Positions 1 through 64,000 of a stretch of DNA of 64,000 nucleotides are shown piece by piece. The stretch lies in assembly GCA_963785635.1 (NCBI GenBank), contig CAWAWB010000007.1:114199-178198 (forward strand). Direction: 5' to 3'. Made by a program: the position numbers and the translations under genes. Source of the stretch: an uncultured Phycisphaerales bacterium (lineage in GTDB: Bacteria; Planctomycetota; Phycisphaerae; SM23-33; FEN-1343). The notes under the pieces were generated by a model. The model did no database searches. It saw only the letters and a list, made by a program, of their open reading frames with translations, and was not told the origin of the DNA. Numbering within the stretch: position 1 is the first letter of the stretch; the number at the start of each line of letters is the position of its first letter.

Positions 1-538
1 GCCAGCGGGGCAACGGCGATCGGATCGGCGTGGAAGGGCAGGTAGAAGTGCCGCACGGCGTTGATGGCCTCGCGGCGGAAGTCCACGTACGGGATGTCGC
101 GGCCGTGATAGTAGGCAAAGACGGCGATGAGCACGGCCAGGCCGATCTGGAAGAGGATTTTCTCCCACATTTCCAGGCCGTCGCGGTTCCTGCCGGGGGT
201 TTTGCGCAGCTTGATCCAGTCGTCAAAGCCCCCCAGGCTGGACAGCCACACCAGCACGACCAGCGACATGCGGACGTAGAAATTGTCCAGCTTGGCGAAC
301 ATGATCGTGGAGATGAAGATGGCCAGGGCGATGAGCGCGCCGCCCATCGTCGGCGTGTCGGATTTGTGCCGCGTGATTTCGTTGAGGGCGGCGTTGTAGA
401 ACTCGGGCCGGTCGCCCACCTTCTTGCGGACGAGGAAGCGGATGAAGCGCGGCGCGAAGATGAAGACGACGAGAAAGCTGAGCACCGCCGCGCCGGCCAT
501 GCGGAGGACCAGTTGTTTTTCGATGAGGAAGGGAATCA
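1..538 (-). CDS. mraY: Phospho-N-acetylmuramoyl-pentapeptide transferase MraY, 5' part (gene runs off the window start)
   Basis: Minus-strand translation from an ATG at 538 with a GGAAGGGA-like RBS. The translation reads MIPFLIEKQL...DTPTMGG..., a typical MraY N-terminus. The gene lies downstream of murE-murF, as expected in a dcw cluster. Confidence 0.85.
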
Positions 539-1963
539 TTTGGCGTTCCCCTCCAGTGCGGTGCTGCCGCGCGCGCCGCAATGGGCGATGACGCCGTCGA
601 CGATGCACTCGGCTCCCACGCTGCGCGAGGCTTTGACGAGCACGGTGTCGCCGCCCTTGAGCCACTCATCCACGTGCGCGGCGGCGTCGCGGGCGGCGGG
701 GTATTCCATGATTTTGAGGTGCGTGCCGTTGGTCTCTTTGGCGCCGCGGGCGATGTAGGCGGCCAGGGCCCCCACCGCCACCAGCACGTCGATATTGGAC
801 TGGCCGACCTTGCGGCCAAGTTCCAGGTGAAGCTGGGGCGACTGCTCGCCGAGTTCGCGCATGTCGCCGGCGACGAGCACGCGACGACTGCCTTCCAGGC
901 TGCCCAGGACATCCACCGCCGCGCCCATGGACATGGGGTTGGCGTTGTAGGCATCGTTGATGACGATCACGTCGCCCGCGCGGCGGATCTGAAGGCGCAT
1001 ATCACCCGCGGCCACGTCGGCCAGTGGCGCCCCCGCCTGCTCCAGCGAGAGGCCAAAGCGCATGGCCGCGGCCATAGCCGCCAGGGCGTTCAAGGCATTG
1101 TGTTTGCCGGCCAGGGGCAGCGTGAACCATGCGCGGCCGTTCACCTGGAAACGCTGCTGCGCGCCCATGGACTCCCAGGCGGTCAGCCGCAGCTCGGCCT
1201 TGTCGGACTGGCCAAAGCGGATCAGCCGCACATCGTAGGGTCGCACGGCCTGCTCCAGGGGTTCGCTGTCGGCCCAGATGATGCCGACGCCGCGGCTTTT
1301 TTCCAGCGAGCCGAGGATGGAGGCCTTCTCCACCGCCACGCGCTGGACAGAGCCCAGGCGCTCCAGGTGGCTTGGGCCCACGGCGGTGATGATGGCCAGA
1401 TCGGGCTCGGCGATTTTGGTAAGCGTGGCGATTTCGCCCGGGGCGTTGGAGCCCAGCTCGCAGACGACGTAATCATCGCCCTCCTCCGCCGCCAGCAAAG
1501 TGAGCGGCACGCCGATGTTGTTGTTGAAACTTTTGAGCGCGGCCGAGCCTTTTTTGCTCGCCGACAGGATGTGGTGGATCATGCCTTTGACGGTGGTCTT
1601 GCCGACCGAGCCGGTCACCGCGATCACCTGGCCGGTGAGGTTGCGGCGGTGCATTTTGGCCAGTTCGCCCAGGGCGACGATCGTATCGGGCACGACGATC
1701 AGGCCGCCAAAACCGGTCATATTGGCGGCGGCCGCGGCCTTATCCTTCTGCACGATGGCCGCGGGGCAGCCTGCCGCGGCAACCTGGGCCAAAAAGTCAT
1801 GGCCGTCGAAGTTCCCGCCGGGCAGCGCAACAAAAAGGTCGCCCGCCGCCACCTTGCGCGAATCAATGGCGACCTTCGTGATGCGGATCGGCTCGCGCGG
1901 CGGTGATTTGAGCCAACGGCCGTGCACCTGGCGGCGAATGTCATCCAGCAGCGTCGGTCTCAT
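536..1963 (-). CDS. murF: UDP-N-acetylmuramoyl-tripeptide--D-alanyl-D-alanine ligase MurF
   Basis: ORF 536..2011 carries the Mur ligase P-loop GSVGKTT. The likely start is MRPTLLDD at 1963, preceded by GGAGGTGA and overlapping the murE stop as ATGA. Confidence 0.85.
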   Translation of the reverse strand: MRPTLLDDIRRQVHGRWLKSPPREPIRITKVAIDSRKVAAGDLFVALPGGNFDGHDFLAQVAAAGCPAAIVQKDKAAAAANMTGFGGLIVVPDTIVALGELAKMHRRNLTGQVIAVTGSVGKTTVKGMIHHILSASKKGSAALKSFNNNIGVPLTLLAAEEGDDYVVCELGSNAPGEIATLTKIAEPDLAIITAVGPSHLERLGSVQRVAVEKASILGSLEKSRGVGIIWADSEPLEQAVRPYDVRLIRFGQSDKAELRLTAWESMGAQQRFQVNGRAWFTLPLAGKHNALNALAAMAAAMRFGLSLEQAGAPLADVAAGDMRLQIRRAGDVIVINDAYNANPMSMGAAVDVLGSLEGSRRVLVAGDMRELGEQSPQLHLELGRKVGQSNIDVLVAVGALAAYIARGAKETNGTHLKIMEYPAARDAAAHVDEWLKGGDTVLVKASRSVGAECIVDGVIAHCGARGSTALEGNAK

Positions 1964-3467
1964 CGGCTCACCTCCGCCGGCGCGGGCCGGTGAGATAGTC
2001 GCGCCAAACATTCCGCGGCCACTTCCGTGTCGTCAAAATGGTGCTTCTGCGTGCCGATGATCTGGTAATTCTCGTGGCCCTTGCCGGCCAGGACGACCAC
2101 ATCGCCCGTGGCCGCCTGACTGATCGCCAGCTCGATGGCCGCGCGGCGGTCCGGCTCGACCTTCAAGGTGGCCTTGCCATCCTCTTCAAAGCCGACCAGG
2201 ATGTCGCTCAGGATCTGCTTGGGGTCTTCCGTGCGCGGATTGTCCTGCGTCAAAACCACCACATCGGCCAGTTCCTGCGCCACTTTGGCCATGCGCGGCC
2301 GTTTGGTGCGGTCGCGGTCGCCGCCGCAGCCGAAGAGCACAATCAGCCGGCCTTTGGTGAGCGTGCGCAGGGCCGAAAGCGTGTTGGCCAGCGAATCATC
2401 GGTGTGGGCGTAATCGACGAAGACGTCGAAATCGCTCGGACCCTGCACGCGCTGGCAGCGACCGGGCACGATCACTTCGGTTTGCAGCGCCTCGACGATG
2501 GCTTCCAGCTTGATGCCCAGGGCCAGGCACGATGCCGCGGCGGCCAGGCAGTTGGAAACATTGTGGCGGCCGATGAGGTTCGTGCTGACCTTGCGATTAG
2601 GGCCATCGGCGACGGCAAGCTCGAAGGAAGTGCCGCGCGGGCTGATGCGAATGGCTCGGGCGGTGAGGTCCGCCGCGCTGTCGGCGGCGCCGTCGATTCC
2701 ATACAGGACCACCTCGGCCGCGGTGGATTTTGCCAGTTTTTCCCAGGCGGGATCATCGCGATTTATCACGGCCGCGGCGGAGGCTGCAAGCCCTTCAAAA
2801 AGCAGCGCCTTGGCATCCAGGTAGGCATCCATCGTGCCGTGGTAGTCCAGGTGGTCGCCGGTGAGGTTGGTGAAGGCGGCGATGGCGAAGGGAATCCCCG
2901 CCGCGCGGTGCTGGTGCAGTGCGTGGCTGGAGACCTCCATCACAGCGTGGGTCACGCCGGAGTTCACCATCTGGGCCATCATCTCGGCCAGGAGCACGGG
3001 ACCGGGGGTGGTGTTCTCGGCGGGAATTGTTTTGCCGGCGAACTCATAGCTGATCGTCCCCAGCAGGCCCGTGTTTATGCCACAATGCGACAGGATATGG
3101 CGGACCAGGTACGTGAAGGTGGTTTTGCCCTTGGTGCCAGTCACGCCCACCAGCCTAAGTTTGCGGGCGGGCCAGCCGAAGAAGGCCTGGGCAATGGGGC
3201 CTAGCGCAGCCGCCGCGCACTGGACTTTGGCGCAGGCGACTTCTTTGGGCACGGCGGAATCATCTTCGCAGACTACTGCGCGTACGCGCCGGCGGCAAGG
3301 GCCTGCGGAATATAGGCGTGACCATCGGCCTGCGGCCCGCGCACGGCGATAAAGCACGTGCCTTTGCCTGCGCGGCGAGAATCCGCCGTGATCATCAGCA
3401 CATCAGGATCGCCCCGCCGCGCGAGCACGCCGATGCCCGCGGCCGCAAGCAAACTGCTGAATTGCAT
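1960..3467 (-). CDS. murE: UDP-N-acetylmuramoyl-L-alanyl-D-glutamate--2,6-diaminopimelate ligase MurE, with an apparent frameshift near 3275-3290
   Basis: The 465-aa ORF carries VGVTGTKGKTT. The true N-terminus (ADSRRAGKGTCFIAVRGPQADGH...) sits in a different frame (ORF 3273..3467), so one indel is needed to join them. Confidence 0.8.
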
Positions 3468-3599
3468 CTAACTATTCCTCGCGGGCAGGTCTTTAGCCTG
3501 TTTCCGCGTAAGTTACTAAACCTTCCGAAAGGCCGCATCCGTGCGGCCCATGCCTTCAAGTATGACGATTCGGCTTGAATGTCAATGGTTTTCGGCAAA

Positions 3600-3722
3600 A
3601 CTTGAGCCACAGAGGTCACAGAGGCAAACGGAGAGGTCACAGAGAAGAAAAGACTTATATTCAAATTAAGCAATCAGCGTGTTTTTGTTTCTCCGGCCTT
3701 AACTCTGTGTCCTCTGTGGCGA
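3600..3722. repeat. Hairpin repeat element, CACAGAG variant of the CACAAAG family, between ftsI and murE
   Basis: Left arm is gccacagaggtcacagagg...ggtcacagag with the heptamer every 10 bp. The loop carries gaagaaaag...ttccggcc. The right arm is the inverted ctctgtgtcctctgtggc. It is homologous by eye to the elements at 31285, 37622, 56775/58181 and 60240. Confidence 0.6.
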
Positions 3723-3732
3723 ATTCTTCGGT

Positions 3733-5511
3733 TTAAAAGGCGCTGGTATTGTCCGCAGGCTTGCCCTTCTGCCCGCCCTTGGCGGGAATTTCCTCATCGT
3801 GTGGGACATCGAGGTAAGCCAAGCCCTGCTCGAGAATGGCTTTGACCACCGGGGCCGCGACCGTGCCGCCGTAAATGGCGCCGGCCTTGGGCCGCCGCAC
3901 ACTGATCAGGCAGACCAGGCGCGGCTTTTCGAGCGGCGCGCCGGCGACGTAGCTGGAAGTGTAGCCCGAGCCATAGGGCGGGATTTGAGCTGTGCCGGTC
4001 TTGCCGAAACTGCTCCAACCGGCCAGACGGCCGGCCTTACCCGTGCCTTCTGTGGGCACCTTGGCCAGGACCCGCAGGCGAAAATCGTGGATAAGCTCCG
4101 ACGCGATCACCTGCTTGACTTCAAAAGCGCCGGCTCGATCCTGCTCCACCTGGCCATCCGCGCCGTAGACGGCCCGCACTAGCTTTGGCCGCAGCAGCAG
4201 GCCATCATTGGCGATAGAGGAAAAGGCGGTGATCATCTGGAGGCCCGTCACGCCCACTTCCTGCCCCATGGGGATGGACCACTTGGAGTCCATAGTCCAT
4301 TTGGGTAGCTTGTTAACCAGGCCGGCATCCTCACCTTTAAGCTCGATGCCAGTGGGCTTGCCAAAACCGTAGGTGGTGATGATGCGATACAGGCGTTCAT
4401 TGCCCAGAATCTCGCCGATATGCGCCATGCCGATGTTAGAACTGTGGATGACGATATCCTCTACCGTGAGATTGCCGTAGCCGCCGTGCACATCGTGCAG
4501 GGTGCGGCCGCGGCGGCAATCCCAGGCGCCGTTGTTGCAGAAGAAGATCTGGCCGTAGTGCACCTTGCCCATGGCCAGGGCCGCTGAAGCGGTGAAGGGC
4601 TTGAAGATGGAGCCGGGCTCGAAGGGGTCGGTGATGGCGCGGTTGCGGCGCTGGTCATCTTCCGCCTTGTTGTATTCATTCAGATCGAAGGTGGGCTCGC
4701 AGGCCAGGGCCAGGATCTCGCCGTTGCGGGGATCCATGACGATGCCGATGGCCGATTCGGCCTTGTTCTTGGCGACGGCCTGGGCGAGCTGCTCTTCCAG
4801 GAAGCGCTGCACGACCACGTCGATGGTGAGCTGAATGGCGTGCCCGTCCCGCGGCGGCTGATAGGCGTTGGGTTCATCCCAGATGGCCCGGCGGCTGGCA
4901 TCGCCCCACAGGACGTTGTAGCCGTTTTCCGCCCGCAGGTACTTGTCGGCATAGAGCTCGATGCCTTCCATGCCGGTTTCCTGCTCGTTGGCGTCGCGCC
5001 CGGCAAAGCCGATCACGTGCGCGGCCAGCGAACCATTGGGATATTCCCGCCGCCACTGAGGCTTTATGCCCACGGCGTGGTTGCGCAGGGCACGGACCGC
5101 CTGGACGGTTTTCTCATCCACATCATCGGCCAGGACGACGAAGCGCCGCTCGTTCTCGCGGCCCTCCTCAAGTTCGTCCTGAATGCGCTCGGCGGACTGG
5201 CCCAGCACCTTGGCCACCGATTTGGCCACCTGCTCGACCTGCTCGGGCGCGATCATCATAGGGTCGATGAAGATTCGCGAGGCCTGGCGGCTGCCGGCCA
5301 GGAGCACCGGCATGGAATAGCTGCGGCCGTAGATGTCGCCGCGGCGGCCGGGAATATCGATCATGATCCGCTGCTGACCCTGCGCCTTGGAGATCATGGC
5401 GGCGTGGCTTTGCGTCTGGAACAGCAGGAGCTTGGCGCCTGCGGCGATCAGCGCTACCAAGAGCAGGCTGAAAATGATGTGGCAGGCATACGGTCGACCG
5501 GTCGCAGACAC
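3733..5511 (-). CDS. ftsI: Peptidoglycan D,D-transpeptidase FtsI (class B PBP)
   Basis: 592 aa with an N-terminal TM helix. Transpeptidase motifs SIFKP, SSN and KTGTA are present. It follows ftsL. Confidence 0.85.
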   Translation of the reverse strand: MSATGRPYACHIIFSLLLVALIAAGAKLLLFQTQSHAAMISKAQGQQRIMIDIPGRRGDIYGRSYSMPVLLAGSRQASRIFIDPMMIAPEQVEQVAKSVAKVLGQSAERIQDELEEGRENERRFVVLADDVDEKTVQAVRALRNHAVGIKPQWRREYPNGSLAAHVIGFAGRDANEQETGMEGIELYADKYLRAENGYNVLWGDASRRAIWDEPNAYQPPRDGHAIQLTIDVVVQRFLEEQLAQAVAKNKAESAIGIVMDPRNGEILALACEPTFDLNEYNKAEDDQRRNRAITDPFEPGSIFKPFTASAALAMGKVHYGQIFFCNNGAWDCRRGRTLHDVHGGYGNLTVEDIVIHSSNIGMAHIGEILGNERLYRIITTYGFGKPTGIELKGEDAGLVNKLPKWTMDSKWSIPMGQEVGVTGLQMITAFSSIANDGLLLRPKLVRAVYGADGQVEQDRAGAFEVKQVIASELIHDFRLRVLAKVPTEGTGKAGRLAGWSSFGKTGTAQIPPYGSGYTSSYVAGAPLEKPRLVCLISVRRPKAGAIYGGTVAAPVVKAILEQGLAYLDVPHDEEIPAKGGQKGKPADNTSAF

Positions 5512-5624
5512 CCGATATCCTCCAAGCTGCCCGTGCAGCGTGTTTCTAATCCAGACAGATCATCAACTCTCGCGGCGGCAGCCTGCGAATCAGCAGACTT
5601 TCCCTCCAGCCCGCGAAAACCGTC

Positions 5625-5891
5625 TCAATCTTTCAAGGCCGGCTCATGACTGACAGGCGATGAAGAAGGGGCTTCCATGGGAATTCCCATCTCCTGCTTG
5701 CGATTGAGCAAAGCCTGGGGCGACGTCAGATCGCCCAGCCGCACATCCAGCCCGTAAGCGAGCTGCCGCTGACGGTGCAACTCTGCATTCCATTCCTGCG
5801 CCTCATGCCGCATAACCACTTCCTGGCGGCGCAGTTCCACCATGCCCACCGCTATCGCCGTCAACATTACAATTACCATTGCGATACGCAT
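5625..5891 (-). CDS. ftsL: Cell division protein FtsL-like (small bitopic coiled-coil protein)
   Basis: ORF 5625..5954. The likely start is MRIAMVIVMLTAIAVG (TM helix) followed by a coiled-coil segment. It sits immediately upstream of ftsI. Confidence 0.5.
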   Translation of the reverse strand: MRIAMVIVMLTAIAVGMVELRRQEVVMRHEAQEWNAELHRQRQLAYGLDVRLGDLTSPQALLNRKQEMGIPMEAPSSSPVSHEPALKD

Positions 5892-5964
5892 TGCACGCTT
5901 TTTAACATGGCACGGCCGAGACCCGCACAATTCAGGGCAAGATCCCCATGCCACGCCGTTTAGC

Positions 5965-7058
5965 CTAATTCGGAATCGTCAACACCATGCCGATATCCAA
6001 CCGGTCGCTGCCACCCAGTGTGCCGCGGTTTGCCTCCAGCAGCTTCTTGACCGCGTCGTTGCTGCCATCCTTCATCTGGATTCTGGCGATAGATGTCAAG
6101 TTGTCGCCCTGGCGGACGGTGTAGGTTTTGCCGGTTTTGGATGCCGCGGTCTTGGCCGCGGGAGCTAACGGAGCGGACTTGGCCACCAAGGGAGAAGGCG
6201 TGGAGGAAGATGGATCCAGCTTCACCAGGCCCAGCGTTTTGGGGGCAACCGCCACGGGCGTCAGATTGCTGGTAGCGGGCGCCGGCGCACCTGCCGGCGC
6301 GGGGACTGCCGGTACGGGACTCGGCGCGCCCGCCTTGGGCGGGACAACGGTGAGGTCCTTGAGATAATCGTGCAGACCGCGGCCATCCAGCACGCGCGTG
6401 GCCTCCGGCGGCAGCGGCGGGATCACCAGTTCCTGGCCGACCTGCAAGTTCTCGGCGCTGGAGAGCGTGGAGCGGTTGGCCTCCAGGATCAGCTTGTAAT
6501 ATTGCTCGTTGCCGCGGCCGTACACCTTGGTGGCGATGTTATAGAGAGTGTCTTTCGGCGCCACCTTGTACGTGCGCTTGGGTGCGGCGGGCCCGATGGC
6601 GGCGGCAGGCGCCGGTGCGGGAGGCGCGGCGGGCGCGGCCGCTGTCGGCTGCACAGGCTGCACTTTGACCGGCTGGATGGGCACGGTCGTTGTCGGCGGG
6701 ATTGCCACAGCCACCTGGGCGCGGGGCTGGCCGGCTGCGCCGCGAGGACCACCACCGGCACGGGCGTTACGGCCGGCCCGACGGCGATAGGCTCTTCCGC
6801 GTGCGGGACAACCACCACGGGCTTTGGCTCCCCTGTGCTGTAGGTCGTGGGATTGGCGCGCACGGTGGTGATGCCGTCACTGGCCGGGCTGGGCAGCGCG
6901 GGCGCCGCAGGCTGCGTGCGATGCGCCATCAGGCCATCCACGGGCGTGGGCGAGCCGCGCGGCGGGACGGTGCCCGGCCGGGCATTGCCCAAAATCACGC
7001 CGAAACAAATGATAAAAACCAGACCAACAAGCAGCGCGACCTTCGTTTCCCGCGTCAT
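5965..7058 (-). CDS. Membrane-anchored, proline-rich protein with two LysM domains (apparent frameshift near 6700)
   Basis: The N-terminal part (ORF 6489..7058) has a TM helix, VALLVGLVFIICFGVIL, then a Pro-rich linker. The C-terminal part (ORF 5965..6714) has two LysM motifs, TYKVAPKDTLYNIA and YTVRQGDNLTSIA. Confidence 0.6.
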
Positions 7059-7073
7059 GTCAGCGGCTCCATC

Positions 7074-8008
7074 CTATAGACCGGGGGCGGATCCTTCCGC
7101 CGCCCATTCGAAGCAGCGCAGCTTGGCGCTGCGGCTGCGCGGATTACTCTGTATTTCCTCATCGTCAGGAACGATGGGCTTACGTGTAATGATTCTCCCA
7201 AATCCGTCGGATTTCCAAGAAGAAAATGCAGATTTTACAGGACGATCTTCCAGCGAGTGAAAACTGATGATGGCCACGCGGCCGCCGGGGCGGCGCAGGC
7301 GGGGCAGGCCCTTCAGGAGCGAGCGCAGCGAGTCGAGCTCCTTATTCACCGCGATGCGCAGGGCCTGGAAGGTCCGCGTCGCCGGATGAATGCCCTTGGT
7401 GTGATGGCGGCGATACGCCGCCATGACGATGTCCGCCAACTGAGAAGTTCGTTCGATGGGTCCGGTTTTCCGGGCATTAATAATGTAGCGGGCGATCTGC
7501 CGGCTGCGCCGCTCATCGGCATAGTTGAAGATCAAATCCGCTAGTTTCTGCTCGGAAAGTTTGTTGACCAGATCGGCCGCGGTGGGGTTGTCGCCGCCGG
7601 CATCCATGCGCATGTCCAGCGGACCATCGGCGCTGAAACTGAAGCCGCGGGCAGGATCATCCAGTTGCGTGGAGGCCACGCCCAGGTCGGCCAGCACAAC
7701 ATCCGGCTTTTTCATCTCGGCGGCCTGGAGAATCTCCTTGATATCGCCGTAGTCGGCGTGGAAGAAGCGAAGGCGATTCTTCGAGGAATCCTGGAACTTT
7801 TCCAGCCGCTCCTTGGCCCGGCGGAGATTCTGCTCATCCTTGTCGATGGCCACGAGGCGACATTCGCTGGATGCCCGTTCCAGCAGCATTTCGGCGTGGC
7901 CGCCCAGGCCGACCGTGCAGTCGACGATGTTGAGGCGGCGCTGGGGCTCCAGCAACTCCACCACTTTTGAGCCCAGGACGGGCGTATGCCCCGACTGGCC
8001 TGACATGC
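7074..8008 (-). CDS. rsmH: 16S rRNA (cytosine1402-N4)-methyltransferase RsmH/MraW
   Basis: The sequence HTPVLGSKVVELLEP...DCTVGLGGHAEMLLE is a typical RsmH N-terminus. The longest ORF extends to 8261, but the probable start is the ATG at 8008 after a GAGG. The gene follows mraZ. Confidence 0.8.
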
Positions 8009-8392
8009 CGCAACCTCTAGGCGCCCTTGCGCCGCTCGACGCAAGCCGCTTCTTTAATTCGGGAGAAAAGTCCACCCGGGCATACTCACCCCCCAGGGCC
8101 TGAACTCTCGCCAGCCGTTCAGCCAATTCCGCTAGGCGCTGCCGGGTAATCCTGCCGGGAATTGCTGGGTCCGCCTGGACGGCACGAGGTTCGGCGACTT
8201 TAGCGGCCTGGCTTCCCTGCCGGGCCTTCAGGTCGCTCGCGGCCGACTGAAGGGTGAGCATGACGGAATCCTTTCACACCGGGTGAAACTCTTCTCATCA
8301 AAGTCCGTCCGCAGTGGCGACGCCATCCATGGCATCGCCGCGGCGGCAGACACGCGTGCTACGGTGAATCATCCGTGAACGGTTCACTTTCG

Positions 8393-8869
8393 CTAATTAG
8401 AGGGCGGCGGCAGAACTGACCCCGAAAGCTGCTCGCCCATCTCCAACATCGCCTCGTCATAGCCGGGCAGTTGCTCCTGCAAATGCCCGTCCCACTCGTC
8501 GCGCGGCCAGATCTCAATGTGGTCGTCGTGGCCGACCAAAGTCACCTGCTCGCCGATCACGGCCCGCTGCATCGACTTTTCCGGCAGCACTATGCGGCCC
8601 TGCTTATCCGGCAGGAGGTAGCGGGCCATCGCGAAAAACAGGCCCAACCTCTCGCCGCTGCGCGTGGGCAGCGGAGAACGCTTCAAGCTGGCGGTCAAGC
8701 GGCGGTAGTAGCCGTCCGGGTAAAGCCACAAATGCTTCTTAATGCCCAGGACGAGGAAAAAACCCTGCCCGTCCTGAACCGGATCGATCTGCTCCCGCAG
8801 CGCGGCGGGGATAGCCAGCCGGCGTTTATCATCCAGAGCCTGATCGAACTCTCCGACAAATAGTGCCAT
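8393..8869 (-). CDS. mraZ: Transcriptional regulator MraZ
   Basis: 158 aa beginning MALFVGEFDQALDDKRRLAIPAALRE, a duplicated MraZ-type fold. It is the first gene of the dcw cluster. Confidence 0.85.
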   Translation of the reverse strand: MALFVGEFDQALDDKRRLAIPAALREQIDPVQDGQGFFLVLGIKKHLWLYPDGYYRRLTASLKRSPLPTRSGERLGLFFAMARYLLPDKQGRIVLPEKSMQRAVIGEQVTLVGHDDHIEIWPRDEWDGHLQEQLPGYDEAMLEMGEQLSGSVLPPPSN

Positions 8870-9070
8870 GGCGTTTTACCCTGTTCACACCGCCGCTTGG
8901 GACAGGTAGGGAAATTACACCATTTTGTGGTACGCTGCAAGAGCCTGAATAAGAATTTTTTTATTTTTCTTCAACCTGCAACTTCATGCGGCCCGATAAG
9001 TTGTGGTTTCACCACAAGATATTGGGGGTGAGATTTGTGTGGATACTAGTTGTAGGGCCTCAGATTTTTT

Positions 9071-9175
9071 CAGATTGCCAACATTCCAGCTTTGGCAACC
9101 TGGTTGGCAATCTGAAAAGCCTATGTGGCGACAGCAGTTACAGCTCCAGATTGCCAAAATTTCCAGATTGCCAAC
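9071..9175. repeat. Array of CCAGATTGCCAA motifs (5 copies, mixed orientation) in the mraZ upstream region. Copy 1 of a ~110-bp element also found at 24634..24738
   Basis: Copies sit at 9071 (fwd), 9092 (rev, variant CCAGGTTGCCAA), 9104 (rev), 9146 (fwd) and 9164 (fwd). The order and spacing match the element at 24634-24738. Confidence 0.6.
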
Positions 9176-9242
9176 TCACAGTCACCCCGCCTCGGCGTGA
9201 GGACATGCATCTTCTTTTTCCGGGGGTTTCGTCAAGCCTGAT

Positions 9243-10376
9243 TCAGTTCCCCTGATACCGCACAAAACTCACCAGATCGCGCAGCCACTGGCCATCATCC
9301 ACATCTTCGCTGGTGGTGGAATCCTGCTCGACGAGCACAAGGAGCGTATTGACGGGCCGATTGATGCGGGCGCTGGCGCCGAGTTTTTCGGCCAGGCTCA
9401 TAACAGAGCTTGCTTCCGCGTCCGAGACGAGCGCAGCTGTCATCATCCTGCGTGAGTTTTGGATCTATTACGGCCAAAGTGAGCTTGCCAAAAGAGGCGG
9501 TATCAGACGTGCCTGTGGCGATAAAGACCTCGCCCTCCCAACGTCCTTCAATCACCACGACCGATGGCGGGGAATCCGCCGCCCAACTTGCCAGATAGAG
9601 TTTTGCCTGGCCCGTTAAGAGCGGCCAGATCGCCGCCGCTTCATCCTGCATGCCCTCCATGCTTCCCAGGCCGGCGGCCCTAGAACCCTGGTGAACCAGC
9701 ACAGCCGCGCTGGTGGGTTGAGAGTCGGCTTGAACGATGCAGCCGCGGGCGATCGAGGACGGCTTTTGTTCCAGCGCCACACGATCATCTGCCGCCCGGT
9801 CAAGTCGGTTTCCGCCAATGCGGCGCGGCAGCACATCCACGCCTGCCAGTAGTGGGCGGCTAAAAGCAGATCCTGCCGCGCGAACGTCAGCGGTTGTGCC
9901 AGCTCCACGATTGGATCTTTGGCCGCGGCAACCACGGATAATGCGTCCCCCATAGCTGCCACCACATGTGCATCTTTCTCGTAGCCGGGCGGCGCTGACT
10001 GGCGGTAGGAACGGATGGCCTCCCGCAGCGCGGCAAGCTGCGGCTCCTGGCAACCGGCGAGAATCGATTCTGACAGGTCCAAATGGCCTGCGCCCGCCAG
10101 GGCGATGGCCGCGGAGCGATATTGCTGCACCTGGCCATCGAGTTCCAGCGACTCAGCGAACAGTGCCGCGGCCGCTTTGGCATTGCCCGTGGATAGCGCC
10201 CACTCGGCCTGCTGCCAGACTTCCTCGGCCGAACGCGCATCGGCCTTGCTCGCCTCGCGTTTGCAACCTGACGTCAATATCAAAGCCGCCAGCAGTATCG
10301 CCAATAAAGGGAATGCCTTGCGGCGGATTTGTGAAGCGACGGCCCCGGCGTGGTTTGATGGAGGCCAAAAAATCAT
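9243..10376 (-). CDS. Hypothetical lipoprotein (apparent frameshifts)
   Basis: The N-terminus has a signal peptide plus lipobox (LAILLAALILTSGC). The reading continues through three overlapping minus-strand ORFs (9615..10376, 9295..10053, 9243..9446). Confidence 0.4.
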
Positions 10377-11176
10377 GGCCGCGCCTTTCCGCTTTGACTG
10401 CCACGAATGCGTTCCAATGCCTGTTGCCAGGGCAGTTGGCCGAGGGCGGCCATGCGATTCTGGTCCGTCAAATCCACGTGCAGCGGCGTGATGCTGATGA
10501 GGCCGCGCTCCAGGGCCATGACGTCGCTGTCGGCGGCGGGATTGCGAAAGCCGTACCAGTCGGTGAGTTGGTAGTGCTCGCCGCCCTGGCCATCGGTGCG
10601 GCGGCTGTAGCGTTCATCCACGGCCGCGACGGACTGGGGAGCGATGTCGATGCCGCGCGGGGCATCGGAAGTCATCATGGGCAGGTTCACGTTCACGAGC
10701 TGGCCGTTTTTCAGCCCCCCCGCCAGCAGGACATCCAGCACTGCGCGGCAGCAGCGCGCGGCTCGCGTGAAATCCAGCTCGCCGCCGGTGGAAAGGCTAA
10801 AGGCCACGGCCTTGGCGCCCAGCATGGCGCCTTCGGCCGCGGCGGCGACCGTGCCGCTATAGAGCACGTTGATGCCCGTATTGGCGCCGAAGTTGATGCC
10901 GCTGAGCACCAGGTCCGGCGGGGAGGGCAATAGCGCGCGGAAGGCCAGCTTTACGCAATCGGCTGGACGGCCGGCGACTGAAAGGCCCCAGAATTTTCCA
11001 TCGATGCTTACGCGTTCGACGGCCAGTTCGCCCCCCACCGTGATGCCATGCCCCGCGGCGGATTGCGGCGCGGCGGGCGCCACCACGGAGACCTCGCCCA
11101 TGTCCCGGACAGCGGCCTCTAAAGCCACCAGGCCGGGAGCGAGAATGCCATCATCATTTGTCAGCAGGATGCGCAT
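10373..11176 (-). CDS. surE: 5'/3'-nucleotidase SurE
   Basis: The start is the canonical SurE N-terminus MRILLTNDDGILAPGL. Confidence 0.85.
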   Translation of the reverse strand: MRILLTNDDGILAPGLVALEAAVRDMGEVSVVAPAAPQSAAGHGITVGGELAVERVSIDGKFWGLSVAGRPADCVKLAFRALLPSPPDLVLSGINFGANTGINVLYSGTVAAAAEGAMLGAKAVAFSLSTGGELDFTRAARCCRAVLDVLLAGGLKNGQLVNVNLPMMTSDAPRGIDIAPQSVAAVDERYSRRTDGQGGEHYQLTDWYGFRNPAADSDVMALERGLISITPLHVDLTDQNRMAALGQLPWQQALERIRGSQSGKARP

Positions 11177-11246
11177 GTGCTCGATCAGTACATTATGCGC
11201 ACAGCCGAGCGGCTGTGCCACATTAACAGCCCTCAAGCCTCAACCC

Positions 11247-13526
11247 TCACTTCACCGCCGTAATAGCCGGAATGAGAACCAGGCCGTTTTCGGTGGCGTC
11301 CTTGCCCAGTGAAATCTCCAGGCTCTCGATGGCCACATTGGGACGGGGGTTGACCCACTCCTGCACGTAGAACTTGTGGTCACCATCGATGGGCGCGGGC
11401 ACGGCCATGAAGCAGGTGTTGTAGACCCAGTTGACCGTCGGATAGGGCCAGAACTTGTTGATGACGCCGATGTGCTGGCCGAAATTGGCGGTGAAATTCT
11501 CCGCGCGGCCATCGGCATACTTCACCTTGTAGTTGATGAGCTGCGCGGGGCCGCGGTGGGCCATGGAAAATGTGAGGGCCAGGAAGACATCTTCCATGGT
11601 CGTGCCGTGCATGAGCAGCAACCGCTTGGCCTTGCGGCCCAGCTTCACCACGGCGCGGGAGTTCTTTGCCGCCGCGTTTTTTGCCTCCACGCCGGCCGCT
11701 TTGGAAAGGATGATCGAGCGAGACAGCATGCCCTTGCCATCGGCCTCCAGGGTGAATGAGCCCGTGCCGATAACGCTGGTCATCTGCTTCCCTGTGGCGA
11801 GTGTGCCCGCCAGCGGCTTAGGCAGCGGCGCCGCCACGGCGGAAAGATCGATCGCGGCCAGCCTGCTGTTATCCGGTCTTACCATCCAGCGCGACTCGCC
11901 TGAAACCTGATCCATGGCCAGCGGATGCCAGCGGGAGGCGAGCTCGCACACGCGCCGCTTCTCCATCGACCTATTGAGCCAGAGCGTGCTGGAGGAGGCG
12001 AAGATGTCGTTCACCACGCGGTTGTGGCCGAAGGCGTAGGCATCGACGGCGCACCAGGTAGAGACCTCCGCCCCTAAATGCCACTGGGGATCGCTGCGGT
12101 GCTTCCAGTCTTTAAACTCCAGGTCGATCCAGTTGCCGTAGACCTTCTGGAAGCCCTTCTTTGCGAAGTAATCATAGGTCACGCCTTCGGCGTTGCCCTG
12201 GCCGGAGGCCAGGGACTTTTCATCCGCCGGCTGCCCGATCCCCCAGTACCAGTCCATGATGAGGATGTCTTTGGCGACCTTGTCCACCGCCTTCCACGTG
12301 GCGGGCAGGAACCATTTGCGGCCGGTTTCCTGCTCCACCTTGCTCATTTCCAGACCGCCATACTTGGTGGGCATAAGCTTGTCGCCCCACATGACCGTGC
12401 GGATATTGCGGTCGGCCAGGAAATCGTGGATGCGGTTGAGGTCATAGGCCAAAAGGTCGTGCCCGCTCATGTGCCGGCAGCGCGGGCAGTGGGCGATGTG
12501 CATCAACTCATCGTGGCCGATGTGGATCATCGGCGGGTTAAAGACCTCGATAATCTCGTCCAGCGCATCGAACAGGAGCTCATAGGTCCGCGGGTGCATC
12601 GGGCAGTACGTGTCGGGGTACGGATCATCGCTGCGCTCGGCGATTTCGGGGTAGGCCAGGCACAGCCAGTAACAATGCGAGAGCGACTGCACCTCGGGGA
12701 TGATCTGGATGTGGCGGCGCTTGCACTCGTCGATGATGTCCTGGATCTGCCGCCGCGCGAGCCCTTTACCACCGGCCAGTTCGGTGTGCGTGGAGTCCTT
12801 GGAGTAATAGCGCGACTCCTGAAGGCACTCGGGGCCGCGCGTGATAGCGTACGGCTTTTTGCGCAGGGAGGACGGCATGGGGTCTTTGGCGGCCGTGTAA
12901 TTACGGGCGATTTTGACGAAGTTCTTCCAGGTGGTGTTGATGATGCGATGGCGCTTGAATTCAAACCCGCCGCCCAGTTCCAGAAACAGCGTGTTGAAAC
13001 GGAAGGCCGACATCTGGTCCAGCCAGCGCCCAAAGAAATCGAGGTTCTTGGCCGCGGGGAGGAACATGTGCATACCGCGAATGGGCAGCGAGGGCCAGTC
13101 GCGGATTTTTTGCGCCGGCAAATTCGGCGCGTGCTGCTCCAACAATTGCGCCAGCACCTGGGCGGCGAAGAAAATCCCCGCCGCATCGCGGCCGGCCAGT
13201 TCGATTCCCTTGGGCGATATATTCAGCACGTACCCTTCGCTCTTTCGCGCGGCGGCATCCTGGCCCGCCGCGCCATCCAGATCGGTCACAGTCAGCGTGA
13301 CTTTCTTTCCGCGGGCAGGAATAAAGGCGGCGGCGCGAGTATCTAACACCCGCCGCACACCCTGGGCGGCGGTGCGCAGCCAACCGGCGTCTTTTGCGAC
13401 TTGAATATCGATGGGGCCGGAGATTTTCAGCGTGCCTTTGCCGATGTTCTGCTGCTGCGGGCGGGGCCAGGGATATATCTGTTCGAGTTTTGCGCTCATG
13501 GACTCATTCCTTCGCTGGTTGGACAT
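11247..13526 (-). CDS. GH20-like beta-N-acetylhexosaminidase family protein
   Basis: 759 aa. The segment IIPEVQSLSHC...MIHIGHDE resembles the GH20 catalytic H-x-G-G-D-E region with the D-E pair kept. Confidence 0.5.
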   Translation of the reverse strand: MSNQRRNESMSAKLEQIYPWPRPQQQNIGKGTLKISGPIDIQVAKDAGWLRTAAQGVRRVLDTRAAAFIPARGKKVTLTVTDLDGAAGQDAAARKSEGYVLNISPKGIELAGRDAAGIFFAAQVLAQLLEQHAPNLPAQKIRDWPSLPIRGMHMFLPAAKNLDFFGRWLDQMSAFRFNTLFLELGGGFEFKRHRIINTTWKNFVKIARNYTAAKDPMPSSLRKKPYAITRGPECLQESRYYSKDSTHTELAGGKGLARRQIQDIIDECKRRHIQIIPEVQSLSHCYWLCLAYPEIAERSDDPYPDTYCPMHPRTYELLFDALDEIIEVFNPPMIHIGHDELMHIAHCPRCRHMSGHDLLAYDLNRIHDFLADRNIRTVMWGDKLMPTKYGGLEMSKVEQETGRKWFLPATWKAVDKVAKDILIMDWYWGIGQPADEKSLASGQGNAEGVTYDYFAKKGFQKVYGNWIDLEFKDWKHRSDPQWHLGAEVSTWCAVDAYAFGHNRVVNDIFASSSTLWLNRSMEKRRVCELASRWHPLAMDQVSGESRWMVRPDNSRLAAIDLSAVAAPLPKPLAGTLATGKQMTSVIGTGSFTLEADGKGMLSRSIILSKAAGVEAKNAAAKNSRAVVKLGRKAKRLLLMHGTTMEDVFLALTFSMAHRGPAQLINYKVKYADGRAENFTANFGQHIGVINKFWPYPTVNWVYNTCFMAVPAPIDGDHKFYVQEWVNPRPNVAIESLEISLGKDATENGLVLIPAITAVK

Positions 13527-13656
13527 AGGGCTGTGTAAGTTACATTGATGAGGGCGGCAAGTCCACAGCCGCGCGGGGGCAGCTCATGGGGCATAAAAAA
13601 CCGACATCGTTTGCAAATGCCGGTCGAAGCTTAATCTAATGAATGGAATAGTCTGA

Positions 13657-14721
13657 TTAATACCCCCTGCTGGGGTAGGTTCCATCCGCAGTCGTGTGCT
13701 TGAGAATCTCGCGGTTGTCATCGGTTGGGGTGTAACTGACTACATGGCCGTCCCACATGACCGCCGCGGGATTGGGCTGGTAGTACTCGAAAGGCCACGT
13801 CCGGCCCAGCCACTGGTCATCATACGTGGTGTTGGCGCATCCGAAACAGGGTGGACAACTCATCGTCTGCCAGGCGTGGCTGTAATATTCAATCACGCTG
13901 AAATCCACACCCGTCGGCCGGCCGCTATTGGGGTCGCCGATAGACTGATGGACGAACAAGGGATAGGCGCTGGTGGCGGCATCGGCGCAGTTGTCACCGT
14001 CGCCCATCCAGATGGTGTTGCTGGCGTCGTTGAGCTCTTCGGGCCTATAAGGTCCCCAGCCATTGTTACGGTAATGAGGCGCGCCGGTATCGCTTGAGCC
14101 AAAGGGGAAGCTGTTTAAGAGGGTGGACCAGAAATAGGTGCAGCGGACCCTGCCGTAACGATCAAAGCTTGTGCTGCTGATCGTGCGATAGCTATTTCGG
14201 ACCAGGGGGCAGACGGCCAGGGGGCAATCGGTGACATTGTACTCGGGGCTGCTGGAGCCGTACATCCATTGGTTGTAGTCGATATCGACCGGCAAACAAT
14301 GCGTGACCACCAGGGAATCGACGGCCGAGGGACAAAAGTACCCATTGGGATCATTCAAACTGTAAGGTTGGCCGAACGTGTAATAAGGCAGCGGAACGTG
14401 GGGATCGTACATGTAGGCCGGCGCACCGCCGCAATAGGCATTGGTGAATTGCCCGGTCGGGTGAATCATCCAGCCGTGGGCCTGCGAGGCGTACATGGTA
14501 CCCGCGTTGTACAGGCCGTGCAGGTTGGCGGCGTCCAGCGCCTGCATGGCCTGCATCCTGGCCTGCTGGAGGCTGGGCAAAAGAATGCTCACCAGCAGGG
14601 CGATGATGGCGATCACCACCAGCAGCTCGATCAGCGTAAAGCCGCGCAGGGAAGGCCAGGGCCGTTCGGGCGCGGCCTTTGCATTACCATGTGTTTGCTG
14701 TACGCAGATCGTAGGTTCCAT
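13657..14721 (-). CDS. Prepilin-type N-terminal cleavage/methylation domain protein with a DUF1559-like C-terminus, paralog 1 of 4
   Basis: Class III signal and pseudopilin helix [29 protein letters not shown]. This family is expanded in Planctomycetes. Confidence 0.8.
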
Positions 14722-15751
14722 CCTTTGTACAATGCTTCAGAATTGAGTAATCCTGTGCCTCCGGCGGATCATACTGGGTCACGTGACCATCCCATTGTGC
14801 AGCGGCGGGCGAGGGATGGTAATAATCGAAGATGCCCTGCCGGGAGAGGGTGTTATCAGCGGCGGTAACCGATGCGCCAAAACAGGGCGGGGGGGTGAAA
14901 AAATCATCCCCGATGCCATAGTGGGCTATAGGGCTGAAGTCAACGGCCAGCGCATTGTTTGCACTGCCGCCATGGTTGGGATCAGGCCCGACTTTCTTTT
15001 TCGGAACGAAACCCGCATAGGTTCCCGCATCGGTGCAATTATCGGCATCACCCATCCAGATGGTATTGCTGGCATCATCCATTTCTTCAGGCCTGTATGG
15101 ACCATAGCCGTTATCACGATAGTGCCATTTGCCCGTACTGCTCATGCTCATCGGATCGCTGGTCAGCAGCGCCGACCAGAAGTAGGTGAATCGCACCATG
15201 CCTGTACTCTGGCTGTAATAAGTGATGGATGAGGCATCGAGGGTTGGAAACGAATTTCGGGCGAGGGGGCATACGCCGATGGCCACCTCGGTTACGTGCC
15301 ACTGGGGCGACCCGACACCCCACTGAACCATGCTGCTGTCCACATCGATCGGAACGCACTCTTTAACCACCAGGGAATCAATGGGAGATGGATCCCACCA
15401 CTGCACCAAGGGGTATTCGTTGTACGGCGGCCTGCCAAAGTTCCAGAAAGGCCCGGGGGTGGTAGGCTCGTACATGGTGGGCGGCGTGGTGGCGGGAATG
15501 TAATACATCAAGCCGCCAGGTTTATCGGCGAAATGGCTCATCGGATTACACATGTAGCCGTTGGATTGCGAGGCATACATGGCGCCCGCGGCGTACAGGC
15601 CGTGCAGATTGCCGCAGCACAGCGATTCCATGGCCAGGACCCTGGCCCGCTGGAGGCTGGGCAAAAGGATGCTCACGAGGAGCGCGATGATGGCGATGAC
15701 CACGAGCAGTTCAATCAGCGTAAAAGCACGCCTGCGGGATGCGGAAGAAGA
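14684..15751 (-). CDS. Prepilin-type/DUF1559 protein, paralog 2 of 4
   Basis: [29 protein letters not shown]. The likely GTG start gives (M)[13 protein letters not shown], in parallel with paralog 3. The ORF track extends to 15820. The 3' end overlaps paralog 1 by 38 bp. Confidence 0.75.
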
Positions 15752-15923
15752 ATGCACGGTTGGCCAGTTCCTACATATCACTGCCACAACTCCTAGATTC
15801 GGGGCGGGATTTGGATGCACTAGAACAACATTTTCTCATTACCGGCGGGACTTGTCCATATGTTGGCTTCTGGAATGGCAAAAAATCTTGCGGACTTCCG
15901 GAAAAAACCGCGATGCCCTCAGC
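15752..15923 (-). promoter_or_regulatory. Conserved promoter/5'-leader of DUF1559 paralog 2 (the same block recurs at 16934..17153 for paralog 3)
   Basis: Near-identical blocks are shared between 15760-15910 and 16935-17090. On the coding strand they read TTGCCA-N15/17-TAT(A/G)GA, a -35/-10 candidate, then a ~110-nt conserved leader up to the start codon. Confidence 0.4.
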
Positions 15924-16933
15924 TTAAGGACTCTGGTGCAAGGGCAGCTTGCCATCCTTGGTGGTCAGCTTGAGAACATCATCGTTGTTGTTGATGCCTG
16001 GAACGCTGTAGGGGCTGACGTGGCCGTCCCAGTGGGCGCCGGAGGGATCGGCCTGGTAGTACTCGCCCGTAGCTCCAGTGCTATAAGTGATAATTGAGCC
16101 AAAGCAGGGAGTTGCGCTCGTCATCCCGAAGATCGAGTAATAGGGGTTGTAGTACAGCACGGGCGCGGCGTCGCAAGGGGCGCCTTTATTGGCGGCGGTG
16201 ACGCCATTTGGATCGCCCAGCGCAAATAAGAGCGGATGCTGCCCCACATCGCCGACCATCATGGCGTCGCCCATAAACAGCGTGCGGCTGGGATCATTCA
16301 GCTCCTCCTGCTTATAGGGCCCCCAGGCGTTGTCGCGATAGAACGGGCCGCCGAAGTACAGGCTGGTCAGCAGCGAGGACTGGAAATACGTGGTCTGGTT
16401 TCTGCCCCACGTTTCCACGTCACAGCCGGCGATAACCGGAAAGGCGTTACGTGCCAGGGGACAGGCCGCCACGGCGGCCATGGCCGCGTAGTATTTGGGG
16501 CTGCCGGAGCTGCCTTCATACATCCTCTGGGTGAAATCAACATCGACGGCGATCGTCTTAGTGACGATCCAGGAGTCGGTCGCCATTGGCTGCCAAAAAT
16601 AGTTTGCCTCGTAATCATAAGGCGGGCCGAAGCTCAGGTACGGCGGCGGCGTAGCCGCATCCACGAAATTAGCGAGGGGCGAGACACTGAAGGTGCCCGT
16701 AACGGCGAAGGCCGAGTACGGGTGGCACATGAAGCCCTTGTTGGCGGAGGAATACATGGCGCCGGCCTGGTACAAGCCGTGCAGATTGCCGCCGCACAGC
16801 GATTCCATGGCCAGCTTTCTGGCCTGCTGGAGACTGGGCAACAGAATGCTGACCAGCAGGGCGATGATGGCGATCACCACGAGCAGCTCAATCAGGGTGA
16901 AAGCACGCCTGCGGGATGCGGAAAAAGAACGCA
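15924..16933 (-). CDS. Prepilin-type/DUF1559 protein, paralog 3 of 4
   Basis: [47 protein letters not shown]. The ORF track extends to 17105, but a conserved ATG at 16933 is preferred. Confidence 0.75.
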
Positions 16934-17153
16934 TGGCCGGCCAGCTCCTACCTATCACAGCCTGAATTCGGGGGCGGGGTTTTCGGTCACTAAAACCACA
17001 TTTTCTCATTACCGGCGGAACTTGTCTATAGTGCAACGCTTCTGGAGTGGCAAAAAATCTTGCGGACCTCCCGAAAAAAACCGCGACGCCCCTTTCACAG
17101 AGCATCGCGGCGATAAAACCATCCTCAGCCGGTTCAGGGGCCGGCGGCGAAAC

Positions 17154-18218
17154 CTAGCGCCGATCCTTCAAGGGCAGCAGGCCATCTTTGGTCGTCAGCT
17201 TCACAACATCATAGGCATTGTTCACGCCGGGCGGGCTGTAGGTGCTGACGTGGCCGTCCCAGTGGCCGCCCGAGGGATCCTGCTGGTAATACTCCCCCAC
17301 GGAGGGGCCGTTGTTATACGACATCACGCCGGCGAAACAGGGGAAATCATCCATTATTCTATAATTGCCAAAGATGCTGTAGAAGGGAGTGTAGTACTGG
17401 ACCGGCGCGGCATCACAAGGGATATTGGTGGCGTTGCTGGGGGTATTGGGATCACATAAATAAAACTTGATCGGGGGTTGGCCGATATCATTGCACATGA
17501 TGGCGTCGCCCATCCAGAGGGTCTTGCTTGCGTCGTTCAGCTCTTCCTGCTTGTAGGCGCCCCAGACGTTGTTGCGATAGTTCGGGGCGTTGGTGGAATC
17601 ACTGCCTTCCCAACTGGTCATCAGCGAGGACTGGAAATACGTGGTCTGGCTTCTGCCCCACGTTTCGGTCGAGGTAGGGCAGAGGGTGGGGAAGGCGTTG
17701 CGGGCCAGCGGACACACGGCCACGGCAGCCTGGGCTACATAGAACTTGTTGGGGGGGTTGCCCTGGTTCGTCTCATATATTCTGTGGCCAAAATCGACGT
17801 CGATAGCGATCGTGTGGGTGACGATCCAGGAGTCGACCGCCAGCGGCTGCCAGAAGGTATCGGCCGGGGTGACCTTGCAGTAGTCATACGGCGGGCCGTA
17901 GGTCCGGTACGGCGACGGAGTGCCGTAGGGATCCACAAGATAACCCGGACCGCTCAAGGCGAAGTCGGCGGGCGGAACGAACAACGCGAACTCCGGGCAC
18001 GGGTGGCACATGAAGCCGTTGTTGTCGGAGGAATACATGGTAGCGGCCTGGTACAGGGCGTGCAAATTACCGCTGCACAGCGATTCCATGGCCAGCTTTC
18101 TGGCCTGCTGGAGGCTGGGCAACAGAATGCTGACCAGCAGGGCGATGATGGCGATAACCACCAACAATTCGATGAGCGTAAAGGCCAGTTTAGATCTGCG
18201 GGACGGGCGCCGGTTCAT
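17154..18218 (-). CDS. Prepilin-type/DUF1559 protein, paralog 4 of 4
   Basis: [48 protein letters not shown]. Very similar to paralog 3. Confidence 0.8.
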
Positions 18219-18542
18219 GCTGCAATCTCCTCACTAATCCACCTTGGAAAGTTCGCCTTGTGCAACCGTAAGAGTGACCGCTTTGCGCCTCCGTGGGCAG
18301 CCCGCTAAAACCAAGCGAAGCAACTGCCGGTGGGTCCGGCAGCCGAAACCTCAAGGGCCGGCGCACAGTTACCCGGTCATGAAAACATTCTATAGCACTT
18401 CCTGGTCCGCCGCTACACTATTTTCGCAACAGAAAGTTAGAAAAAGCTGACCGGCATATACCTTAGCCACCCACCCTTGTGAGCTTGGTCGAAAAAACCG
18501 CCGTAAACTCTTATCGCAACGGAAGAAACCGGCGATAGGTTT

Positions 18543-19586
18543 TCAGGTGGATTGCCTGACAATCAGTTGCGGCTGGACCAGGATGCAGCGCTGGGGGTCC
18601 GCGAGCGGCTCATGCTTTTCCAGCCGCGCGATTTGTTCCATCATCAGTTCCGCGCAGCGCGTGTGCCGGTGGTCGATGGTGGTCAGTTCCGGATCCAGCA
18701 GATCTGAGTATTCGCGGTTGTCAAAGCCTACCACGGCCACGTCCTGCGGCACTTTGAGGCCCAGGCGCTTGAGTTCCTTCATGCCCACGGCCGCCCAGCG
18801 GTCAGCGGTAAAAACCAGCGCATCGCATTTTTTCGCCACAAGTTCGGCGATTATCCCGCCGGCGACTTCCATCACGGCTGGGCGTCCTGAAGTGGTCGGA
18901 AAAACGGCGATGCGGTCGAGGCCATCCTCCAGGCCATGCTGGCGGATCGCCTGGCAATAGCCATCATGCTTGTCGTCTTCCAGCATGGAATGCCCGCCCA
19001 TCCGGGCCATCTCCACCAGACCTATGCGGCGCCGCCCGCGCTCTATCAGATGATCAACCGCCATCTTTGCGGCGGCAAAACGGTCCATTTGCACGTAGCA
19101 GATGGCACTGGAAGGAAACCTCACACAGGAAACCAGGCACGGGATTTCCGCCAGCAGTTCCCCCACCGAATTATCGGTGTCGAGATAAGCGATAGTATCG
19201 ATGCCGCGAGCGGCAAATTCATCCAGCGAGGTCTGGAGGTCTTCAATCCGGAGGTGCAGTTGACTGACCAAGACCCGGTAACCCGCCTGGCGGGCCACGG
19301 CCTCGAACGCCAGCAGCCGTTCGGCGCGCTTGGCGCTCATAGCCGACTGGGTAAGCAGGGCCCCGATCAAATGCGTGCTCTTGCCGGAGAGCCGCTGGGC
19401 CACCTGGTTAGGCTGGTAGTTCAGCTTTTTTGCAGCCTGGCGAATCTTGCTGGCGGTCTCCGGGCTCACGCCGATATTGCCGCCGCTGCCTAAGAGCACG
19501 TGTCCCACAGCGCCGCGCGACACGCCCACCGCCCGGGCGATATCCACAAGGCGGATGCGCTTTCGACTTATATCACCGTTGGACAT
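18543..19586 (-). CDS. LacI-family transcriptional regulator
   Basis: N-terminal HTH (IRLVDIARAVGVSRGAVGHVL...VSPETASKIRQAAKKLNYQPNQVAQ) followed by a periplasmic-binding-like sugar-binding domain. Confidence 0.8.
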   Translation of the reverse strand: MSNGDISRKRIRLVDIARAVGVSRGAVGHVLLGSGGNIGVSPETASKIRQAAKKLNYQPNQVAQRLSGKSTHLIGALLTQSAMSAKRAERLLAFEAVARQAGYRVLVSQLHLRIEDLQTSLDEFAARGIDTIAYLDTDNSVGELLAEIPCLVSCVRFPSSAICYVQMDRFAAAKMAVDHLIERGRRRIGLVEMARMGGHSMLEDDKHDGYCQAIRQHGLEDGLDRIAVFPTTSGRPAVMEVAGGIIAELVAKKCDALVFTADRWAAVGMKELKRLGLKVPQDVAVVGFDNREYSDLLDPELTTIDHRHTRCAELMMEQIARLEKHEPLADPQRCILVQPQLIVRQST

Positions 19587-19836
19587 GCTAAACAAAACCG
19601 CCGAACCGCGGCGCCGAAAGACACAGCAGACCTGCACTCGAACTGCAGACTTCAGACGCAGGCTGCATTACAAGAACACCACAACTGGCGTTTCTATAGC
19701 CGGCGTCAGCGACTTCAGAGCCCGATAACACGCTTGGGCATTAACGACCACACGGCCACCGGCTCTCTACTTGTAACGTACTACATACAGCCGCAAAGTC
19801 AAATCAAGAATGACATCAAAACGCGGTATAAATCAA

Positions 19837-20738
19837 CTAGCCTTGGGCTTTAAGAAAGTTCGTCAGCTTTCTGATAATGAAATTCCGCGTCATTTCCTGC
19901 GATTCGACGGTGACGCCGCCCAGGTGCGGCGTAATCACCAGGTTGTCATGCGTGGCGGCGTAGCGAATCAGCGGATGCTCGGCGATATTCGGCAGCCACT
20001 CGCCGTTGATGACGTCGATGCCCGCCCCGGCCAGTGGGCCGCTGGCCAGCACATCGATGAACGCCTGCTCATCGATAATGCCGCCGCGGCTGGTATTCAC
20101 CAGGATGGAGCCGCTCTTCATCTTGTTAAGCTTTTGGCGGTCGAAGAAGCCTTCATTGCCTTGAAGATGAATGTGAATGGAAAGAACATCCGACTCGCGC
20201 AGCAGGGTGTCCAAATCCACCATCGTGACGCCCGCTTCGGGCTTTATGTCCTTAGTATCGTTGGCCAGGACCTTCATGCGGAAGGCCTTGCCGTACTGCG
20301 CGGTGATCGTCCCTAACCGGCCGTAGCCCAGGACCCCCAGTGTCTTGCCGGAGATCTGATGCCCGCGCCAATCGCCGCCCACACGCCGCCACTGGCCCTT
20401 CTTGGCGGCTTCAAAGCCCCAGGGAATTTTGCCGCACGGTCGCCAGCATGAGCGCCCAAGCCAGCTCGGCCGTGGCCGTGATGCTGCTCAAGAATGCCGT
20501 CTCCTCCTTGAGGCACAGGATGGCGATATTCTTTTCGGCGGCGGCGTCCAGATCGACGTGATCGCGGCCGGTGGCGCCAAAGGCCAACGCCCGCAGCTTT
20601 TTCGCCTTGTCCAAACAGCGCCCGGTCATAGCGGATGGCAAGGCCGATGAGCGCGGCATCGGCATCCACGATGTGCTTCTCCACATCCTCGCGCGTGGAG
20701 GGAATCTGCACGACATCCGCTATCTGCTTGAGCTCCAT
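19837..20738 (-). CDS. D-isomer-specific 2-hydroxyacid dehydrogenase family protein (two apparent frameshifts)
   Basis: The C-terminal part (ORF 19837..20382) has the NAD-binding GKTLGVLGYGRLG and the catalytic region. The N-terminal parts lie in ORFs 20313..20738 and 20411..20716. Confidence 0.7.
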
Positions 20739-20801
20739 CGTACCCGGGGCCGACCTCTACATCCGTTCCCACGGCCAGTACGCGCCATCGTTTCGCCATT
20801 G

Positions 20802-22235
20802 TCAGCACCCTTTCTTTTCAGCCGCCTGCAACGCGCGGATGCAGCGGATGAAGTCGATAATAGAAAGACCCGTGTGATAGCCCGGATCGGCGTCCGGCGT
20901 GGCCGGTATGACATCCACCGGTTTACCCGCCGCGCTGACCGTCTGGTAGGCCATCAGGTGGGCCTTTGGATTCACGAAGTTTTTCACAAAGGCATTGGAA
21001 CAGTCGGCAATGGCCTGGCGAATCTGGCCTAACCGGCTATCGCCCGCGCTTAAAAGCAGCAGTTCGGCGCCCGCCCGCATCGTCTCGGGCAGCGACCACC
21101 AGGGCATGTCGCTGTTGATGGGCGTGCGCGACACCAGATCAAAGGCTTTGTAAATGCCGCCGATGCTGCGAGCAAAACCATTGTCGAAATTCTTCAGGAA
21201 AATGCGCGGCAGGACATCCGCACATCGATCCAAAAGCATTCGCTGGCTAGGCGCCGGGTTGCCTCGCCCTTTCAACTGAAGCAGGACCTTGGCGGCGAGG
21301 CCGACAAACTCCAGGCAGTGGCCGCTGTCGGAAAGGATTTTGCCATCCGCTTCGCGCCAGGGCCGACCCTGGGCATCGATGCTTTCGACAAAATCGTAAG
21401 GCTGGAGTCCCTCAAGCTGCCCCGTGTTTACGTGGCGGTCCAGGATGTAGGTGATGTAATCGCAGGCGATTTGGTAGTAGCGGTCATCAGCCAGAAGTTC
21501 GGCGGCCAACGCCAGCATGCCCAAGCTGATCATGCGCGTGCCGTGGCCGAACTTGCCCGGGGTCGGCTCGACCTTATTTTTGGGGTCGAAGGAAAACCGG
21601 TCGCGGCCGTTGCGGCCGGCTGCGATGTCGTCCAGAATGACATCCAGGTATCGCCCCGCCTCGGCGAGGTTGCCCTGGCGATTGAGGAGCGCCGCCGCGG
21701 CGATCATGCCTTTTACGTAGAAGCGGTCGCCGGAAGTGGTCTCTTCGGTGGGCAAAGTGAAATAGCGCCGCTTGCCGTTGGCATCCAGGTCAAAAAGTCG
21801 GCCCTGCGTGTTGAACACGAACCACACCCGCCCGCCATTGGCCAGGCGGATCTGCTCCATCCGCTCGAACACCTCGGCCGTCATTTTGGTCAAAGCGGCG
21901 ATGCGCTGCTGCTTTTCCTTGTCATTCAGAATCGAGCATTCCGGCAGCCAGCGGATGTGCCCCACCAGCGATTCCAGGCCTCGCCCTTGTATCCAGCCGT
22001 ACACGGCCGTCTTGCCCTTGTAATCGCTGGAATCATCCGCGGGCGTGAGAAAATCCTCGCCCGTCAGCATGGAGAGTTTCGTATCGATGAAGTAATAAGC
22101 AGGATCGCGCTGATAGCGCTCCAGCATGGCGTCCAGAATCGCTACCAGCATGACCTCATAATCAGGTATCGCCTGGGCGATCGCTTCGCCCGTGGCGGAT
22201 TTGATCGGCCGGCCCTTGTAAATGTCATCTTTCAT
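20802..22235 (-). CDS. N-acylglucosamine 2-epimerase (AGE) superfamily protein
   Basis: About 478 aa from MKDDIYKGRP. It has the alpha/alpha-toroid-like composition of AGE/sugar isomerases and lies between nagA and the dehydrogenase. Confidence 0.45.
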   Translation of the reverse strand: MKDDIYKGRPIKSATGEAIAQAIPDYEVMLVAILDAMLERYQRDPAYYFIDTKLSMLTGEDFLTPADDSSDYKGKTAVYGWIQGRGLESLVGHIRWLPECSILNDKEKQQRIAALTKMTAEVFERMEQIRLANGGRVWFVFNTQGRLFDLDANGKRRYFTLPTEETTSGDRFYVKGMIAAAALLNRQGNLAEAGRYLDVILDDIAAGRNGRDRFSFDPKNKVEPTPGKFGHGTRMISLGMLALAAELLADDRYYQIACDYITYILDRHVNTGQLEGLQPYDFVESIDAQGRPWREADGKILSDSGHCLEFVGLAAKVLLQLKGRGNPAPSQRMLLDRCADVLPRIFLKNFDNGFARSIGGIYKAFDLVSRTPINSDMPWWSLPETMRAGAELLLLSAGDSRLGQIRQAIADCSNAFVKNFVNPKAHLMAYQTVSAAGKPVDVIPATPDADPGYHTGLSIIDFIRCIRALQAAEKKGC

Positions 22236-22263
22236 TTCACCGTCCTCGGCGTTACGGGCGAGT

Positions 22264-23392
22264 TCAGCAGATCCTGGCCGCGATGCACCACCTGCTCCAG
22301 CGCAGCTCGTTATTTTCAAACCGCGCCAGCACAAATTCCGCCTCCTGCCCCGCCGCCAGTTGCGGCAGTTCCAGATGGATGATGGAGGCCGGGATTAAGC
22401 TTTGCTGCCGCCAGGCATCGGCCAACGACCAACCGAGCTGGCACATCCGCTCAACGCAGCGATCCGCCTGGAACCAGTTGCCCGCCAGGAGGCGCATATC
22501 TTCTTTCAGGCTGCACCGGCCCTGCGGCTCGATAACTACATTGCCGTAATCCCCCGGCGGCAGGCTGGAAAGGCCGCTGGCATCGGAGACGAGAAAAACC
22601 TTGTCGCGCCCCTTGGCGGCCATCACGGCCATGATTAAATCACCCGGCAGATGCTGACCATCGGCGATCAGCCCCAGTTTCAGCCGCGGCTCTGCCAGCC
22701 AGGTCCATAATGGATTTTCGTGGCGGTGGATCATGGCCGGCGCGCCATTGCCGAAGTGCGTGACGATGTCGGCCCCGGCATCGATGGCCGCGCGAATGGA
22801 ATCGGCCTTGGGACCGCAGTGGCCCATTGAAATCCGCAGCCCTTCCTTCACCGCGCGGCGAATCGTCTCCAGCGCCCCAGGCAGTCTCCGGGTCCAGGTT
22901 GAACATCATGATCCGCCCGCCGGCCGCCTCCTGCATCTTCGCCCATTCATCCCAGTTGGGATCGCGCATGTATTTGGCCGGATGTGCGCCGCGCCAGCCA
23001 TCCTGGCGGGAGATGTACACGCCCTCGGAAAACGCGCCAAACCACAGGTGCTCCAGGTCCTCATCCGCCTGGACCAGCTTGTCGAAGGTGAGCAGGCTGG
23101 CCAGGAGCAGATCGAACGGGCAGGTGGACGTCGTAAACAGCGCGCGGCCGATGCCGTGACGGCGCAGATGGTCGGTGACGATGCGCAACCCCTGGGGCTT
23201 TTCGGCCAGATGATTGTTGGCGTAACCCAGCGCGCCATTGTGCTGGAGGTCCACCAGGGGCGGGGCGATCAGGGGCAGATCATCGCCCTTGCACGCCTGG
23301 ACGCTGGTGATCCGATCACCCGTGATGGTCACTTCGACCGCCTGGCCGGTCAGGGTTTTGCCGCGATATTTCTTCGCCATGCCGCTCTCCAT
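22264..23392 (-). CDS. nagA: N-acetylglucosamine-6-phosphate deacetylase NagA-like amidohydrolase (apparent frameshift near 22850)
   Basis: The N-terminal part (ORF 22640..23392) has the metal-binding VDLQHNGALG region. The C-terminal part (ORF 22264..22851) has ISMGHCGP...THFGNGAPAM, typical of NagA. Confidence 0.65.
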
Positions 23393-23415
23393 CTGGCTAC
23401 TGGAGCTCCAGCAGA

Positions 23416-24475
23416 TTAGATCGTGTACGTCGCCGCCCAGTTGCAGCAGGGGTAGCCTTTAACCACGTGCAGGAGCCCCAGCGTCGGCTCGGCCACCACG
23501 GCCATCGTGGTGTTGTTGCCCTCGGGGTCGGCGTGGCGGCACAGGCCGTCCGGGCTGCCGGTGTGGTCTGCGAAGAAGGACATCGCCTTCTGCGGCGTCA
23601 ACTTTCCTTTTTCTGATTCGATCAATTCCGCCAGTCGGTCATAGCGGAAAAAGGAATTAGCCTCGATGTCCTTGGTCTCAAATTTCATCACCGCCGCGAT
23701 CTTTGGAACGACCGCGTGATTCGTGTGAATGCTGATGCCGTTATTGGCCTTAAGGATGGCATTGCCGCCACCGTTGGTTTCAATCGATAAACACCCGCCC
23801 TGCGCATCACACAGCGTGGCCGTGCCCTTGCTCTTGCGACCGTACTTTTCGATCAGGGCCGCAGCCTCATCCACGGTTTTGCACGACCGCAGCAGCATGG
23901 TCATGACCGTATACTGGATACCCTTCTCGCATATGCCGGATGATGGAATCGCGTTGCGGAAAAGCGACATGCCCGTGGACCAGAAGCCATAACCCACCAG
24001 TTCGCCGGGAAAGGCCGCAAAGATCATGCTGGGTCCATCGCTCATCCGCATCCGCACGACGGACCAGATGTTCAGCCGGTGCAGCGGCGAACACTTGGAT
24101 TGCCCCGAGAGCGGCCGACCGCTCAGCGTGTGTATGCCGGAAACGGCGAAACTGTTCGTGCCTCCCGCCTGCCCCGGCGCAGGAGGCAGCGCGGCCGTCG
24201 CGGCCGGAGGTTTCGCCGCCGCCGGCGGCGGCTGGGGAATCACATCCGTTATGCCGCGGTACAGATCCAGTAGATAGGGTGCATGCTTTGCGACGAGCTC
24301 GTTTCTCGTGAGCAGGCAGGTCCTTCCAGTACCAGGCCGTGTCGATGAAGTGCAGGTCGGGAAACTTTTCGCGCACGATTCGCGCATATTCGCGGCCGCA
24401 CTCATAGGCCGTGCCTTCGATGTCGATCCAGGGGATTTCAGACGAGTATCCTTTGCAGCCGCCGACATCGCTCAT
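23416..24475 (-). CDS. Peptidase C45-like acyl-CoA:6-APA acyltransferase / linear amide hydrolase family protein (apparent frameshift near 24300)
   Basis: The N-terminus is in ORF 23867..24529 (MSDVGGCKGYSSEIPWIDIEGTAYECGREY...). The remainder is in ORF 23416..24468. It is the first gene of a minus-strand operon. Confidence 0.4.
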
Positions 24476-24600
24476 GGTTCGTTCCTTAAAGCGAAAACGT
24501 AAGCATAGCCGAATGGGGCAACCATTCAAGTGAACTTTGCCACAGTCTTGGCACTTGGGGCTTCAGGCTTGAGGAACTGCCGGAGGTATTTACGCCTCGC

Positions 24601-24745
24601 CTAATCCCCCGGATATGTTGCGGGGATTAGCTCCAGATTGCCAACTTGTTCTCCAGATTGCCAACCGTTGGCAATCTGGAAAAGTCCTGTTTTTATTGGC
24701 ATCTTTCGATAAGGTTGCCAAGATTTCCAGATTGCCAATATGCGT
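24601..24745. repeat. 30-bp palindrome (ctaatcccccggatatgttgcggggattag) followed by an array of CCAGATTGCCAA motifs (5 copies). Second copy of the element at 9071..9175
   Basis: Motif copies sit at 24634 (fwd), 24654 (fwd), 24668 (rev), 24713 (variant) and 24727 (fwd). The element lies just upstream of the C45-nagA operon start. Confidence 0.6.
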
Positions 24746-24839
24746 TAACCGAGGCCATACCGAGTGAATTTAGGCAAGATAGATAACCTGGGCAATGTTG
24801 GATTCGAATGGCTCGGCACCCAGAAGTCGGAAAAATCTG

Positions 24840-25110
24840 TGGAAAGGTGGCGAAGATGCGCAAGCTTGATTCACCTTGCGCACCTTCAAAAACAGCTCAA
24901 AAACTGGGCGTTTTTGCCCAAGGTGCGCAAGATGCGCAAGGTGCGCAACGCGAGTGGTGACCAAATGACCAATTTGGTCATTTGGTCAGTATTGTGTGGC
25001 GAACTGTTGGCGCCCTTCGGCCGTTTTTTGCACGTAAGTCCTTGTAAATAAAGGACCGGCTCGAAGAGTGCCACCGTCTAAACCCTTGGCACCCTTCCTG
25101 GCGCCCTTCG
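24840..25110. repeat. Composite intergenic repeat (R2 family) containing TTGCGCATCTTC-type units, a perfect 30-bp palindrome and CTTTATTTACAAGGACTTACG units
   Basis: aaggtgcgcaagatgcgcaaggtgcgcaa (24918-24950) and cacgtaagtccttgtaaataaagg (25031-25054) match, in inverted orientation, units at 52541-52700. The perfect palindrome tgaccaaatgaccaatttggtcatttggtca lies at 24959-24989. Confidence 0.55.
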
Positions 25111-25266
25111 GTTATCCCGCGCGGCAGTCTGGGCAAGCTGCACAATCTGGGCAAGATTCTGGTGAAGCTCTTGAAAGTAGATCAAGGTGGCCAAGAGGAG
25201 AGATTTGGCCACCTTGTTGATCGCTTTGAGCAACTAAATGTTCTTGTTAAGCCTTAAGCCTATTTA

Positions 25267-26205
25267 TCACGGCACCTCCAGGACGATCTTGCCGCGCGTG
25301 TGGCCGGACATGATATCCACCCAGGCGCGGTTGGCCTCATACAGCAGGTACGTCTTGCTCACCACCGTCTTGATGTCCCCGGCATTGGCCAGTTCGCCGA
25401 TCTGGCTGATCCGCTTGCTACTGGCCTGCATGCTGAAGATGGCCGCGTGGACGTTCTTTTTTGCGGCCAGGTCCGCATCCGGACGCTGCGTCAAGGCCAC
25501 GAGGAAGCCACCGGGCTTCAGGACCTGGAACGATTTTTCCTGGATCTCCCCGCCGATCGTATCCAGCACCACATCCACATCCTTGGCGATGGCCCAGAAG
25601 GCCTGGGTCTTGTAGTCGATGACCAGGTCGGCCCCTAGCGAGTTGACAAAGTCCGCGTTGGCCGCCGAGCAGGTGGCAATGACCCTCGCGCCCGCCCAGC
25701 GGGCAAACTGGACCGCAAAGCTGCCCACGCCGCCTGAGGCGCCGTGGATCAGCACGGTCTGGCCATCGCGGAGATTGGCCACCTCGAAAAGTCCCTGCCA
25801 GGCCGTCTGCCCCGCCAGCGGCACAGAGGCCGCCTGAATGTGGTTGAGCTTGGAGGGCTTGGGGCTGAGGAAATCCGCCTTCGTGACGGCGTACTGGGCG
25901 TACGAGCCGCCGCCGGGCGTACTGCCGAAGACTTCCTGGCCCTCGCGCAGATCGGTTGCGCCCTCGCCCACCGCTTCGATAATGCCGGAGAAATCGCCGC
26001 CGGGAATCCACGGGAATTTCAACTGGAGTAATTTACCCGTAGCCAGTTTGACATCCACCGGATTGACCGATGCCGCCTGGATGTGCACCAGCACCTGGTC
26101 GGCCGCGGGCATCGGTACATCCACATCCTCAAAGTGCAATTGTTCGGGGCCGCCATACTGGCCGATCCGCATGGCCTTCATGGTTTTGACGCGTACGGTC
26201 GTCAT
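25267..26205 (-). CDS. NADPH:quinone oxidoreductase / zinc-type alcohol dehydrogenase (MDR) family
   Basis: MKAMRIGQYGGPEQLHFEDVDVP...GASGGVGSFAVQFA. The start MTTVRVKTMKAM has GGAG upstream, and the longer ORF to 26463 is probably 5' read-through. Confidence 0.8.
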   Translation of the reverse strand: MTTVRVKTMKAMRIGQYGGPEQLHFEDVDVPMPAADQVLVHIQAASVNPVDVKLATGKLLQLKFPWIPGGDFSGIIEAVGEGATDLREGQEVFGSTPGGGSYAQYAVTKADFLSPKPSKLNHIQAASVPLAGQTAWQGLFEVANLRDGQTVLIHGASGGVGSFAVQFARWAGARVIATCSAANADFVNSLGADLVIDYKTQAFWAIAKDVDVVLDTIGGEIQEKSFQVLKPGGFLVALTQRPDADLAAKKNVHAAIFSMQASSKRISQIGELANAGDIKTVVSKTYLLYEANRAWVDIMSGHTRGKIVLEVP

Positions 26206-26517
26206 GACATCATCTCCTTGCATTCCAATTTCGTTTGCGACGCAGCCCCCGAGAATTCTATGCGCGTTTTTTGCCGACTGCGGGGATTGCCTGCTGAGAA
26301 ACCTAAACGAACAGCCGGCTCCGCCTTGCACCTCCAATCCCACCCAAAAGGGGCGCTTTTCCGCCTTCTTGTGTTGGCATTTGATTGTTGGAAAGGACAT
26401 TCCCCGGTCTCTTAGTCCGTTCCAGGCATAGAAGAAGCGAGGTGTGCTTACAACTACTTGCAAATTAATGAGTTAAAAAAGTTCGCAATTGGCGATTCGC
26501 AATCCGCAATCCTTATT

Positions 26518-27427
26518 CTACTTATGCACCTTGTCCTGAAGGTGCTTGCGGAAGAGTTCAACCAGCTTGTTATAGGTGGCATCATCCACGACCGGCGCAT
26601 TGGCCGATGCCGCGATGAGCGCACGCACCTGCTGCGGCGTGTTCATGCCGACCACCACGCCGGCCGTCTGTGCGCGGCTAAGCACCAGGCCCATGCCAAA
26701 CTTCACCCAGGATTGCGGCCGGCCGCCGAGCAACTTTTCCACGCGCTGGCGATGTTCCAGGAAGAGATGGCCGCGCTCGTTTTTCAAACGGTCCGTGGCG
26801 GGCAGGCTCTCCCAACTGCCGCGTTCATCGGATAGCGCCCCTTCCGCCAGCGGCTGAAAGGCGATCATGGTCTTGCCGACCTTCGCCAGCAAACCGTACG
26901 CATCGCCGGCAAAGAGGTACATGGAGTTCACATAGGCTGAAAGCGAACCCGCGCGGCCATCCGCCACGGCCGCGCGCAAAATCATCATCGTAGGCGAAGG
27001 CCGAGGTGGCCATGATTTTGCCGCTATCCAGGTACGGTGCGGCGAGGTCGAAGATCTTTGCCTCCTCCTCCCAAGTCCCCGCGCGAATCTGCAAAATCGC
27101 GATGCGCTGGGCCCGCAGGACAGTGAGTTGCCCATCCAGCCAGCGGCCAAATCCTGCAAGTGTAAGATCATTGGCCTCCGTAGGGCACTTGACCATGTGC
27201 AGCAGGTCCTGGCGTTCCGCGCGGCCGCGCAGAAACTCGCCTGTCTGCTCCTGGGCATCGTATTCGAAGCTGGAGTGGATGACATTGATCCCACTATCCA
27301 GCGCCTCATCCAGCGTGGCCTCGGCGACCTTCATATCCGCCGCGCCGCCGCCGGGGGCTCGCAAATAGCGCATCGTGCCGAAGAAAAGTTCCGAGACCTT
27401 CAGATCGCCCAGTTGGCGGAATTTCAT
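26518..27427 (-). CDS. Aldo/keto reductase family oxidoreductase (apparent frameshift near 26990)
   Basis: MKFRQLGDLKVSELFFGTMRY is a typical AKR N-terminus (ORF 26825..27454). The C-terminal half is in ORF 26518..27309. Confidence 0.7.
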
Positions 27428-27464
27428 ACCTTCCTCCCAATTTACAACGAACAACTAAAAGCTT

Positions 27465-29135
27465 TCATCGCCAACGAAAAAGCTTAAGTTTGGCTTCGCG
27501 TTCGAAGGCGTTGCAAACCTCGCGAAGGCGACGGCTTCTAAACTGCTTGAAGGCTGTCCAAACACCCTTTGTCCAGAGACCACTACCATCGTCGTATGGA
27601 ATTAAATGACTCTTCATTATCTCTTTAAATCTTCGCCCCAAGCGTTGCTTATAATGGTCAAGGTACTGTCGCGGAAGACGTGATCCTATCTTCTTGTTGT
27701 CTCTAGCCACAAGAAAACAAATGTTACAAAGACTGTTGTAGGTTCGGGAATCAGCGTGATTCTTAAGCTGCGCGCGTGGGAAGATGTGGTGTCTCTCATT
27801 TCTGTTGGCTACGCTCGCTATCTCTCGAATGGGAATGGCTCCTCCGTTATCTAGGTAACAAGGCTTTTGCTTTGCTAAGAGACAGAAAAACGCTCTCGAT
27901 CGTGAGGAACTAGATGAATACTCTGTGGCTTGTATATCCAATACTGGATCAAGACGTTCGTGAAAAACAAATGACCTTTGTGATCCTTGCGCAATTGATT
28001 TAAAAAACTTTGCATCGGATAGAATATTTCTGTGATACCCCCGGCCGCTATACCTCTGACCAACAGCCGTAGCCCAGAACCATTTTCTTATTTGGAGTGA
28101 TTGGTGTTTATTTGGCTGGCCCGTCTGGTAATAAAAAAAGGCCGTCAACGTTGCCAACATATTCGCGGAAGGTAGAAACGATTCGTTGTAAACTGGAAAG
28201 CGGTGATGCAGATAATCAACGGCATCACAAAAAGCATTTTGGAATTTCTTCCAGGTTTTTTTAAACTTCTTTATTTCATTGGGCTTATCTTTGAGACGCT
28301 TTGACAGGCGTTTGGCCATAGCATCAAGTTTTGGTGGCGCGCCTTTAGCATCCATAGGTTCATCAATAAGATTGAAAGCTAGCAGAATGGTTGCGACGTC
28401 TTTTATGGCAAAGACTTTTTCATGGATTCTCTGACGTAGCTCTTGAGCCATGGCTCTCACATCTATTGTCCCCATGATGGCTATGGCTCGATCTGCTGAA
28501 GTAATTCGCATCCCCTGCGAATTGATCCTGATGAACACTTCTCCAATTTCATCCATATTTTTCGTTCGAACCAAAACGTAAGGAACGACATAACTTAGCA
28601 GGCGTGATCGACATTTTTGAATTTTGCTCACTATTGACTTCGGGTATTTGCGGAAGTTGTTTTTCCAGTCTGGTGCCAAAATACCCTTAACAGGCACGTA
28701 CTCTCTTTCTATTGGTTGTCGATAGACAAATAGGGGCGATTCTTCTTTTCTTCGGTGAGAGTTGACTGAAAAACACAGATGACCGAATTTTATTTTCTTT
28801 CCAGCATCATTCTCCCGTTCCTCGCCTTCAAATGCTTGATGAATTACTGACAGTCTTTGTTGCCCGTCAATTACGAACCAGATGTGCCCATTGCCGGTAC
28901 TGAAAGCCGGAAGTACCCCTGTGGATTGCCGAATCAGGTGTGCTGATTGTTGGGGCAATTCCCAAAGGAAAAAAGAACCGATTGGCATCTGCCGATAGAT
29001 GCTGTCAAGTAGCTTGGCAGATCGACGAGGATCCCATACAAAATTTCGCTGGAGTTTAGGAATCGCAAAGCGTCTTTCCTGCAAATAACGGCGTAATGTT
29101 TGGATTTTGATCTTGCTGAAACTTGCTGGCTCCAT
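27465..29135 (-). CDS. GmrSD-like type IV (modification-dependent) restriction endonuclease, DUF262 + DUF1524
   Basis: The N-terminal DUF262 has QRNFVWD...IGSFFLW and DGQQR. The C-terminal DUF1524 His-Me finger has ERHHIFPRAQLKNHAD. The gene is visibly AT-richer than its flanks. Confidence 0.8.
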   Translation of the reverse strand: MEPASFSKIKIQTLRRYLQERRFAIPKLQRNFVWDPRRSAKLLDSIYRQMPIGSFFLWELPQQSAHLIRQSTGVLPAFSTGNGHIWFVIDGQQRLSVIHQAFEGEERENDAGKKIKFGHLCFSVNSHRRKEESPLFVYRQPIEREYVPVKGILAPDWKNNFRKYPKSIVSKIQKCRSRLLSYVVPYVLVRTKNMDEIGEVFIRINSQGMRITSADRAIAIMGTIDVRAMAQELRQRIHEKVFAIKDVATILLAFNLIDEPMDAKGAPPKLDAMAKRLSKRLKDKPNEIKKFKKTWKKFQNAFCDAVDYLHHRFPVYNESFLPSANMLATLTAFFYYQTGQPNKHQSLQIRKWFWATAVGQRYSGRGYHRNILSDAKFFKSIAQGSQRSFVFHERLDPVLDIQATEYSSSSSRSRAFFCLLAKQKPCYLDNGGAIPIREIASVANRNERHHIFPRAQLKNHADSRTYNSLCNICFLVARDNKKIGSRLPRQYLDHYKQRLGRRFKEIMKSHLIPYDDGSGLWTKGVWTAFKQFRSRRLREVCNAFEREAKLKLFRWR

Positions 29136-29401
29136 TTGGCTCTGTCCTTAGCTGTTGCTGACCTGACCACCCACAGCTAAGTTAGCTAATACTCAGGATT
29201 TCTCAAGGTAAATGTGACCGCGCCAAAGCGCAGAGAACTGTCCATTTTCGGTCGCCGTCTTTTCTGTCTTTGCCTTGCATCCTCGGCCTTCTTGCGTATA
29301 TTGGCCGCTTCGGAACTGCGCGGCGGTCGGCCGCCGCGGCCCTGGGAAATCCGGCTGACTGAACAATTAACGGGCGAACTTCTAAAGGCCCGATGACTTA
29401 G

Positions 29402-30718
<1,317 letters not shown>

Positions 30719-30752
30719 TCGGCGCGAGGGCGCCTTTTCGTTCCTCGCCCGG

Positions 30753-31202
30753 ATGACGTGCATGCTGCTGACGGTGAGCCTGGCGGTAGCCATTCTCGCC
30801 GCGGCCGCGCTGCTGCCTGCCTGGCAGCGGCGCGAGGATGCGCGCATGGAACGGGATGAGCTGGCCCGCCAGGTGTGGATCCAGCAGCGCGTGAGCCAGT
30901 ACAAGAGGGAACTGGCCGACGCCCTCAAGGATGATCCGCGCCAGACCGAGCAACTGCTCATCGAGCAGCAGAACCTCCACCCGCCCGATGCCGCGGCCGT
31001 GCCCATGGATGCAAAACCTGATCCCCCTCTCGTGCAGCAATTGGAGGCCAAGGCGCCCAAGGTTGCCCCTCCCAATCCCGCGCTGGAGAAGCTCGCTCAA
31101 CGCGTGGATGACCCCGCCACCCGTCGCGGATTATTGCTCGTTGCCGGCGTTTTGATGGTCGCGGCGATGATGCTCTTCCAGCCACCGAAGCGGCAGAAGT
31201 AG
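30753..31202 (+). CDS. Small membrane protein with TM helix and coiled coil, possibly an FtsB/DivIC-like septum-formation initiator
   Basis: MTCMLLTVSLAVAILAAAALL is followed by a charged, heptad-like segment. An eno-ftsB arrangement is known in other bacteria. Confidence 0.3.
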   Translation: MTCMLLTVSLAVAILAAAALLPAWQRREDARMERDELARQVWIQQRVSQYKRELADALKDDPRQTEQLLIEQQNLHPPDAAAVPMDAKPDPPLVQQLEAKAPKVAPPNPALEKLAQRVDDPATRRGLLLVAGVLMVAAMMLFQPPKRQK

Positions 31203-31284
31203 CCGCGAAAACTCCAAATCCCAAATTCCAAACGAAGGACAGACCGCCTGCGTGCCTAGGGCCGGCACATAACAAAACAAATAC

Positions 31285-31470
31285 GCAACACAAAAGAGCA
31301 CAAAGGTCACAAAGAGCACCAAGAACGGCCGGAAAAGGCTTTTAAAAAACTCTTCTGAAGTTCTTTTTGGTGAGCTTGGTGACCTTGGTGCTCTTGGTGA
31401 TTTAATGGTTCTTCTTACGTGTTTGGCTTGGTCCTGGTGGTCTTTGTGTTCCTCTTCACTTTTCATTGAC
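31285..31470. repeat. Hairpin repeat element of the CACAAAG family
   Basis: Left arm is cacaaaagagcacaaaggtcacaaagagcaccaag. The loop has aacggccggaaaagg. The right arm is the inverted ggtgaccttggtgctcttggtga...ggtctttgtgttcctc. Confidence 0.6.
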
Positions 31471-31528
31471 AAAAAAACCGAATTCTGGGACAAATATCCT
31501 CTCTAGCCCAAGATGAGGAAGTTGCATC

Positions 31529-34298
31529 ATGAGATCTTGCCCGCAGTGGTTCTGCTCCGATGTGTATCCCCTCCTGGAAAACCTTGAAGACCGCCTGTTG
31601 CTGAGCGCGGGCGATCTGACCTTCCTTCAGTCGTTCACCGATGGCAGCGGCGGCGTAAACGGCCTGGGCGGCGGATCCAACGCCATCGTCAGCCCGGACG
31701 GCCGCCAGGTGTACGTCGCCAGCGTGGCCGATAACGGCCTGGCCGTGTTCGACCGCGCTAGCGATACGGGCAAACTGACCTTCAACCAGGCGCTCATTAA
31801 CGGTCAAACCGATGCAAGCGGGAACACCATAAGCGGCCTGACCGGGGCGGATTGCCTCATCATCAGCCCTGACGGCCAATATGTATATGTCGGCAGCGCC
31901 ACGGATGATGCCATCGCTATCTTCAGCCGCGACACGGGCACGGGCAAACTCACCTTCCTCAGCGACCTCGTCAATAACGCCGACGGCGTCACGGGTCTGG
32001 ACAGCGTGAAATGGATCACGCTCAGCGGGGATGGCCAGGATTTATATGCCGTCGGCAGCAACGGCAATTCGCTGGCCGCCTTCAGCCGCGATGGAGCGAC
32101 GGGCGTACTGACTTTCATTCAGTCGCTGACGGATGGCACCGACAACGTGGACGGCCTGAGCACCCCTTGGTCCATTCAGGTCAGCCCGGATGGAAAGGAT
32201 GTGTATACTGCCGCGCGGGGAGATAATGGCATCGGCATCTTCTCCCGCGATGCGGCGACGGGCCTGCTGACGTTTGTATCTCTCGTGCAGGACGGCGCCG
32301 GCGGCGTGCAGAACCTGGCGACGCCCAGCATGGCTGTTGTGAGCGCCGACGGCCGCCACCTCTACGCCGCCTCCTACGGCGACAATGCCGTGGTGGTTTT
32401 CAATCGCAATGCCGACACCGGCGCGCTCACTTATTCGCAGTCCTACGTCAGCGGCTCCAATGGCATTAATTCGCTGGATGGTGTCCAGGATATCGTGCTC
32501 TCCGGCGATGGCAAATCGCTGTACGCGGCCGCCGCGACGGATAATTCCGTGGTGAACTTCGCCGTGGATAGCTCCACGGGCTTACTTACGTTCAAGCAGG
32601 TGGCCACGAACGGCACGGCGAGCATCGCGGGTCTGGCAGGCGTATCCGGCCTGGCCATTCCCGCCGATGGCCACAGCCTGTACGCCGTGGGCCATCTGAG
32701 CAACGCGCTGGCGGTATTCGACCGCGCCTTCAGCATGAGTATCCCCATCGGCGCCGGCGCGGCGGCGTTCATCACCTACACCGATAACGACGGCTCAACC
32801 GTCACCACGCGTCTGACTGGCGGCGGCACGGCCACGGTAAGTGTTTCCGGGTTTGACATGACCCAGAAATCAGAGTCTGCACGGGATTGTCATCTCCGGC
32901 AGTCACGTGGCCGGAGATGCCATCGCCCTCTCCGGCACAACTATTAAAAGCAACTTGAGCATCTCCACCTCCGGCGGCGCGATCGCGGGCACAACCATCG
33001 GCGACATCACAGGCAGCGACGTGCTGGGCAAACTTTCCGCGCCCAGTACGGACATTGGCGATGCAATCGCCATGACCGGCAGCGGCTACATCCGCACGAT
33101 TGATGTGCGGGATTTCGAAGACAACAGCTCGCTCACCATGGCTGGCAGCGGTCCGGCGAGCGGAATCACCATTTCCGCCGGGTCGATCGGGCAGGGTGTG
33201 GATTTTTCGCTGGCGGGCGCGCTGACCAAACTGACCGCCTTGAAGTGGACCTCCGGCACACTGGATGCGACCACGGCTAACAACATCACGATCACTGGCC
33301 GCACGGGCAGAGGCAGCGTAACGGCCGTGACCGGCGATTTTGGCGCGGATGTCACGCTGGATAAAGATGTCGACGGCGTTTCGCTGAAGAAGCTTTCCGT
33401 CGCGGCCTCCCTGGGCGGAAATATTACCGCCGCGGGCGATATCTGGCTGGTCAAGGCCGGCTCGGTGGATGTGGCAACGGTGACCGCGGACAACGTCCGC
33501 ACCGTGAGAGTCGATGGGCTCGTCTCCAACGGCACGATGGCCATCACCAACGCCATCAACAGCCTTCAGGCGGCGAGCTGGTCGGCCGGCACCATTGGGG
33601 CGGCCTCGATCGGAACGATCGATATCAAGGGCCGCCGCGCAAGTGGCGCGACGGCGGCCATCGCCGGCGATTTGGGCGCCACGGTCAACGCTGCCGCGGT
33701 TCGTACGGCCCGGATCGCGGGCAATTTCACCGGCGTCTGGACCGGCCACTCCATCAATACGATGAAGGTCGCCGGCGACATGACCGGCGCGACCATGACC
33801 TTCAACGCCGATGCGAGCAGCACCACGCTCGGAGTGAATAACCTGATCGTGACCGGCAAGATTGATAGCAGCACGATCACGTCCACTACCAGCCTCGGCT
33901 CGATCACCGCCGGCGGCATGGATGGCTCAAACATTTTTGTGGGCCTGAAATCCAACGCCATGCCGCAAGGCCGCAGCAATTTTGATACGGACCACCCCGC
34001 CTCGATCAATAGTCTGCGAATTCGGGGTCTGCGCGACGCCAACGGCAATTACGTCGACAGCTTCATCAATTCCAACGTGGCCGCGTGGCAGCTCGGGTCG
34101 GTGAGGCTGACGGATGTGCAGACGCATAATTCCGGCACGACCTTTGGCATCGTCGCGCACAGCATTAATTCCTACATGCGCGTCGATAACGGCATGGAGG
34201 CCGGCTCCACGGGCGGCCCCGTGGGCGGCACAAGCGACGTGACGGGCAGCCCCTTGACCATCGAGCACCCCAGCGATTTCTGGGTGCGCTTGCTATAA
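31529..34298 (+). CDS. Large secreted repeat protein: lactonase-type 7-bladed beta-propeller repeats followed by a repetitive Gly/Thr/Ala-rich beta-rich region (apparent frameshift near 32870-32910)
   Basis: The N-terminus has LENLEDRLLLSA. The motif SPDG(R/Q)xVYVAS..DN.LAVF.RD..TGxLTF recurs at least six times. The protein continues in ORF 32907..34298. Confidence 0.55.
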
Positions 34299-35369
34299 GC
34301 GCGGGCGAAAGCCCCGCTCGATGCCGAAGCTTGCGATTTCATCTATGGCCGCCAGGCCGATGTCCACGATCTCCGTGTGATTATCGGGGACATTTTCCCA
34401 GCCCTCCGGGAACTCCACTAATAGCGGCAGCGCGCCGCAGGCGTGGAAGATGGCATCGGATTGATAGAACATCCTGCCTCCGGTGCCGTTGGGAATGTCG
34501 CCATTGGGGAAGCCCTCGCGCCGGCAGCGCCGGCCCACCGCCGCGCCCACGGCCAGCACGCGGCCGACAAAGGTGTTGGGCATCAGCTCGCTGGGCTCGG
34601 CCACTAAAGAACCGTTGTTGGAGTGGGAGAGAATCACGCAATCCGGCATTTCGCGGCGGCAAAAACGCAGCAACGCGGCGTTTTCCGGCTGCATGTCGGG
34701 GCCGAGCTGGCAGTCGTACACGAGATTCACGCCGGCATCGTTGAAGTAGCTGCCCAGGACCTTCCGCTGCGGCTGGGGGAAAAAGCCTTTGTTCGATTCC
34801 CAGCTCAGGATTTCGCCCTCGCTGGACAGGCCCTGGGTGATCATGTCGAAATAGTGGGGATCGACGCCGATGAAGTTCCGCATGTGCGCGGCCCGCTCGC
34901 GGCCATCCACGTTGAGCAGGGGAATGATCGTGAAGCGCAGCTTGCGGCCATTCTCAGCCATGACCGGCTGTTGGCGGCCCAGCAGGTCTTTGCCCGTCAC
35001 TATTATATTGAGGTAGTTCAAAGCCGCGACCGTGCCCTCCACCTCCGTGCCGTGCGCGGCACCCAGGAAAAGTAGCGACTGGCGCCCACGCTTGCCCTGC
35101 CCGTAAAAGGCCTCGGGATGGCCCGATGCCGCCGCGGCGGCCAGGCTAGTGGCCGTGCGGCCGGGAAGATCTTCTTTGGGACCAAAGCTCGCCGCCACAA
35201 TTTCGCGGCCGCCGGCAGTGCGGCCGATCTCCTCCACCGCCACACCCGGCAGCGATTCCAGGAAATCGCGTATCTCGCGGGGCCGCGTAAGCCACCATTT
35301 CGGCGCGGCCATCAGATCAATCCCCGGCTCCGGCAACTTCGTTGCTTTTTTATCTTTGGATTCCGACAT
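34293..35369 (-). CDS. M14-like zinc carboxypeptidase / succinylglutamate desuccinylase-aspartoacylase superfamily protein
   Basis: LLFLGAAHGTEVEG (HxxE-like) and IPLLNVDGRE. Confidence 0.4.
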   Translation of the reverse strand: MSESKDKKATKLPEPGIDLMAAPKWWLTRPREIRDFLESLPGVAVEEIGRTAGGREIVAASFGPKEDLPGRTATSLAAAAASGHPEAFYGQGKRGRQSLLFLGAAHGTEVEGTVAALNYLNIIVTGKDLLGRQQPVMAENGRKLRFTIIPLLNVDGRERAAHMRNFIGVDPHYFDMITQGLSSEGEILSWESNKGFFPQPQRKVLGSYFNDAGVNLVYDCQLGPDMQPENAALLRFCRREMPDCVILSHSNNGSLVAEPSELMPNTFVGRVLAVGAAVGRRCRREGFPNGDIPNGTGGRMFYQSDAIFHACGALPLLVEFPEGWENVPDNHTEIVDIGLAAIDEIASFGIERGFRPRL

Positions 35370-35451
35370 TCTTTTATCTCCGGTCAGTTGCAATGAAGAG
35401 CCCACAATATGTGCAACTCAAAGGTCGGTTACAAGCTGCAACTGGTAGTGC

Positions 35452-35493
35452 CCGATTTAAGCGTTACACTGCTGCAAAATTTTTGCAGTTAGT
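35452..35493. promoter_or_regulatory. 38-bp near-perfect palindrome, a candidate operator in a divergent promoter region
   Basis: gcgttacactgctgcaaaatttttgcagttagtgtaacgc lies between the M14-like gene (minus) and the beta-helix gene (plus). Confidence 0.35.
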
Positions 35494-35724
35494 GTAACGC
35501 TTACTTGCTTCGCCTCGCATATTTATGCGACTCAGGTTCGACGTTCGAGTTGGGAATTTCCCATTGGCAGCACGATTACGTTTACGGGCATTAACGGCAT
35601 TTAGGAACGCCCCCCGGTGGGACCGGTTTGTGTCTGTACAACCTGGCCAAATGCGATACAATTAGCATTTGGTCCTGAGAAGTCCCGCCGCGCATGAAGC
35701 GCAATAAGTTTAGGAGGAGGCATC

Positions 35725-37596
35725 GTGAGAAGGTTTCGCCAATTACCAATCGTGTGCGCGCCCATCTGCCTGCTGATAATCGCGCTTGCCGGCTCCTCTG
35801 CGTTTGGAACTTTCTGGTACGTGTCCCCCTCCGGCGTGTCCGGCAACGCGGGCACTCAGTCATCGCCCTGGGACATGGCCAGCGCGTTTAACGGCGGGCA
35901 TAGCGGCCAGGTCCATCCCGGCGACACCATCTATATGATGGATGGAAATTACTGGACCCGCGCTCCAACCTCAACGGCTGCCAGGATGTAGTACTGAATG
36001 GCACTGCCGCCGCGCCCATTACCATTCGTCCGGCGCCAGGCGCGCACGCGCACATCGACGGCGGCCTGAATACCGGCATCCTCGACGCCCAGAACAACAA
36101 GCCTTGCAACTTCACGTATATTCGCGACCTGGAGGTCTGGATGACCGAGTGGCTGGTGCCCATCGTCTCCAAGGACACAGGCTCCTGGCCCAGCGACGTT
36201 CCCCAGGCCGGCGGCGTCAATGCCGAGAACGGCACGGGCTGCAAATTCATCAACCTGCTGATCCACAACACCGCCGAGGGCATCACCGACTGGATGCCGG
36301 ATTCCAATTCCGAGAGCTACGGTTGCATTATCTATAACTGCGGCTGGAAGGCCCCGGACCGCAGCCACGGGCACTGCGTGTACACGCAAAACAGCTACGG
36401 CCTCAAGACCTTCGCCGACTGCATCTTCTCCACGCAATATGAATTAGTTCTGGACGGCCAGCAGACCATGCAGGCCTACGGCTCCTCGGCCGCCGATGCC
36501 AATGACTATCTCATGGACCACAACATCGGCTATGACGGCGGCCAGTTTCTCATCGGCGGCATGAATCCCGCCGGCGGCAACCACGTCATCGGAAACATGC
36601 TGTACACCTGCCCGCTGTCGATCGGTTATTTCTTCTCCTCCTACAACCTGGACTTTGAAGTCAGGGATAACGTGGTGGTAAACAGTTTCCTGGATATCTT
36701 CGCCGTCCAGAACCTGACGGCCAGCAACAACAAGGTCATCGGCGGAGCCACCAGGACCTATGGTCCAAACGATCCAAGCCATAACTACACCACCACACCG
36801 GGGCAATCGCCGCCTGCCCAACCATTGGTATTTGTCAGGCCCAACAAGTACGACTCCACGCGGGCCAACCTGGTGGTATACCAGTGGAATCAAGCCAGCA
36901 CGGTCGTGGTGGATTTCACGGCGCCGTGCCGGCCGGCGGCAGTTTCAAGCTGATGAACCCGAAGAATTTTTACGGCGCCCCCGTTTATCAAGGCACGACC
37001 GATGCCAATCGCTGCGCATCCGTGCCCACGCCGGCCGTCTTCAATGTTTATGCAGTCACCGTTTCGGCAAACGCGGCCCCCGTTGTCACCATGCCTGCCA
37101 ATATCACCACCAGTATGCCCGGCCATCGGGGCCTGGGGCCGTAGCCCTGGGCGCGGCCGTGAGCGATGACGGCCAGCCTAATCCGCCGGGCGCTCTGGCG
37201 GCGAGCTGGAGCGTCCTGTCTGCTCCGACCAATGGCACGGTCAACTTCACCAATGCGAACGCGGCCTCCACGACCGCCAGCTTCACGCGAGTCGGCATGT
37301 ACACTCTCCAGCTTGACGCGAATGACGGCAGCCTGCACACAGCCGCCACGATGACCGTGACGGTGCAGGTGGATCCGCGGGCGGACTTTGACAACAACGG
37401 TGTGGTCGACGGCCTGGACTTCCTCGCCTGGCAGCGCAACTATAATCACGGCACTGCCCTCAGCGGCGCCCCGATGCTCGACGCCAACTTCGCCGATGCC
37501 AACTATGCCCACGCGAATGGCGACGCCAATGGCGACGGCAAGGTGGATGGCCAGGACTTTCTGCTCTGGCAGCAGGGATACGTTTACGGGCATTGA
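35725..37596 (+). CDS. Secreted parallel beta-helix (pectate-lyase fold) protein with a C-terminal dockerin-like domain (about four apparent frameshifts)
   Basis: Signal peptide, then TFWYVSPSGVSGN...GDTIYMMDGNY, a DUF1565/beta-helix start. ORFs 36141..36953 and 36760..37596 continue it. The C-terminus has DFDNNGVVDGLDFLAWQ...NGDGKVDGQDFLLWQ dockerin repeats. Confidence 0.5.
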
Positions 37597-37621
37597 TCTT
37601 GAAAATCAGCCATAGGACCCA

Positions 37622-37782
37622 AAAAAAATAACCACAAAGGTCACAAAGAAGCACAAAGGGCATAAAGGAAGAAAAGAGTAAAGGCAAGAGAGGGAAAAAA
37701 TTAAGAAATGTTTCCGGCCGTTCTTTGTATTCTTCGTGGTCTTTGTGATCTTTGTGGTTAATTCTCGATAAAAAAAAGGCCG
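37622..37782. repeat. Hairpin repeat element of the CACAAAG family (intact reference copy)
   Basis: Left arm is aaccacaaaggtcacaaagaagcacaaagggcataaagg. The loop has gaagaaaag...ttccggccgttc. The right arm is tttgtattcttcgtggtctttgtgatctttgtggtt. Confidence 0.65.
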
Positions 37783-37827
37783 GGGCGGCATTTGCCGTCC
37801 CGGCCTTTCGTTTTTGCCGGTACTGAA

Positions 37828-38716
37828 TTACTTGCCCATCTTTGCCGGCTGCGTGGCGGGCTTCATCGCCGGTTGACTGGCCGGCTGGCTGGCTGAGCCC
37901 ATTTCGCCTTCCTTCACGATCCCTAAAAGCTCAACTTCGAAGATCAGCGTGGAATTCGGCGGTATGCCGGGGCGGGCGGTCGCGCCATAGGCCAGGTCGC
38001 CCGGAATATACAGCTTATATTCTGAGCCCACCGGCATGAGCTGCAAACCTTCGCCAAAGCCCTTGATCACGCCGTTGACCGGGAATTCCGCCGGTTTGCC
38101 GCGCTTGTAGGAGCTGTCGAATTCCGTGCCGTTGATCAGCTTGCCGCGGTAGTTGATCCGCACCTTATCCGTGGGGCCGGGCTTGGGCCCGTCGCCCTGG
38201 CGGGTCACCTCATACTGCAAGCCGTCGGGCAGCGCCTTGACGCCCTCGCGCTTGGCGTTGTCGGCCAGGAATTTTTGCCTTCCTCTTCATTCTTTTCGGC
38301 CTGCTGTGCCTGCTCGGCGCGCTCCTCGTCCATGCGCGTCTTCGCCTTGGCCATGGCGTAATCATTCAGGGTCCTGCTGGGCCTTCTGCATCTCCTCCTG
38401 GCTCATCCGGGGCATTTTGCCGAACAGGCCGTCTTGCATGCCTTTGACCATCTGGTCGAAATCAAAATCCAGTCCTTCCGCCTTGGCGGCGCTGGAAATC
38501 TGCTTGCCGGCTTCATAGCCCGTGCTGTAGCTGATGTCTTCCTTGTTCCAGGCGGGCATGGACTGTGTGGCCGCGGGGCCGTGCAATTTGCAGGACCGGC
38601 TTGGGGGCGGAACTGTTCGGGATGGCGGGCTTAGAGGTTGCGGTGTGCGGTTGCGCCAGCAATGCCGCCGTCAATGCTCCACAGATGACCAGAACAATCG
38701 CCATTCTTGCTTTCAT
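37828..38716 (-). CDS. fkpA: FKBP-type peptidyl-prolyl cis-trans isomerase, FkpA-like (apparent frameshifts)
   Basis: The C-terminal FKBP domain is in ORF 37828..38220. The N-terminal dimerisation region is in ORF 38362..38586. The signal peptide [22 protein letters not shown] is in ORF 38513..38782. Confidence 0.65.
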
Positions 38717-38912
38717 ATTTTTCCTTTCGGGCCTGACGGCCGCGCGGGCGGCGCCGGGGCCTATTTTTTTCCGCGATGGCATTTCTGGCTTCCTCGTGTA
38801 TGCGCGGCCGCCGCCTTCTATCGCATTGCGGCCGCCAGCGCGGCCGCCCTAACATCCTAGACTCTAATCCACTTCAACTTCTTTGGCGCCTTCGCTGCGC
38901 CGTACTTCGTAC

Positions 38913-39915
38913 TTAGGCACCTCGGGTTCGCCGCACGGCCTCGAGCAGCCGGCCGATGATGGCCACGCTATTGAGGCCCTCGCTCTGCGCGGCGAAATTC
39001 ACGCCCAGCCGATGGCGCAACACGGGCACGGCAACCCTGCGTATATCGGCAGTCGAGACCGAATATCTGCCGTCCATTGCGGCGAATGCCTTAGCCGCGG
39101 CGATGAGGTACTGGCCCGCCCGCGGGCCGGCGCCCCAATCCACCATCTGGCGGATGAAGGGCGGAGCGGATGAATCAGACGGCCGCGTGGCCCGAATCAG
39201 CCGCGCGGCGTATTTGATGACGAAATCGCTCACCGGCACCTGCGCGGACACCTTCTGGAGGTTCATGATCTGGCGGATGTTGAAAACCACATCCAGGTCC
39301 GACTGGCCGGCGGCGGCCGGCGTGGACAGAATCCGCTCTTCCTCGTCGATATTGGGATAATCGACGAAGATGTTGAACATGAAGCGGTCGAGCTGCGCCT
39401 CGGGCAGCGGGTACGTGCCTTCCTGCTCGATGGGATTCTGCGTGGCGATGACGAAAAACGGCGTGGGCAATGTGTAGGTCTGCTGGCCTACCGACACCTC
39501 GCGTTCCTGCATCGCCTGGAGCAGCGCCGCCTGCGTCTTAGGCGGCGTACGGTTGATTTCATCGGCCAGGATGATGTTGGCGAAGATCGGGCCTTTCACG
39601 AAACGGAATTCCCGCAGGCCAGACTCGGCCTGGTCAATTACGTTGGTGCCGGTGATGTCGGAAGGCATCAGGTCCGGCGTGAACTGAATCCGCTTGAACG
39701 ACATGTCCATGATCCGCGCCAGGCAGGAGACCATCATGGTCTTGGCCAGGCCCGGCACACCCACCAAGAGGCAATGCCCGCGGCGAGACGATGGCCGCGA
39801 AAATCTGGTCGATCACATCCTGCTGGCCGATGATGGCCTTGGCCAGTTCCCGGTGCATGATCCGCCGGGTCCGAGCGAAGCTCTCCAGCAGGCTTTCAAA
39901 AGATTCTTTTGCCAT
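38913..39915 (-). CDS. MoxR-like AAA+ ATPase (apparent frameshift near 39780)
   Basis: The N-terminus is [44 protein letters not shown] (ORF 39634..39915). It continues with [20 protein letters not shown]...FNIFVDYPN (ORF 38913..39767). Confidence 0.8.
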
Positions 39916-40283
39916 GGCGAAAAACGTTAATCAGTTAATCCGTTAATCGGAAACGGCCGGAACAAGGTCCTTCCCACTTGGGAAATCGTACCGAGGTTTC
40001 GGGGGAGTTGGTAGGGTGTGCAGCTTCGCTGCACACGTTTTTCTTGGCCCTCCTCCGTGGTATGGGTGGCGGTGCCATCTGATATTCTGCCATTGACAGA
40101 GGCTTGAGGCTTGAGGTTCATCAAAGGGTCAAAGCCTCTCTTTGCGCTTGCAGACTTTATTAATTGGAATAAAGTGAGACATGGGTGCCGGGGCTGCAAC
40201 CCCTCTCCTTTGGGAGAGGGTGGCCCCGCGAAGCTTCAGCGATGCGGGGCCAGGTGAGAGTGCAGCCACGCTTGGAGGCCAAT

Positions 40284-41687
40284 ATGATCAAACTGATGTT
40301 CCTGGATTACCGGGACTTGGAGACGGTGAAGGGTTTTGCGCGGCAGGCGCACATACCCGCAAAGCATAAGGGCGACCCGCTCTTAATCAGCGACCTGGCG
40401 AGTGAAGTCAACCTGATGTCCATGTTCGGCACAGTGATCCGGCGGCCGACGGACGGCCTGTACCAGTACTGGTACAAGTGCTACAACCCCAATGACAAGG
40501 GCCCGGCATTGGCCTACGCCTTCAGCGAGGATGGCCTCAAATGGCAGCGGCCGCAGATGGACATTGTGAAGTTCCAGGGCCAGGGCACGAATATCGTGTT
40601 TGATGGCGGCCCGCACGGCACTGCACTTCTGTACGATGAGCGCGAAACGCGGCCGAACTGGCGGTACAAGCTGGTACACGGCGCCAATCCCTCCAAGCGG
40701 ATCTGCGCCTACCGCAGCGGCGATGGGCTACACTGGCTGCCTGCATGCGAGAACCCGATTATCGGCGCAAGCACGGGCGGGCCCCTGGGCCTGCTGCGGA
40801 CTGATGAGGGGCGGTACGTTATGTATATCCGCCCGGCCAAGAACGACCGCCGCGTGGCGCGCAGCGAATCGTGGGATTTTATCCACTGGACCGAGCCGCT
40901 GGTCGTGATCGATCAGGATCCCGTCGATCCCATGCAGGTGCAATTCTACGGCATGCAGGCCCAGACGTACGGGGCGTACGAGCTGGGGCTGCTGTGGATC
41001 TACGCTACTGAGGCGGACGATCTGGCGTACCACAAGCCGCGCGGCGTGATGTACCCCGAGTTAGCGTACACGCGCTGCGGTTACGCCTGGCACCGCACCA
41101 GTCCGGGCACGCAATGGATTCCACTTGGGCCGGAAGGCTCATGGGATGCCAAGCAGATCCATCCCTCCAGCCTGCCCTGCTACCTGGAAGATGAGGTCCG
41201 CTGGTACTACACCGCGGCCAACAAGGCGCATGAATTCGTGGCCCGCGGCGGTGAGCCGATGTGGGGATTGGGCTTTGTGTCGTGCAAACCTGATCGGTTT
41301 GTGAGCCTGAATGCGGAGGGCGGCGAGGCGGAAATCCAGACACGGCCGTTCTGGAGCGAGGTGGGCGAGTTCTACCTCAACGCCGATGTGGCAAAACACG
41401 GCAGTGTGAGCGTAGAGGTGATGGACACACCTGGACAGGTGATTGAAGGTTTTGCCTCGGGTGATTTCAAGGGAATCAAGGGCGATTCTTTAAGGCACAA
41501 GCTATTGTGGAAAGGTGATGCGGGGGCGCTGGCCAACCGGCAGATCCGCCTGCGGATCAAGGCCAGGAACGCCAAACTGTTTTCCATCGCCGGCGGCACG
41601 GAGCAGGAGGTGCGGGAGTATTGGAAGTTCCGCACCCCCCACTACCTGCCCATGGATGAGGAAAAGGCCCTGCTGGGGACTTACTAG
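40284..41687 (+). CDS. BNR/Asp-box beta-propeller protein, putative glycoside hydrolase
   Basis: The likely start is MIKLMF, after GGAGG. Asp-box-like motifs are SEDGLKW, SGDGLHW and SWDFIHW. The ORF 5' extension (40185-40283) is hairpin-rich non-coding sequence. Confidence 0.4.
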   Translation: MIKLMFLDYRDLETVKGFARQAHIPAKHKGDPLLISDLASEVNLMSMFGTVIRRPTDGLYQYWYKCYNPNDKGPALAYAFSEDGLKWQRPQMDIVKFQGQGTNIVFDGGPHGTALLYDERETRPNWRYKLVHGANPSKRICAYRSGDGLHWLPACENPIIGASTGGPLGLLRTDEGRYVMYIRPAKNDRRVARSESWDFIHWTEPLVVIDQDPVDPMQVQFYGMQAQTYGAYELGLLWIYATEADDLAYHKPRGVMYPELAYTRCGYAWHRTSPGTQWIPLGPEGSWDAKQIHPSSLPCYLEDEVRWYYTAANKAHEFVARGGEPMWGLGFVSCKPDRFVSLNAEGGEAEIQTRPFWSEVGEFYLNADVAKHGSVSVEVMDTPGQVIEGFASGDFKGIKGDSLRHKLLWKGDAGALANRQIRLRIKARNAKLFSIAGGTEQEVREYWKFRTPHYLPMDEEKALLGTY

Positions 41688-43495
41688 CGGATCTTTATTT
41701 CGCGGTTGGTTCGCCTGCGGTTTCCACGCGCACAAGCGACACATCCCCGCGCGTGGCGAGCACATCGACCTGGGCGATGCCGGGCGTCCGCCACAGCTGC
41801 GCTAACCTTATGGCCGAAGTCTTTGGTGTCGTTGATCAGGCCGTAGGCCTCGCGGCCGCCCAGCAGCCATTTTTGCAGCCGCGCCTGCTCGGTATCTCCG
41901 AATCGCTCGGGATTATCCCAGCCGGTGTAAAGCTGGAAAGACCAGCGGGCGGATGGCCACGTGAAAAATCGCTCCGGCTTGGCCACATCGGCAGGCAAAG
42001 CACGGGCAAAATAGCGGGCGCTGGAGCGATCATACAGCGGCCACAGCACGGCGATCACGCTGATCCAGGCGACCATGGCCGCGCAAATGCAGTAGGCGAA
42101 GGCGACGGATTTGGGGCCGTTCTTGCGGGCCCGATAGACCGCCAGCCACGCCAGTACGACCGTGACGGCAGGTCCAATGAGCACCGGCTGGCGGAGCCGG
42201 GTCCAGGGTTCCACCGCCGCCAGCACGGCGCTAAGGTCCCAGGAACTCTTCCACTTGGCCAGCAGCGTGCAGATACGGAACGTCGCCACAGGGACCGCCG
42301 CCAGCAGCGCCACGCCGACAATGCACAAGGCCAAGGCGGGCAGGCCTTTTCTCATAAGGCCATCAAGCTCGTCCGATTTGAACCACTCAGCCACAAACAG
42401 CCCCGTGAGCACCGCCAGGGCGCAAAGAGCGGCATGATGTACTGAGCTTCCTTGCGCGGGTGATGGTCACGATGAGTGAGGGCACGAGCACGGCCATCCA
42501 GAGCAAAAACCGCGGGTTCTGCACGAGCCGAATGCCGGGTTGTTTGAGCGCCCGGATGACCACGCCCGGCAGCAGCGCCGTCCAGGGCATGAGGCCCAGC
42601 AGGAGGATGGGCACGTAGTAAAATGCCGGCCAGGGCTTGCCCAGGTCGGTGGAGCCGGTGAAGCGTTGCACATTCTGGTGGGCGAAGAACTCGTTGAAAA
42701 ATGTCCGATCCCTGAAAAACACCGCCACGTACCACGGCGCGGCAATGGCCAGGAAGACCAGGATCCCCAGCGGGTGAAAGACGCCCAGCAGTCGCTTCAG
42801 TTGCTGCCGCGCGGCGAGGTAGGCGAAAATAATGAGCAAGGGCATGACCAGCCCAGCGGGTCCTTTAACCAGCGTGGCGACGGCGGCGAAGAAGTAAAAG
42901 CCAATCCAGCCCTGCCAGATCGAGTTTGGTGTTTTGCGCGTCGCCAGAGCGTTTTCACGTTCCATATCCGCCCGGGCGAACCACCACACCGCCGCCAGCA
43001 TCGCGGCAGTAAAAGCCATGTCCATGCGATACCAGCGGGCGACAAAGAGGAACTCTCCCGTTGTGGCCAAAACGGCCGCGGCTGCCAGCCCGGCCGCGCG
43101 GCCGCCAAGCCGTTTGGCCCAGGAGTAGGCGATCAGCACGGCCAGGCAGCCGGCGATGGCCGAGACCAGACGGCCGGCCAGTTGAACGCTGCCCACCTTG
43201 CCGAACAGCGGCTCGGTGGCTTTTTGCGCGGCGGCGGCGAGCCAGAAAAAGGCAGCGGGCTTTTTGCTGTTGGCGATAAGCCAGTTGCCGCTGTCGAGCA
43301 TTTGCTGCACGGCCACGGCGCACCGGGATTCATCCGGGTCCATCGCAGGCAGTCGCGTCGAGCGGCAGAGAAACAGAATCAGCGAGGCCAGAACGATAAG
43401 CAGCCAGTCCAAATGGTACGCGGGCCTGGCGGCGGCCTGCTCAACTGAAGCCGCCTGGCCAGCCGACTCGGAAGCAAGAGATTGTTGGGACATTG
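41684..43495 (-). CDS. ArnT/PMT-like (GT39/GT83-type) membrane glycosyltransferase (apparent frameshift near 42400)
   Basis: The start is MSQQSLASESAG. Many TM helices. The segment RLPAMDPDESRCAVAVQQMLDSGNWLIANSKKP is a DE-motif loop typical of the family. It continues in ORF 41684..42412. Confidence 0.55.
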
Positions 43496-43605
43496 CCCAC
43501 CTGTTCTTTCGCGTTAGAGCAAACGGCATCATTGTACAAATGGAAAGCGGCGGCCAAAAGCCTCCGCATAGAATGAAATGCAGGCCATTTTGTAAGGGTG
43601 CAAGC

Positions 43606-44651
43606 ATGCTCAAACGCAGTGAGAATAATCCGCTGATCACGCCGCAATCGATCCAGCCGAGCCGAGGCGATGTGGAGGTGTACTGCACCATCAATCCCGC
43701 GGCGACGTGGCACGAAGGACAGGCGCTCTTGATGCTGCGCGTGGGCGAGCGGCCGATTCAGCAGGAGGGCTGGATATCTTCGCTGGTGTACGACCACTGC
43801 GGCGGGCAGATGAATATCCGCCGATTTTCGGTGAGCGATCCTGAAGTGAAAATCCTGGACGGGCGGACGTTTGAATATCAGGGCCGACGCATGCTCACCA
43901 GCCTGTCGCACCTGCGCATCGCCCGCAGCGGTGACCTGAAAACGTGGACCATCGACCCTGCGCCCGCGGTTTATCCCACAACTGAGTGGGAATCGTACGG
44001 CTGCGAGGATGCGCGGATCACCCCCTTAAACGGCCGCTACTACATCACGTACACGGCGGTCAGCCACCTGGGCGTCAACGTCATGCTGGCGGTGACGGAT
44101 GATTTCAAGGAGTATCAGAAGCTGGGCATCATCGCCCCCACCTTCAACAAGGATGTGTGCATCTTTCCCAAGAAAGTAAACCGGCGGTACGTCTGCCGGC
44201 ACCGCCCCTTCCGCACAGTTTTCAATGACCCGTGCATCTGGACGGCCTGGTCGCCGGATTTGTACCACTGGGGCGTGCATTCAGTATTGCACAGACCAGT
44301 GCCCGGCACATGGCAATCGGAGCGCGTGGGCGCGGGGCGCCGCCTATCCGCACGCATGCCGGCTGGCTGGAGATTTTCCACGGCAGCGACATCAATGGCC
44401 AGTACGGCCTGGCGGCGATGCTTACGGAACTGGAGCGGCCCGACCGGCTGATCGGCTATTCCGACCCGGTGCTGGCGCCCAAAGAGCCCTACGAGCAGAG
44501 CGGCGTGTACAGCCGGTGCGTCTTTTCCAACGGCGTGCTGGCGCACAAGGATGGCCGGCTGACCGTTTTCTACGGCGGTGCCGACACGGTCACCTGCGCC
44601 GCCGAGACGACGATCGATGAGATGATTGCGACCGTGCAGAACAGACGTTGA
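43606..44651 (+). CDS. GH130-family glycoside phosphorylase/hydrolase-like protein (apparent frameshift near 44290)
   Basis: MLKRSENNPLITPQ...EDARITPLNGRYYITYTA. The C-terminus is in ORF 44232..44651 (LTVFYGGADTVTCAAETTIDEMI). Confidence 0.55.
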
Positions 44652-44787
44652 TTGGTTCATCGGGACGAGAAGTCAATTAGTCATTTAGTCAACTGGTCAA
44701 TTAGCCGGAAAGACGCCCGCTTAGTCCGGCTAACACAAATTGACTAAGCAGCGAGCGGTAGGCGTAGTCGAACCGCGAGAGGACCAA

Positions 44788-45588
44788 TCATTTTTGTTTA
44801 TGTGCTTTCTTTTTCTCTCTGCGGCTGCCTTGCGCAGAACAAGATTGCCGGTTGATCATGGCGGCGATGTAGCCGCCGGCAAAGCCGTTATCTATGTTCA
44901 CCACACTGACGCCGGAGGCGCAGCTATTGAGCATGGTTAAAAGCGCCGCCACGCCGCCAAAGCTGGCGCCGTAGCCCACGCTGGTGGGCACGGCGATCAC
45001 GGGCGCGGAGACCAGCCCCCCCACGACGGAGGCTAATGCCCCTTCCATGCCGGCCACGGCCACGAGCGCCTTGGCCTGCCGCAGTTCAACGGCCTGGGCC
45101 AATAAACGATGAATGCCCGCCACGCCCACATCAAAATGCGTGGTGACGTTGGCGCCCATGACCTCGGCGGTCACGCGGGCCTCCTGGGCCACGGGAATAT
45201 CGCTAGTGCCGGCGGCCACGATGGCCACGTGGCCGACCTTTTCAGGCTTGTCCTTGCGCTCCAGAACAATTGTCCGCGCCGTCTGGTCATAATGCGCGGC
45301 GGGGAAGTCGGCCAGCACCGCCGCGGCCTGCTGGGCTGTAGCCCGCGTGGCCAGGACGCTCACGCCGGTAGAGGCCAGGCGGCCAAAAATCGTCCGCACC
45401 TGCTCCACGGTCTTGGAAGGGCAGAAAATCACTTCCGGAAATCCGCAGCGCAGCGTGCGATGGTGGTCCAGCGTGGCGAATTCCATCGATTCAAACGGCA
45501 GGTGCTGGAGCCGCGCAATGGCCTTGTCGGTGGACAGCTTGCCCGCGCGAACCTGTTCCAGCAGATGTTTGAGGGCGTCAATTTCCAT
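44788..45588 (-). CDS. larB: LarB-like (PurE-like AIR carboxylase fold) nickel-pincer cofactor biosynthesis protein
   Basis: GHVAIVAAGTSDIPVAQEA...ALVAVAGMEGALASVVGGLVSAPVIAVPTSVGYG. This is a PurE-like fold with the N-terminal extension typical of LarB. Confidence 0.55.
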   Translation of the reverse strand: MEIDALKHLLEQVRAGKLSTDKAIARLQHLPFESMEFATLDHHRTLRCGFPEVIFCPSKTVEQVRTIFGRLASTGVSVLATRATAQQAAAVLADFPAAHYDQTARTIVLERKDKPEKVGHVAIVAAGTSDIPVAQEARVTAEVMGANVTTHFDVGVAGIHRLLAQAVELRQAKALVAVAGMEGALASVVGGLVSAPVIAVPTSVGYGASFGGVAALLTMLNSCASGVSVVNIDNGFAGGYIAAMINRQSCSAQGSRREKKKAHKQK

Positions 45589-45916
45589 ATTGAATAATCT
45601 AATCGATAGACGGCCATTTACCTAGATGGGGGTAAACAGCGGAATAACAAAAATGGAAAGGCCGCCGAAGTTGGCGGTCTAAGAAAAGTTACTAAACACT
45701 TGTAACTCATTTGTATTACATAGGTTATTTAAGACCGCCAAGGCCGCCAACACCGCCAACGTGGCACGCTTGAGGTCTTCGGATTCTGTTAGAGTTTTTA
45801 TGTAACTATTTTTAGATACTGCAGTTAAGAAAAGCAGAGAGTTCGCGTTTTGGTAATCTGCGGTTCTTGGGTAGTCTCGGTAAGATTGATGTGCATGGAG
45901 GATTGTCTATTTGGAA

Positions 45917-48900
45917 TCACCCGCCGCTACGGGGCTTTTCGCCGAACTGGATGTCTACGCCCGCCTTGGTGCGGACGATCTTGAAGCGCGGGTAGGGCGT
46001 GGGCGAGAGCACCTGCTTGGAGTCCTGGTAGAAGACGTAGGCATTGGTGGCATCGGAGCCTTTCTCATCGCCCGTGACGAGAATGGTGTCCGTGTCGCCA
46101 TCAAAATTCAGGCGGCCGCCATAGCACTCGAGCGTGGAGGCCGAGGTGTTCTTCAGCCGCACGGCGTGAACCGCCTCAAGCCTGTCGAGGTCCAGGTGCA
46201 GATCATCCATGGTTGGTGTAGAGGGAGCAGTCGTTGTGGGTTTGGGCGCGTTGGTGAAGCGGGCGGTCAGATACCCGCAATCCAGTTCGCTGAGCTGGCC
46301 GGCGCCCATGGGCAGATCGGGCCGAATGTGCAGAGTTTCCTGGGCCACGATGCGCTTGCCGCTGGCCCAGCGGAACTGCACCGCGCCGGGGCCCGGATTG
46401 GCGGCGTCGGGGTTATCAAGCTGGGCCACCCAGGCCTTGCCATCGGGACGGGAGAGCCGCATCTGGCGGCTCCAGTTGAAGATCATCTGGCTGGGCCGCT
46501 CTGTCTGCTGGGGCATCAGGGGATCGCGATCGATCTGCGCGACCTGCCGCTGCGCCGAGGGGACCAGCGGCGGACGATAATCTTCGACGACCATCACGCC
46601 GTCGCCGCTAGCAACCATTTCGCCCGTGCGGCGGTTGGTCTGGATGTCCTGGCTGCGAACGAGCATGCGCCGCTGGAGATAGCCTGCCTCATCATCCACC
46701 TGCATGGACAGCCGCACATCAGTTGTGGCGTGTACGGTCTGGACCAGGCGGCGGCCCAGAAGGGCGGAACTCGAATCGGCCTGCGAGGCGGCCGGCCTGC
46801 TGGCGGCCGGTTTATTCTGAGGCGCGACGGCCAAGGCCAGCTTGAGCTTCTGGCAGCGCATGTGATCGCCCGGACCTTGGTCAGCCGGCAAAGAGCCGGG
46901 GGCGACGGGCCAAGTGAGGTTATCCATACTATCGAACGCCACATTTCCGGTCAGCGTCAAACGATCCTGGATGGGATCATCCTCGCCCTGCGGGATAGTG
47001 TCAGGAGCGGCCATGGCCAGGGCCTCTCGATCGGCCGGGACAAACACCATGCGCTGATCCCAGCGCACCAGAGCGGGCCGGGGCTGCGACAGCGGGCGGC
47101 CGTTCAGGTCCTCCGCCAGCAGCGTATAGGCGTTGCCGGGACACGGCACCTCGACCCGTAAAAGCTGGTTGTTCGGGTCGGTGTGCAGGACCATGTTCTG
47201 GGCCATCATGTGCGTGTTGCCCTGCGTGACCGTGGCGGGCGTGCCGGAAAGGTAATGCTCCCCCTTCTCCAGGCTGCTGGTGAGCGTGTCGCCTTCGATG
47301 CGCAGATGCTGCTCGGGCTGGATCAGAATCACGCCGCCCGAGGCATCGATCTTGGTAGCCACGAAGGGCGTCTTGCGGGCCTTCTGCTCCAGATCGCCGG
47401 CGGGTCGCAGGAAGATTGAAACTCGATCCGAGGCCAGTTCGCCTGCGGAAGTTTTTTCACTGCTCGGCGGGCCCTGGGTGAATGATTCGGCCATATCGCC
47501 ACGGATGTGCACATTCTCCCAGGCATCCACGCGTTCGATGCGCGGCAGCGAGCTGCGCTCGTGGGACTGGGCGGCGGTTTGCGCCCGCCGGGGCGAAGGG
47601 AATCCGCATGTGCTCGGCGGACATTTGGCCGCTGCGGGCGTGAAATACCGCCTGGCCTTCCAGCGTGGCCAGCGTGGGCTGGCGGTCCACGCGGCCGTTG
47701 GCATCGGGCTGAACCTTGTATTCCAGCACCATGCCTCGCTGCCACTGGACGCTGGAGGAATCGGCCGGGGTGCTGGCCGGGGCTGAAGCGGCCGCGCGTT
47801 GGGTGAGGTTTATGGTTCCAGGCCCGTCGATGCGGGCCGCGCCGGCCTTGTCGTCCAATTTGATGTCGCGGCCGACAACTTTTACGCCGTCGCCGGTGGT
47901 CATCTCCACCAGCCGATCGGAGGCGGAGGCCAGGCGGCCCCAATCGCCCTGGGTTTCAAACAGGTCGCAATTGGCCGCCACGTCGACGACATGCGAGGGG
48001 GCCACTGATTGCTCCGCGTGTTTTTGCCCCCGCGCGAAAACTTTTTTGAAGGTTCCCAGGCTCATCCTGCTGCCCATCAGCGAACCGTTGGCCACAATGC
48101 GCGGCTGCGTGGTTGACGGCGCGGGAATATTGGGATCCGCCGGCACGAGCTCCAGCGAGCCGGCCCATTGAATCTCAGTGGCATCCTCGCCCACCTGATT
48201 CAACCTTTTTGCCTCCGGCGCGCTGGCCGTGGCAGCGCCCCCCGCCGCTGAGGAAGCGGCACCGTTGCCTTCGCCGCCGGCTGCGGCGGGTTTCACCATG
48301 CTCTTGCTGAGCTTGTACGTGAACAAGGCTTCCAGGTTGTTGGCGTCCTTAAGCCAGCCGCGGGCGCTGGTCACCTGGATGCTGTCGGCTAACTTGAGGT
48401 CATACGCGGTTGTTTCGGGAGCGGACTGTGAAACTGGAGCCGGTTGGGTCTCGGCAGATGATGCCGTCGCCGCCGGAGATGATGAGGCAGCCGCCTGCTG
48501 CTCCTGGCGCGGCTGTTTTAGCAGCGCCGGGTCCAAGCGGATCGTTCCCGCCCCAGCCAGCCGCAAACGCCTAAGCGTCCACGGCGTGGGCGCCTCGATC
48601 ATGTTCCAACTGAAGGAGAGGTCGCGGCTCTGCAATTCCAGGCCCGCGCCCTGGATGCGCACCGAGCCGGGCGCTTCCATTTCCTGGCGCTGGAGGTCCA
48701 GGTCCAGCCGCTCCAGATCGGCACGCAGGAGCTGGCCTGTATCCTCGCCGGACTGATCGGGCACGCGGGAAACGGTTATTTCAACGCCGTCCATCAGCGA
48801 GGCGAAGCGCGGCACGATCTTGCCGCCGGTGACATCCGCCACGATGGAGCCCTTGGCGGCCGTCAGCTTGATGGTCTGGCCGCTTTCGGGCAGGAGCTCG

Positions 48901-49199
48901 ATAGAGGGCTCGGTGAGCTGGAACTGGTCGCCGGCCTGTGTGGCCAGCTTGGCACTATAGATCGCGCGGCGGCGGCCGGTCTGTGGGTCGGCGTAATACC
49001 AGACGGGTCTGACCAGCGGGCCCACGTTGACGCCGACGATCTTGCCGCCAGCCTGATTGGGATCGATTTCCACCGGCTCGAGATTCCCCACCATCGGGCG
49101 AGGGACGCGGCGCGATGAGGAAGTGTACTGGCGAATGAGCAGGAAGGCGCCGACCAGCACCGCCAACGTCAACATAACCAGGGCAATTCGTCTGAACAT
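45917..49199 (-). CDS. Large periplasmic LptC-like plus LptA/OstA-like repeat protein (apparent frameshift near 47560)
   Basis: The N-terminal TM anchor is MFRRIALVMLTLAVLVGAFLL, then LptC-like and repeated OstA-like beta-jellyroll segments (ORFs 47457..49199 and 45917..47704). The gene lies downstream of kdsD-kdsC, as lptC-lptA does in other bacteria. Confidence 0.45.
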
Positions 49200-49202
49200 C
49201 GG

Positions 49203-49718
49203 TTATTCGTATCGCTCCATAATTGATGTCCACTGCCCTGAGGCCTTCAGCAGTTTTTCGATGGCCCAGCGGACCGCGCCTTCACCGCCGCGCTGCGGGG
49301 CGACCCAGTCGGCGATGGCCTTGACCTCATCGACCGCATCGGCCGTGGTTATGGCCAGCCCGCAGGAGCGCATGCAGGGAATGTCGGGAAGATCGTCGCC
49401 GATGTAGGCCGTTCGTTCAGGGATTACTCTAAGTTCGGCGAGAATCTCCTCGAACACCGGGTATTTTAAAAGTGCGCCTTGGCGGATAATCGAAACGCCA
49501 AGCTCACCGCCGCGCCGATCGACGATGGGGCTTTGCCGGCCGGTCAGAAGTGCGCTGCGTTTGCCCGCGCGATGCCAGTACTTGATGCCCGCGCCGTCCC
49601 GGACGTTGAAGCTCTTGCTCTCCCCGCCTGCGTCGTCATAGATGATCCGGCCATCCGTCAGGACGCCGTCCACATCCAGCACGAGCAATTCGATTTTCGC
49701 GGGATCGTCCTTAGGCAT
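49203..49718 (-). CDS. kdsC: 3-deoxy-D-manno-octulosonate 8-phosphate phosphatase KdsC (HAD family)
   Basis: IELLVLDVDGVLTDGRIIY...AYIGDDLPDIP. Confidence 0.75.
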   Translation of the reverse strand: MPKDDPAKIELLVLDVDGVLTDGRIIYDDAGGESKSFNVRDGAGIKYWHRAGKRSALLTGRQSPIVDRRGGELGVSIIRQGALLKYPVFEEILAELRVIPERTAYIGDDLPDIPCMRSCGLAITTADAVDEVKAIADWVAPQRGGEGAVRWAIEKLLKASGQWTSIMERYE

Positions 49719-50749
49719 GGTCCGCGCTCCCCATGCCCACCAAGTCCTTGAGGTCCACCAGGCCGACAGGCCTGCCCGCCTCATCCAGCACGGGCAGTTC
49801 GGCGATGCGGAACTTGGTCATGATTTCCAGCGCCTCGCTGGCTAGCGAGGTGGCGCGGATCGTGTGCGGGTTGCGGATCATCACCTCAGTGACGGGCAGG
49901 TCGAGGAACGAGCCATCCTGGTTGCTCAAACGTCGACGCAGGTCGGAGTCGGCCAGGATGCCGGTGAGTTTGCCGCCGTCATCCACCAGCACGAGCACCG
50001 CCGCGCGGCGGAAGATTTTTTCGCCTTCAGCCAGGGCCTGCCGCACGGTCAGCGATTGCTTGGCCAGCGCCAGCCGCTCGCCGCGGCGAAAGCTCATGAC
50101 GCGCTCCACGCGCAGGAAGGTCAGACCCAGCGAGCCGCCGGGATGAAAGACGGCGTAGTCTTCCGGGCTGAATTGCCGGATGCCGCATGACGGTGAGAGC
50201 CAGGGCATCACCCAAGGCCAGCATGCAGGTGGTGGAGGCGGATGGCGCCAGCTCCAGCGGGCAGGCTTCTTTCACCGCGCCATACACGATGGCCACATCC
50301 GAATCGACGGCCAGGTGCGAACCCGCCTCGCTGGTCATGGCGATGACGGCAATGTTGGCACGCTTGAGATGATCCAGCAGCACCAGGAGTTCGCGCGTCG
50401 CGCCGGAATGGGAAAGGGCCAGCACCACATCGGAGGGCCGCACGCGGCCTAGATCACCGTGAACCGCATCGGTGGGATGGATGAAAATGGAGGGCGTGCC
50501 GGTGGAGGCCATGGTGGCGGAAATCTTTGCGCCGACAAGGCCGGCCTTGCCCACGCCGGTGACGACTACCTGGCCGGTACACTCGTGCAGAATGCGCACG
50601 GCTTGGGCGAAAGCCGCATCGACGCACTTCTCCAGCCGCGCCACGGCCGCCGCCTCGCCTGTGAGCACACCGCGAGCAAAAGCTAAATCCTGTTCCGAAG
50701 GGACCATCCGAAGCATTATCATTGCCGATGTATAAACGGTCAAGTACAA
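49711..50749 (-). CDS. kdsD: Arabinose-5-phosphate isomerase KdsD/KpsF (SIS + tandem CBS), apparent frameshift near 50200
   Basis: The SIS domain VVVTGVGKAGLVGAKISATMASTG is in ORF 50027..50749. The CBS pair is in ORF 49711..50211. Start codon is uncertain. Confidence 0.7.
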
Positions 50750-50759
50750 CCGGTGAGCA

Positions 50760-51501
50760 ATGATAACGCCTGAAACAGTGTACGGGATCGGCCTGACGAT
50801 GCTGCCGATCCTTATGAGCTTGGTGATTCATGAGTTCGCCCATGCGCGGACGGCCCTGGCCTTCGGCGATCCGACGGCCAAATTGATGGGCCGCTGCACC
50901 TTTAACCCGCTGGCCCATCTGGACCCGCTGGGCACGGCGTTGATGGTCTTCGTAGGTTTTGGCTGGGCCAAGCCTGTGCCGGTAAACCCGTTTAATCTCC
51001 ACCCGCCGCGGATGGGGAATATCTGCGTGAGCCTGGCCGGGCCCTTCAGCAATCTGGGGCTGGCGCTGGCGCTGCGCCGTGGCCATGCGCATTTTGGTGG
51101 CTTGCGGCTGCGCGGTTAATATTGATGGTGATTTCAAAGCAATTGACCTGGCGTTCTTCCTGCTGACCTACGGAATGCTGATCAACTTGAATCTGGCGGT
51201 GTTCAATCTCATTCCGCTCTTCCCGCTGGATGGCCACCACATCGGGCGAGAAACGCTGCCCGCCGCCGCGCGGCAGGGGTACATGCACTGGCAGATACGC
51301 TACGGCATGTATGCTTTCCTGCTTTTGTGGATCGGGCCGCAACTGCTCAGGTGGACCACGGGAATCAACATCAATCCCCTCGGCTGGTACCTGGGGCACG
51401 TGGTCGGGCCGATGATGGATTTCCTGATCGGCAAGAGCGGCGAATTGCCTGCCTGGACCGCCTTTTTAAAATTTGAGCCGTATTTGTTCTGGAGACATTG
51501 A
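50760..51501 (+). CDS. Site-2 protease family (M50) zinc metallopeptidase (apparent frameshift near 51090)
   Basis: HEFAH zinc motif in TM helix 1 (ORF 50760..51119). LAVFNLIPLFPLDG is in ORF 51079..51501. Confidence 0.7.
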
Positions 51502-51519
51502 TCTAGGATTCCGCAAGCT

Positions 51520-52519
51520 ATGAGCACCACCAAAGCCACCAAGCGCGTTCTTTCGGGCATTCAACCATCCGGACGGCTGCACCTGGGCAATTATCTGGGC
51601 GCGATTCGCCAGTATTTGAAGTTGCAGCAAGAAGGCCATGAGTGCTTCTACTTCATCGCCAACTACCATGCGATGACGTCGCTCCAGGATAAGGCCGAGC
51701 TGGAAGCCTCCACGCTGCACGTCGCGATGGCGTACCTGGCGCTGGGCATCGACCCGAATCGCAGCGTGTTTTTCGTGCAGTCGGATGTGCCGGAGGTGAC
51801 CGAGCTGTGCTGGATCCTCAACACGGTCTGCCCGGTGAGCCTGATGCAAAAGGCCACCAGCTACAAGGACAAAGTGGCGCGCGGCCTGGCCGCGAACATG
51901 GGCCTGTTCGATTACCCGGTGCTCCAGGCGGCGGATATCGTGATTTACGATTCGCACCTGGTGCCCGTAGGCCAGGACCAGAAGCAGCATATTGAAATCA
52001 CGCGCGATGTGGCCTGCGCGCTTCAACCAGGCCTACGGCAAGGAGGTCCTGGTGCTGCCCGAGCCGTACATCGTGCCGGAGGTGGCGATCGTGCCAGGCA
52101 TCGATGGACAGAAGATGTCCAAGAGCTATGACAACACGATTGAGATTTTCCAGACGCCCAAGCAGACATCCAAGCGATGCGCTCTGATTGTGACGGATTC
52201 TACTCCGTTGGAGGCGCCCAAGGACCCGGATCGCGACAATGTGTTCGCCCTGATAAAGCTTTTGGCCGCGCCGGCCGAGGTGGAGGAGATTGCCGCCAAA
52301 TACCGAGCCGGCGGTTATGGGTATGGCCACGCAAAATCGCGCCTGGCGGAGCTGATTAATGAGCTCTTTGCTCAGCCGCGCGAGCGATACGGCGAGTTGG
52401 AAAAACGGCCGGATGAAGTCCGCGACATCCTCCGCGAAGGCGGCAAAAAAGCGAGGCGAGTCGCCGATGCGACCTTGCAGCGCGTGCGCGATGCGGCGGG
52501 AATCCTGGTCCATAGATGA
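51520..52519 (+). CDS. trpS: Tryptophan--tRNA ligase TrpS (apparent frameshift near 52000)
   Basis: The N-terminus is in ORF 51520..52131, and the KMSKS region (KMSKSYDNTIEIF) is in ORF 51992..52519. Confidence 0.9.
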
Positions 52520-52539
52520 CAGACAGGCCCGGCCTGCAC

Positions 52540-52700
52540 GCCCACGAAGGTGCGCAACTAGGCTTCAGTTGCGCATCTTCTTGAGCACCTTGGGGCCAGC
52601 CCTTTATTTACAAGGACTTACGCGCGATTTTTGTCCCTCAATCGCTCCGGGCTTGCGCATCTTCGACGGGCACCTTATTTGACAAGCACTTACGCGCCGA
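52540..52700. repeat. R2-family intergenic repeat: two tandem ~70-bp units (TTGCGCATCTTC...CTTTATTTACAAGGACTTACGCGCG)
   Basis: Unit 1 is 52541-52610 and unit 2 is 52629-52690. These are related to 24918-25060 in inverted orientation. A nearby palindrome caactggtcatcttgaccagttg lies at 52819-52841. Confidence 0.55.
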
Positions 52701-52958
52701 AAAAACGCCCAAAAACGCGAAGGTGCGCAAGATGCTCCCCTCTGAGCGCCTTCGCGACAAATAATCTTACCCAGTTTACCCTTCTTGCCCAGATTGCCAG
52801 AAATGCCAAAGTGCAGTGTTCCATACCGCGAAGCCCATCAACTGGTCATCTTGACCAGTTGAGCGAGCATAGCCGGTCCACGGTCTCCCCCACAGCCACG
52901 TGTCATTTGGTATGATGATTGCACGGGATGCGCTTTCCTCCCAGCCTGGCGCATTTTT

Positions 52959-54098
52959 TTGGAGGTAAATGTGTTTTCGGGAGCGAGCGATCTAACGACG
53001 GAGGTACTCACTCAGCCAAGCGAGCTAGCCGCGCTGGCAGACGCCTGGAATGAGTTGTTGGTCGATAGCAACGAAAACACCGTCTTTTTGACCTGGCAGT
53101 GGCTCAGCACCTGGCTGGCCGTAGTCTATCCCGACGCGAAATTGCTGACCGTGGTAGTCCGCCAGCGCGGCGGACGATTGATCGGGATAGCCCCCTTCTA
53201 CCTTTCGACGCTGCACCTAGTCGGCGGGCTTTCGTTTGATTGCCTGCGTATCCTGGGCGACCGCCACAGCAGCAGCGAATACGGCAACATGATCCTGAGA
53301 AAGGGATACGAGTCGCAGGCAGTCCCGCTGATTCTGCAAACCCTGCTGGACCATTCCAGCGATTGGCACGTCATCTGGATGCCCAAGACGGCCACCTGGA
53401 GCGGCACCGGCGACCTGATCCTCCTGGCCTGCGCCAAGATGAACCTTATCCTGCACCGAAGAACCGTTCATTTTTCGATGGCAGATTTGGGAAACGATTA
53501 CAACGAATGGATGCGGCGCCTGACCCACAAATGGCGCGGCTATCTGCAGCACACGAGCAAGAAGCTGCTGGCCGCGCACGAAGTTGAACACGTTCAGCCC
53601 GCCTCCGCGGAAGAAGTGCCGCAATACCTAAGTGCCCTGTTTGCGCTGCACCGAAATCGCTGGGCATCGGTCGGGATAACCGGCTCTTTTGACCGCAGCC
53701 CCTTCAAGAAGCTGTTTTATGAGCAGATTTCCCAGGAGGCTTACAAACTGGGCTGGCTGCAACTGGACGCCCTGCGCATCGATGGCCAGATCAAGGCGGT
53801 GCAGTTCGGCTACATCTACAATGGCGCGCTGAAGGCTGTCCAGGAGGGTTTTGATCCGGACAGCGCCAACGGCATCGGCAACGTACTGCGACACCGCGTG
53901 ATCGAGCGAATGATCGGACTGGGCCTCGGAGAGTACGATTTCCTGGCAGGCTTTAACCAGCACAAGAAACACTGGGCCACCCGGGTCCGGTTGGGACATG
54001 ACCTGTGGATCGGCCGCAACTGTTTGCGAAGCAGGCTGCTATTGGCCAAGCCATTCTGGCCCACCAGCCGCCTGCTCCGCGAAGGCATGCCGGAATAG
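52959..54098 (+). CDS. GNAT-superfamily acetyltransferase of the FemAB/CelD-BcsL-like (Acetyltransf_6) type
   Basis: 379 aa. The C-terminal region DALRIDGQIKAVQFGYIYNGALKAVQEGFD resembles CelD/BcsL-like GNAT domains. Confidence 0.4.
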   Translation: MEVNVFSGASDLTTEVLTQPSELAALADAWNELLVDSNENTVFLTWQWLSTWLAVVYPDAKLLTVVVRQRGGRLIGIAPFYLSTLHLVGGLSFDCLRILGDRHSSSEYGNMILRKGYESQAVPLILQTLLDHSSDWHVIWMPKTATWSGTGDLILLACAKMNLILHRRTVHFSMADLGNDYNEWMRRLTHKWRGYLQHTSKKLLAAHEVEHVQPASAEEVPQYLSALFALHRNRWASVGITGSFDRSPFKKLFYEQISQEAYKLGWLQLDALRIDGQIKAVQFGYIYNGALKAVQEGFDPDSANGIGNVLRHRVIERMIGLGLGEYDFLAGFNQHKKHWATRVRLGHDLWIGRNCLRSRLLLAKPFWPTSRLLREGMPE

Positions 54099-54229
54099 GC
54101 TGGAGGCTGGTGGCTGGAGGGATATCGTCGATGGCGGCGGCTGAAGCTTGTTAAGATTGACTAAACGAAGCGGCCCGCGAGGCGTTTTAAAACCCGCGGG
54201 CCGCGTGCATTTCCATCACACTGTCAAAA

Positions 54230-55603
54230 TCAGATCTTGAAGCCCGGCAGGCAGGCTTTGGTGGCCTTGAGCATCTCGTTGAACAGTTTTTCCGCCTTGT
54301 AGGTGGTCAAGGTCATCAGCGGGTCGTTCAAGAAGGCCTGGAAGGCCAGGTTCTTGTCACGCGTCAGTGCGGCTTCGATGGTCATTTCCTGGTTGTAAAT
54401 GTGCCGCAGGATCAACGTCTCCACGCCGGGGGGCAGGCTGCCGGAATACTCCGGCTTGACGCTGTTGCTGCGGAAGTACGCGAAAGTCTCGACCACCGCA
54501 TCCTGGGGCAGGCCGTCGATCTGGCCGATGTTGGGCAGATTCACGTTGGTGCGCAGGTCGCCCAGGCCCAGGAGCGCCTTAATCTGCGCTATGGTCTCCT
54601 CGCCGGACATCTCGATTTCCATGTCCTTCGGATCGCGGATGCGCTCCAGATGCTTCTTGGGCAGCTCCATGTACCGCTCGTAGCGGAAATCAAACGGCGT
54701 AAGCTTGACGCCCCAGGACTCGATCGTTTCCAGGTCCTTGAGGTACCAGGGCACGAACTCGGTGATGTGCCGCTCGCCGCCGGTGGGCAGTATCCCGAAG
54801 CGCCGGAACAGGTCGTATTGCACCTGGCCCTTGCACTCGAACATGCCCATCTTGTCGCTTTCTTCCTTGGGAATTTTGCGAACCTTGCCGGGGCCTTGCC
54901 ATTCCTTGCGATACAGGTCGATCAGGTTGATGCCCTTGTACTGGGCCTTGGTGATCCAGGTGAAGTGGTTGATGCCCAGTGCCGTCACATCCAGGTCGTA
55001 GCGGGTCAGGCCCTTGATGCCGTGGTACTTGCCCAGCAGCCGTGCTAACCAGTCCTGGGTGCCGAACATCTCGTGGCAGCAGCCGAAGGCTTTTGCCTCC
55101 GGGAATACTTTGTACAACGTCCGTGTGCAAATCGTCATCGGGTTGGTGTAGTTGATAACCCACGCCTCGGGGCAGTAGCGGGCGATGGCCTCGGCCATCT
55201 CCGCGTAATCGATGGCGGAGCGCAGGCCGCGGATGACGCCGGCCGGCCCCACCGTGTCGCCCACCGGGTGCAGGATGCCGTACTTGGCGGGCAGGTTGAT
55301 GTCCGCCCCCATCATCTCGATGGGCCCGGGCTGAATGGAGGCCACGACGAAATCCACGCCTGAAAGGCACTGCTTCAGGTTGTCAACGACAGTGGCCTTC
55401 CACTGGCTCTTGGCGTACTTGGACTCGTTGACCTTTTTAGACCAGCGGGCGTTGAGCTGCGCCTGGGGCTTATCGATGTCGTACAGCCGCACCTCGCCGG
55501 TCAGTTCGTCGCTGGCCGCCAGGTCCTTGAAAAGCTGCGGCGCCCAGCCGCGCGAACCGCCGCCGATGTAGCCGATCTTGATGTAGGGAACATCTTTCTT
55601 CAT
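54230..55603 (-). CDS. Glycoside hydrolase family 4 (NAD+/Mn2+-dependent alpha-glucosidase/galactosidase type)
   Basis: IGYIGGGSRGWAPQLFKDL is a Rossmann start typical of GH4. The length is ~460 aa. Confidence 0.75.
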   Translation of the reverse strand: MKKDVPYIKIGYIGGGSRGWAPQLFKDLAASDELTGEVRLYDIDKPQAQLNARWSKKVNESKYAKSQWKATVVDNLKQCLSGVDFVVASIQPGPIEMMGADINLPAKYGILHPVGDTVGPAGVIRGLRSAIDYAEMAEAIARYCPEAWVINYTNPMTICTRTLYKVFPEAKAFGCCHEMFGTQDWLARLLGKYHGIKGLTRYDLDVTALGINHFTWITKAQYKGINLIDLYRKEWQGPGKVRKIPKEESDKMGMFECKGQVQYDLFRRFGILPTGGERHITEFVPWYLKDLETIESWGVKLTPFDFRYERYMELPKKHLERIRDPKDMEIEMSGEETIAQIKALLGLGDLRTNVNLPNIGQIDGLPQDAVVETFAYFRSNSVKPEYSGSLPPGVETLILRHIYNQEMTIEAALTRDKNLAFQAFLNDPLMTLTTYKAEKLFNEMLKATKACLPGFKI

Positions 55604-55725
55604 CTTGCGCTGCTTGCCCATTCTTATTCTCCAGTGGCGAATTTACGCCGAATAACAACTGTGCATTATTGTGCGAGAATGTATGAGTCTACATTTTTTG
55701 GCGGACAGTTCAAGGGAAGTTAACA

Positions 55726-55790
55726 GGTTACAGGGTACAGAGCTCCGGCCGTACCTCTTCCTGTTCTGTACCCTGTAACCTTCAACCTGC
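55726..55790. promoter_or_regulatory. Perfect 16-bp inverted repeat (ggttacagggtacaga N33 tctgtaccctgtaacc) in the GH4/pyrD divergent region
   Basis: Read directly from the sequence. It lies ~40 bp upstream of the pyrD start. It could be an operator or a leader hairpin. Confidence 0.4.
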
Positions 55791-55830
55791 AATTGAATTT
55801 ACGGGCCGCAAATGCTAGTGTGCCCCTTCA

Positions 55831-56766
55831 ATGGTTGATCTTTCGGTCGACATCGCGGGCGTAAAGCTGGCCAATCCCCTGATGACTGCCTCGGGCACGT
55901 GCGGCTACGCGCTGGAATACCAGCCGTACGTGGACCTGCGCGAACTGGGGGCGTTTGTCACCAAGTCCATTACGGTCGGCCCGCGCGCGGGCAACCCGCC
56001 TCACCGCATCGTAGAGACGCGGGCCGGCATGCTCAACGCCATCGGCCTGGCGAACGTGGGGCTGGAAGTCTTCCTGAAGGAAAAAGTATCCGTGCTGGAG
56101 CAGATGGGGCTGCCAGTCTTTGTGAACGTCGCCGGCGTGACCATCGAGGATTACTGCGCGGTCACAGAGGCCCTGGCGGATGTTTCCATCGTGCGCGGCG
56201 TCGAACTCAACATCTCCTGCCCCAATGTCAAGGAAGGCGGCATCACCTTCGGCACGGATGTTCACCAGGTGGAGAAAATCACCAAGGCGGTCAAGGCCCG
56301 CTGCGGCAAGAACATCCTGATCGTAAAACTCTCCCCGAATGTCACGGATATCACCCTAACTGCCCGCGCGGCGGTCGATGCCGGCGCGAATGCCTTAAGC
56401 CTCATCAACACGTTTACGGCCATGGCCATCGATGTGGAAACGCAGCGGCCGATTCTCGCCAATAACACCGGCGGCCTGTCCGGCCCGGCCATTCACCCCA
56501 TCGCCGTGTATATGGTGCACCGCGTATACACGCAGGTGTGCAAGGCGGCGAAGATTCCCATCATCGCCATGGGCGGCATTCAGCACTGGCGCGATGCTGT
56601 CGAGTTTTTGCTCGCCGGGGCAACCGGCCTGGCCGTGGGCACGGCCCTCTTTGTGAACCCGGCGTGCCTGATCGCGATCCGCGATGGGATCGCCGATTAT
56701 TTGAAGCGCCACAATTGCGTGAAGATCAGTGAGATAATCGGGGCGATGAAATTGAACGAGGGATAG
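55831..56766 (+). CDS. pyrD: Dihydroorotate dehydrogenase catalytic subunit PyrD (class 1)
   Basis: MVDLSVDIAGVKLANPLMTASGTCGY...NISCPN...GGI. Confidence 0.9.
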   Translation: MVDLSVDIAGVKLANPLMTASGTCGYALEYQPYVDLRELGAFVTKSITVGPRAGNPPHRIVETRAGMLNAIGLANVGLEVFLKEKVSVLEQMGLPVFVNVAGVTIEDYCAVTEALADVSIVRGVELNISCPNVKEGGITFGTDVHQVEKITKAVKARCGKNILIVKLSPNVTDITLTARAAVDAGANALSLINTFTAMAIDVETQRPILANNTGGLSGPAIHPIAVYMVHRVYTQVCKAAKIPIIAMGGIQHWRDAVEFLLAGATGLAVGTALFVNPACLIAIRDGIADYLKRHNCVKISEIIGAMKLNEG

Positions 56767-56833
56767 GAAAAAGAAAGATAACCACAAAGATCACAAAGAC
56801 CACGAAGGACACAAAGAAGACAAAGGCATTAAA

Positions 56834-58180
56834 GGCCAGGTGACAGCAACCGTGTTACACCTGAGCCGTGATTTTATGGCATTTGCTGAGACGCTTTCAA
56901 CGATCCTTGAACTTATGTTTTGGAACCTGATAACCAATTGTTTTGATCAACGGCTGCCAAGCCGGTTCGCGGCGGCGCAGCTTGAAAAAGCGAACCTGGC
57001 CGTGTGTCAGATCGACCTCCACGCGCACGAGCCGATGGGGCCAATCCACGTCCACGCGCCACGAGTGCCCCAGGCATTCCACGTGGCCGCGCGCATCGCT
57101 GCGCCGCAAAAAGATTACCGTTCCAGCCAGCGGCGCATTAAAGTTGGGCACGAAGGAGGCGGGCATCGGCCGACGAGCCGGCGCCCCGGCGATGCGCTGG
57201 GACGAACGCTGTCGCATCGAGGCGATCATCGCATCGCTTCGGGTCCGAAGAGCTCGGATGTTGCGATGTTTGAACCTGCGCCAGACCAGGCGTTGCCAGC
57301 GGCCGTTGAAAGCTTCGACCTCCGCCTGAAAGCCCGGCTCTCTGGGCGGGGCAAAGATCGGCGTAACCTGCAATTGCAGGCACAGGCGGATCACTCGCCC
57401 GAAGCTGTCGGGCCACTGATGAGCGCCTTGGAAGATGGTGTCGTTGTCGAACTTGGCGTAGTGCGGCCGGCCATGCTCGCGCCAATGCTCCAACAGCGAT
57501 TCGACCACGATTTTCGCGGTGATTTTGTTTTTTGGCCAACTGGCCGGCAGCCCGCCCAGCAGGCTCATCCCGTTGAGCAAGGTAACGTCCTGGCCCCCGC
57601 GAATAACCAGATCGGTGATGGCGTCGAAGCTGTCGATCTCGGCTCGCCCGGCGGCGACCTCGGGCAGATACCAGCCCTTGGGCGGCGGCCGTCGACGCGT
57701 GCGTCGACGCCCATCCAGTACGCCGTTGCGGGACAGGATTCTCCCAATGGTTCTGCAAGAAGGCAGGGCCTGCAGCCCCTGGGCCAGCAACTCGGCATGG
57801 ATGGCTTTGGCGCCATGCTCCCCATGGGCACTGCGCAACTTCAACTGCCGACGGGTGGCCAGAATCCTGCGTTCCAGGGTTCTGGAGGTGCGATTGCGCG
57901 GCCGGCGACAGCCGGAGCGAAGATTGCCCAAATCCGTGCGACCCAAACGCGTGCCCTCGGCACGTTTGCACCAGCGCTGCACCGTCATGTGACTGACGCC
58001 AAAACGCCTGGCCACCCGCCGTGTGGAGCTGCCGCGACGGACAGCCAAAATCATCTGGTAACGGCGTTCGGAAAGAGACGTTTTTCATCACACATGGTCC
58101 TCGGGGAAACTTTTTTCCCGCATGATAGCTGTAACATAGTTGCTGTCACTCAGGTGTAACACGATTGCTGTCACCTGGCC
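56834..58180 (-). mobile_element. IS481-family-like insertion sequence (~1347 bp), apparently intact, with 32-bp terminal inverted repeats and a 7-bp target-site duplication
   Basis: IRL is GGCCAGGTGACAGCAACCGTGTTACACCTGAG. IRR (reverse complement) is GGCCAGGTGACAGCAATCGTGTTACACCTGAG. CATTAAA is directly repeated at 56827-56833 and 58181-58187. There is a single transposase ORF. Confidence 0.8.
56897..58054 (-). CDS. IS481-family-type DDE transposase (N-terminal HTH + rve integrase core)
   Basis: HTH RRFGVSHMTVQRWCKR. DDE candidates are IDSFD, AKFDNDTIFQG (cf. DNGxEF) and AEVEAFNGRWQ (cf. VERFNRTL). Confidence 0.75.
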   Translation of the reverse strand: MILAVRRGSSTRRVARRFGVSHMTVQRWCKRAEGTRLGRTDLGNLRSGCRRPRNRTSRTLERRILATRRQLKLRSAHGEHGAKAIHAELLAQGLQALPSCRTIGRILSRNGVLDGRRRTRRRPPPKGWYLPEVAAGRAEIDSFDAITDLVIRGGQDVTLLNGMSLLGGLPASWPKNKITAKIVVESLLEHWREHGRPHYAKFDNDTIFQGAHQWPDSFGRVIRLCLQLQVTPIFAPPREPGFQAEVEAFNGRWQRLVWRRFKHRNIRALRTRSDAMIASMRQRSSQRIAGAPARRPMPASFVPNFNAPLAGTVIFLRRSDARGHVECLGHSWRVDVDWPHRLVRVEVDLTHGQVRFFKLRRREPAWQPLIKTIGYQVPKHKFKDR

Positions 58181-58289
58181 CATTAAAACTTAATCCGGAA
58201 GAGAATTCTCCGGCCGTTCTTCGTGCTCTTTGTGATCTTGGTGATCTTTGTGGTTGCCTTTTCTTAAGCGTCCAGGCTGGAGGTGCAAC

Positions 58290-59564
58290 ATGCAAAGATT
58301 CATGTTCTTCGCCTGCATTTTCGTCTTAGCTACGACGCTCGAATTTACTGCCGCGCAGACGGCATCCGCGCCGGCGGGCACCAAAATTTATCCCCCCTCT
58401 GCCGTCGATGTCGCGCGAAGGTCCATCGACCTTTCCATCGAGAACACCTCCTTCGATAAGGCGATCTTCACACTGGCAAAGCAGAGCGGCGGTCGCTTCG
58501 CCATCGACTGGAAGAGCCTGGCCGCGGTCGGCATCACCGGCGGCAGTAAGGCGAGCGTTCAGGGCGAAAAGCTGCCCGTGGCCAAGGCGCTGGATATGCT
58601 GCTGGCCTCGCTCAAGGATGCCAAGATCCCGTTGGGCTGGACGATCTACTCCGACACGTTCGTTATCACCACGCAGGCACAGATCCTCCGCTACCAGCAA
58701 TTCTCCGCGGCTATGCGCGAGATGGGCCGCTCACCGGAAGAAGTAACCGCCAAACCCGCGGCCGCAAGCGGAGCCTCGGCGGGACCAGCCACAGCCGCGC
58801 AGGGCGCGAAGGCGCAGCCGATTTCGGCCGCGGCCCTGTGGACCAGGAGGCTCGATATCGATTTCAAGGACACATCCTTTGAGGATGTAGTCGCCTACAT
58901 CAAAGAAAAGACCGGCATGAACGTGGTGGTTAACTGGCGGGCCCTGGAAATGGTGGGCGTGGACAAGACGGCCCGCATCAGCCTGAAGGTGTCCAACATA
59001 ACCATGCCCCAGGCCATGGAACTGATCTTCAGCCAGTTCAACGCGGGCAAGTCGCCGCTGGAGAAGGTGTATTGGGACTACCGCGAGGGCATCCTTTCCA
59101 TCACCACCGGCAGCGTGCTGAATGAGCGGATGGAGAGCCGCGTGTACGATGTGAACGACCTCCTGCTGGTCGTGCCGAATTTCGCCGCGCCGACCATGGG
59201 CGGAGGATCAGCCATTGGGAACCCCGGCGCGGGCGGCCAGAATAGCTGGGGCGGCGGCAGCGGTGGCAATTTCGCCGGCAGCAGCGGCAGCGCGGCTGGC
59301 AGCAGCAACTATAGCACCGGCGGTTATAGCGGTTCTGGTTCCGCGGGTTCTACAATGGGGGCAATGACTCAAAACCAAGGCTTCGGCCAAACGGGCGTCC
59401 AAGGCAGCAGCGATCAGGAGTCTATCCTGATCTCCATCGTGCAGAACATGATCGGCCCGGATTTCTGGGCCCCGGCAGGCAAAGGCACCATCCGCATCTT
59501 TAAGGGGCAGATGATCATTACGCAGAGCAGGCTGGGATTTTTGCTGCTGGACAGAGGCTTTTAG
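58290..59564 (+). CDS. Secreted protein with two STN-like (secretin/TonB N-terminal) domains and a Gly/Ser-rich C-terminal region
   Basis: The start is MQRFMFFACIFVLATTLEFTAAQTASA (signal peptide). There are two ~80-aa repeats (IDLSIENTSFDKAIFTLAKQSGG...; LDIDFKDTSFEDVVAYIKEKTGMNVVVNW...). The ORF-track start at 58248 lies inside the repeat-element arm. Confidence 0.45.
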   Translation: MQRFMFFACIFVLATTLEFTAAQTASAPAGTKIYPPSAVDVARRSIDLSIENTSFDKAIFTLAKQSGGRFAIDWKSLAAVGITGGSKASVQGEKLPVAKALDMLLASLKDAKIPLGWTIYSDTFVITTQAQILRYQQFSAAMREMGRSPEEVTAKPAAASGASAGPATAAQGAKAQPISAAALWTRRLDIDFKDTSFEDVVAYIKEKTGMNVVVNWRALEMVGVDKTARISLKVSNITMPQAMELIFSQFNAGKSPLEKVYWDYREGILSITTGSVLNERMESRVYDVNDLLLVVPNFAAPTMGGGSAIGNPGAGGQNSWGGGSGGNFAGSSGSAAGSSNYSTGGYSGSGSAGSTMGAMTQNQGFGQTGVQGSSDQESILISIVQNMIGPDFWAPAGKGTIRIFKGQMIITQSRLGFLLLDRGF

Positions 59565-59569
59565 ACCAC

Positions 59570-59652
59570 AGGCTGTAGGCTGTAGGTAAAGCCGGAAAAG
59601 AGGTATCTCTTGCTCTTTCCGGTCGTTCCTACGGTCTACAGTCTACAGCCTG
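59570..59652. terminator. Long compound inverted repeat between convergent genes, a probable bidirectional terminator
   Basis: caggctgtaggctgtagg...agccggaaaagag...ctctttccggtc...cctacggtctacagtctacagcctg. Confidence 0.5.
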
Positions 59653-59653
59653 C

Positions 59654-60239
59654 TCATTTCGGAAAATCAATCCGCCCATCCATCTGGTGCGTCGTGCCAT
59701 AGTCTCCCAGCATCGCGGCATAGCCTTCCTTCTCGATGGGCGTTTTTCCCAGGCCCAGTATCTTGGCCACGGCATCGATGGCCTCCGGCTCGCCCTCGAT
59801 CTCGACGAAGGCGCCCAGGTACGGCAGCTCATCCAGCTCCACCTTGCAGGAGCCCAATTCCCAGCTCTCGCGGCGTTTTTCGAAGATGAGCATGGCCGTA
59901 AAGCCCAGTTCCTCCAGGATCAGGGATGCGGCGGAGGCGTTATCCACCTTCAGCCTCGATTTCCTGACGCGATTTATAAATCCCCGGCTTCCGCGGGCCC
60001 TTATAGGTGATGGTGTTCTTCGTCTCGCCCGGCAGCGGATTGTTGTTTTCATCGATGGCGCGGGTGAAGCGAATGCGCAGGCCGCTATCGGCGGCTCTCG
60101 AGCATGCCGCCGGGCCGGTCGAAGAAGGCGTTCTCCTCCAGGACCTTGCCCTGCTGTTTCGCCCCGTTTTCTTTCAGGCGGCGGCGAACCTCTTGGTGGC
60201 CCTCTACACGATATTTCGCTTCGATTTCATCGGCCATCT
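59654..60239 (-). CDS. CYTH-domain protein (class IV adenylate cyclase / triphosphate tunnel metalloenzyme family), apparent frameshifts
   Basis: Manual minus-strand translation from the ATG at 60239 gives MADEIEAKYRVEGHQEVRRRLKENGA.... The C-terminal part is ORF 59654..60052 (ELDELPYLGAFVEIEGEPEAIDAVAKILGL). Confidence 0.55.
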
Positions 60240-60372
60240 TTTCACCTTAATTACAAATTACAAGTGACAAAGTACAAATTACGGGAGACCCGCACATCAA
60301 CGCCCGAACCGAATCCCATCACCCCGTCCCTCTTATAATTTGTAACTTGTACTTTGTAATTTGTAATTTCTC
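60240..60372. repeat. Hairpin repeat element, TACAAAT/GACAAAG variant of the heptamer-phased family
   Basis: Left arm is aattacaaattacaagtgacaaagtacaaattacggg. Right arm is the inverted ttataatttgtaacttgtactttgtaatttgtaatttc. Confidence 0.55.
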
Positions 60373-61838
60373 TAGGTCTGTTCCTCGGCCGCGGCTTTCA
60401 TCTGCCCCGGCGGCCGCGCCGCCGCGGGCTGTACCAGCAGCCGTCTCACGGTCCGTATCGGCGTAAAGAGAATTCCCGGCACGGTGTGCAGGACCCCTTG
60501 GGCGATCTGCCGCGCGACGATGCCCACCGGCTTGGCGTTAGGCTCGGGCATACGGATCAGCCAGATAACCCCCGAAACACGAAAGATGCCGCTGATCAGC
60601 CAGATCAGGTGGTAATTTATCAGCTCCACCGAGCCGATGTGGAGATGGAAGTTGGCCGTCCATTTGGCCATGGCGCCGGCCAAAATGCCTCCCGCCACGC
60701 CGGTAATGGCCATCAGCACGTACACCGAGGCGCCGTAGGTCGAGCGGCCGTCGTTATCGACGAAACTGTATTCCAGGTTCGTGCGCGCGATATTGAAACC
60801 GCACCAGGCGGCTCCTCCGAATATGCCCACCACCGCGGCCGCGAACTGCGGCATGAACATGTGGCCTGGTCCGCCCGGCAGGACAAAAAGCCAGCCCCAG
60901 ATATTCATGGCGATGCCCACGGTCGTCAGAACCAGGATGGGCTTCAGCGCCCCAGCGGTCGGCCGCGCGGCCCCAGGGGTTGCTCGATAGGAGGCTGCCT
61001 ATTGGACCCCACAACAGCACGGCGATCATAGTCTGGAGATTATCCAGATGGCAGAACTTCTGGCAGAACAGGCCAAAGAACGGCGCAGACATGAAGCAGC
61101 CGAGATTAATGAGGCCAAGACCGGTGACGTACTTGCGGAAGCGAACTTCCCGCATCGGTTGGGCGACGATTTCCCACCAGCCGATCTTCACGCGCTTGCG
61201 CGCGGATAGATCTCCCGCACGCGGCGGAAGCACCAGATGTCCAGCGTGCCTAAGACGCCCGCCATGATGAACAGGCCCAGCAGCGTCCACACTAAGAGCG
61301 GCACATCCCTGGCGTGCCTGATGCCATCCTGGATCTCGTGGCGCAGGGCCTGGGGTGAAACGCGGTCCAGCAAGAGGCCAATGGCCACCGTCGCCACTAC
61401 CTGCACGGTGACCGCGTAGGCGTTGCGGCGGGCGAAAAACCGCCCGCGGATGCGCGAGGGAATCAATTCGGCCATCCAGGTGTTCCACGGCGGCGTGGCC
61501 AGTTGGCCCAGCACCGAGGCTATCAGCACCACAACCACCGCCACCCAGACAATGATCATCCGGACGTGCGGCGTACCGGGTAGCAGCAGCAGCGCCACCG
61601 CCAGGAAGCCCAGGACCATCCAGAGCAGTCTTCCGGCGATATTGGCCCACATGAACAGGTGCTTGCGACGGCCGGTACGCTCGATGTGATAACTGGCGGG
61701 AAGCTGAGCCAGCGTCGCCGCGGAGGCTACGCCACTAAGCAGACCCCAGTGAAAATCCGTGAAGCCGGCCAGGTAGCCAAGGTTCAGGAAGGGCGCACCG
61801 CTGAGGTTAGTGGCCACCATCCACACGGTGCCGAACAT
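60372..61838 (-). CDS. MFS-type transporter (several apparent frameshifts)
   Basis: Three overlapping minus-strand ORFs (61188..61838, 60754..61650, 60372..60920) together give a ~12-TM hydrophobic protein. Confidence 0.6.
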
Positions 61839-62062
61839 CCAGGCTACCGTGACGGTGCGCAGGCAGCTGCAGCTCCTTGCCGCGGATACATAGCGCCGGC
61901 AATTCTTCGTAAGTAACTGATTCTTCGCGTGCCACTGTATTTCTATCGGCAGCCGTCGGCGCCCGAAACTACAGGGACACCGTGGTCGAAAGTTAATAAT
62001 GAATAATACTCTTCAAAGCGGGGGCGGCCCAGGCTCACGCGCGGCCGTCCCGGAAGCTCGCC

Positions 62063-63183
62063 TCACTCTTCAAGTATGACAACTTCGCGGGGGCTAAAGA
62101 TAGCCTCCACCTGCGCCCCGGGAAAAAATGCCCCGCTGCCAGCCGCGCCGACGACCACGGCCCGGATCACGTGGCCGGTACTGGTTCGCAGCCGGTAGCG
62201 GACGGTCGGGCCCATGTACGTCGCCTCTTCGCACGAAACGGCAATTCTATTCAAAGCACCAAGCTCTCGCGGTTCGGCCGGCGCACCATTCTTGCCGATC
62301 AACTGAACGCTCTCGGGACGGATGCAGCATACCACATCGCTGCCCGCGCTGAGTCTTGCCTCCGACCGCCCCAAGAGCCGGCCGACTGCTGTATCGACGG
62401 CGATAAACCCATCGCCGCCGGCAGCTTGGGCAACTTTGCCGGAAAAGAAATTCGCCTCGCCCAGGAAATCCGCCACGAAGCGATTTGCCGGCTGCTTATA
62501 AACCTCCTGTGGCGTACCCACCTGAATGATTCTGCCCTTGTCCATCACCGCGATGCGATCGGCCATGGACAGGGCCTCATCCTGGTCGTGCGTGACATAC
62601 ACGGCGGTGGCGCCGAACTTATTGACCAGCCGGCGAATCTCGCCGCGCATCCGCTCGCGCAGGCGGGCATCCAGATTGCTCAAAGGCTCATCCAGGAGCA
62701 GTCCCTTGGCGCAACCGCCAGCGCGCGGGCCAGCGCCATGCGCTGCTGCTGCCCGCCGGAAAGCTGGGCGGGCTTGTGCTTGGCGCGGTCGAGCATGCCC
62801 ACCAGGTCCAGCATTTCCTTTACAGTCTCTCTAACTTCCCCGCGCGGCCGTCTACGGGTCTTTGGCCCAAAGGCCACGTTGGAGGCGATGGTCATGTGGG
62901 GCCACAAAGCGTAATTCTGAAACACCATGGCGAGCTGCCGCTTCTCGGCGGGCAGGTTGGTCACATCCACATCATCAAGAAACACTTTGCCCGAATCCGG
63001 GGCGACAAATCCGGCCAAAATGCGCAGAAGCGTCGTCTTGCCGCAACCCGAAGGCCCTAAGAGAAAAAACATCTCCCCGCGACCGATGCGGCAACTGACA
63101 TTATCCACCGCCGCCACAGGCTCCTGTCCCCGCGCGGCGGCGGGAAATGTTTTGACTAGGTTTTCTACGCGAATATTTAGCAC
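62063..63183 (-). CDS. ABC transporter ATP-binding protein with C-terminal TOBE domain (PotA/FbpC/ModC type), apparent frameshift near 62690
   Basis: Walker [10 protein letters not shown], signature [15 protein letters not shown] (ORF 62680..63183). Walker B and H-loop plus the TOBE region are in ORF 62063..62683. Confidence 0.75.
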
Positions 63184-63401
63184 GTTGCCAGACTAGAACT
63201 CAGAGGTGGCAAAGTCAATCGGGCCGCAAAGCGGCCTGGCTTTTTGGCGTTTTGACTATTTGGCTGTTTGGTAAGGGCTCGAAAAATTGTGTGGCTGATT
63301 GACTAAGCCAAAATGGCGGCTGAACTGGTTCACTGTTAAACTGTTTCGCGGGTTCCCGTCGTACCTAACAGTCAAACAGCAAAAGGCCAAATAGCCAAAT
63401 A

Positions 63402-64000
63402 TGACCGACGACCGGCCCATCGGGCTCGACATCTTCCGCACGTGTCTGCCCATGCGCGGCTTTGAACATGCCGCGGCAAGCCGCGCTGAGGCCGAGGCGA
63501 TCGTTCTCCGCCTGCGCATGGAAAGCGGCGCGATTGGCTGGGGGGAGGCGCTGCCGCGCGAGTACGTGACGGGGGAAACGCTGGAAACGGTCGTCCAGGA
63601 TGTGGAGCAGATTTTCTGGCCGCTTTTGAAGGCCTGCCGCGACTGCGAGGAGTTGCGGCAAGCGGTGATCGATCTGCCCTGCCAGCATGAGGGCAGGAAT
63701 GTCCCCGCCGCGCGCTGTGCGGTGGAGCTGGCGGCAGCGCAGGCGGTGGAACTTGATTGGGGTGTGAACAAGAACCCTCACCCTGCTTCGCTAAAGCTTC
63801 GCAGGGCAGGCCCGGCCCTTCAGGCCACCCTCTCCCGTAAAAGGGAGAGGGGTAGCAGCCACGGCGCCCAAGGCAAGTTTATTGTAAATAGCTCCGTTCG
63901 CATCAGCGGCGTGATCGGCTCGGCCAACCCGCGCAAGACCGCGCGGCAGCTTCGCCTCATGCGCTGGTACGGCCTGAAGAGTTTCAAGCTCAAGCTCGGC
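63402..64000 (+). CDS. Enolase-superfamily (mandelate racemase/muconate lactonizing enzyme-like) protein, 5' part (runs off the window end), with a ~40-aa hairpin-rich insertion
   Basis: Manual translation gives MTDDRPIGLDIFRTCLPMRGFEHAAASRAEAEAIVLRLRMESGAIGWGEALP...VRISGVIG...GLKSFKLKLG. The FKLKxG motif begins the barrel domain. This ORF is not in the supplied ORF track because there is no stop codon inside the window. Confidence 0.45.

Follow-up and report, generated by a model that had tools for sequence, protein, structure and literature searches.

We found that the gene at 5965-7058 on the minus strand of the window, by which we mean the whole 64,000-nucleotide stretch of DNA that was analyzed, belongs to a large and uncharacterized family of membrane-anchored LysM proteins that is specific to Phycisphaerae and is encoded in the dcw cluster between rsmH and an FtsL-like gene. 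The family itself, its architecture, its synteny and the presence of a frame break in the window copy are near certain. Gene order, translational coupling and a conserved transmembrane (TM) helix suggest, on balance, that its members are divisome-associated wall-binding proteins, and this is the reading that we favor with moderate confidence. In the literature that was searched, no paper combined LysM, Planctomycetes or Phycisphaera and dcw, and no description of the family was found; as far as the searchable literature goes, the family is previously undescribed.

The minus strand of the window carries, in the order that the first-pass annotation had given, mraZ (8393-8869; Pfam MraZ, 1.9e-22), rsmH or mraW (7074-8261; Pfam Methyltransf_5, 3e-99, and TIGR00006), the TM/LysM gene, a small FtsL-like open reading frame (ORF), ftsI (3733-5511; a class B penicillin-binding protein of the FtsI transpeptidase type, with Pfam PBP_dimer and Transpeptidase) and a block at 3-3357 that holds murE (1960-3357), murF (536-2011) and the start of mraY (3-539). 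The cluster leaves the window at its start, within mraY, and the rest of that gene lies beyond the edge; the first-pass statement that the cluster has no ftsZ thus goes further than the window reaches. Only 15 nt separate the rsmH stop from the start of the LysM gene, and the gap from the LysM gene to the FtsL-like gene is about 10-73 nt. No minus-strand terminator was seen between these three genes in the window, and a promoter and terminator scan across the cluster gave no signal exceeding chance. FtsZ-like sequence was absent by tblastn from the 64 kb and from 90 fetched loci, none of which extends to the ftsQAZ position. The N-terminal ~85 residues of the rsmH product (8007-8261) match a small, conserved ORF, which related loci carry as a gene of its own.

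The small gene downstream (5625-5954, minus strand) is predicted to encode a bitopic protein in which a TM helix is followed by a coiled coil, and it lies directly upstream of ftsI, as in the layout of FtsL and DivIC. Homologues favor ATG 5891 as its start (88 aa, MRIAMVIV...). Its family gave weak Pfam matches to FtsL_2 (7 of 51 members, best 0.0048) and DivIC (4 of 51, best 0.0011). The window protein itself did not match Pfam FtsL, FtsL_2 or DivIC, hhalign against E. coli FtsL gave no match (probability 0.5%), and against PDB the family profile returned generic coiled coils only. A firm FtsL identity was not upheld for 5625-5954, and we call the gene FtsL-like by position and architecture alone.

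The LysM gene had been described as one ORF, but its 1094 nt are not a multiple of three (1094 mod 3 = 2), and the TM and LysM parts lie in different frames. Two overlapping minus-strand ORFs cover 5965-7058, a TM piece (ORF A, 6489-7058, 189 aa) and a two-LysM piece (ORF B, 5965-6714, 249 aa from GTG 6714). ORF A is authentic N-terminal coding sequence down to ~6725 and is followed by out-of-frame read-through rich in Arg, Cys and Trp; Pfam and NCBIfam searches with it gave zero matches. ORF B encodes a Pro/Ala linker, LysM1, a second linker and LysM2, and its frame is open back to 6876. The annotation of the source record holds only a 247-aa C-terminal piece (P0001), which starts at GTG 6708 and is without the anchor. 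Sensible protein sequence changes frame between ~6745 and ~6712 (frame-break zone 6712-6745, minus strand), and the codon-position GC placed the switch between ~6760 and ~6640. The sole homopolymer of at least 4 bases in this zone is CCCC at 6723-6726, the likeliest site of a 1-nt deletion. When one base is restored at the break, ...AAQPASP is joined to RAQVAVAIPP...; with a fifth C at 6723-6726 the gene would be intact and encode 365 aa.

Most likely, the break near 6723-6726 is an assembly indel error, or at most a very recent mutation, and not a biological feature. We consider an assembly indel the likeliest cause because at least one other gene of the window is also frame-broken, namely a nagA-like gene whose halves match residues 62-170 and 203-384 of PDB 7nut_A; the Pfam evidence for additional split genes was uninformative, and PDB searches then revealed this one. 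Every homologue examined is a single uninterrupted polypeptide, both halves of the window gene are otherwise intact, and 25 of the first 26 residues of the TM piece are identical to the homologue P0002. The deposited sequence does contain the break, and the record annotates the 247-aa piece alone, as would be the case if the gene were a true pseudogene here or gave a TM protein of 189 aa and, separately, a LysM protein that lacks the anchor, with the protein being dispensable in this organism. We regard this as unlikely: a second lesion was not found, each half is a clean ORF whose motifs are intact (LysM 4e-18), the N-terminus is 25/26 identical to a homologue of 50% identity, the break sits at a homopolymer run, and the same kind of break in other genes of the 64 kb points to sequence error. 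As to two products, a LysM protein with neither signal nor anchor would remain in the cytoplasm, apart from its ligand. A programmed -1 ribosomal frameshift on C-CCC could also join the two frames, as a tRNA-Pro that sits on CCC in the P site could slip back by one base on CCCC, pair again and give the exact in-frame product. However, all homologues are unbroken and none of more than 80 homologous genes requires a frameshift, a canonical slippery heptamer and an evident stimulatory structure are both absent, and CCCC runs are common in DNA with 65-69% GC; we rejected this mechanism as hardly credible. In practical terms, the assembly of the window holds frame-breaking indels, and the public annotation of the LysM gene is a truncated, anchorless product of 247 aa.

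The architecture proposed in the first-pass annotation, with a cytoplasmic tail, a TM helix, a Pro/Ala linker and LysM domains, stands at the level of the family, although the window copy is broken between the parts. The gene starts 9 nt downstream of a GGAG Shine-Dalgarno sequence with a six-residue cytoplasmic tail, MTRETK (7041-7058, minus strand), and this is followed by the conserved TM helix at residues 7-25, VALLVGLVFIICFGVILGN (6984-7040, minus strand), for which the AF2 model of P0002 and family conservation are the evidence. It is the one hydrophobic helix at the N-terminus, it carries a small-residue stripe (G/A8-xxx-G12-xxx-I16-xxx-G/A20), and basic residues before it and acidic or polar residues after it fit an N-in orientation. 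Pfam LysM (PF01476) matched with E = 4e-18 and 65.4 bits against a cutoff of 20.9, in two stretches. LysM1 was found with both Pfam and NCBIfam (ORF B residues 48-99; 6418-6573, minus strand), and LysM2 is the best PF01476 stretch and forms the extreme C-terminus (ORF B residues 198-248; 5971-6123, minus strand). Two LysM domains are thus present as had been claimed, but only LysM2 is C-terminal; LysM1 is central, and a linker of ~95 residues lies between the two. Both linkers are Pro/Ala-rich.

In the AF2 model of P0002, residues 3-28 form a helix (pLDDT 84-94), residues 30-130 and the linkers are disordered, and the two LysM units have the E-H-H-E fold with pLDDT above 90 (~97 for LysM2). 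We consider it near certain that the family consists of type II (N-in) bitopic proteins, in which the tail and the TM helix are followed by a disordered spacer, LysM1, another spacer and, at the C-terminus, LysM2. The model shows no coiled coil behind the TM helix, and a role as a substitute for FtsB is unlikely.

Homologues with 27-55% identity are single proteins with the identical type of N-terminal anchor. The scanned genome contigs held no close copy of the window protein, the best match having 39% identity. Across 84 family members the N-terminus and TM helix are the best-conserved part, with a mean frequency of the commonest residue of 0.74 as compared to 0.47-0.50 in the LysM domains and 0.14-0.20 in the linkers, a value that is partly inflated over the first 10 residues by the peptide search pattern (an ascertainment effect). 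R3, E4 and T5 of the tail are invariant in the family. G12 (100%), I16 (98%), L23 (85%), F15 (82%) and the small residue at position 20 are conserved although they lie beyond the search pattern. Moreover, a search that used neither a DNA nor a peptide pattern gave 133 new 50%-cluster representatives, and ~120 of them have the anchor or a close variant. The idea of a one-sided conserved face of the helix was dropped, since a permutation test of the helical conservation moment gave no significance (p = 0.13) and the whole helix is conserved. All named matches to the family are Phycisphaerae or unclassified Planctomycetota. The gene is present in a metagenome-assembled genome labelled Phycisphaera mikurensis (L043), and the cultured Phycisphaera mikurensis probably has it too.

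Conservation of the gene at the dcw position, the check that the first-pass annotation had proposed, is strong, though at the level of the class Phycisphaerae and not of Planctomycetota as a whole. Among the reference-genome loci, rsmH lies directly upstream of the LysM gene in 74 of 75 and a class B penicillin-binding protein downstream in 51 of 63. The order of mraZ, a small ORF, rsmH, the LysM gene, a small bitopic ORF, the penicillin-binding protein, murE, murF, mraY and ftsW is kept in 6 homologues that were looked up independently. In 25 of 74 loci the LysM stop and the start of the FtsL-like gene overlap, and in 27 more they are at most 40 nt apart. In Tepidisphaerales-like genomes the LysM gene stays with mraZ-rsmH, and ftsI and the mur genes are located elsewhere. 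Across genomes the gene thus keeps its place between canonical dcw genes, in the same orientation as these, and judging from these arrangements it appears to be an integral part of a mraZ-rsmH-X-ftsL-ftsI operon, in which it is often, as the overlaps suggest, translationally coupled to the FtsL-like gene.

In the role that we favor, the conserved TM helix would dock in the plane of the membrane onto the septal peptidoglycan synthase complex (FtsW, FtsI and the FtsL-like protein), and the two LysM domains on their flexible spacers would bind glycan strands. The protein might by this means tether or retain the synthase where wall exists or is being formed, or modulate its output. This would follow the logic demonstrated by experiment for YneA of B. 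subtilis, where the TM segment targets and LysM acts, in a form that is constitutive within the division operon of a lineage without FtsZ, FtsA and FtsB. It should be kept in mind that dcw clusters include general wall-synthesis genes, that gene order alone is no proof of divisome membership, and that the gene is linked more tightly to rsmH (74/75) than to ftsI (51/63). In the planctomycete P. limnophila the canonical dcw genes are mostly non-essential (PMC12673574), and therefore, in this phylum, a role in division may not follow from a place in dcw.

The protein could also be a general peptidoglycan tether or envelope organizer, which would connect the inner membrane to the wall everywhere and be co-regulated with wall synthesis without any specific role in division. 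This is possible, and the largely non-essential dcw genes of P. limnophila, the persistence of the LysM gene beside mraZ-rsmH in genomes with ftsI and the mur genes elsewhere, and the use of LysM as a generic glycan binder in many non-division proteins all fit it, as do the JGI label 'YgaU' on family members and the best NCBIfam match, a YgaU/LysM model that scored below its cutoff (69.9 against 134). However, for simple anchoring the TM helix would not have to be conserved above the binding domains, the overlap of the LysM stop with the FtsL-like start in a third of the loci suggests stoichiometric co-production, and BON and other YgaU features are absent; we hold a general tether to be rather improbable. 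Alternatively, the protein could act as an inbuilt brake on septal synthesis, or as a checkpoint, and keep FtsWI inactive until its release, e.g. by proteolysis or phosphorylation of the tail. It shares with YneA and ChiZ, both inhibitors of septal peptidoglycan synthesis, the layout of a TM helix and extracytoplasmic LysM, and the invariant cytoplasmic R-E-T motif and a weak NCBIfam YneA match on the LysM part (E = 3e-5) are in line with such a role. Yet this match (23.9) is far under the cutoff of 60 and covers the LysM domain only, the known inhibitors are small, DNA-damage-induced and encoded outside dcw, and they hold one LysM near the membrane whereas two on long spacers are found here. 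Also, the gene would be co-transcribed with its presumed targets and made whenever they are, and we regard a brake as quite doubtful. A bolder version of the favored role is a lineage-specific core part of the divisome in binary-fission Phycisphaerae that lack FtsZ, FtsA and FtsB, with the tail and TM helix binding FtsW, FtsI and FtsL and the LysM domains sensing the wall at the division plane. We put this forward tentatively, as an unlikely case. If true, a self-reinforcing loop in which the synthase stays where the septal wall is, as with FtsN-SPOR in Proteobacteria, would help cells that have no Z-ring to position constriction or to sustain it.

Phycisphaerae are reported to have a near-complete dcw set without ftsZ, ftsB and ftsA (PMC12283558, PMC12673574), and the way in which planctomycetes divide in the absence of FtsZ is recognized as an open question (PMC5147048, PMC12673574). 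The published comparative work scores canonical dcw genes only, by COG. A large family that is encoded between rsmH and ftsL-ftsI, and whose TM helix is conserved above its wall-binding domains, is a concrete candidate for a lineage-specific divisome or septal-wall factor, and one that is cheap to test in Phycisphaerae.

FtsN works at the FtsQLB-FtsWI complex, at a late stage of division. The first-pass annotation had likened the protein to FtsN, and the likeness holds for the overall design but not for homology. In the family, as in FtsN, DedD and DamX of Proteobacteria, a single TM helix follows a short tail in the cytoplasm, and a long linker rich in Pro leads to a domain at the C-terminus that binds peptidoglycan; the P0002 model and the flanking charges indicate that the family shares with FtsN the bitopic, N-in topology and the long periplasmic linker of low complexity. 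The binding domain is LysM, however, where FtsN, DedD and DamX carry SPOR. SPOR and FtsN were unmatched in Pfam and NCBIfam at E <= 0.1, and hhalign against E. coli FtsN gave 0.4%. The conserved periplasmic activation helix of FtsN is absent (linker conservation 0.14-0.20 across 84 members), the closest subgroup showing no more than a short helix after LysM1. The FtsA-binding cytoplasmic tail of FtsN is absent too, the family tail having 6 residues and FtsA being reported as lost from Phycisphaerae (PMC12283558). In addition, ftsN lies outside dcw and the Phycisphaerae LysM gene inside it.

LysM also directs NlpD and DipM to division-site peptidoglycan in Gram-negative bacteria, but these are lipoproteins or soluble periplasmic proteins with a LytM/M23 domain, whereas the Phycisphaerae family has neither a catalytic nor a LytM domain, and its TM anchor is uncleaved. 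With YgaU/Kbp (BON-LysM) the family shares a similar LysM subtype, and PRK11198 is its best NCBIfam match; with 69.9 against a cutoff of 134 and no BON domain found, the family falls outside that group, and YgaU is cytoplasmic or soluble and encoded outside the dcw cluster.

By analogy, the nearest mechanistic precedent would be the TM-LysM proteins of the type of YneA (Bacillus subtilis) and ChiZ/Rv2719c (Mycobacterium tuberculosis), which have a single N-in TM helix, an extracytoplasmic linker and LysM, as found here. YneA is localized at the division site by contacts of its TM segment with TM7 of FtsW, and its peptidoglycan binding by LysM is required for it to act (PMC13396833); in ChiZ, 26 linker residues connect the TM helix to a LysM domain (PMC7851954). 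In the Phycisphaerae family, too, only the TM helix and the LysM domains are conserved. The sequence relationship is limited to the LysM fold (NCBIfam NF010723 YneA, 23.9 bits against a cutoff of 60, LysM part only). The family differs in having two, sometimes three, LysM domains on spacers of ~100 residues, and a tail of 6 residues where ChiZ has a disordered N-terminus of 64. Unlike those of YneA and ChiZ, its hosts are diderm and FtsZ-less, and its gene is constitutive within mraZ-rsmH-X-ftsL-ftsI, whereas YneA and ChiZ belong to a DNA-damage (LexA) regulon outside dcw.

The proximal half of a dcw cluster was found on the minus strand of the window. It comprises mraZ (8393-8869; Pfam MraZ, 1.9e-22), rsmH (7074-8261; Methyltransf_5, 3e-99), the LysM gene (5965-7058), an ORF encoding a TM helix and a coiled coil (5625-5954; 109 aa, with 88 aa more likely), a class B PBP (3733-5511), murE (1960-3357), murF (536-2011) and the first ~180 codons of mraY, which is cut off at the window start. 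The rsmH stop and the LysM start are 15 nt apart, GGAG lies upstream of the LysM start, and no terminator-like site was found on the coding strand of the cluster. The ORF that follows is called FtsL-like solely on its position and architecture. An approximate E. coli FtsZ query gave no tblastn match in the window or in 90 loci, where the window ends in mraY and no locus reaches the ftsQAZ position.

Between mraZ and rsmH, Phycisphaerae loci carry a conserved small ORF (~46-79 aa; motif RL..LA.RLA.VQALG.EY.RV.FS), found at 6806-7039 in L001, 6787-7020 in L005, 6755-6994 in L008 and 6895-7035 in L003. In the window it is located at 8007-8261 (-) and is continuous with rsmH in a single ORF of 395 aa. 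Look-ups returned no Pfam annotation for the small ORF, a possible second dcw gene specific to the lineage. Upstream of the cluster are surE (10373-11236, -) and a GH20 beta-N-acetylhexosaminidase-like gene (11247-13526, -), and a SurE-...-mraZ neighbourhood is common to the window and loci L001 and L011. This neighbourhood, like the relatives of the window's sequence, assigns its organism to Phycisphaerae. Amino-sugar and wall-turnover functions are abundant in the window (the GH20-like, surE and nagA-like genes). Four tandem paralogues of ~355-395 aa at 13657-18230 (-) each carry an N-terminal prepilin-type methylation motif (Pfam N_methyl), as is typical of planctomycetal genomes.

The first-pass annotation had treated 5965-7058 as one gene, but these 1094 nt are not a single ORF and fall into two pieces in different frames. 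ORF A (6489-7058) begins MTRETKVALLVGLVFIICFGVILGN and turns into Arg/Cys/Trp-rich nonsense past ~residue 112. ORF B (5965-6714), with its frame open from 6876, is nonsense upstream of ~6735 and then encodes a linker rich in Pro and Ala, followed by two LysM domains. Third-position GC passes from the frame of ORF A to that of ORF B between ~6760 and 6640, and CCCC at 6723-6726 is the sole homopolymer of at least four bases within the stretch that reads sensibly in both frames; one extra C there restores a 365-codon gene. The public record annotates only an anchorless product of 247 aa (P0001). A nagA-like gene (22264-23392, -) is split likewise, its ORFs 22640-23392 and 22264-22851 matching residues 62-170 and 203-384 of the solved GlcNAc-6-P deacetylase 7nut_A (PDB), which makes this a second frame-breaking indel and suggests an error-prone assembly. 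The break in the LysM gene is most likely an assembly indel error, at most a mutation of very recent date, because all inspected homologues are single uninterrupted proteins with the same anchor, both halves are clean apart from the break, the nagA-like gene shares the defect, and the first 26 residues are identical at 25 of 26 positions to those of the homologue P0002, though this protein is only ~50% identical overall. Programmed frameshifting is unsupported and, since the homologues do not need it, has next to no probability. A peptidase C45/AAT-like gene (23416-24529, -) also looks frame-split: ORF 23867-24529 holds the N-terminal part that makes sense, and the overlapping ORF 23416-24468 holds the AAT domain (Pfam, 3e-10).

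Querying a word index with the repaired protein gave full-length relatives at 27-55% identity. In a profile search run exhaustively on 1.84 billion cluster representatives E was still 4e-61 at rank 150, and 2911 representatives were found at E <= 1e-30, a count that includes unrelated multi-LysM proteins. The claimed architecture of TM helix, Pro/Ala linker and two LysM domains was borne out for the family by the alignment and by an AF2 model of P0002 (25-sequence alignment). Residues 1-6 form a tail, M-[TA]-R-E-T-[KR], and residues 7-25 the TM helix (G/A8, L9, L10, G12, F15, I16, F19, G/A20, L23); Ser and an acidic residue or Asn come after it. Next are an unconserved Ala/Pro-rich linker, LysM1, a second unconserved linker and LysM2; of the two supposedly C-terminal LysM domains only LysM2 is at the extreme C-terminus, LysM1 being set off by the second linker. 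Some members have a third LysM. The model shows a helix at 3-28 (pLDDT 84-94), disorder at 30-130, LysM1 at 138-189 (pLDDT >90), a short helix at 201-209 followed by disorder, and LysM2 at 307-358 (pLDDT ~97). Conservation peaks in the anchor: the commonest residue has a mean frequency of 0.74 there, compared with 0.47-0.50 in the LysM domains and 0.14-0.20 in the linkers. Reference-genome loci had been fetched with a pattern made of the first ten anchor residues, so that the conservation of these residues in that set is partly circular; positions 11-25 and the pattern-free profile search, where ~120 of 133 new representatives carried the anchor or a close variant, are unaffected.

All six homologues looked up individually showed the order mraZ, small ORF, rsmH, LysM, small bitopic ORF and PBP (with murE, murF, mraY and ftsW beyond). 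With one genome scanned per species, a relative was confirmed in 252 genomes; by label the best 80 of the 252 were all Phycisphaerae, Phycisphaerales, Tepidisphaerales, Phycisphaera or unclassified Planctomycetota/Planctomycetales MAGs, and the named matches in the protein search were likewise Phycisphaerae. Directly upstream was rsmH in 74/75 testable loci (median gap 95 nt), and a PBP lay within 4 kb downstream in 51/63. The next gene was a 75-150-aa TM and coiled-coil ORF in 74/87 loci, its start overlapping the LysM stop in 25 and lying within 40 nt in 27 more. The proposed conservation at the same dcw position thus held in Phycisphaerae, and the LysM gene belongs to the proximal dcw operon throughout this class. 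In some genomes the cluster is interrupted just past the LysM (and FtsL-like) gene, with rsmH and LysM kept together. In the Tepidisphaeraceae chromosome OY969783.1 (L070, 10001-16859) mraZ, rsmH and LysM are followed by PSCyt/DUF1553/DUF1501 genes, and in CP087563.1 (L080, 10001-16883), where mraZ was not detected upstream, rsmH-LysM is followed by GGDEF-EAL, RuvA and RecN-like genes. Locus L007 (5422-6129) holds a distant member with three LysM domains (P0023, 460 aa) and, between its gene and the PBP, two small ORFs of 120 and 105 aa; these could form an FtsL/FtsB-like pair, in a lineage reported to be without FtsB. For the metagenome protein P0058 (587 aa), one gene call spans a C-terminal portion of RsmH and a family member. 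The sequence at the join suggests a frame error or read-through and not a genuine fusion; the case illustrates how closely packed the two genes are.

The family protein is bitopic with its N-terminus inside, and its two LysM domains mark it as wall-binding. Its TM helix bears a small-residue stripe, G8xxxG12xxxI16xxxG/A20, and appears conserved beyond the needs of a passive anchor. Because only the tail with the TM helix and the LysM domains are conserved, and the helix to this degree, the simplest mechanism would be that the helix docks onto the membrane partners encoded next door (FtsL-like, FtsI, FtsW) while the LysM domains, on long flexible tethers, bind glycan. Entirely on context and conservation, a divisome-associated wall-binding protein is somewhat favoured. 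The main rival, a tether that links membrane and wall generally and is not specific to division, seems distinctly less probable; in its favour are the tighter linkage of the gene to rsmH than to ftsI and the report that dcw genes are mostly non-essential in P. limnophila (PMC12673574). The effect of a divisome-associated protein on the synthase could be help (retention, scaffolding or activation) or restraint, and the sequence is compatible with either; a pure inhibitor of septal synthesis is improbable, as constitutive co-expression with the presumed partners argues against it.

Phycisphaerae are reported to lack ftsZ, ftsB and ftsA (PMC12283558, PMC12673574). The rest of their dcw set is reported to be nearly complete, and their division to be by binary fission (PMC12283558, PMC5147048, PMC12673574). 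Papers on PVC division scored canonical COGs only, database labels for the family are generic ('LysM peptidoglycan-binding domain-containing protein' or 'YgaU'), and our literature search found no paper linking LysM to the planctomycetal dcw cluster. The family is a well-supported, lineage-wide candidate factor in FtsZ-less binary fission, with the window's own copy frame-broken.

The protein belongs to the LysM proteins by its domains. The first-pass annotation had likened it to FtsN, and the overall design is indeed common to both; homology did not stand, and identity with FtsN is ruled out, as the SPOR domain, activation helix and FtsA-binding tail are all missing (hhalign 0.4%). Sequence membership was likewise rejected for YgaU (69.9 vs 134 bits; BON domain absent) and YneA (23.9 vs 60 bits). 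The LysM family joins a known kind, that of bitopic, wall-binding, division-associated proteins. The mechanism proposed here has a demonstrated precedent in B. subtilis YneA: its TM helix binds TM7 of FtsW and is both necessary and sufficient for localisation to the septum, and the effect of YneA requires peptidoglycan binding by LysM (PMC13396833). The family differs from YneA/ChiZ in size, LysM number, tail and regulation context, whereas the likeness lies in the combination of TM helix and LysM, which is the mechanistically relevant feature.

Follow-up and report, generated by a model that had tools for sequence, protein, structure and literature searches.

Two five-box arrays upstream of mraZ and of an amino-sugar operon in an uncultured planctomycete are probably copies of a genome-specific intergenic repeat

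The 64-kb stretch of DNA analysed here (the window) contains two colinear arrays of ~105 bp, each made of five copies of the 12-bp box CCAGATTGCCAA, one lying upstream of mraZ and the dcw cluster and the other upstream of an amino-sugar operon. The reading that we favour, with a probability of roughly 0.6, is that the two loci are paralogous copies of a genome-specific intergenic repeat of ~105 bp, in which the boxes would be protein-binding sites and any effect on the neighbouring promoters would be incidental. The repeat is best read as a member of the broad class of dispersed mosaic or short-unit repeats (BIME/REP, STRR, BOX, MITE-like), "dispersed" meaning here two full copies in 64 kb. 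By comparing orthologous loci, we showed that both copies were gained in this lineage after the split from relatives sharing the flanking operons and that the boxes, judged from their sequence and context, are operators of neither MraZ nor the local LacI regulator. A shared operator coupling the dcw cluster with amino-sugar recycling would, if true, have represented an unusual cell-wall regulation in a phylum with an atypical division machinery; the evidence points instead to young, genome-specific repeats and to a different, conserved block as the true mraZ promoter and predicted operator, and wet-lab effort on the binding of MraZ or LacI to the boxes can be spared.

The original prediction described two loci with five boxes each in a similar order and spacing, which was borne out by mapping of the boxes, the offsets being near-identical (0/22/34/76/93 at locus 1 and 0/20/35/77/94 at locus 2). 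The arrays and their boxes are given below, with the scores obtained with R1, a sequence-only model built from the two copies in the window.

9070-9174, plus strand: locus 1 array (copy 1), model R1 score 105.4 bits
9070-9081, plus strand: locus 1 box 1, TCAGATTGCCAA
9092-9103, minus strand: locus 1 box 2, CCAGGTTGCCAA
9104-9115, minus strand: locus 1 box 3, TCAGATTGCCAA
9146-9157, plus strand: locus 1 box 4, exact
9163-9174, plus strand: locus 1 box 5, exact
24633-24738, plus strand: locus 2 array (copy 2), model R1 score 107.4 bits
24633-24644, plus strand: locus 2 box 1, exact
24653-24664, plus strand: locus 2 box 2, exact
24668-24679, minus strand: locus 2 box 3, exact
24710-24721, plus strand: locus 2 box 4, degenerate, TAAGGTTGCCAA
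24727-24738, plus strand: locus 2 box 5, exact

Box 2 points in opposite directions at the two loci; its locus 1 version (CCAGGTTGCCAAAGCTGG) is two-sided and palindromic, and at locus 2 boxes 2 and 3 together form a perfect 27-bp palindrome with an odd centre of 3 bp. The extended consensus of the box is TTTYCAGATTGCCAAC, 12 to 16 bp long. Both copies are intergenic and stand in direct orientation, 15.5 kb apart, in a core chromosomal context. Eight occurrences of the 10-mer AGATTGCCAA were counted over the 64 kb, all of them within the two arrays, for ~0.065 expected from base composition. When up to two mismatches are allowed, the window contains 17 matches to the box versus 7.4 ± 2.8 in dinucleotide shuffles, none of the 100 shuffles reaching 17; nine matches have 0 or 1 mismatch and all of them are in the two loci, except one at 52789. 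The R1 model detected only two full-length copies in the window (105-107 bits) and no third one among the other ~20 intergenic regions. The locus 1 array is identical in L098, a Logan assembly obtained independently from the same sample; elsewhere, 7 indels over 3.8 kb distinguish this assembly from the window.

Comparison of the two copies showed that 43 of the 48 box positions (90%) are identical between them, whereas the 30-nt spacer separating boxes 3 and 4 has 17 matches out of 30 versus 15.0 ± 1.8 in shuffles, which is the random level. Copies that had been mobile recently would be expected to be alike throughout, and the coexistence of boxes ~90% identical with a main spacer at random similarity argues for a maintenance of the box sequence and of its phasing; so the boxes seem to be under constraint or homogenised. 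The cause of this maintenance could be selection for sequence-specific recognition by a protein, gene conversion among boxes, or both. Since a single sequence is found in all boxes, even in the direct pair, which is unable to self-pair, recognition by a protein explains the pattern better than RNA structure alone, and the boxes are probably sites for a DNA-binding protein.

The MraZ homologs put the organism among uncultured Phycisphaerae-like Planctomycetota. Nearly all genes from 0.5 to 29 kb are co-directional. Pfam and NCBIfam models identified a single long series of minus-strand genes, which extends over both loci. Before locus 1, it comprises murF, murE, a PBP, a LysM protein, rsmH and mraZ (start codon at 8869), and the array itself begins 68 bp past the stop codon of the upstream gene. 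Between the two loci are found a hypothetical gene, surE, a GH20 hexosaminidase, four pseudopilin-like genes, a LacI regulator, a 2-hydroxyacid dehydrogenase, an AGE-like gene, a nagA-like gene and a C45/AAT peptidase, whose start codon at 24475 is followed by locus 2. Past locus 2 come a repeat-rich stretch of ~530 bp and then a zinc-dependent alcohol dehydrogenase. The gene calls of the original prediction were for the most part correct: Pfam confirmed MraZ, RsmH, the C45/AAT peptidase, the LacI regulator and the 2-hydroxyacid dehydrogenase; "AGE" is a weak call, with a sub-threshold Pfam match (17.4 bits versus a cut-off of 23.4 bits, E 0.0028) backed by synteny with the relative L227, in which the ortholog carries PF07221; "nagA" is a weak match far below cut-off and is split over two reading frames. 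Several genes of the window are split in this way, and these splits are most likely assembly errors, because of the indel differences observed with the Logan assembly. The palindrome announced in front of locus 2 is present in the sequence:

24601-24630, no strand assigned: hairpin adjoining locus 2, palindrome ctaatcccccggatatgttgcggggattag, 9-bp stem and 12-nt loop, between the array and the C45 gene, present in the minimum-free-energy fold

This hairpin is probably outside the repeat unit, because it has no counterpart at locus 1.

The proposal that the boxes form an operator array for MraZ was addressed by comparison with four loci (L099, L101, L104 and L106) encoding MraZ orthologs 68-80% identical to the protein of the window. 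The gene order surE-hypothetical-mraZ-rsmH is kept in three of these four mraZ loci, and the box ATTGCCAA occurs zero times in the 9-17 kb around each of them. The spacer between the hypothetical gene and mraZ measures 425 bp in the window versus 218-335 bp in the relatives, and this greater length indicates that the array is a lineage-specific insertion, located upstream of the conserved promoter of mraZ at a distance of ~130 bp. The block TGGTGTAaTTTCCCTAnCnnTCCCA is invariant in all five mraZ upstream regions, 25-50 nt before the start codon, and corresponds in the window to the following element:

8898-8922, minus strand: conserved block TGGTGTAATTTCCCTACCTGTCCCA, directly upstream of mraZ, outside the element

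An A/T-rich tract and a TTGnnn hexamer resembling a -35 (TTGCAG at 8935-8940 in the window) come before the invariant block, which itself resembles an extended -10 followed by tetramers in a 10-bp phase. The segment 8898-8922 is thus likely the true -10 and predicted MraZ-operator region, and constitutes a much better candidate than the box array. Across diverse bacteria, MraZ sites usually consist of three or four GTG(G/T) boxes in one orientation, with 6 nt between them, located at the promoter or at the start of transcription (PMC12957436). The arrays described here resemble such sites in being made of repeated short boxes and, at locus 1, in lying upstream of mraZ, but the box (CCAGATTGCCAA / TTGGCAATCTGG) has no GTG on either strand, the orientations are mixed, the start-to-start spacings range from 12 to 43 bp with no direct 10-bp phasing, and the locus 1 array is 130-235 bp upstream from the -35-like hexamer. 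The lack of a GTG(G/T) core, the mixed orientation, the distance from the promoter and the absence of boxes from the four orthologous promoters rule out an MraZ operator.

The second regulator proposed for the shared array, the local LacI protein, fared no better. In L227, the orthologous operon comprises a 471-aa gene, C45, a 382-aa gene, AGE, the 2-hydroxyacid dehydrogenase, LacI and pseudopilin-like genes; merely 73 bp precede C45, and no box was found there or upstream of the preceding gene. The DNA-binding head of LacI is near-identical in the window and in L227 (RLVDIA..VGVSRGAVG[H/R]VLLGSG; VSRGAVGRVL versus VSRGAVGHVL), so that the same operator is expected for both proteins; the lack of boxes next to the L227 ortholog rules out a LacI operator. 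Operators of the LacI family are palindromes of 14-20 bp with a central CG, to which a dimer binds; locus 2 does contain a perfect palindrome, of 27 bp and with an odd 3-bp centre, and locus 1 has no close inverted pair, its spacers being 10 or 22 bp. As both operator readings fail, the link that had been drawn between peptidoglycan synthesis and amino-sugar recycling through MraZ or LacI finds no support. Separately, a weak alternative candidate for a LacI operator, TACGTTACA, is found at 19772-19780 upstream of lacI, and a weak candidate with a central CG (TACGTTA) is found upstream of lacI in both the window and L227. The ortholog of the 471-aa gene is intact at 40185-41687 in the window; this displacement marks locus 2 and the adjoining repeat-rich stretch as a synteny breakpoint, copy 2 lying at the rearrangement breakpoint upstream of the C45/amino-sugar operon. 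The intact ortholog also led us to reject the possibility that the 740-bp region beside locus 2 is a decayed 471-aa gene.

The other suggestion of the original prediction, a mobile MITE-like element that landed in two promoters, holds in a broad sense, as a repeat element: the copies are lineage-specific, one of them is at a synteny breakpoint, and the genome is rich in repeats. The signature of a classical MITE is absent, as the arrays have no terminal inverted repeats (boxes 1 and 5 are direct at both loci), no direct repeat that could represent a target-site duplication flanks either copy (by inspection and by BLAST of the flanks), and the spacers have diverged to a random level. No cognate transposase or RAYT is encoded within the 64-kb window, where the only transposase is IS481-like and has different ends. 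No sigma-70 promoter was found inside the arrays, and the TGGCA-like motif of the box does not belong to a sigma-54 promoter, since by inspection no GG-N10-GC with a TTGC element is present at either locus.

Several families of intergenic repeats share properties with these arrays. One of them is that of the BIMEs (bacterial interspersed mosaic elements) and REP elements, which are also extragenic, contain one short unit in both orientations with fixed linkers, form hairpins, are species-specific and exist in several mosaic architectures per genome; the BIMEs of Enterobacteria are bound by host proteins (IHF, gyrase) and influence the transcripts next to them. The two arrays are likewise extragenic, with hairpin-forming units in both orientations. 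REP/BIME units, however, are imperfect palindromes of 20-40 nt with a conserved 5' tetranucleotide, associated with RAYT (Y1 transposase) and present in tens to hundreds of copies, whereas the unit described here measures 12-16 bp, is only weakly palindromic alone (its 12 nt contain a 3-1-3 palindrome, TTGcCAA), has no GTAG-type 5' tetranucleotide and no RAYT in the window, and has at least two full copies, as counted over 64 kb. The short tandemly repeated repetitive (STRR) sequences of cyanobacteria and, in Streptococcus pneumoniae, the BOX elements are similar in consisting of short intergenic units (7-12 bp or modular boxes) that are lineage-specific and of largely obscure function, and the window also contains heptamer-type arrays (TGACCAA / TTGGTCA); STRR are simple head-to-tail tandems, unlike the mixed orientation and the unequal but conserved spacing observed here. 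With MITEs, the arrays share a small size, a non-coding and intergenic nature and lineage specificity, in a genome possessing an IS481-like element with MITE-like derivatives, but besides lacking terminal inverted repeats, a target-site duplication and a cognate transposase, the copies differ outside the boxes.

The distribution of the box beyond the window was studied by scanning one genome per species for two copies of the 11-mer CAGATTGCCAA within 32 nt, which gave 97 loci, 17 of them in Planctomycetota (~10 of those clearly intergenic); a metagenome scan added 113 further loci. The proportion of 17 hits out of 97 is suggestive of an enrichment of the box in Planctomycetota. The 11-mer, often extended to the palindrome CAGATTGCCAATCTG, recurs in intergenic repeats of ~10 independent families, which come from Gemmataceae, Pirellulales, Planctomycetaceae and Phycisphaerae genomes, and at many loci this palindrome is part of tandem repeats of 33-40 bp. 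The loci recovered by the scans have only the box in common: the five-box architecture was found nowhere else among 229 fetched loci, which reached at most 24 bits with R1 versus the 105-107 bits of the window copies, and as far as seen among the loci compared it appears private to this genome. Homology of window-like arrays was rejected as a general inference from pattern scans, one of the families (L113, L133 and L154) being eukaryotic, with a histone H3 ORF. No protein family consistently adjoins the array-bearing loci of Planctomycetota, only a ParDE-like pair being common to two of them. On two unrelated contigs (L182 and L197), a primase/helicase-like gene belonging to a phage- or plasmid-like element is directly followed by a box array, which thus stands at the boundary of a module. 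BLAST against phage and plasmid sequences gave no match, scans of viral sequences returned period-30 coding repeats or nothing, and a search of the literature for the motif gave only unrelated primers.

Other arrays of short units exist in the window and in its relatives. Some of them are in the stretch adjoining locus 2 and in its paralogue:

24740-25267, no strand assigned: repeat-rich, AT-richer non-coding stretch by locus 2, at the synteny breakpoint
24846-24953: GGTGCGCAAG boxes, within the 24740-25267 stretch
24958-24988: TGACCAA/TTGGTCA palindrome, within the 24740-25267 stretch
25030-25066, minus strand: CCTTTATTTACAAGGACTTACG block, within the 24740-25267 stretch
52520-52900, no strand assigned: rearranged paralogue of the 24740-25267 mosaic, with exact 14-22-nt blocks in common
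52788-52800: degenerate box CCCAGATTGCCAG, within the 52520-52900 paralogue

The stretch next to locus 2 also contains CTGGGCAAG units; the ORFs inside it have no Pfam match and the stretch itself matched no RNA family. Elsewhere, the window has inverted pairs of TACAAAT type and of GGTTACAGGGTACAGA, and at least four copies of a family built from CACAAAG units of 9 bp. Two of these copies, as a pair, constitute the ~100-nt inverted ends of the gene at 56897-58054, which was recognised by a model of IS481-family transposases (E = 3e-20, under the curated cut-off) and also matches transposase-type helix-turn-helix domains; the shorter CACAAAG copies, found at 31.3 and 37.6-37.8 kb, resemble MITE derivatives of this IS481-like element. 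Among the relatives, L099 has AAATCCGAAG arrays and REP-like palindromes, L104 has GATTAAC units upstream of surE, and L106 has a Y1_Tnp gene adjoining surE. Short-unit intergenic repeats are thus a general, fast-evolving feature of the lineage, the CCAGATTGCCAA array being one family among them.

Three other explanations were weighed against a genome-specific repeat. Both loci fold far better than shuffles on both strands (z-scores from -3.7 to -5.9, the latter on the minus strand of locus 2), as the inverted boxes give strong hairpins, and a long stem made of boxes 5 and 3, with box 4 enclosed, is predicted at both loci. Such folds would suit a structured RNA, either a REP-like hairpin module of 3' or 5' UTRs or a small RNA, transcribed from the minus strand with the flanking operons and able to stabilise, terminate or attenuate transcripts; the T variants of locus 1 boxes 1 and 3 would still pair as G-U on the minus-strand RNA, and the short distance of locus 1 from the upstream stop codon also fits. 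We hold this RNA to be very unlikely, given that the plus strand is equally stable, a trivial outcome of inverted repeats, and that what is kept is the sequence identity of all boxes, the direct pair included, instead of a complementarity with a pattern of covariation (for which there are two copies only). No U-tract terminator adjoins the arrays, Rfam gave 0 matches at gathering score over the whole window (a permissive search returned spurious miRNA hairpins far below cut-off), and no tRNA was found. The boxes may also be relics of mobile-element ends or recombination sites, that is, sites for a transposase or recombinase (Tn7/Mu-type ends or Sin/beta-type res) left solo in the chromosome; in Sin/beta-type res sites, a bend site stands between an inverted and a direct pair. 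A precedent exists in the window with the IS481-like gene, its inverted ends and its MITE-like derivatives; locus 2 contains an inverted pair (boxes 2 and 3), a ~30-nt spacer and a direct pair (boxes 4 and 5, 17 bp start to start), and the layout of sites I and II in Sin-type res sites resembles this arrangement, with several 12-bp motifs over ~100 bp and an inverted and a direct pair ~30 bp apart. The box arrays at the module boundary of phage- or plasmid-like elements and the position of locus 2 at a synteny breakpoint point in the same direction. The chances of this explanation are nevertheless small: the spacer of the inverted pair is 3 bp at locus 2 versus 10 or 22 bp at locus 1, while a crossover site should conserve its geometry, and this difference, with the lack of a resolvase in the window, led us to reject a Sin/beta res site. 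No recombinase or transposase is encoded within 30 kb of either copy save the unrelated IS481-like element, the spacers are far more diverged than in copies recently mobile, and viral, phage and plasmid collections gave no match. The two copies, 15.5 kb apart, are in direct orientation and hence are not the two ends of one transposon; a single 15.5-kb transposon, or an attL/attR pair, was likewise rejected on this orientation, on the non-identity of the copies and on the ancestral adjacency of surE, the hypothetical gene and mraZ.

A regulatory role was the remaining possibility. In this explanation, the boxes would form a cis-regulatory array, with an activating or repressing action from upstream, bound cooperatively by a putative transcription factor, other than MraZ and the local LacI, which would place the dcw cluster and the amino-sugar operon under joint control in this lineage. 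The retention of boxes and spacing next to a randomised spacer is what is expected of a functional module under selection in the host; both copies lie 104-130 bp upstream of predicted sigma70-like -35 elements and are oriented alike with respect to the operon that follows; the two operons have related functions (peptidoglycan synthesis for one; GH20, nagA-like, AGE-like and C45 peptidase for the other); and the other intergenic regions of the window have no third full copy. The shared orientation is uninformative in a region of co-directional genes, where any surviving intergenic insertion falls upstream of an operon and a match of orientation has one chance in two. The array is moreover missing at both promoters in relatives whose operons and promoters are the same, no regulator emerged as a candidate, and many other box arrays occur in the same genome without obvious regulatory logic, all of which makes a dedicated regulatory array doubtful in our view. 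A wider version, in which the box would be a recognition site of a DNA-binding protein shared across Planctomycetota and the five-site platform would have been recruited upstream of both operons, coupling them, we judge quite improbable.

Under the favoured reading of a genome-specific intergenic repeat, the boxes would be recognised by one putative sequence-specific DNA-binding protein encoded elsewhere in the genome, possibly of the transposase or recombinase type or else nucleoid-associated, that would assemble on the five phased sites. Gene conversion between boxes may contribute, and the inverted boxes could form strong hairpins in the transcript or in single-stranded DNA. If mraZ or the sugar operon is affected at all, this would then be a side effect of the landing site (insulation, bending or a roadblock upstream of the promoters), with no dedicated shared regulon.

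The maintenance of boxes and phasing amid the decay of the spacers directs attention to this putative binding protein, in a lineage with unusually many intergenic arrays of short units, including a family that makes up the ends of an IS481-like element. The five-box arrays could be used as markers for strain typing and for the annotation of MAGs. Finally, gene callers can read through the arrays, as the box translates as P-D-C-Q.

The region upstream of mraZ contains a conserved block that is a candidate for the control region of this gene:

8898-8940, minus strand: conserved candidate mraZ promoter/operator

It includes a -35-like TTGCAG (8935-8940, minus strand) and the block TGGTGTAATTTCCCTACCTGTCCCA (8898-8922), invariant across five Phycisphaerae-like genomes, which is likely to represent an extended -10 and, after it, tetramers phased at 10 bp. 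At 25 bp from the five-box array of locus 1, TATCCACA (9038-9045, minus strand) matches the DnaA-box consensus at 8/9 positions, and a lone match of this kind is what chance would produce.

For the amino-sugar operon, a motif with a TACGTTA core and a central CG was found upstream of lacI in the window (19772-19780, minus strand) as well as in L227 (~14760), a relative carrying the orthologous C45-AGE-LacI operon, and we tentatively propose it as a candidate for the true LacI-family operator. The 5' end of the C45 operon is rearranged in the window lineage: the 471-aa gene (L227, 8512-9927) preceding C45 in the L227 operon has its counterpart, 51% identical, at 40185-41687 (plus strand) in the window, 16 kb away. 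Between LacI and the GH20 hexosaminidase lie genes of another type, which have internal repeats in common (65-82% identity):

13657-18218, minus strand: four tandem paralogous pseudopilin-like genes carrying an N-terminal methylation motif of the prepilin type

Several genes of the window are split over two reading frames:

9243-10376: hypothetical gene
19837-20716: 2-hydroxyacid dehydrogenase
22264-23392: nagA-like gene
23416-24529: C45 peptidase
50760-51501: Peptidase_M50
51520-52520: trpS

The splits probably reflect indel errors in the assembly rather than pseudogenes, since comparison of the window with L098, a contig of an independent Logan assembly from the same sample, revealed 7 indels in 3.8 kb.

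Scans for the box also returned arrays in other settings, one of them an element in two metagenome contigs:

L197, 442-2760, minus strand: phage- or plasmid-like element
L182, 1943-3148, minus strand: phage- or plasmid-like element

This element encodes a primase/helicase-like protein (AAA_25 and a CHC2 zinc ribbon), whose reading frame continues across TTGGCAATCTGG boxes arrayed over ~190 bp, with P-D-C-Q as the translation of each box. Starting at the first box, L197 and L182 match each other at 100% identity, and they are unrelated on its other side; possibly, the arrayed boxes are origin iterons. Five-box CCCAGATTGC(CAA) arrays much like that of the window were found in six contigs of eukaryotic origin, sampled from freshwater and the Baltic (L113, L117, L120, L133, L154 and L176), which carry a histone H3 ORF; they call for caution about convergent arrays returned by exact-pattern scans of very large collections. 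Among Planctomycetota, the near-palindrome GCAGATTGCCAATCTGC is repeated in L070 and L090 (Pirellulales MAG), L022, L038, L041 and L059, with ten copies within 8 kb of one MAG. Its settings differ among several Planctomycetia genomes, as tandem or hairpin repeats, and this recurrence resembles the behaviour of REP sequences, with a core motif shared with the window box.

The window also contains an IS-like element and a family of short derivatives:

56772-58262: IS-like element
31280-31470 and 37617-37760: CACAAAG-family MITE-like derivatives

The gene of this element (56897-58054, minus strand) matches the NCBIfam IS481-family transposase model with E = 3e-20, at a score under the cut-off, as well as helix-turn-helix domains of the transposase type. 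On either side of it lie composite inverted ends of ~100 nt (56774-56865 and 58149-58261), which consist of 9-bp CACAAAG units and a 32-nt arm with 97% complementarity. In the derivatives, forward units are followed by a conserved AAGAACGGCCGGAAA centre and then by inverted units; the same design occurs at 3400-3560 of L099, a relative with the orthologous mraZ locus, but with AAATCCGAAG as units.

Two non-coding regions are mosaic and AT-richer:

24740-25267: mosaic region
52520-52900: mosaic region

Exact blocks of 14-22 nt are common to both but differ in their order (GGTGCGCAAGATGC, CCTTTATTTACAAGGACTTACG, CAATCTGGGCAAGA and TGGTCA/TGACCA palindromes). Neither region matched a known RNA family, and their ORFs yielded no Pfam domain. 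Intergenic inverted-repeat modules are present at 60249-60368 (AATTACAAATTACAAGTGACAAAGTACAAATTA and its complement) and 55692-55814 (GGTTACAGGGTACAGA and its complement).

Finally, a gene in a low-GC island (0.41-0.47 versus 0.60 for the window) is probably a defence gene acquired horizontally:

27465-29135, minus strand: GmrSD-type (DUF262) restriction endonuclease gene

Follow-up and report, generated by a model that had tools for sequence, protein, structure and literature searches.

A solitary AT-rich gene between reductase and enolase genes of an uncultured Phycisphaerales bacterium encodes a predicted BrxU-like type IV restriction enzyme

The locus described here lies in a stretch of 64,000 nucleotides of a Phycisphaerales contig, all of which was analysed and which we call the window. 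Its left boundary is the host aldo/keto reductase gene (26518..27426, minus strand), which is frameshifted in the window assembly at 26971-26975 and matched by Pfam on both halves of the ORF; in a separately assembled Logan contig (L001) the same gene is intact and encodes 303 aa. Its right boundary is the host enolase gene, eno, which is transcribed divergently (29414..30718, plus strand; Pfam Enolase_C, 1e-123). A preliminary description of the region had named these two genes as neighbours, with a single gene in the AT-rich segment between them, and this is what Pfam and the ORF list recover: there is one ORF (27465-29135, minus strand), with an ATG start and a TGA stop, encoding 556 aa. 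The 38-nt spacer between the stop codon of this nuclease gene and the reductase start (27427..27464, minus strand), as read from the sequence, holds the ribosome-binding site of the reductase (GGGAGGAAGG). A terminator scan found none between the two genes and, since the spacer lacks a terminator, they are probably co-transcribed. On the other side of the nuclease gene is an AT-rich 5' leader (29136..29260, minus strand), defined by the GC profile and the sequence, which arrived together with the gene. Within the leader an imperfect inverted repeat of 14 nt (29147-29181) overlaps AAGGA, a possible ribosome-binding site; the RNA fold of the leader is no better than those of shuffled sequences (z = -0.22), the promoter scan recognised no sigma-70-like promoter for the nuclease gene, and Rfam gave zero matches both in the island and in the whole window.

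In composition the nuclease gene stands well apart from its surroundings. Its GC content is 44.2%, in keeping with the earlier by-eye estimate in the mid-40s, versus 60.3% for the window. Among 1671-bp windows of the 64-kb stretch the mean is 60.2% (sd 3.2%), the lowest of them all starts at 27451, and the nuclease gene is about 5 sd low. The difference is greatest at the third codon position: GC at positions 1/2/3 is 50.8/39.5/42.2% for the nuclease gene and 60.5/43.0/81.8% for eno. The sliding-window GC and codon-usage analyses that had been suggested as a check thus separate the gene from its flanks, with a GC3 of 42% as against 79 +/- 4% in 20 host genes (z = -10.3) and a synonymous codon-usage distance from the same 20 genes of z = +5.4. 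It is the sole low-GC3 ORF in the 64-kb window that is in frame and has 150 aa or more, the remaining low-GC3 ORFs being off-frame shadows. The AT-rich segment had been placed from ~27460 to ~29400; the richness itself is borne out, but the right limit is not, the tract running in the GC profile from ~27,400 to ~29,250. The interval 29,270-29,413 has a normal GC content and can be aligned to the region upstream of eno in a relative, L007.

So sharp a compositional step, in an assembly with frameshift-type errors, might be taken for an assembly or binning artefact in which foreign DNA was joined to a Phycisphaerae contig. Such an artefact is extremely improbable. The independent contig L001 (run ERR11596056), which is 99.75% identical to the window over 26264-29480, has the reductase, the nuclease gene and the start of eno contiguously in the same arrangement and, because it spans both junctions, the island is not an assembly chimera; moreover, the ribosome-binding site of the reductase comes directly after the nuclease stop codon. 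Where the frameshifts could be checked, they fall on GCGCGC sites at which the assemblies differ, and they look like sequencing or assembly error rather than gene decay. That the nuclease gene is one of the few long ORFs here without a frameshift, a point made in the preliminary description, therefore has a mundane cause. Enrichment of GCGCGC at the frameshift junctions of the window (an intact site at 3 of 11, versus ~1.1 expected) is too weak for a conclusion.

The closest relative, L007, whose enolase is 90% identical in amino acids and whose reductase orthologue is 71% identical in nucleotides, has kept the reductase-eno pair with a gap of 905 bp between the two genes. This gap contains a GerE/LuxR gene instead, and no DUF262 gene. 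Horizontal acquisition of the nuclease gene, as had been proposed together with a syntenic comparison of this kind, is thus supported by its composition, its codon usage and its absence from the closest relative. A search for an empty site with the intact reductase protein gave zero matches in genome contigs and metagenome contigs, and one by two-sequence alignment found only reductases of 21-39% identity; as a consequence the insertion is bracketed only by L007, which has a different gene and no clean empty site. There is no tRNA gene in the 64-kb window, and at the island borders we found no integrase, no repeats or tRNA, and neither target-site duplication nor terminal inverted repeats, only short repeats at chance level. 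The donor would have been an unsampled lineage of lower GC content, from which a cassette of perhaps ~1.8 kb (~27,440-29,260) may have been inserted between the reductase gene and the promoter of eno.

The complete coding sequence (27465..29135, minus strand) specifies, on the combined evidence of Pfam, PADLOC, hhalign, AF2 and Foldseek, a DUF262 domain, a helical linker and a His-Me finger nuclease domain. The first of these, a ParB/Srx-like NTPase domain (28491..29084, minus strand), is delimited by the extent of the PF03235 match to residues 18-215 (E 2.1e-26; 93.7 bits versus a cut-off of 33.2 bits). Its motifs are Q29-R30, K41-L-L-D-S45, V88-I-D-G-Q-Q-R94 and F201-I-R-I-N205, and the motif residues do not vary among 42 close or 83 distant homologues. 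The N-terminal DUF262 domain of the preliminary description, with its DGQQR motif (D90-G-Q-Q-R94; 28854..28868, minus strand, from the translation), is thereby confirmed; this motif serves in nucleotide binding and hydrolysis in GmrSD and BrxU (PMC4619093, PMC8565348). The linker (approximately residues 216-410; 27906..28490, minus strand) is all-helical according to the AF2 secondary structure and its hhalign alignment to the BrxU linker. The C-terminal nuclease domain is of the DUF1524 type (approximately residues 411-556; 27468..27905, minus strand), as judged from AF2 and from its alignment by hhalign to BrxU residues ~440-581. In the model it has a strand at 448-450, a second at 472-474 and a helix at 477-483, a beta-beta-alpha arrangement around H449/H450, N471 and N480. 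Two motifs mark this domain. One is HHIFP (27777..27791, minus strand), which the translation and the BrxU alignment identify as the counterpart of the catalytic (E/D)H-x-x-P with a His for the acidic residue. The other, NSLCNICFLVARDNK (27693..27737, minus strand, from the translation), is the counterpart of the L(G/A)NLxLLxxxN motif defined in PMC4619093 and is aligned by hhalign to NKLPNLQLLEGTINN of BrxU. Across the 83 homologues H449, H450, F452 and P453 are each at least 90% conserved, and so are N471, the structural Asn, and N480, the metal-binding Asn.

The most informative relative is BrxU from Escherichia fergusonii pEFER (PDB 7P9K/7P9M; HEC-05 in PADLOC), a GmrSD-family type IV restriction enzyme. 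An hhalign comparison of the 83-homologue profile with BrxU gave a probability of 99.9% (E 2.2e-31, 485 columns) and an alignment from end to end, query residues 9-551 against BrxU 6-581. It pairs HHIFP with the catalytic DHIYP of BrxU and KLLDS with RLFDS; S45, D90, Q92, Q93 and R94 fall on BrxU S42, D98, Q100, Q101 and R102, and H450 on the identical residue H475. The AF2 model of the 556-aa protein, a monomer, has a pLDDT of 94.2 and a pTM of 0.90, and in a Foldseek search with this model BrxU was the only PDB match with E <= 0.001 (best match 7p9k, E 1.5e-14, 633 columns). Together the profile alignment and the predicted fold establish the protein as a homologue of BrxU, including its DUF1524-type domain, and the GmrSD-like architecture of the preliminary description holds. 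Its account of the C-terminal domain is right in substance, on the BrxU alignment and the fold match, but is not confirmed by the Pfam test that it suggested: PF07510 (DUF1524) gives zero matches to the 556-aa protein at E <= 1. Since BrxU, whose DUF1524 domain has been solved and validated by mutation, also fails this test (17 bits versus a cut-off of 23 bits), it is uninformative here. PF07510 matches 8 of the 83 homologues, weakly, and the two such matches that were located (P0232 and P0238) fall on the equivalent region; PF03235, on the other hand, matches 83 of 83. The NCBIfam models all miss the protein.

The acidic residue that precedes the catalytic His is thus absent, its place being taken by H449, and at least 90% of the clade has a His there. 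This replacement, along with a 2-bp deletion in the nuclease gene of L001 that cuts the protein short at residue 456, just past HHIFP, could be interpreted as the signature of a decaying or domesticated remnant that has no nuclease function, for example a nucleotide-binding regulator resembling ParB or DndB. We regard such a remnant as decidedly unlikely. The L001 deletion sits on one of three GCGCGC sites (26972, 27770 and 28337) at which L001 differs from the window assembly, and it looks like a systematic sequence error; the window copy is full-length and keeps every column that is invariant in the 42 close homologues, as follows from the construction of the alignment; and, being at least 90% conserved in the 83 homologues, His-His is the normal state of the clade and not decay. 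Because this H-H-N-N variant is clade-wide, we have filed the clade as a distinct branch and not as canonical GmrSD. A HEPN reading of the R-x-x-R-H-H stretch was also considered, since HEPN_Swt1 matches 7 of the 83 homologues; it was rejected, the shared region being modelled as strand-strand-helix. In P0195, the sole one of these homologues in which the match was located, it falls in an additional stretch at the C-terminus (residues 554-639).

The exact sequence of the 556-aa protein is not on record, and its homologues, of ~557 aa, are at most 61% identical to it. The clade is a large one: at E <= 1e-3 it comprises over 1,800 database clusters, and at E <= 1e-30 there are 212 representatives at 50% identity. 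Its proteins are annotated merely as 'DUF262 domain-containing protein'. The homologues are solitary in four other genomes, and in three of these they are in a defence or mobile island, one of them inside an Hma system: P0067 is between HmaA and HmaB; P0116 comes after HmaB-HmaC, with PDDEXK, AAA and ZorA-like genes flanking it; and P0077 has transposases, a methylase/HNH pair and OLD-type ATPases around it. The gene has a lower GC content than its flanks in 7 of 7 homologue loci, by 3 to 16.5 points, and no sequence common to the flanks of the eight homologue loci was found. A scan of 2.9 M viral contigs with the family alignment revealed no close relative, only a single N-terminal match of 26%, and a search for plasmid carriage returned only DUF262 proteins of 22-27% identity.

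Of the PADLOC models, PDC-M55C is the best match and covers the full length (E 2.2e-36, with residues 16-550 aligned to positions 22-539 of the 554 in the model). The HEC-05 HMMs match in two or three separate stretches (E 1.6e-28; residues 7-112 in the best-scoring one), the HEC-06 HMMs only in the first ~50-100 residues (E 2e-4 to 0.03) and the SspE model only in residues 16-97 (E 0.028). The top match in the defence library being, over its full length, to the third gene (component C) of a multi-gene candidate, partners could normally be needed, and the window gene might be an orphan of PDC-M55 (A-C) with little or no function of its own. We think this unlikely: its immediate neighbours are a reductase and an enolase rather than M55A or M55B, the 8 loci compared (the window and seven others) have no neighbour gene in common, and PADLOC found neither PDC-M55A nor B among the scanned neighbours in loci L002-L006. 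Furthermore, the NTPase and nuclease modules are both present in one protein, and these two modules suffice in BrxU and Eco94GmrSD (PMC4619093, PMC8565348). An unlinked partner or modification system might still lie elsewhere in the genome, of which the analysis covered 64 kb. The PDC-M55C match and the homologues in Hma and other defence islands suggest a role in defence; the GmrSD-like HEC-05 and HEC-06, when embedded in Hma, protect against phage (10.1101/2024.01.29.577857).

Our preferred explanation is that the gene encodes an intact, stand-alone, single-chain type IV restriction enzyme of the GmrSD/BrxU superfamily that has a BrxU-like mechanism and was acquired horizontally, a joint reading to which we assign a probability of about 0.72. 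[quoted passage not shown] If BrxU is a guide, the N-terminal ParB/Srx-like DUF262 domain would bind and hydrolyse nucleotide via KLLDS and DGQQR, hydrolysis would drive a conformational or oligomeric cycle (in BrxU an ATP-driven one from dimer to monomer), and this cycle would license cleavage by the His-Me finger at the C-terminus, in which strand 1 has H449/H450, N471 follows and the helix has N480. The target would be invading DNA with a base modification absent from the host. A partner methylase of the host would not be needed. It is possible, although doubtful, that the H-H-N-N, PDC-M55C-like clade is instead a functionally distinct type of GmrSD-like nuclease, differing in its signal, its metal or a link to GCGCGC. 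Solo genes of this type could be common in uncultured Acidobacteriota, Planctomycetota and Nitrospinota and always compositionally foreign. The signal might be something other than hmC or glucosyl-hmC, either another hypermodified base or a structure of replicating phage DNA, and the metal chemistry might differ because a His replaces the acidic ligand; possibly the nuclease must also coexist with host cytosine methylation at GCGCGC, at which the motif-specific sequence errors hint.

With the BrxU-like restriction enzyme as our preferred reading, the window gene is a genuine stand-alone defence gene, though a fairly ordinary one, and neither the locus nor the clade overturns current understanding. 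It does illustrate cleanly how an immune module of one gene can sit in a housekeeping locus, here in a phylum that has been little studied. Beyond this, on homology and modelling a large environmental clade of 'DUF262 domain-containing' proteins would be full BrxU-type NTPase-nucleases, PF07510 is unfit to rule DUF1524 in or out on this branch, and the conserved His-His motif amounts to a natural experiment on what GmrSD nucleases need for catalysis.

Among the known systems, SspE, a phosphorothioate-sensing nickase, shares with the window protein the logic of an N-terminal DUF262 NTPase followed by a C-terminal HNH-type nuclease, and the preliminary description had called the protein SspE-like. 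If so, it might sense phosphorothioate or some other mark of the host and nick or cut unmarked DNA, with a need for unlinked ssp or dnd genes; a first model of lower quality did give a weak Foldseek match to the C-terminal domain of SspE (7dri, E 0.015). This is very unlikely and the label is not supported: the PADLOC match to SspE is insignificant and N-terminal, SspE does not figure among the top 50 Foldseek matches listed with the pLDDT-94 model, no ssp/dnd-type genes occur among the scanned genes of the 64-kb window or in the eight homologue contexts, and a length of 556 aa fits BrxU (587 aa) and not the 771-position SspE model. The HEC-06/TgvAB-type proteins are GmrSD-like nucleases with DUF262 and DUF1524 that protect against phage and are inactivated by DGQQR and (E)H mutations (10.1101/2024.01.29.577857), but the HEC-06 similarity is confined to the N-terminus and TgvAB is a two-protein system. 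PDC-M55C, a PADLOC phage defence candidate from guilt-by-embedding, is matched at full length and probably belongs to the same clade as the window protein, although PDC-M55 is by definition a multi-gene cassette and the window gene is alone.

The founding type IV enzymes, EcoCT596 GmrSD and Eco94GmrSD, cut glucosyl-hmC DNA, and NTP-stimulated cleavage confined to modified DNA (hmC, glc-hmC or 5mC) is a mark of their superfamily. Their GmrS motifs QR, (I/V)(I/V)DGQQR and FxxxN (PMC4619093) also occur here as QR, (I/V)DGQQR and FxxxN, and the GmrD features likewise keep their order, with xH(I)xP first, then LxNxxxL...N and finally an F/W...R...L helix at the C-terminus (compare PMC4619093). The window protein differs from them in having no PF07510 match, H-H-N-N rather than (E/D)-H-N-N, two Asn that are 9 residues apart rather than the 8 of the published motif, and no NxxFxxKK motif. 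From BrxU it differs in sequence, with just 14-18% identity, and in its setting, alone between housekeeping genes and not in BREX. It also has HHIFP where BrxU has DHIYP, the first His being at the position of BrxU D474, and H460, K481 and Q490 are opposite BrxU N485, N519 and E528 in the MAFFT alignment. N480, which adjoins K481, is the conserved Asn of the clade. The D474A mutation abolishes phage resistance by BrxU (PMC8565348) and, the D474 equivalent being a His, the catalytic chemistry or metal preference of the window protein may differ. Nevertheless, both are single chains of similar size with DUF262, helical linker and DUF1524 in the same order, and they have in common the Ser of RLFDS (the dimer-switch residue, S45 here and invariant in the family), the whole of DGQQR, the catalytic His and both Asn-containing motifs.

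The AT-rich gene singled out in the preliminary description is real, and that first reading was correct in essence. The nuclease gene (27465-29135, minus strand; 556 aa, ATG to TGA) has a GC content of 44.2%, against 60.3% for the window, and among all 1671-bp windows (mean 60.2%, sd 3.2%) the minimum starts at 27451. Its GC3 is 42%, compared with 82% in the adjacent enolase gene (eno) and 79 ± 3.6% in 20 host genes (z = -10.3), and its synonymous codon usage lies 5.4 sd away from the host pool, so that both GC and codon usage depart from those of the host. The other low-GC3 ORFs of at least 150 aa in the window are all off-frame shadows of high-GC3 genes. The segment originally drawn from ~27460 to ~29400 is indeed AT-rich, but the block runs from ~27,400 to ~29,250; a right limit of ~29,400 overshoots, since 29,270-29,413 can be aligned with sequence upstream of eno in a relative. 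Short GC dips (46-50%) at 26200-26600 and 31200-31600 coincide with intergenic or gene-start regions.

Four other explanations were considered, and each has specific contrary evidence. One is that the AT-rich block is an assembly artefact. The Logan contig L001, assembled independently from run ERR11596056, covers 26264-29480 at 99.75% identity and holds the aldo/keto reductase, the nuclease gene and the start of eno in one piece; the junctions are therefore real. The two sequences differ in three clusters only, which fall exactly on the three GCGCGC sites of the 3.2-kb overlap (26972, 27770 and 28337), and GCGCGC is absent from L001. A net 2-base loss at the first site splits the reductase at 26971-26975 into overlapping ORFs (26518-27309 and 26825-27454), the gene being intact in L001 (303 aa) and in the closest relative's contig, L007; another of these discrepancies truncates the nuclease in L001. 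All three look like motif-specific sequencing (base-calling) or assembly errors, possibly due to a methylated motif in nanopore data, perhaps a methylated BssHII-type host motif. If this is right, the numerous ORF splits across the GC-rich host sequence are artefactual, and the AT-rich gene escaped simply because it has few motifs of the GCGCGC type. Further candidate frameshifts, where same-strand high-GC3 ORFs overlap out of frame, lie at 22264-22394, 22640-22905, 32862-32947, 42387-42466, 44229-44451, 47457-47809, 49711-49817, 51031-51119 and 51971-52131. These overlaps may be errors or pseudogenes, and some may be natural gene overlaps; an intact GCGCGC is found at only 3 of 11 candidate junctions.

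With respect to protein identity, the proposed DUF262 domain is confirmed by Pfam (GmrSD_N/DUF262 at 2e-26, residues 18-215), and the DGQQR (28854-28868) and HHIFP (27777-27791) motifs, both on the minus strand within the ORF, lie where they had been noted. The proposed DUF1524 domain has no Pfam match (GmrSD_C/DUF1524), but is upheld by homology to BrxU, a GmrSD-family type IV restriction enzyme; NCBIfam gave no match to the protein. The absent Pfam match does not count against DUF1524, because BrxU itself scores 17 bits for PF07510, below the cut-off of 23 bits, and because two homologues match PF07510 weakly on the equivalent region. A sequence search of solved structures matched BrxU alone, over the first ~60 residues only. 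The 50%-representative library yielded 5114 matches with E <= 1e-3, of which 212 reach E <= 1e-30; a profile of 83 full-length homologues from it (23-53% identity) was aligned by hhalign with BrxU, its sequence taken from plasmid pEFER. The alignment has a probability of 99.9% (E 2.2e-31), and its 485 columns pair residues 9-551 of the query with 6-581 of BrxU. This alignment pairs KLLDS, DGQQR, HHIFP and NSLCNICFL..DN with RLFDS, DGQQR, DHIYP and NKLPNLQLL..NN of BrxU, and an independent MAFFT alignment places S42, D98, Q100, Q101, R102 and H475 of BrxU opposite the identical S45, D90, Q92, Q93, R94 and H450. AlphaFold2 reached a pLDDT of 79 with a shallow alignment and 94.2 (pTM 0.90) with a diverse one; in the latter model two strands (448-450 and 472-474) and a helix (477-483) make up a beta-beta-alpha-metal finger. 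Foldseek against the PDB found BrxU as the sole match at E <= 0.001 (1.5e-14, 633 columns), followed by insignificant N-terminal matches to ParB CTPases. The whole-chain TM-score to BrxU is ~0.4, as expected with differing domain orientations.

The top PADLOC match, over the whole protein, is the candidate component PDC-M55C (E 2e-36), ahead of HEC-05, the BrxU family (1.6e-28, in pieces), and the nuclease could conceivably be an orphaned PDC-M55 subunit. The PDC models are expressly untested candidates; they come from the same embedding approach that uncovered the GmrSD-like HEC-05 (= BrxU) and HEC-06 within Hma systems, both then shown to be phage-protective (10.1101/2024.01.29.577857). Across the seven further distinct homologue loci that we read there is neither a common neighbour nor common flanking non-coding sequence, and in four of them (L002, L006, L117, L118) the homologue is solitary among metabolic genes. 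In L003/L004 it sits inside an Hma system, confirmed with PADLOC, with HmaA on one side and HmaB on the other; in L116 it follows HmaB-HmaC, flanked by PDDEXK, AAA and ZorA-like genes; and in L005 its surroundings are transposases, a methylase/HNH pair and OLD-type ATPases. The Acidobacteriota Hma system of L003/L004 (HmaA, HmaB, HmaC; L003 5695-17129, L004 846-15858) also embeds a DUF4062-HATPase_c_4 protein, a 178-aa unknown and a PDC-M05A-like gene, and its HmaB seems split in two ORFs. A further alternative, an SspE-like nuclease dependent on host phosphorothioate, faces a PADLOC SspE score of 0.028.

A word-indexed search recovered 1846 clusters. The best non-self matches (~557 aa, 55-61% identical, PF03235 only) come from Terriglobia/Acidobacteriota, Nitrospinae and Planctomyces MAGs and, where named, are called 'DUF262 domain-containing protein'. 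The window protein is an outlier in this tight subfamily (mean identity 58% to the rest vs 70% among the rest), with an AT-shifted composition (FYMINK 30.8% vs 25.8%). The gene could also be a decayed or regulatory remnant; against this, every invariant column of the subfamily alignment is kept. We regard it as intact and as new to the GmrSD/BrxU superfamily, within an H-H-N-N branch that is uncharacterised. Some distant relatives of 650-950 aa carry extra domains (HEPN_Swt1, located in P0195 in a C-terminal extension, DUF5655, Schlafen AlbA_2, DUF4268, DUF4357), and such additions to the same core suggest effector or sensor swapping.

The enolase places the host in Phycisphaerae (Planctomycetota), its best GTDB representative being 'Phycisphaerales bacterium fen_1343' (L007; 90% aa identity). 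The nearby genes are housekeeping ones (zinc-type alcohol dehydrogenase, aldo/keto reductase, enolase, a beta-propeller lactonase-repeat protein), with Mur ligases, a PBP transpeptidase and glycoside hydrolases farther away; among ~20 window genes scanned with Pfam, several of them without any match, no defence or DNA-modification family was found. The 38 nt between the nuclease stop codon and the reductase start contain the reductase ribosome-binding site and no terminator, so the two genes are likely co-transcribed. A 169-aa ORF overlapping the end of eno (30693-31202) is conserved in L007 (55% aa); it matches no Pfam family significantly, 'Sensor' and PycTM scoring faintly below threshold. 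At 24530-25266, ~740 bp of non-coding DNA (48-53% GC; no convincing ORF, no Rfam match) are packed with 9-nt-period repeats (TGCGCAAGR) and carry direct or palindromic copies of TTGGCAATCTGGA.

The nuclease gene came horizontally, as a one-gene cassette. Besides its low GC and GC3 and its codon usage, this claim of the preliminary description now has a syntenic comparison behind it: in L007 the reductase and eno, 71% and 83% identical at the nt level, have kept their relative orientation, while the sequence separating them does not align and shows no trace of a DUF262 gene even at E = 10. Its 905-bp, GC-normal gap holds instead a GerE/LuxR regulator (5349-5657, minus strand; Pfam 1e-14). A GC-rich element (GGGCGTCTCGCCC / GGGCGAGACGCCC) also recurs several times, in either orientation, beside the reductase start within L007 5100-5660. 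Since alignability resumes near 29,270 on the eno side and at the reductase ribosome-binding site on the other, the foreign segment is about 27,440-29,260; it is marked by neither tRNA nor integrase, and by no target duplication or terminal repeat. The slot varies between lineages, the gene having been either gained after the split from L007 or lost there; with GC3 still unameliorated, a recent gain is favoured. The homologue gene is also poorer in GC than its flanks in 7/7 loci, by 3 to 16.5 points. A near-replica is L118 8001-9674, a 56%-identical homologue forming a solo AT-rich island among metabolic genes (49% GC vs 65.5%); a gene-free gap of ~550 bp follows it, as in L116 and L117. Because 5.8 billion proteins include nothing above 61% identity apart from the organism's own copy, the donor is unsampled. 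Close relatives of the clade are absent from viral contigs, and plasmids have distant ones only.

For the window protein we infer activity, target and biological role, and assign residue roles by homology. After BrxU (PMC8565348) and GmrSD (PMC4619093), nucleotide would be bound and hydrolysed at KLLDS/DGQQR, gating a conformational or oligomeric cycle, and the His-Me finger would then cleave DNA carrying a non-host modification. H450 would be the general base, H449 and N480 metal ligands, and N471 structural. The gene as such is soundly annotated and a fair candidate for experiments, though not a surprising find. Compared with the published motifs of GmrSD (PMC4619093), the window protein has all three GmrS motifs, and the GmrD motifs in the same order. 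Where GmrSD has an (E/D)-H pair it has H-H, and conservation of this pair across the 83 homologues is at least 90%. Such an H-H pair occurs in colicin-type HNH nucleases, and a histidine in place of the acidic ligand could change the metal preference.

Follow-up and report, generated by a model that had tools for sequence, protein, structure and literature searches.

Inverted heptamer-array elements in a Phycisphaerales genome as probable non-autonomous derivatives of a small selfish cassette

Short elements with the layout of a hairpin recur between genes in a segment of the genome of an uncultured Phycisphaerales bacterium, and their arms are built from tandem heptamers of the CACAAAG or CACAGAG type. 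What are these elements, and what might read the heptamers? The segment, called the window throughout, is the whole stretch of 64,000 nucleotides that was analysed. The original prediction described five copies in 64 kb, with the heptamers at 10-bp helical spacing, and leaned towards an iteron-like array bound by a protein.

Heptamer elements of the window

All five sites named in the original prediction exist, each with a left heptamer arm, a loop and an inverted right arm (Table 1), and the arms contain three to four units, with CACCAAG in addition to CACAAAG and CACAGAG. The loop motifs gaagaaaag and ttccggcc are real, and the splitting of one copy by an insertion sequence (IS) is borne out. 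The five sites thus stand but the count does not, since the window holds further copies and a solo arm: a diverged member at 55692, elements of similar architecture built from other repeat units at 44671 and 63237, and an array at 39926 with no inverted partner found, all of which had been overlooked. The solo arm abuts CGGCCGGAA, a subterminal motif known from the CACAAAG elements. The element at 60249 matches the heptamer elements in architecture, and its membership of the same family is plausible. Other repeat units present in the window are AATTACA, GTTAATC, AGTCAATT, TGGCTTTT and GAGGCTT.

Table 1. Heptamer-array elements in the window, with their parts and adjoining features
Feature	Position	Strand	Details
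murE	1960-3357	-	borders the e3600 site (ftsI-murE spacer, dcw cluster); Pfam and homologues
e3600, gene-less element, CACAGAG heptamers	3600-3726	+	left arm 3606-3644; right arm 3701-3722
e3600 loop motif CTCCGGCC	3691-3698		
ftsI	3733-5511	-	borders the e3600 site; Pfam and homologues
e31285, gene-less element	31290-31402	-	opposite orientation; CACAAAG/CACCAAG array 31294-31325, then CGGCCGGAA (31326-31334); partner CTTGGTG units 31364-31400
e31285, extra degenerate right-type units	31425-31452		
Dockerin/PKD gene	36760-37596	+	neighbour of e37622
e37622, gene-less element	37626-37765	+	left arm 37631-37668; right arm 37721-37763, end GTGGTTAATT
e37622 left-arm units	37631-37668		AACCACAAAG GT CACAAAG AAG CACAAAG GG CATAAAG
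e37622 interior	37711-37722 (TTCCGGCCGTT)		purine-rich loop
Canonical GC-rich terminator	37770-37813		separate from e37622, downstream of the element
FKBP gene	37828-38220	-	neighbour of e37622
Solo arm	39926-39962	-	three GTTAATC units, period 8
Element of similar architecture	44671-44745		other repeat units
Diverged member	55692-55814	+	arms GGTTACAGGGTACAGA and TCTGTACCCTGTAACC (TACAGRG units)
Loop motif CTCCGGCCGT of the diverged member	55743-55752		common to other elements
e56775, left half	56778-56833	+	AACCACAAAG AT CACAAAG AC CACGAAG GA CACAAAG AA GACAAAG, then loop start; ends at 7-bp duplication CATTAAA (56827-56833)
IS in the e56775 loop	56834-58180	-	1347 bp; direct repeat CATTAAA (7 bp) on both sides; terminal inverted repeats GGCCAGGTGACAGCAA... 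and ...TTGCTGTCACCTGGCC
IS ORF	56897-58054	-	transposase-type HTH at N-terminus; IS foreign to the element
e56775, right half	58181-58256	+	second CATTAAA, small CCGGA/TCCGG hairpin, TCCGGCCGTT (58209-58218)
e56775, right arm	58218-58256	+	end GTGGTT; next ORF (58248/58291) ~35 nt downstream
Diverged element, 7-bp period	60249-60369	.	AATTACA/TACAAAG units; inverted arms 54 nt apart
Element of similar architecture	63237-63401		other repeat units

The single heptamer CACARAG is enriched about twofold in the window (28 found, 12.8 expected). The phased pair CACNRAGNNCACNRAG (CACNRAG-NN-CACNRAG) occurs 15 times where 0.02 is expected, none of 100 shuffles reaches 15, and all 15 pairs fall within four CACNRAG elements. 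The original view of the copies as a genuine family of dispersed repeats is supported. Of the seven TCCGGCCG sites in the window, five also lie in elements of this kind, including the diverged member at 55692-55814 and the solo arm. Tandem Repeats Finder assigns a period of 9 to every arm of the CACNRAG elements, and the units are spaced by 9 bp in 423 of 471 cases in 120 related loci, among the matches listed; the 10-bp-spaced pattern is found once in the window. The predicted helical spacing is therefore incorrect, and with it falls the proposal that the heptamers lie on one face of the helix, because a 9-bp register moves them off it.

The window elements have two inverted arrays, each with two to four CRCNRAG units in an 8-9 bp register and with the CAC..AAG array first, separated by loops of 40-90 bp. 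Their outer ends fit TTNACC.../...GGTNAA, as in AATAACCAC...GTGGTTAATT for e37622, GATAACCAC...GTGGTTGCC for e56775 and TGAGCCAC...GTGGCGAATT for e3600. A position profile of 78 elements reads TTMAC-CACNAAG-RR-CACNAAG-RR-CACNAAG followed by its mirror image. Across phyla, positions C1, R2, C3, R5, A6 and G7 of the heptamer are conserved, whereas position 4 varies freely, as do the spacers. The 2-nt spacers of the two arms match at frequencies of 0.46, 0.40, 0.31 and 0.36, as compared with 0.34, 0.31, 0.32 and 0.32 for shuffled partners (78 elements), which was judged no better than shuffled. In oriented cassettes, the spacer positions give 66 Watson-Crick pairs in 139, with 13 G-U, 23 A-C and 37 other combinations, and thus display neither compensation nor a sense-strand G-U bias. 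Heptamers that are conserved next to free, non-complementary spacers favour a sequence reader over plain RNA pairing, and as far as the sequences indicate, the pattern fits a reader of the heptamer better than it fits a perfect RNA or DNA stem kept by selection. The same contrast between conserved units and varying spacers supports the original suggestion, in that the heptamers behave as recognition units rather than stem filler.

A 9-nt period could also have a coding origin, with NNC-ACN-AAG read as X-Thr-Lys and the free base at the wobble position. The symmetry of the elements and their lack of start codons led to the rejection of this explanation in general; a few array matches, at loci L017, L033 and L099, are coding repeats. 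Resemblances to the DnaA box, the CRP half-site, the MraZ box and sigma-54 sites were likewise set aside, since none extends beyond a partial match and the spacers are variable.

The leading idea of the original prediction was an iteron-like operator array, through which a host transcription factor or nucleoid protein would control the neighbouring genes. Direct repeats in a regular register, with conserved heptamers and free spacers, are what such an array would look like. However, the 9-bp register keeps the sites off one helical face, and the genes around the window copies (ftsI/murE, a lactonase, the dockerin protein/FKBP pair and dihydroorotate dehydrogenase) have unrelated functions. In addition, the identical array type occurs across many phyla, and arrays bracket one particular small gene, as described below. 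A site for a local regulator or a nucleoid protein is thus very improbable.

Arrays in other genomes

One genome per species was scanned for the exact pattern CTTNGTG-NN-CTTNGTG-NN-CTTNGTG. Inverted arrays are present in at least 120 species genomes of many phyla; by our own arithmetic, which assumes uniform base composition, a pattern with 18 specified bases should match by chance about 17 times in 596 Gb. The titles of the carrier records name Acidobacteriota, Chloroflexota (complete Herpetosiphon genomes included), Planctomycetota, Verrucomicrobiota, several proteobacterial classes, Desulfobacterota, Nitrospirae, Bacteroidota, cyanobacteria and one Methanothrix MAG, with the reservation that the titles of MAG records, the archaeal one included, may reflect binning errors. 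At least 120 IMG/VR contigs also carry arrays, nearly all of them gene-less. Among the matches listed, the CAC..AAG array precedes the CTT..GTG array in 84 elements and follows it in 9, the loops of related loci measure 6-376 bp with a median of 44, and about a third of the arrays (85/253) are solo arms. Related elements occur in all gene contexts, often 5-40 nt from both neighbouring ORFs, and are rarest between divergent genes; the orientation statistics derive from crude, noisy ORF-based gene calls and are used qualitatively. Array units sometimes enter the ends of real ORFs, as in the MDTKDYK start in the Chloroflexia MAG locus L073 and a dcd stop codon inside a heptamer.

The elements are dispersed between genes, have inverted repeats at their termini and an interior that varies, and form imperfect hairpins in which some bases are unpaired. 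Ordinary miniature elements (MITEs) of a DDE-transposase IS, or folded attC-like sites of an integron-type system, would share these features, and one identical cassette (P0204) is found in at least six flank combinations. The block shared across those flanks, however, is a larger repeat unit that exceeds the array-bounded one and ends in TTAGKAACG. The other identical protein followed as a check for mobility, P0162, represents one organism in many samples. Neither a transposase nor an integrase is present inside any long-loop copy, and the gene tables of the examined cassette loci list no integrase. Target-site duplications were not found in 78 elements, in which direct repeats at offsets of 0-8 and lengths of 2-9 equal the shuffled expectation. 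The arm ends lack the GTTRRRY core of attC sites, and there are two arms per ORF-bearing cassette rather than one attC. Both the IS-derived and the integron-type origin are accordingly remote. According to the original prediction, it would speak against the idea if the elements proved to be pieces of a known IS or MITE, complete with terminal repeats and target duplications; in the literal sense this does not apply, there being no duplication and no transposase, although the copies are best regarded as MITE-like derivatives of a gene-bearing element nonetheless.

GxxExxY cassettes bracketed by heptamer arrays

The nearest available relative of the source organism, with 71% murE identity (L121), carries a full-length cassette of 687 bp with CACAGAG arms between mraY and ftsW of the dcw operon (L121:14136-14822). 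Its layout is TTTACCACAGAGGACACAGAG..., a frameshifted ORF, and ...CTCTGTGTCCTCTGTGGTTAATTT. This ORF and that of L073 belong to the GxxExxY family (TIGR04256, 136 bits; PF13366, 132-135 bits). In the loci selected for their arrays (~1 Mb), all five GxxExxY genes or fragments have flanking arrays. The association was also seen in an independent sample of 80 metagenomic loci that had been picked solely for encoding a GxxExxY relative, with 73 testable genes. Inspected by eye, nearly all of the loci have the gene bracketed. By an automatic criterion, which required inverted heptamer arrays no more than 130 bp away from the ORF ends, 59 of the 73 genes are bracketed, compared with 2 of 101 random 370-bp control windows taken from these loci. 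In many cases the upstream array runs right up to the start codon (...CACGAAG, then ATG), and the downstream array begins no more than a few bases from the stop codon.

The cassette heptamers comprise CACGAAG, CACAGAG, CACGGAG, CGCAGAG, CGCAAAG, CACCAAG, CATGAAG and others, and generalise to CRCNRAG in an 8-9 bp register. Of 44 cassettes, 34 have the same heptamer consensus in both arms, against an expectation of about 7. The full cassette can be written as TTNACC-[CRCNRAG + 1-2 nt]x2-4, the GxxExxY ORF of ~120-145 amino acids, and [CTYNGYG + 1-2 nt]x2-4-GGTNAA, and is ~0.43-0.7 kb long. Among the matches listed, proteins that share at least 79% identity with the query come from records annotated as an archaeon, Desantisbacteria, Bipolaricaulota and Pirellulaceae.

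PF13366 is a family of unknown function that has undergone multiple inter-domain transfers (PMC3424549). The AF2 model of a GxxExxY protein (pLDDT 94) has a minimal PD-(D/E)XK core. The nearest folds in the PDB are Cas4 SSO0001 and lambda-exonuclease-like cores, i.e. generic PD-(D/E)XK proteins at TM ~0.5, and a GxxExxY profile search of the PDB returned no sequence relative. PADLOC gave no significant defence assignment: of two GxxExxY proteins, one had a marginal Cas4-like match (E = 0.0012). There was no PHROG match. In the searchable literature, no description was found that links GxxExxY or PF13366 to flanking repeats, nor any of the CACAAAG-type repeat sequences themselves. The window copies themselves are ordinary passengers, and the family that they revealed is the interesting part.

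A second type of cargo is found in the same kind of bracket. All four examined genes for the four-helix-bundle protein PF05635 ('23S rRNA IVS protein') are flanked by inverted tandem 7-9-mers, one cassette lying between atpD and atpC and another between fdx and iscX. The arrays around these genes are built from GGGGCTA, from YCCGTGN/CACGGNN in reversed topology, or from TTAATAA. Because PF05635 cargo occupies the same bracket type, the arms may serve a generic rather than a cargo-specific function. Searches with GxxExxY and with PF05635 proteins each return at least 8000 candidates.

The window copies are very probably gene-less forms of the GxxExxY cassette, a small selfish element of which they would be non-autonomous derivatives. 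They are regarded as non-autonomous because their loops measure 40-90 bp and tblastn finds no GxxExxY coding sequence within the 64-kb window. The arms of e3600 align to those of the L121 cassette with a score of 56, compared with 15.5 +/- 2.4 for shuffles, and the arms of e37622 and e56775 are significantly similar to them as well. Similarity outside the arms is suggestive at most: the purine-rich loop of e37622 matches the L121 leader weakly, at a score attained by 4 of 300 shuffles, the match on the 3' side amounts to the hexamer GGCCGT, and the remaining window loops have no significant similarity to the cassette. The ftsI-murE spacer of L121 has no CACAGAG element, the cassette being at mraY-ftsW instead, which indicates that element positions turn over. 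Hairpins that adjoin cassettes share the heptamer class of the cassette in one of five cases, an uninformative number.

Desantisbacteria loci L203, L205 and L208 contain an extra 172-bp unit adjoining an intact cassette, a unit that other strains lack. Between its left arm and a short right arm, it retains 33 nt from the start of the ORF and ~50 nt from the end. As both ORF ends are retained, deletion from a gene-bearing form does occur, and the unit reads as a hairpin-only copy soon after deletion of the ORF. The opposite order of events would make the hairpin the primary palindromic repeat, into whose loop GxxExxY genes, four-helix-bundle genes and IS have preferentially landed, the gene-bearing forms being derived and the window copies the ancestral ones. 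In keeping with this, hairpin-only copies outnumber gene-bearing ones by 84 to 5 in the array-selected sample, among the matches listed, the loops are extremely variable, two unrelated cargo families share one architecture, and an unrelated IS did insert into the e56775 loop. But apart from the 172-bp copy, the start and stop codons of the ORF abut heptamers in many unrelated lineages, which repeated independent insertions would not be expected to produce, and the heptamer type follows the cargo family (CRCNRAG for GxxExxY). A hairpin that preceded its genes is therefore considered unlikely.

How the heptamers may be read

All copies fold as long imperfect hairpins on both strands, far better than shuffled sequences (z-scores of -4 to -7), as had been anticipated. 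The stems are long, A/T-richer and imperfect and have no T tract, properties that differ from those of an intrinsic terminator; the distinct GC-rich terminator after e37622 agrees with the earlier claim that the element is more than a plain terminator. A role at the RNA level for the host could be envisaged, in which the transcribed stem is cut by RNase III or blocks exonucleases and so sets the stability and relative expression of the flanking genes, much as for REP elements or IVS stems; the repeats in the DNA would then simply encode the stem. It is a serious and non-exclusive rival because the size and layout of the cassettes match the classical 23S rRNA intervening sequence (IVS), which RNase III cuts in Coxiella (PMC4990558). 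The folding on both strands, the tight intergenic sites close to start and stop codons, even within operons (dcw, and atp and isc for related cassettes), and the rarity between divergent genes would all suit it. Yet the spacers lack compensatory pairing and a G-U excess on the sense strand, solo arms are common, the elements lie in both orientations relative to the flanking genes, and a stem alone does not account for six fixed heptamer positions across phyla. Such a role is thus rather unlikely as the main explanation.

The preferred explanation, which we hold with fair confidence mainly as regards its first part, is that the window copies are MITE/REPIN-like derivatives of the compact GxxExxY cassette; a more tentative proposal for their reader and their spread goes with it. 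The heptamer would be the recognition unit of a sequence-specific factor. The most economical candidate is the cassette's own nuclease, which would line each arm in multimeric form; a heptamer-reading role for this protein is a tentative suggestion, somewhat less probable than its contrary. The factor would be supplied in trans by gene-bearing copies elsewhere in the genome, a copy in the source organism being assumed, and would maintain and spread the gene-less copies. The hairpin or cruciform formed from the two arms would take part in the spreading reaction. In transcripts, the long imperfect stem, like that of the 23S rRNA IVS, would let the element sit within operons. The copies probably neither harm nor help the host and travel as neutral passengers.

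The heptamer class tracks protein similarity weakly (0.588 vs 0.545; 0 of 2000 permutations), and proteins that are 82% identical at an orthologous site have CACGAAG and CACGGAG heptamers, respectively. Together with the second cargo family, these results call for caution about a strict model of cognate pairs. At that orthologous site, the two arms of L131, read by eye from the flanks, have the same pair of outer units with the same spacer between them, which suggests that one arm has converted the other in patches. No recombinase or target duplication pointing to an insertion mechanism was seen.

A more specific possibility is a self-contained homing system distributed over many bacterial phyla, in which the hairpins represent 'empty alleles': the GxxExxY nuclease would read the heptamers, in their 9-bp register, on an extruded hairpin or cruciform and cut it, and repair from a gene-bearing copy, with the arms as homology, would install the gene in the loop. 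This scheme is speculative and in our estimate improbable. If true, it would extend, through other heptamers, to the cassettes of the four-helix-bundle 'IVS protein', and would explain the inverted heptamer repeats of Xanthomonas, of cyanobacteria and of the source genome.

The GxxExxY (PF13366/TIGR04256) and four-helix-bundle 'IVS' proteins are among the commonest uncharacterised small proteins of environmental bacteria. With the cassette, the orphan GxxExxY family and the puzzling inverted tandem-heptamer repeats gain one testable framework, with a predicted nuclease substrate of CRCNRAG units in an 8-9 bp register and a compact element able to occupy essential operons (dcw, atp, isc) in many phyla. 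In practical terms, the elements break assemblies and can extend or truncate gene calls, as with the stop codon of dcd.

Comparison with known systems

Tandem heptamers have been described before. Xanthomonas genomes each contain 70-75 convergent pairs of GGGAATC heptamers capable of forming stem-loops, for which the authors found no link to known mobile elements (PMC4692102), and tandem heptamer arrays occur in cyanobacteria and Beggiatoaceae (TAACTGA in Beggiatoa), with no associated gene or mechanism described (PMC4679880). The present elements resemble these in being intergenic tandem heptamers. In contrast, the units of the described repeats differ, their period is 7 rather than 9, their arrays are often much longer, and no associated gene is reported.

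The 23S rRNA IVS of Coxiella comprises 428 nt with a 28-bp terminal stem that is cut by RNase III and a loop ORF for a 14-kDa protein (PMC4990558). Like the IVSs of Coxiella, Leptospira and Salmonella, which are selfish sequences of ~430 nt with terminal inverted repeats and a small loop ORF that are tolerated within an essential transcript, the cassettes have a sporadic, horizontally transferred distribution. However, an IVS occupies helix 9, 25 or 45 of 23S rRNA, whereas the window copies lie outside rRNA and lack an ORF, and the cargo of the cassettes is PF13366 and not PF05635. Cleavage by RNase III is documented for the IVS, and the description in PMC4990558 does not include a tandem-heptamer structure of the IVS stem. 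The window contains no rRNA or any Rfam family, its copies lying between protein-coding genes. Rfam searches of 12 related loci gave no match at the gathering threshold, with chance-level matches around e37622 at E <= 10, and a tRNA/tmRNA scan was negative.

IS-derived MITEs share with the window copies an internally deleted, non-autonomous structure with the termini kept, a high copy number and intergenic locations. They differ in that the cassette has neither a target-site duplication nor a transposase; the parent encodes solely the nuclease-fold protein of 120-145 amino acids.

The comparison with REP/BIME elements made in the original prediction was apt. As in the REP/REPIN-RAYT system (e.g. 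Pseudomonas fluorescens; PMC3116915), intergenic inverted doublets form hairpins, a small nuclease-type gene is flanked by the same inverted repeats, and gene-less copies are far more numerous. The units are different: a REP is an imperfect palindrome of 20-40 nt with a GTAG head, whereas the arms of the present elements are tandem direct heptamers and not palindromes. RAYT is an HUH/Y1 transposase (IS200/IS605-like) and the cassette gene encodes a PD-(D/E)XK protein of the PF13366 family. RAYT genes are usually single-copy and lineage-specific, whereas GxxExxY cassettes are multi-copy and found across phyla at ~80% protein identity or higher. By analogy, REPIN-RAYT is the closest counterpart in function, and the 23S rRNA IVS and the MITE are the closest in structure.

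Terminator and insertion sequence at the gene-less hairpins

The window hairpin e37622, a gene-less element with two inverted arrays of CACNRAG-type heptamers, is directly followed by a canonical bidirectional intrinsic terminator, in the interval where the dockerin-protein and FKBP genes converge. Because this terminator is a separate structure, e37622 is not required as a terminator at that site. A second hairpin of the same type, e56775, carries an insertion sequence within its loop, the segment between the two arms. The insertion is bounded by terminal inverted repeats of ~30 bp (GGCCAGGTGACAGCAA...) and flanked by the 7-bp target duplication CATTAAA. Pfam assigns its minus-strand ORF an N-terminal transposase-type HTH only and recognises no catalytic domain there, and a 439-aa plus-strand ORF has no Pfam match.

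Features located in the window and in the comparison loci
Locus	Position	Feature	Unit, motif or length
Window	44671-44745	Intergenic element	AGTCAATT
Window	63237-63401	Intergenic element	TGGCTTTT
Window	40099-40116	Intergenic element	GAGGCTT
Window	39926-39948	Intergenic element	GTTAATC
Window	60249-60369	Intergenic element	AATTACA
Window	37770-37813	Bidirectional terminator	AAAAAAAAGGCCGGGGCGGCA / TGCCGTCCCGGCCTTTCGTTTTT
Window	56834-58180	Insertion sequence	1347 bp
Window	56897-58054	ORF of insertion sequence, minus strand
L121	about 9716 and 9952	Pairs in ftsI-murE spacer	GACTTGA
L121	18600-19020	Pairs enclosing 378 bp of internal repeats	GCTGGAG
L344	9870-10420	Bracketed PF05635 gene
L346	9930-10430	Bracketed PF05635 gene
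L347	9930-10425	Bracketed PF05635 gene
L202	1300-1800	Bracketed PF05635 gene
L111	6470-7800	Tandem array	~155-bp unit, at least 8 copies
L073	7700-7990	Tandem array	~110-bp unit, three copies

Variation of the GxxExxY cassette at its insertion sites

Three related contigs (L128, L131 and L133) carry the cassette, in which a GxxExxY gene is placed between two inverted heptamer arrays, at orthologous positions, downstream of the end of a histidine-kinase gene and upstream of the start of a response-regulator gene. The GxxExxY proteins are 79-82% identical, and in each arm most heptamers differ among the contigs, CACGAAG versus CACGGAG. In L131 the right arm is, over its outer part, identical to the left arm of the same locus, a match suggestive of arm-to-arm conversion.

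Among the Desantisbacteria loci, an internally deleted 172-bp cassette copy adjoins the intact cassette in L203, L205 and L208 (5790-6001), a strain polymorphism defined by comparison with L204, L206, L207 and L209-L212. Here the called dcd gene overlaps the left arm, where the TAA within a CACTAAG heptamer serves as its stop codon; thus, the C-terminus of a host protein (..TTKNTKNT*) comes from the array.

Other repeat units, other cargo and larger assemblies

Five further intergenic elements of the window share this architecture. Their short tandem units mostly come with an inverted counterpart and with a small loop hairpin that contains CCGG, and the units themselves are unrelated. Paired units of further types are found in L121, the nearest available relative. 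Four genes of PF05635 ('23S rRNA IVS protein', a bAvd-like four-helix bundle) are likewise flanked by inverted tandem 7-9-mers, and two of the four cases are insertions into core operons (atpD|atpC and fdx|iscX). The arrays of L346 and L347 have the reverse topology, YCCGTGN upstream and CACGGNN downstream, and the 3' end of the ORF contains the downstream array.

Some contigs classified as viral (IMG/VR: L270, L260, L242 and L247) carry 3-7 separate CAC.AAG arrays within 10-14 kb and no GxxExxY gene; the peptide patterns used retrieved a single GxxExxY relative from the viral collection.

An identical cassette (protein P0204) is nested in L213-L222 within a conserved ~700-bp block that ends in imperfect inverted repeats (TTAGTAACGGT... 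and ...ACGTTCCTAA) and occurs in at least six left/right flank combinations on short sediment contigs. This block resembles a further mobile unit of greater size, or an array of cassettes bearing the element. In L111, a Vicinamibacterales MAG, each head-to-tail unit comprises one complete CACGAAG hairpin element and a conserved spacer, and the array is a macro-satellite made from the hairpin element. The Chloroflexia MAG L073 presents a similar case, in which a right arm closes each tandem unit.

Follow-up and report, generated by a model that had tools for sequence, protein, structure and literature searches.

An intact insertion sequence (IS) lies inside a hairpin-forming repeat element just downstream of pyrD in the window, that is, in the whole stretch of 64,000 nucleotides analyzed here. 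An earlier note had described it as an IS481-like element placed exactly in the loop of the hairpin and had compared it with IS that target REP or other palindromic units. The locus raises two questions: to which group of IS the element belongs, and whether its position reflects recognition of a hairpin loop or of some other property of the target. Our analysis favours the following answer, which we consider likely: the element is a complete, probably active single-gene DDE IS of an uncurated clade related to IS481, carried by a Planctomycetota host, that targets NNTNANN heptamers and tandem-repeat hairpins.

Organization of the insertion sequence

The IS is 1347 bp long and carries a transposase gene on the minus strand (Table 1). 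Its termini, GGCCAGG...CCTGGCC, are part of terminal inverted repeats (TIRs) that match at 31 of 32 positions (97% complementary), with a sole C/T mismatch at position 17. The TIR pattern occurs in the window at these two places only, with 0 occurrences expected. Perfect 7-bp target site duplications (TSDs) abut both IS ends. The inverted termini with one mismatch and the 7-bp duplication described earlier were both confirmed, and every checkable sequence feature of the element was found where it had been placed.

An end motif of about 20 nt is present in one copy at the gene-distal end and in two copies at the gene-proximal end, the latter forming a direct repeat (D1, 58127-58149 versus 58152-58174, 83% identical). 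The motif in the gene-distal TIR also pairs with the inner of these repeats, 58127-58149 (inverted repeat I4). Duplicated end motifs are present in relatives of the IS too.

A single ORF fills the element, which has no second or helper gene and no programmed frameshift. A 439-aa ORF on the plus strand (56840-58159) was rejected as a gene, since it only mirrors the transposase ORF on the opposite strand of GC-rich DNA. The opinion that a stop-free ORF is rare in this window was wrong: long uninterrupted ORFs number in the dozens, and the longest reaches 759 aa.

Table 1. Features of the IS, of the hairpin element that it interrupts and of the encoded transposase (window positions, or residues where indicated).
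Feature	Position	Strand	Description
Hairpin left arm	56775..56826	+	Tandem CACAAAGnn, period 9; aligns to the left arm of 37622-37782
TSD copy 1	56827..56833	.	CATTAAA; TTTAATG in the direction of the transposase gene; fits NNTNANN
IS with GG...CC termini	56834..58180	-	Delimited by TIRs; gap-free 1347-bp counterpart with the same ends at locus L094
Gene-distal TIR, 32 nt	56834..56865	+	Inverted repeat I2; one copy of the ~20-nt GTGACAGCAAnnGTGTTACA motif
Transposase gene, 385 aa	56897..58054	-	ATG start, no internal stop
HTH region	residues ~1-110		N-terminal; Pfam HTH_23, E 8.6e-07
RNase H-like DDE core (predicted)	residues ~140-260		Candidate catalytic D144, D203, E247
Beta-barrel	residues 312-374		C-terminal
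Promoter-like site (predicted)	58122..58149	-	GTGACA, 16 nt, TATCAT; 10/12; from a consensus scan alone; overlaps the inner end repeat
Subterminal direct repeat of TIR motif	58127..58149	+	Gene-proximal end only; putative second transposase-binding site
Gene-proximal TIR, 32 nt	58149..58180	+	From inverted-repeat and TIR-pattern searches
TSD copy 2	58181..58187	.	CATTAAA
Rest of central spacer	58188..58216	+	From the fold of the reconstructed site
Inner stem-loop	58195-58213		CCGGAAGAGAATTCTCCGG; within the central spacer
Common motif	58209-58217		TCCGGCCGT; mostly within the central spacer
Hairpin right arm	58217..58262	+	TCTTTGTGA-type units, period 9
Uninterrupted paralogue of the hairpin element	37622..37782	+	Empty-site reference; hairpin of -53.8 kcal/mol

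The transposase

The length of the protein, its HTH region (Pfam) and the absence of internal stops agree with the earlier description, whereas the rve-type core claimed with them was not detected by the Pfam models: rve, rve_2 and rve_3 gave no match to the window transposase at E<1. Among 39 relatives, two matched rve_3 (E about 0.04), and a profile search of PDB sequences returned spurious HTH matches only. Evidence for the core comes solely from the predicted fold and from a weak match to the IS481 model of NCBIfam.

In the AlphaFold2 model (pLDDT 86.3) the order beta1-3/alpha/beta4/alpha/beta5/alpha is found between residues 140 and 258. The candidate catalytic triad was placed by position in this model, with D144 in beta1, D203 after beta4 and E247 in helix 244-258. 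These three residues are invariant in 39 aligned sequences, and the window protein keeps all family-invariant residues. A Foldseek search with the model matched IstA (E 6e-15), TnsB (5e-11) and retroviral integrases (PFV integrase, 2e-08), with a probability of 1.00. As modelled, the transposase is a protein of the integrase-type DDE fold with an RNase H-like catalytic core.

Relationship to known IS families

IS of the IS481 family have TGT...ACA termini and generate TSDs of 2-15 bp, mostly of 6 bp (PMC10045372). The best family model for the window transposase was NCBIfam NF033577 (IS481), with 73 bits (E 2.9e-20) against a curated cut-off of 224 that was not reached; the match spans residues 4-274 and model positions 9-260 of 284. 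The same model was the best one for 39 of 39 aligned relatives (best E 4.6e-25). In both groups a single ORF, with neither frameshift nor helper gene, encodes a protein with an HTH at its N-terminus and an integrase-type DDE core behind it. The TSDs in the window and at 30 loci are 7 bp long, which is inside the range of the family but differs from its modal length of 6 bp (PMC10045372). The termini differ as well: the window IS ends in GG...CC and lacks the TGT...ACA signature, its relatives have ends of the type GG(C/A/G)n(A/G)AG..., and no Pfam rve match was obtained here. The designation "IS481-like" therefore stands as far as the best family model goes, and fails on the score and on the ends.

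The best structural match of the predicted transposase was IstA of IS21 (PDB 8q4d, 8b4h). Both transposases combine multi-domain HTH regions, an RNase H-like core and a beta-barrel, and both types of IS have repeated transposase-binding motifs at their ends, which in the window IS are putative. Sequence identity is only 14%, however, the NCBIfam IS21 model covers only the N-terminal HTH region of the window protein, and the window IS lacks an istB-like ATPase helper gene.

We assign the IS to a distinct and uncurated clade, a distant relative of IS481, for which more than 2,300 homologues were found, mostly on contigs about one IS long; there are 203 clusters at 50% identity (E<=1e-30). Their hosts are Planctomycetota, Gemmatimonadota, Chloroflexota, Rokubacteria, Proteobacteria and other groups, and in NCBI and JGI records the members are labelled "hypothetical" or "transposase-like". 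With the single protein as query a genome scan yielded no relative, while an alignment-based scan did recover relatives; a scan of metagenomes yielded three loci. A tblastn search of 72,556 plasmids with the transposase found no relative.

A second copy and the mobility of the element

A second copy of the IS, with 94.4% nucleotide identity over all 1347 bp and no indel, was identified at a different locus (L094). Its terminal ~40 nt are identical to those of the window copy, including the GGCC...GGCC ends, and its TSD is CTTGAGG. Since the same ends are bordered there by another heptamer, CATTAAA is target DNA and the IS is mobile; the possibility, raised earlier as a check, that CATTAAA is a part of the IS termini is thereby excluded.

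The ratio dN/dS between the two copies is 0.21. Together with the near-perfect TIRs, the retention of the invariant residues and the presence of this copy elsewhere, it indicates that the window copy is intact and probably active, in agreement with the earlier, more guarded reading of an intact and possibly active element.

One copy of the IS is present in the window and the exact window protein is recorded on a single contig, so the site preference of this particular IS rests on two sites: one in a hairpin spacer and one, at L094, adjoining a two-unit heptamer array and a terminator.

Reconstruction of the interrupted hairpin element

The element's left arm begins 9 nt past the stop codon of pyrD (56764-56766), and the right arm ends 28 nt ahead of the ATG of the next gene (58291). 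The inverted arms (I1, 56774-56818 and 58217-58261, 45 nt) are 82% complementary, and both are tandem arrays of period 9: Tandem Repeats Finder (TRF) reported 4.8 copies of CACAAAGnn in the left arm (56783-56825) and 3.9 copies in the right arm (58218-58252).

When the IS and one CATTAAA were deleted in silico, a 134-nt element was obtained that folds into one long hairpin of -59.5 kcal/mol (z about -9 versus shuffled sequences). This rebuilt site aligns arm for arm with the uninterrupted element at 37622-37782, and CATTAAA sits in its apical, mostly unpaired spacer. Alignment and refolding bear out the proposals that the flanks rebuild an element like this paralogue and that the IS interrupts such a hairpin, with the 7-bp TSD in the central spacer. 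No orthologous empty site was found among the nearest pyrD homologues, which are at most 83% identical and differ in downstream synteny.

Hairpin elements of the window have a GC content of 44%, compared with 60% for the window as a whole. Repeat periods of 8 and 9 occur among them and their arm sequences vary, while a central CCGG-containing motif is common to them. The motif TCCGGCCGT was found six times in the window against 0.9 expected, with four of the six occurrences in or beside hairpin elements. A scan of the whole window against Rfam matched no family.

Target choice across the clade

TSDs were compared at 30 loci with perfect 7-bp duplications, which gave the consensus NNTNANN, with T3 at 30/30 and A5 at 29/30. 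Automatic end calling failed or was off by at least one base in about a third of loci, where end motifs are imperfect or duplicated or flanking arms outscore the TIRs; these loci were inspected manually or omitted from the TSD logo. Short-read metagenome contigs are also sometimes chimeric across IS copies. Outside one long-read Gemmatimonadales genome, T3 was present at 12 of 12 sites and A5 at 11 of 12, and the pattern is shared by the TSDs GTTAAAT, TTTAAAT, ACTTAGA and TATTAAC. It is also kept in the swapped TSD pairs CCTAATC/CGTAAGG and GGTGAGA/GGTTACC. One relative (L020) has a 6-bp TSD without T3/A5.

Copies of the clade are strongly enriched in intergenic tandem-repeat hairpin elements, and in heptamer arrays they occupy a single register. 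A lag-7 array was located no more than 50 nt from an IS end at 17 of 22 sites in the Gemmatimonadales genome, compared with 18 of 1232 controls (p=9e-25), and at 7 of 38 remaining loci, compared with 10 of 1715 controls (p=2e-08); most of the weight of these statistics comes from the one genome, and any apparent intergenic preference is inflated by purifying selection against genic insertions. In the Gemmatimonadales genome all TSDs are in one phase, CGTRAGA or its complement TCTYACG. Independent cases of insertion into arrays or hairpins were found in Planctomycetaceae (L015, L058), Schlesneria (L024), Steroidobacteraceae (L016), Chloroflexota (L074) and Phycisphaerae (L001/L009), and among close relatives of the window IS (L093, L095, L099). 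Relatives lie mostly in hairpin arms, within heptamer arrays and in either orientation; their register in the repeat unit is fixed, but their distance from the loop varies and either arm may be used. The window element has period-9 arms and an insertion in the spacer, so the in-register rule for arrays does not apply to it literally.

An account without any intrinsic preference for hairpins would hold that an AT-rich heptamer centred on T-N-A suffices, that selection purges genic insertions, and that surviving copies pile up in AT-rich, dispensable intergenic repeats. The near-universal T3/A5 beside variable other positions is consistent with it, as are the low GC content of the hairpin elements and the copies that lie outside arrays in some genomes (most copies of a deltaproteobacterial genome, and L018, L019, L077 and L078). 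Against it, the hairpin elements contain only 3.3% of the TNA sites and 7% of the WTWAW sites of the window. Moreover, 77% of the Gemmatimonadales sites fall in heptamer arrays that make up about 1.5% of the flanking DNA, far above the expectation from roughly 10% intergenic DNA, and several independent insertions into one array at L015 argue for a real attraction. We regard this account as unlikely.

Alternatively, the transposase might recognize the structure of an extruded hairpin or cruciform and integrate in its loop, as in the case of IS1397 and ISKpn1. The window copy, in the largely unpaired apex of a stable hairpin, would fit such a mechanism, for which the insertion of IS3-family elements into REP loops provides a precedent (PMC1525189). 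As a general rule it does not hold: eight relatives in complete hairpins (L034, L035, L038, L041, L049, L071, L072 and L058) are located at least two units from the loop, in either arm and in either orientation, and relatives at large lie mostly in the arms, at NNTNANN. Several copies lack any hairpin context, and the L094 copy is outside a loop of the type of element found in the window. Structure-specific loop targeting is, in our judgement, distinctly improbable.

The relation between IS and array might also be reversed, each round of insertion and excision at the same heptamer leaving an extra 7-bp copy, so that the IS makes the arrays. The identity of TSD length and array period (7) agrees with this idea, as does the restriction of all array insertions to the single register that makes the unit NNTNANN, and heptamer repeats are over-represented in bacteria, with no origin given for them (PMC4692102). 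The arms of the window element and its paralogue have a period of 9, though, and other elements one of 8; some heptamers lack TNA, such as the window unit GGGTACA and the Xanthomonas unit GGGAATC (PMC4692102). An inverted second arm cannot come from direct duplications, and tandem arrays are abundant in a window with one IS copy. Folding of reconstructions with 0-5 TSD copies does not discriminate, as the energy drops with every added unit. In integrase-type relatives such as IS3 the donor site is believed to stay intact (copy-out-paste-in). Little credence can be given to this origin of the arrays; there is a slightly better, still slim chance that the clade may seed or lengthen heptamer arrays in the NNTNANN register, by one unit per cycle of insertion and excision or of abortive integration.

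That the arms are themselves mobile-element DNA (extended inverted repeats or a MITE-like derivative), as their symmetry around the IS might suggest, is scarcely credible: they share no sequence with the IS termini, are separated from them by the 7-bp direct duplication, differ between elements, are missing at the L094 copy and are present in the IS-free paralogue at 37622-37782.

Proposed mode of insertion

Targeting of NNTNANN heptamers and tandem-repeat hairpins by the clade, the reading we prefer, would proceed as follows. The transposase would bind the repeated end motifs and assemble a synaptic complex, in which two target phosphates would be attacked with a 7-bp stagger around the symmetric T-N-A core. 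Tandem-repeat hairpins would be favoured by offering many acceptable heptamers in phase, in what would be the sole AT-rich and expendable portion of these GC-rich genomes, and possibly also by a DNA shape conducive to insertion. At the window locus, immediately downstream of pyrD, the IS entered the AT-rich central-spacer heptamer TTTAATG and split the hairpin.

Comparison with repeat-targeting IS and similar repeats

IS that target REP or other palindromic units include IS1397, ISKpn1 and ISPsy8 of the IS3 family, ISPpu9/10, ISPa11 and IS621 (IS110), and ISRm22; the survey of such elements names five families, i.e. IS3, IS110, IS4, IS256 and IS5 (PMC1525189). Like these IS, copies of the clade lie preferentially in a dispersed intergenic palindromic repeat, with a reproducible position relative to the repeat (PMC1525189), and the window copy resembles IS1397 in its location in an apical spacer. 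The target, in contrast, is a hairpin whose arms are tandem short repeats that vary between elements, and what is reproducible is the register (NNTNANN), neither a single nucleotide position nor the loop. The TSD is 7 bp long here, compared with 2-6 bp, and the clade is outside the five families surveyed (PMC1525189). The comparison with REP-targeting IS made in the earlier note is apt at the level of the family, although the loop position does not generalize.

Intergenic tandem heptamer arrays have been described as inverted pairs of (GGGAATC)n in Xanthomonas and as heptamer repeats in Nostoc (PMC4692102). Like the present targets, they often come as two arrays that converge and could fold into stem-loops, in most cases immediately 3′ of a gene; their unit sequences are different and lack TNA, and the passages of that report covered here link no IS to them (PMC4692102). 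The window elements differ from them in their periods of 8 and 9 and in their common central motif. No IS family tied to heptamer arrays was found in the largely open-access literature covered by our search. Palindrome-targeting IS are known, while in-register insertion into hairpins of tandem repeats by a clade related to IS481 appears to be a new variation.

Significance

The event in the window is in itself ordinary: an intact IS in a dispensable intergenic repeat. The pattern of the clade is less so, as it is widespread, escapes the IS family models, produces 7-bp NNTNANN duplications and inserts in one register. With this clade, target choice of the REP type covers a sixth transposase lineage and, in phased tandem arrays instead of a fixed palindrome, a new kind of target. 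The end motif GGnnAAGTGnCAG and the TSD rule are now available to annotators for elements labelled "hypothetical". The clade also gives a way into the poorly understood hairpins of tandem repeats, which its IS copies flag and interrupt and between which they bring about inversions. Should the targeting reside in the transposase itself, this would be a simple one-protein system for a DDE enzyme that reads periodic DNA. Were array seeding true, the clade would account for a part of the heptamer repeats that occur in unexplained excess between bacterial genes.

Structure of the insertion sequence and its target

Inspection of positions 56500-58500 reproduced almost base for base the earlier note's description of an insertion sequence (IS), which lies downstream of pyrD. 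Its 32-nt terminal inverted repeats, GGCCAGGTGACAGCAA(C/T)CGTGTTACACCTGAG, match at 31 of 32 positions according to an inverted-repeat search, and the pattern does not occur elsewhere in the window (0 expected). The reported 7-bp target-site duplication (TSD) and 385-aa transposase were both found. The accompanying statement that a stop-free ORF is rare in this window was wrong, as the window is packed with long ORFs, the longest of them 759 aa. A sigma-70-like promoter match (consensus match only) overlaps the direct copy of the end motif. A 439-aa ORF (56840-58159, plus strand) runs antisense across the entire transposase gene and is most likely a shadow ORF of GC-rich DNA.

Features of the insertion sequence and of the hairpin repeat elements in the window
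Feature	Position	Length	Remarks
Insertion sequence	56834-58180	1347 bp	bounded by 32-nt inverted repeats
TSD (CATTAAA)	56827-56833; 58181-58187	7 bp	identical heptamers abutting both IS ends
Transposase ORF	56897-58054 (minus strand)	385 aa	ATG start; single long ORF inside the IS
Direct copy of end motif	58127-58149; 58152-58174		gene-proximal end; direct-repeat search
Arms of interrupted hairpin element	56774-56818; 58217-58261	45 nt	inverted, 82% complementary; outside the duplicated heptamers
Hairpin elements	24915-24990; 31293-31400; 37622-37782; 39926-39961; 44671-44760; 55692-55814; 59570-59648; 60249-60368; 63237-63401

The interrupted hairpin element begins 9 nt past the pyrD stop codon, and the insertion lies approximately 110 nt ahead of the next gene's start. 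Both arms of the element are period-9 tandem arrays of CACAAAGnn units. Removal of the IS and one CATTAAA rebuilds a 134-nt element (42% GC) with a computed fold of a single long hairpin (-59.5 kcal/mol), in which CATTAAA lies within the mostly unpaired apical spacer. This element aligns arm for arm with its uninterrupted paralogue at 37622-37782. Fold and alignment agree with the proposed restoration of an intact element and confirm that the IS simply entered a hairpin repeat at its centre; taken alone, this is an ordinary event.

About ten such elements, with arms composed of inverted tandem arrays of short units, are present in the window. The units repeat with a period of 7, 8 or 9 and differ in sequence from one element to another. 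Several elements share the central motif CCGGAAnAG...TTCCGG(C/T)CGT; TCCGGCCGT occurs 6 times versus 0.9 expected. A conserved centre is thereby paired with variable, self-complementary arms. Homologues of pyrD assign the host to Planctomycetota, the best named ones (~75% identity) belonging to Phycisphaerae and Planctomycetota MAGs. In two Planctomycetota relatives with 80-83% identical pyrD genes, L101 (2285-2450) and L104 (1603-1630), tandem-repeat hairpins also lie beside pyrD, that of L101 being upstream of the gene and folding at -112 kcal/mol. Their units, AAATYCC and CTTTTAGA, are entirely unlike those of the window element at 55692-55814, which suggests either fast arm turnover or independent acquisitions at the same place.

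Transposase family and predicted fold

Among Pfam models, only the N-terminal HTH_23 matched the transposase (E 8.6e-07), with no rve domain at E<1. The best NCBIfam model was IS481 (E 2.9e-20, residues 4-274), although the score of 73 bits compares with a curated cut-off of 224; the IS21, IS630 and IS3 models matched the HTH region only. All 39 aligned relatives (39/39) behaved in the same way. The terminal signature of the IS481 family is TGT...ACA (PMC10045372), whereas this IS ends in GG...CC. The cut-off was missed widely and the termini differ; the label "IS481-like" holds only loosely, as a best-model assignment, and family membership is not established. A tblastn search of 72,556 plasmids revealed nothing similar to the transposase.

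An AlphaFold2 model built on the alignment of relatives (pLDDT 86.3) predicts HTH domains, then a core of the order beta1-beta2-beta3-alpha-beta4-alpha-beta5-alpha spanning residues 140-258, and a beta-barrel at the C-terminus. Its Foldseek matches in the PDB were IS21 IstA (6e-15), TnsB from type V-K CRISPR-associated transposons (5e-11) and, at 2e-08 or weaker, retroviral integrases. Residues D144, D203 and E247 are acidic, invariant across the alignment and placed where a catalytic triad is expected, which makes them candidate catalytic residues. The rve-type DDE core claimed earlier alongside the HTH is thus upheld at the level of predicted fold, but without a Pfam rve match. Sequence models place the protein only loosely; the predicted fold is clearer.

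Mobility of the element

The same IS was found at another locus, in the JGI metagenome contig L094, with 94.4% identity over all 1347 bp and no indel. Both copies end in GGCC...GGCC and agree fully over the initial 42 and the final 45 nt, and the L094 copy is flanked by a perfect 7-bp TSD, CTTGAGG. Since identical ends adjoin a different TSD, CATTAAA is target DNA, which rules out the earlier note's alternative that it forms part of the IS termini. Codon differences between the copies (39 synonymous, 26 not; dN/dS 0.21) show purifying selection on the transposase, and the IS has moved recently.

Target-site duplications across the clade

Alignment-based scanning of one genome per species yielded 80 loci with 48-61% identical transposases, several from long-read MAGs with many copies; closer relatives were added by exact look-ups. 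After end calling, 30 distinct loci had perfect 7-bp duplications. Read in gene direction, T stood at position 3 in 30/30 and A at position 5 in 29/30; with the Gemmatimonadales genome (a long-read genome with many copies of one relative) set aside, the remaining 12 sites gave 12/12 and 11/12. The hand-resolved TSDs GTTAAAT, TTTAAAT, ACTTAGA, TATTAAC and CTTGAGG (L094) follow the same pattern, as does the window TSD in gene orientation, TTTAATG. So do two copy pairs with swapped heptamers: CCTAATC/CGTAAGG (L027 and L030, CAWDMI010000002.1, ~40 kb apart) and GGTGAGA/GGTTACC (L036 and L048, CBDFJJ010000013.1, ~47 kb apart). Such flank exchange is the signature of recombination between two oppositely oriented IS copies that inverted the DNA between them. 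The clade thus makes 7-bp duplications at NNTNANN, whose symmetric core suits a dimeric DDE enzyme.

An exception is L020, a Tepidisphaeraceae relative (~1343-2727) with a 6-bp TSD, ACCGTC, lacking T3 and A5; the end of another clade member lies ~110 nt downstream (~2835-2860). In L099 and L100 (~130-151, 1495-1520) inverted arms (GGTTAGA GGTGAGA GGTTAGA / TCTAACC TCTCACC TCTCACC) directly adjoin both sides of a 71%-identical relative, which shows no direct duplication; either two copies in opposite arms recombined or the short-read assembly is chimeric. In the Logan short-read contigs L006, L007 and L010, compared with L001 and L003, the left flank of one insertion site is fused to the right-hand flank of a different one. 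Flanks of a multi-copy relative in such contigs cannot be paired blindly.

Array context and target choice

Hairpin elements make up 1.7% of the pre-insertion window DNA and hold 3.3% of its TNA sites and 7% of its WTWAW sites, so the location is not accounted for by sequence alone. The single event, with p about 0.03-0.07, is only suggestive, and the argument is carried by the family data, in which insertion sites are clearly non-random. In the Gemmatimonadales genome almost every copy lies within a CGTGAGA/CGTAAGA heptamer array or its complement, the TSD being exactly one array unit in an always identical phase. Paired as arms, these arrays form hairpin elements whose centres are GC-rich, and either arm can hold the IS. 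A lag-7 array (a 21-nt stretch with >=71% self-match, no more than 50 nt from an IS end) accompanied 17/22 Gemmatimonadales sites versus 18/1232 control positions (p=9e-25), and 7/38 versus 10/1715 for all other loci (p=2e-08). Independent cases come from Planctomycetaceae (L015, L058), Schlesneria (L024), Steroidobacteraceae (L016), Chloroflexota (L074, L084), Phycisphaerae (L001/L009) and closer relatives of the window IS (L093, L095, L099). In L015 (2769-2840) one heptamer array has been struck twice: the first copy's right end is followed 17 bp later by the left end, GGCCAAGTGTCAGTAATACGAGG..., of a second IS. No array was found near the insertions in L018, L019, L077, L078 or most copies in a deltaproteobacterial genome. 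A different ~1.33-kb element with inverted ends, CACCTAGCAGGTTGCGGAAAAA..., is nested within the Gemmatimonadales IS left end at two loci (L047 and L063, both 49-1375), in opposite orientations.

We consider it probable that the transposase has an intrinsic regional preference for phased tandem-repeat DNA, with further bias arising because insertions there do no harm. One main rival, pure survivorship, would explain the insertion pattern without such a preference. The other is structure-specific recognition of the loop by the transposase, in keeping with the palindrome targeting first suggested. The association with hairpin repeats is real at clade level, but not as loop targeting: insertions as a rule lie in the arms, at NNTNANN, in unit register and in either orientation. 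In the window, the IS happened to use the AT-rich spacer heptamer of an element with period-9 arms. That the clade itself creates the heptamer arrays is attractive, as TSD length equals array period and insertions keep a fixed register, but is contradicted by window arms of period 8 and 9, heptamer units without TNA, an ever-present inverted partner arm that direct duplications cannot yield, and arrays that are abundant though only one IS copy is present.

Relation to known systems and extent of the clade

Homing to repetitive extragenic palindromes is well established for members of the IS3, IS110, IS4, IS256 and IS5 families, and the loops are where IS1397 and ISKpn1 insert (PMC1525189). A catalogue from Xanthomonas lists convergent heptamer-array pairs with stem-loop potential, and many bacteria show an over-representation of heptamer tandem repeats, the available text of that study giving no origin for them (PMC4692102). 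No link between any IS family and heptamer-array hairpins was found in the literature searched, whose scope excluded ISfinder and much subscription literature, where the clade may already bear a name.

The clade is large, with more than 2,300 homologues found, mostly on contigs of ~1.3-1.5 kb, as collapsed multi-copy IS elements look. Clustering at 50% identity gives 203 clusters with E<=1e-30; public annotations read "hypothetical" or "transposase-like". The clade is marked by IS481-related transposases, GG...CC termini, duplications of 7 bp at NNTNANN and a habit of entering tandem-repeat hairpins in register. While no categorical surprise, this finding is solid and generalisable, and of use for annotation and for the study of target choice.
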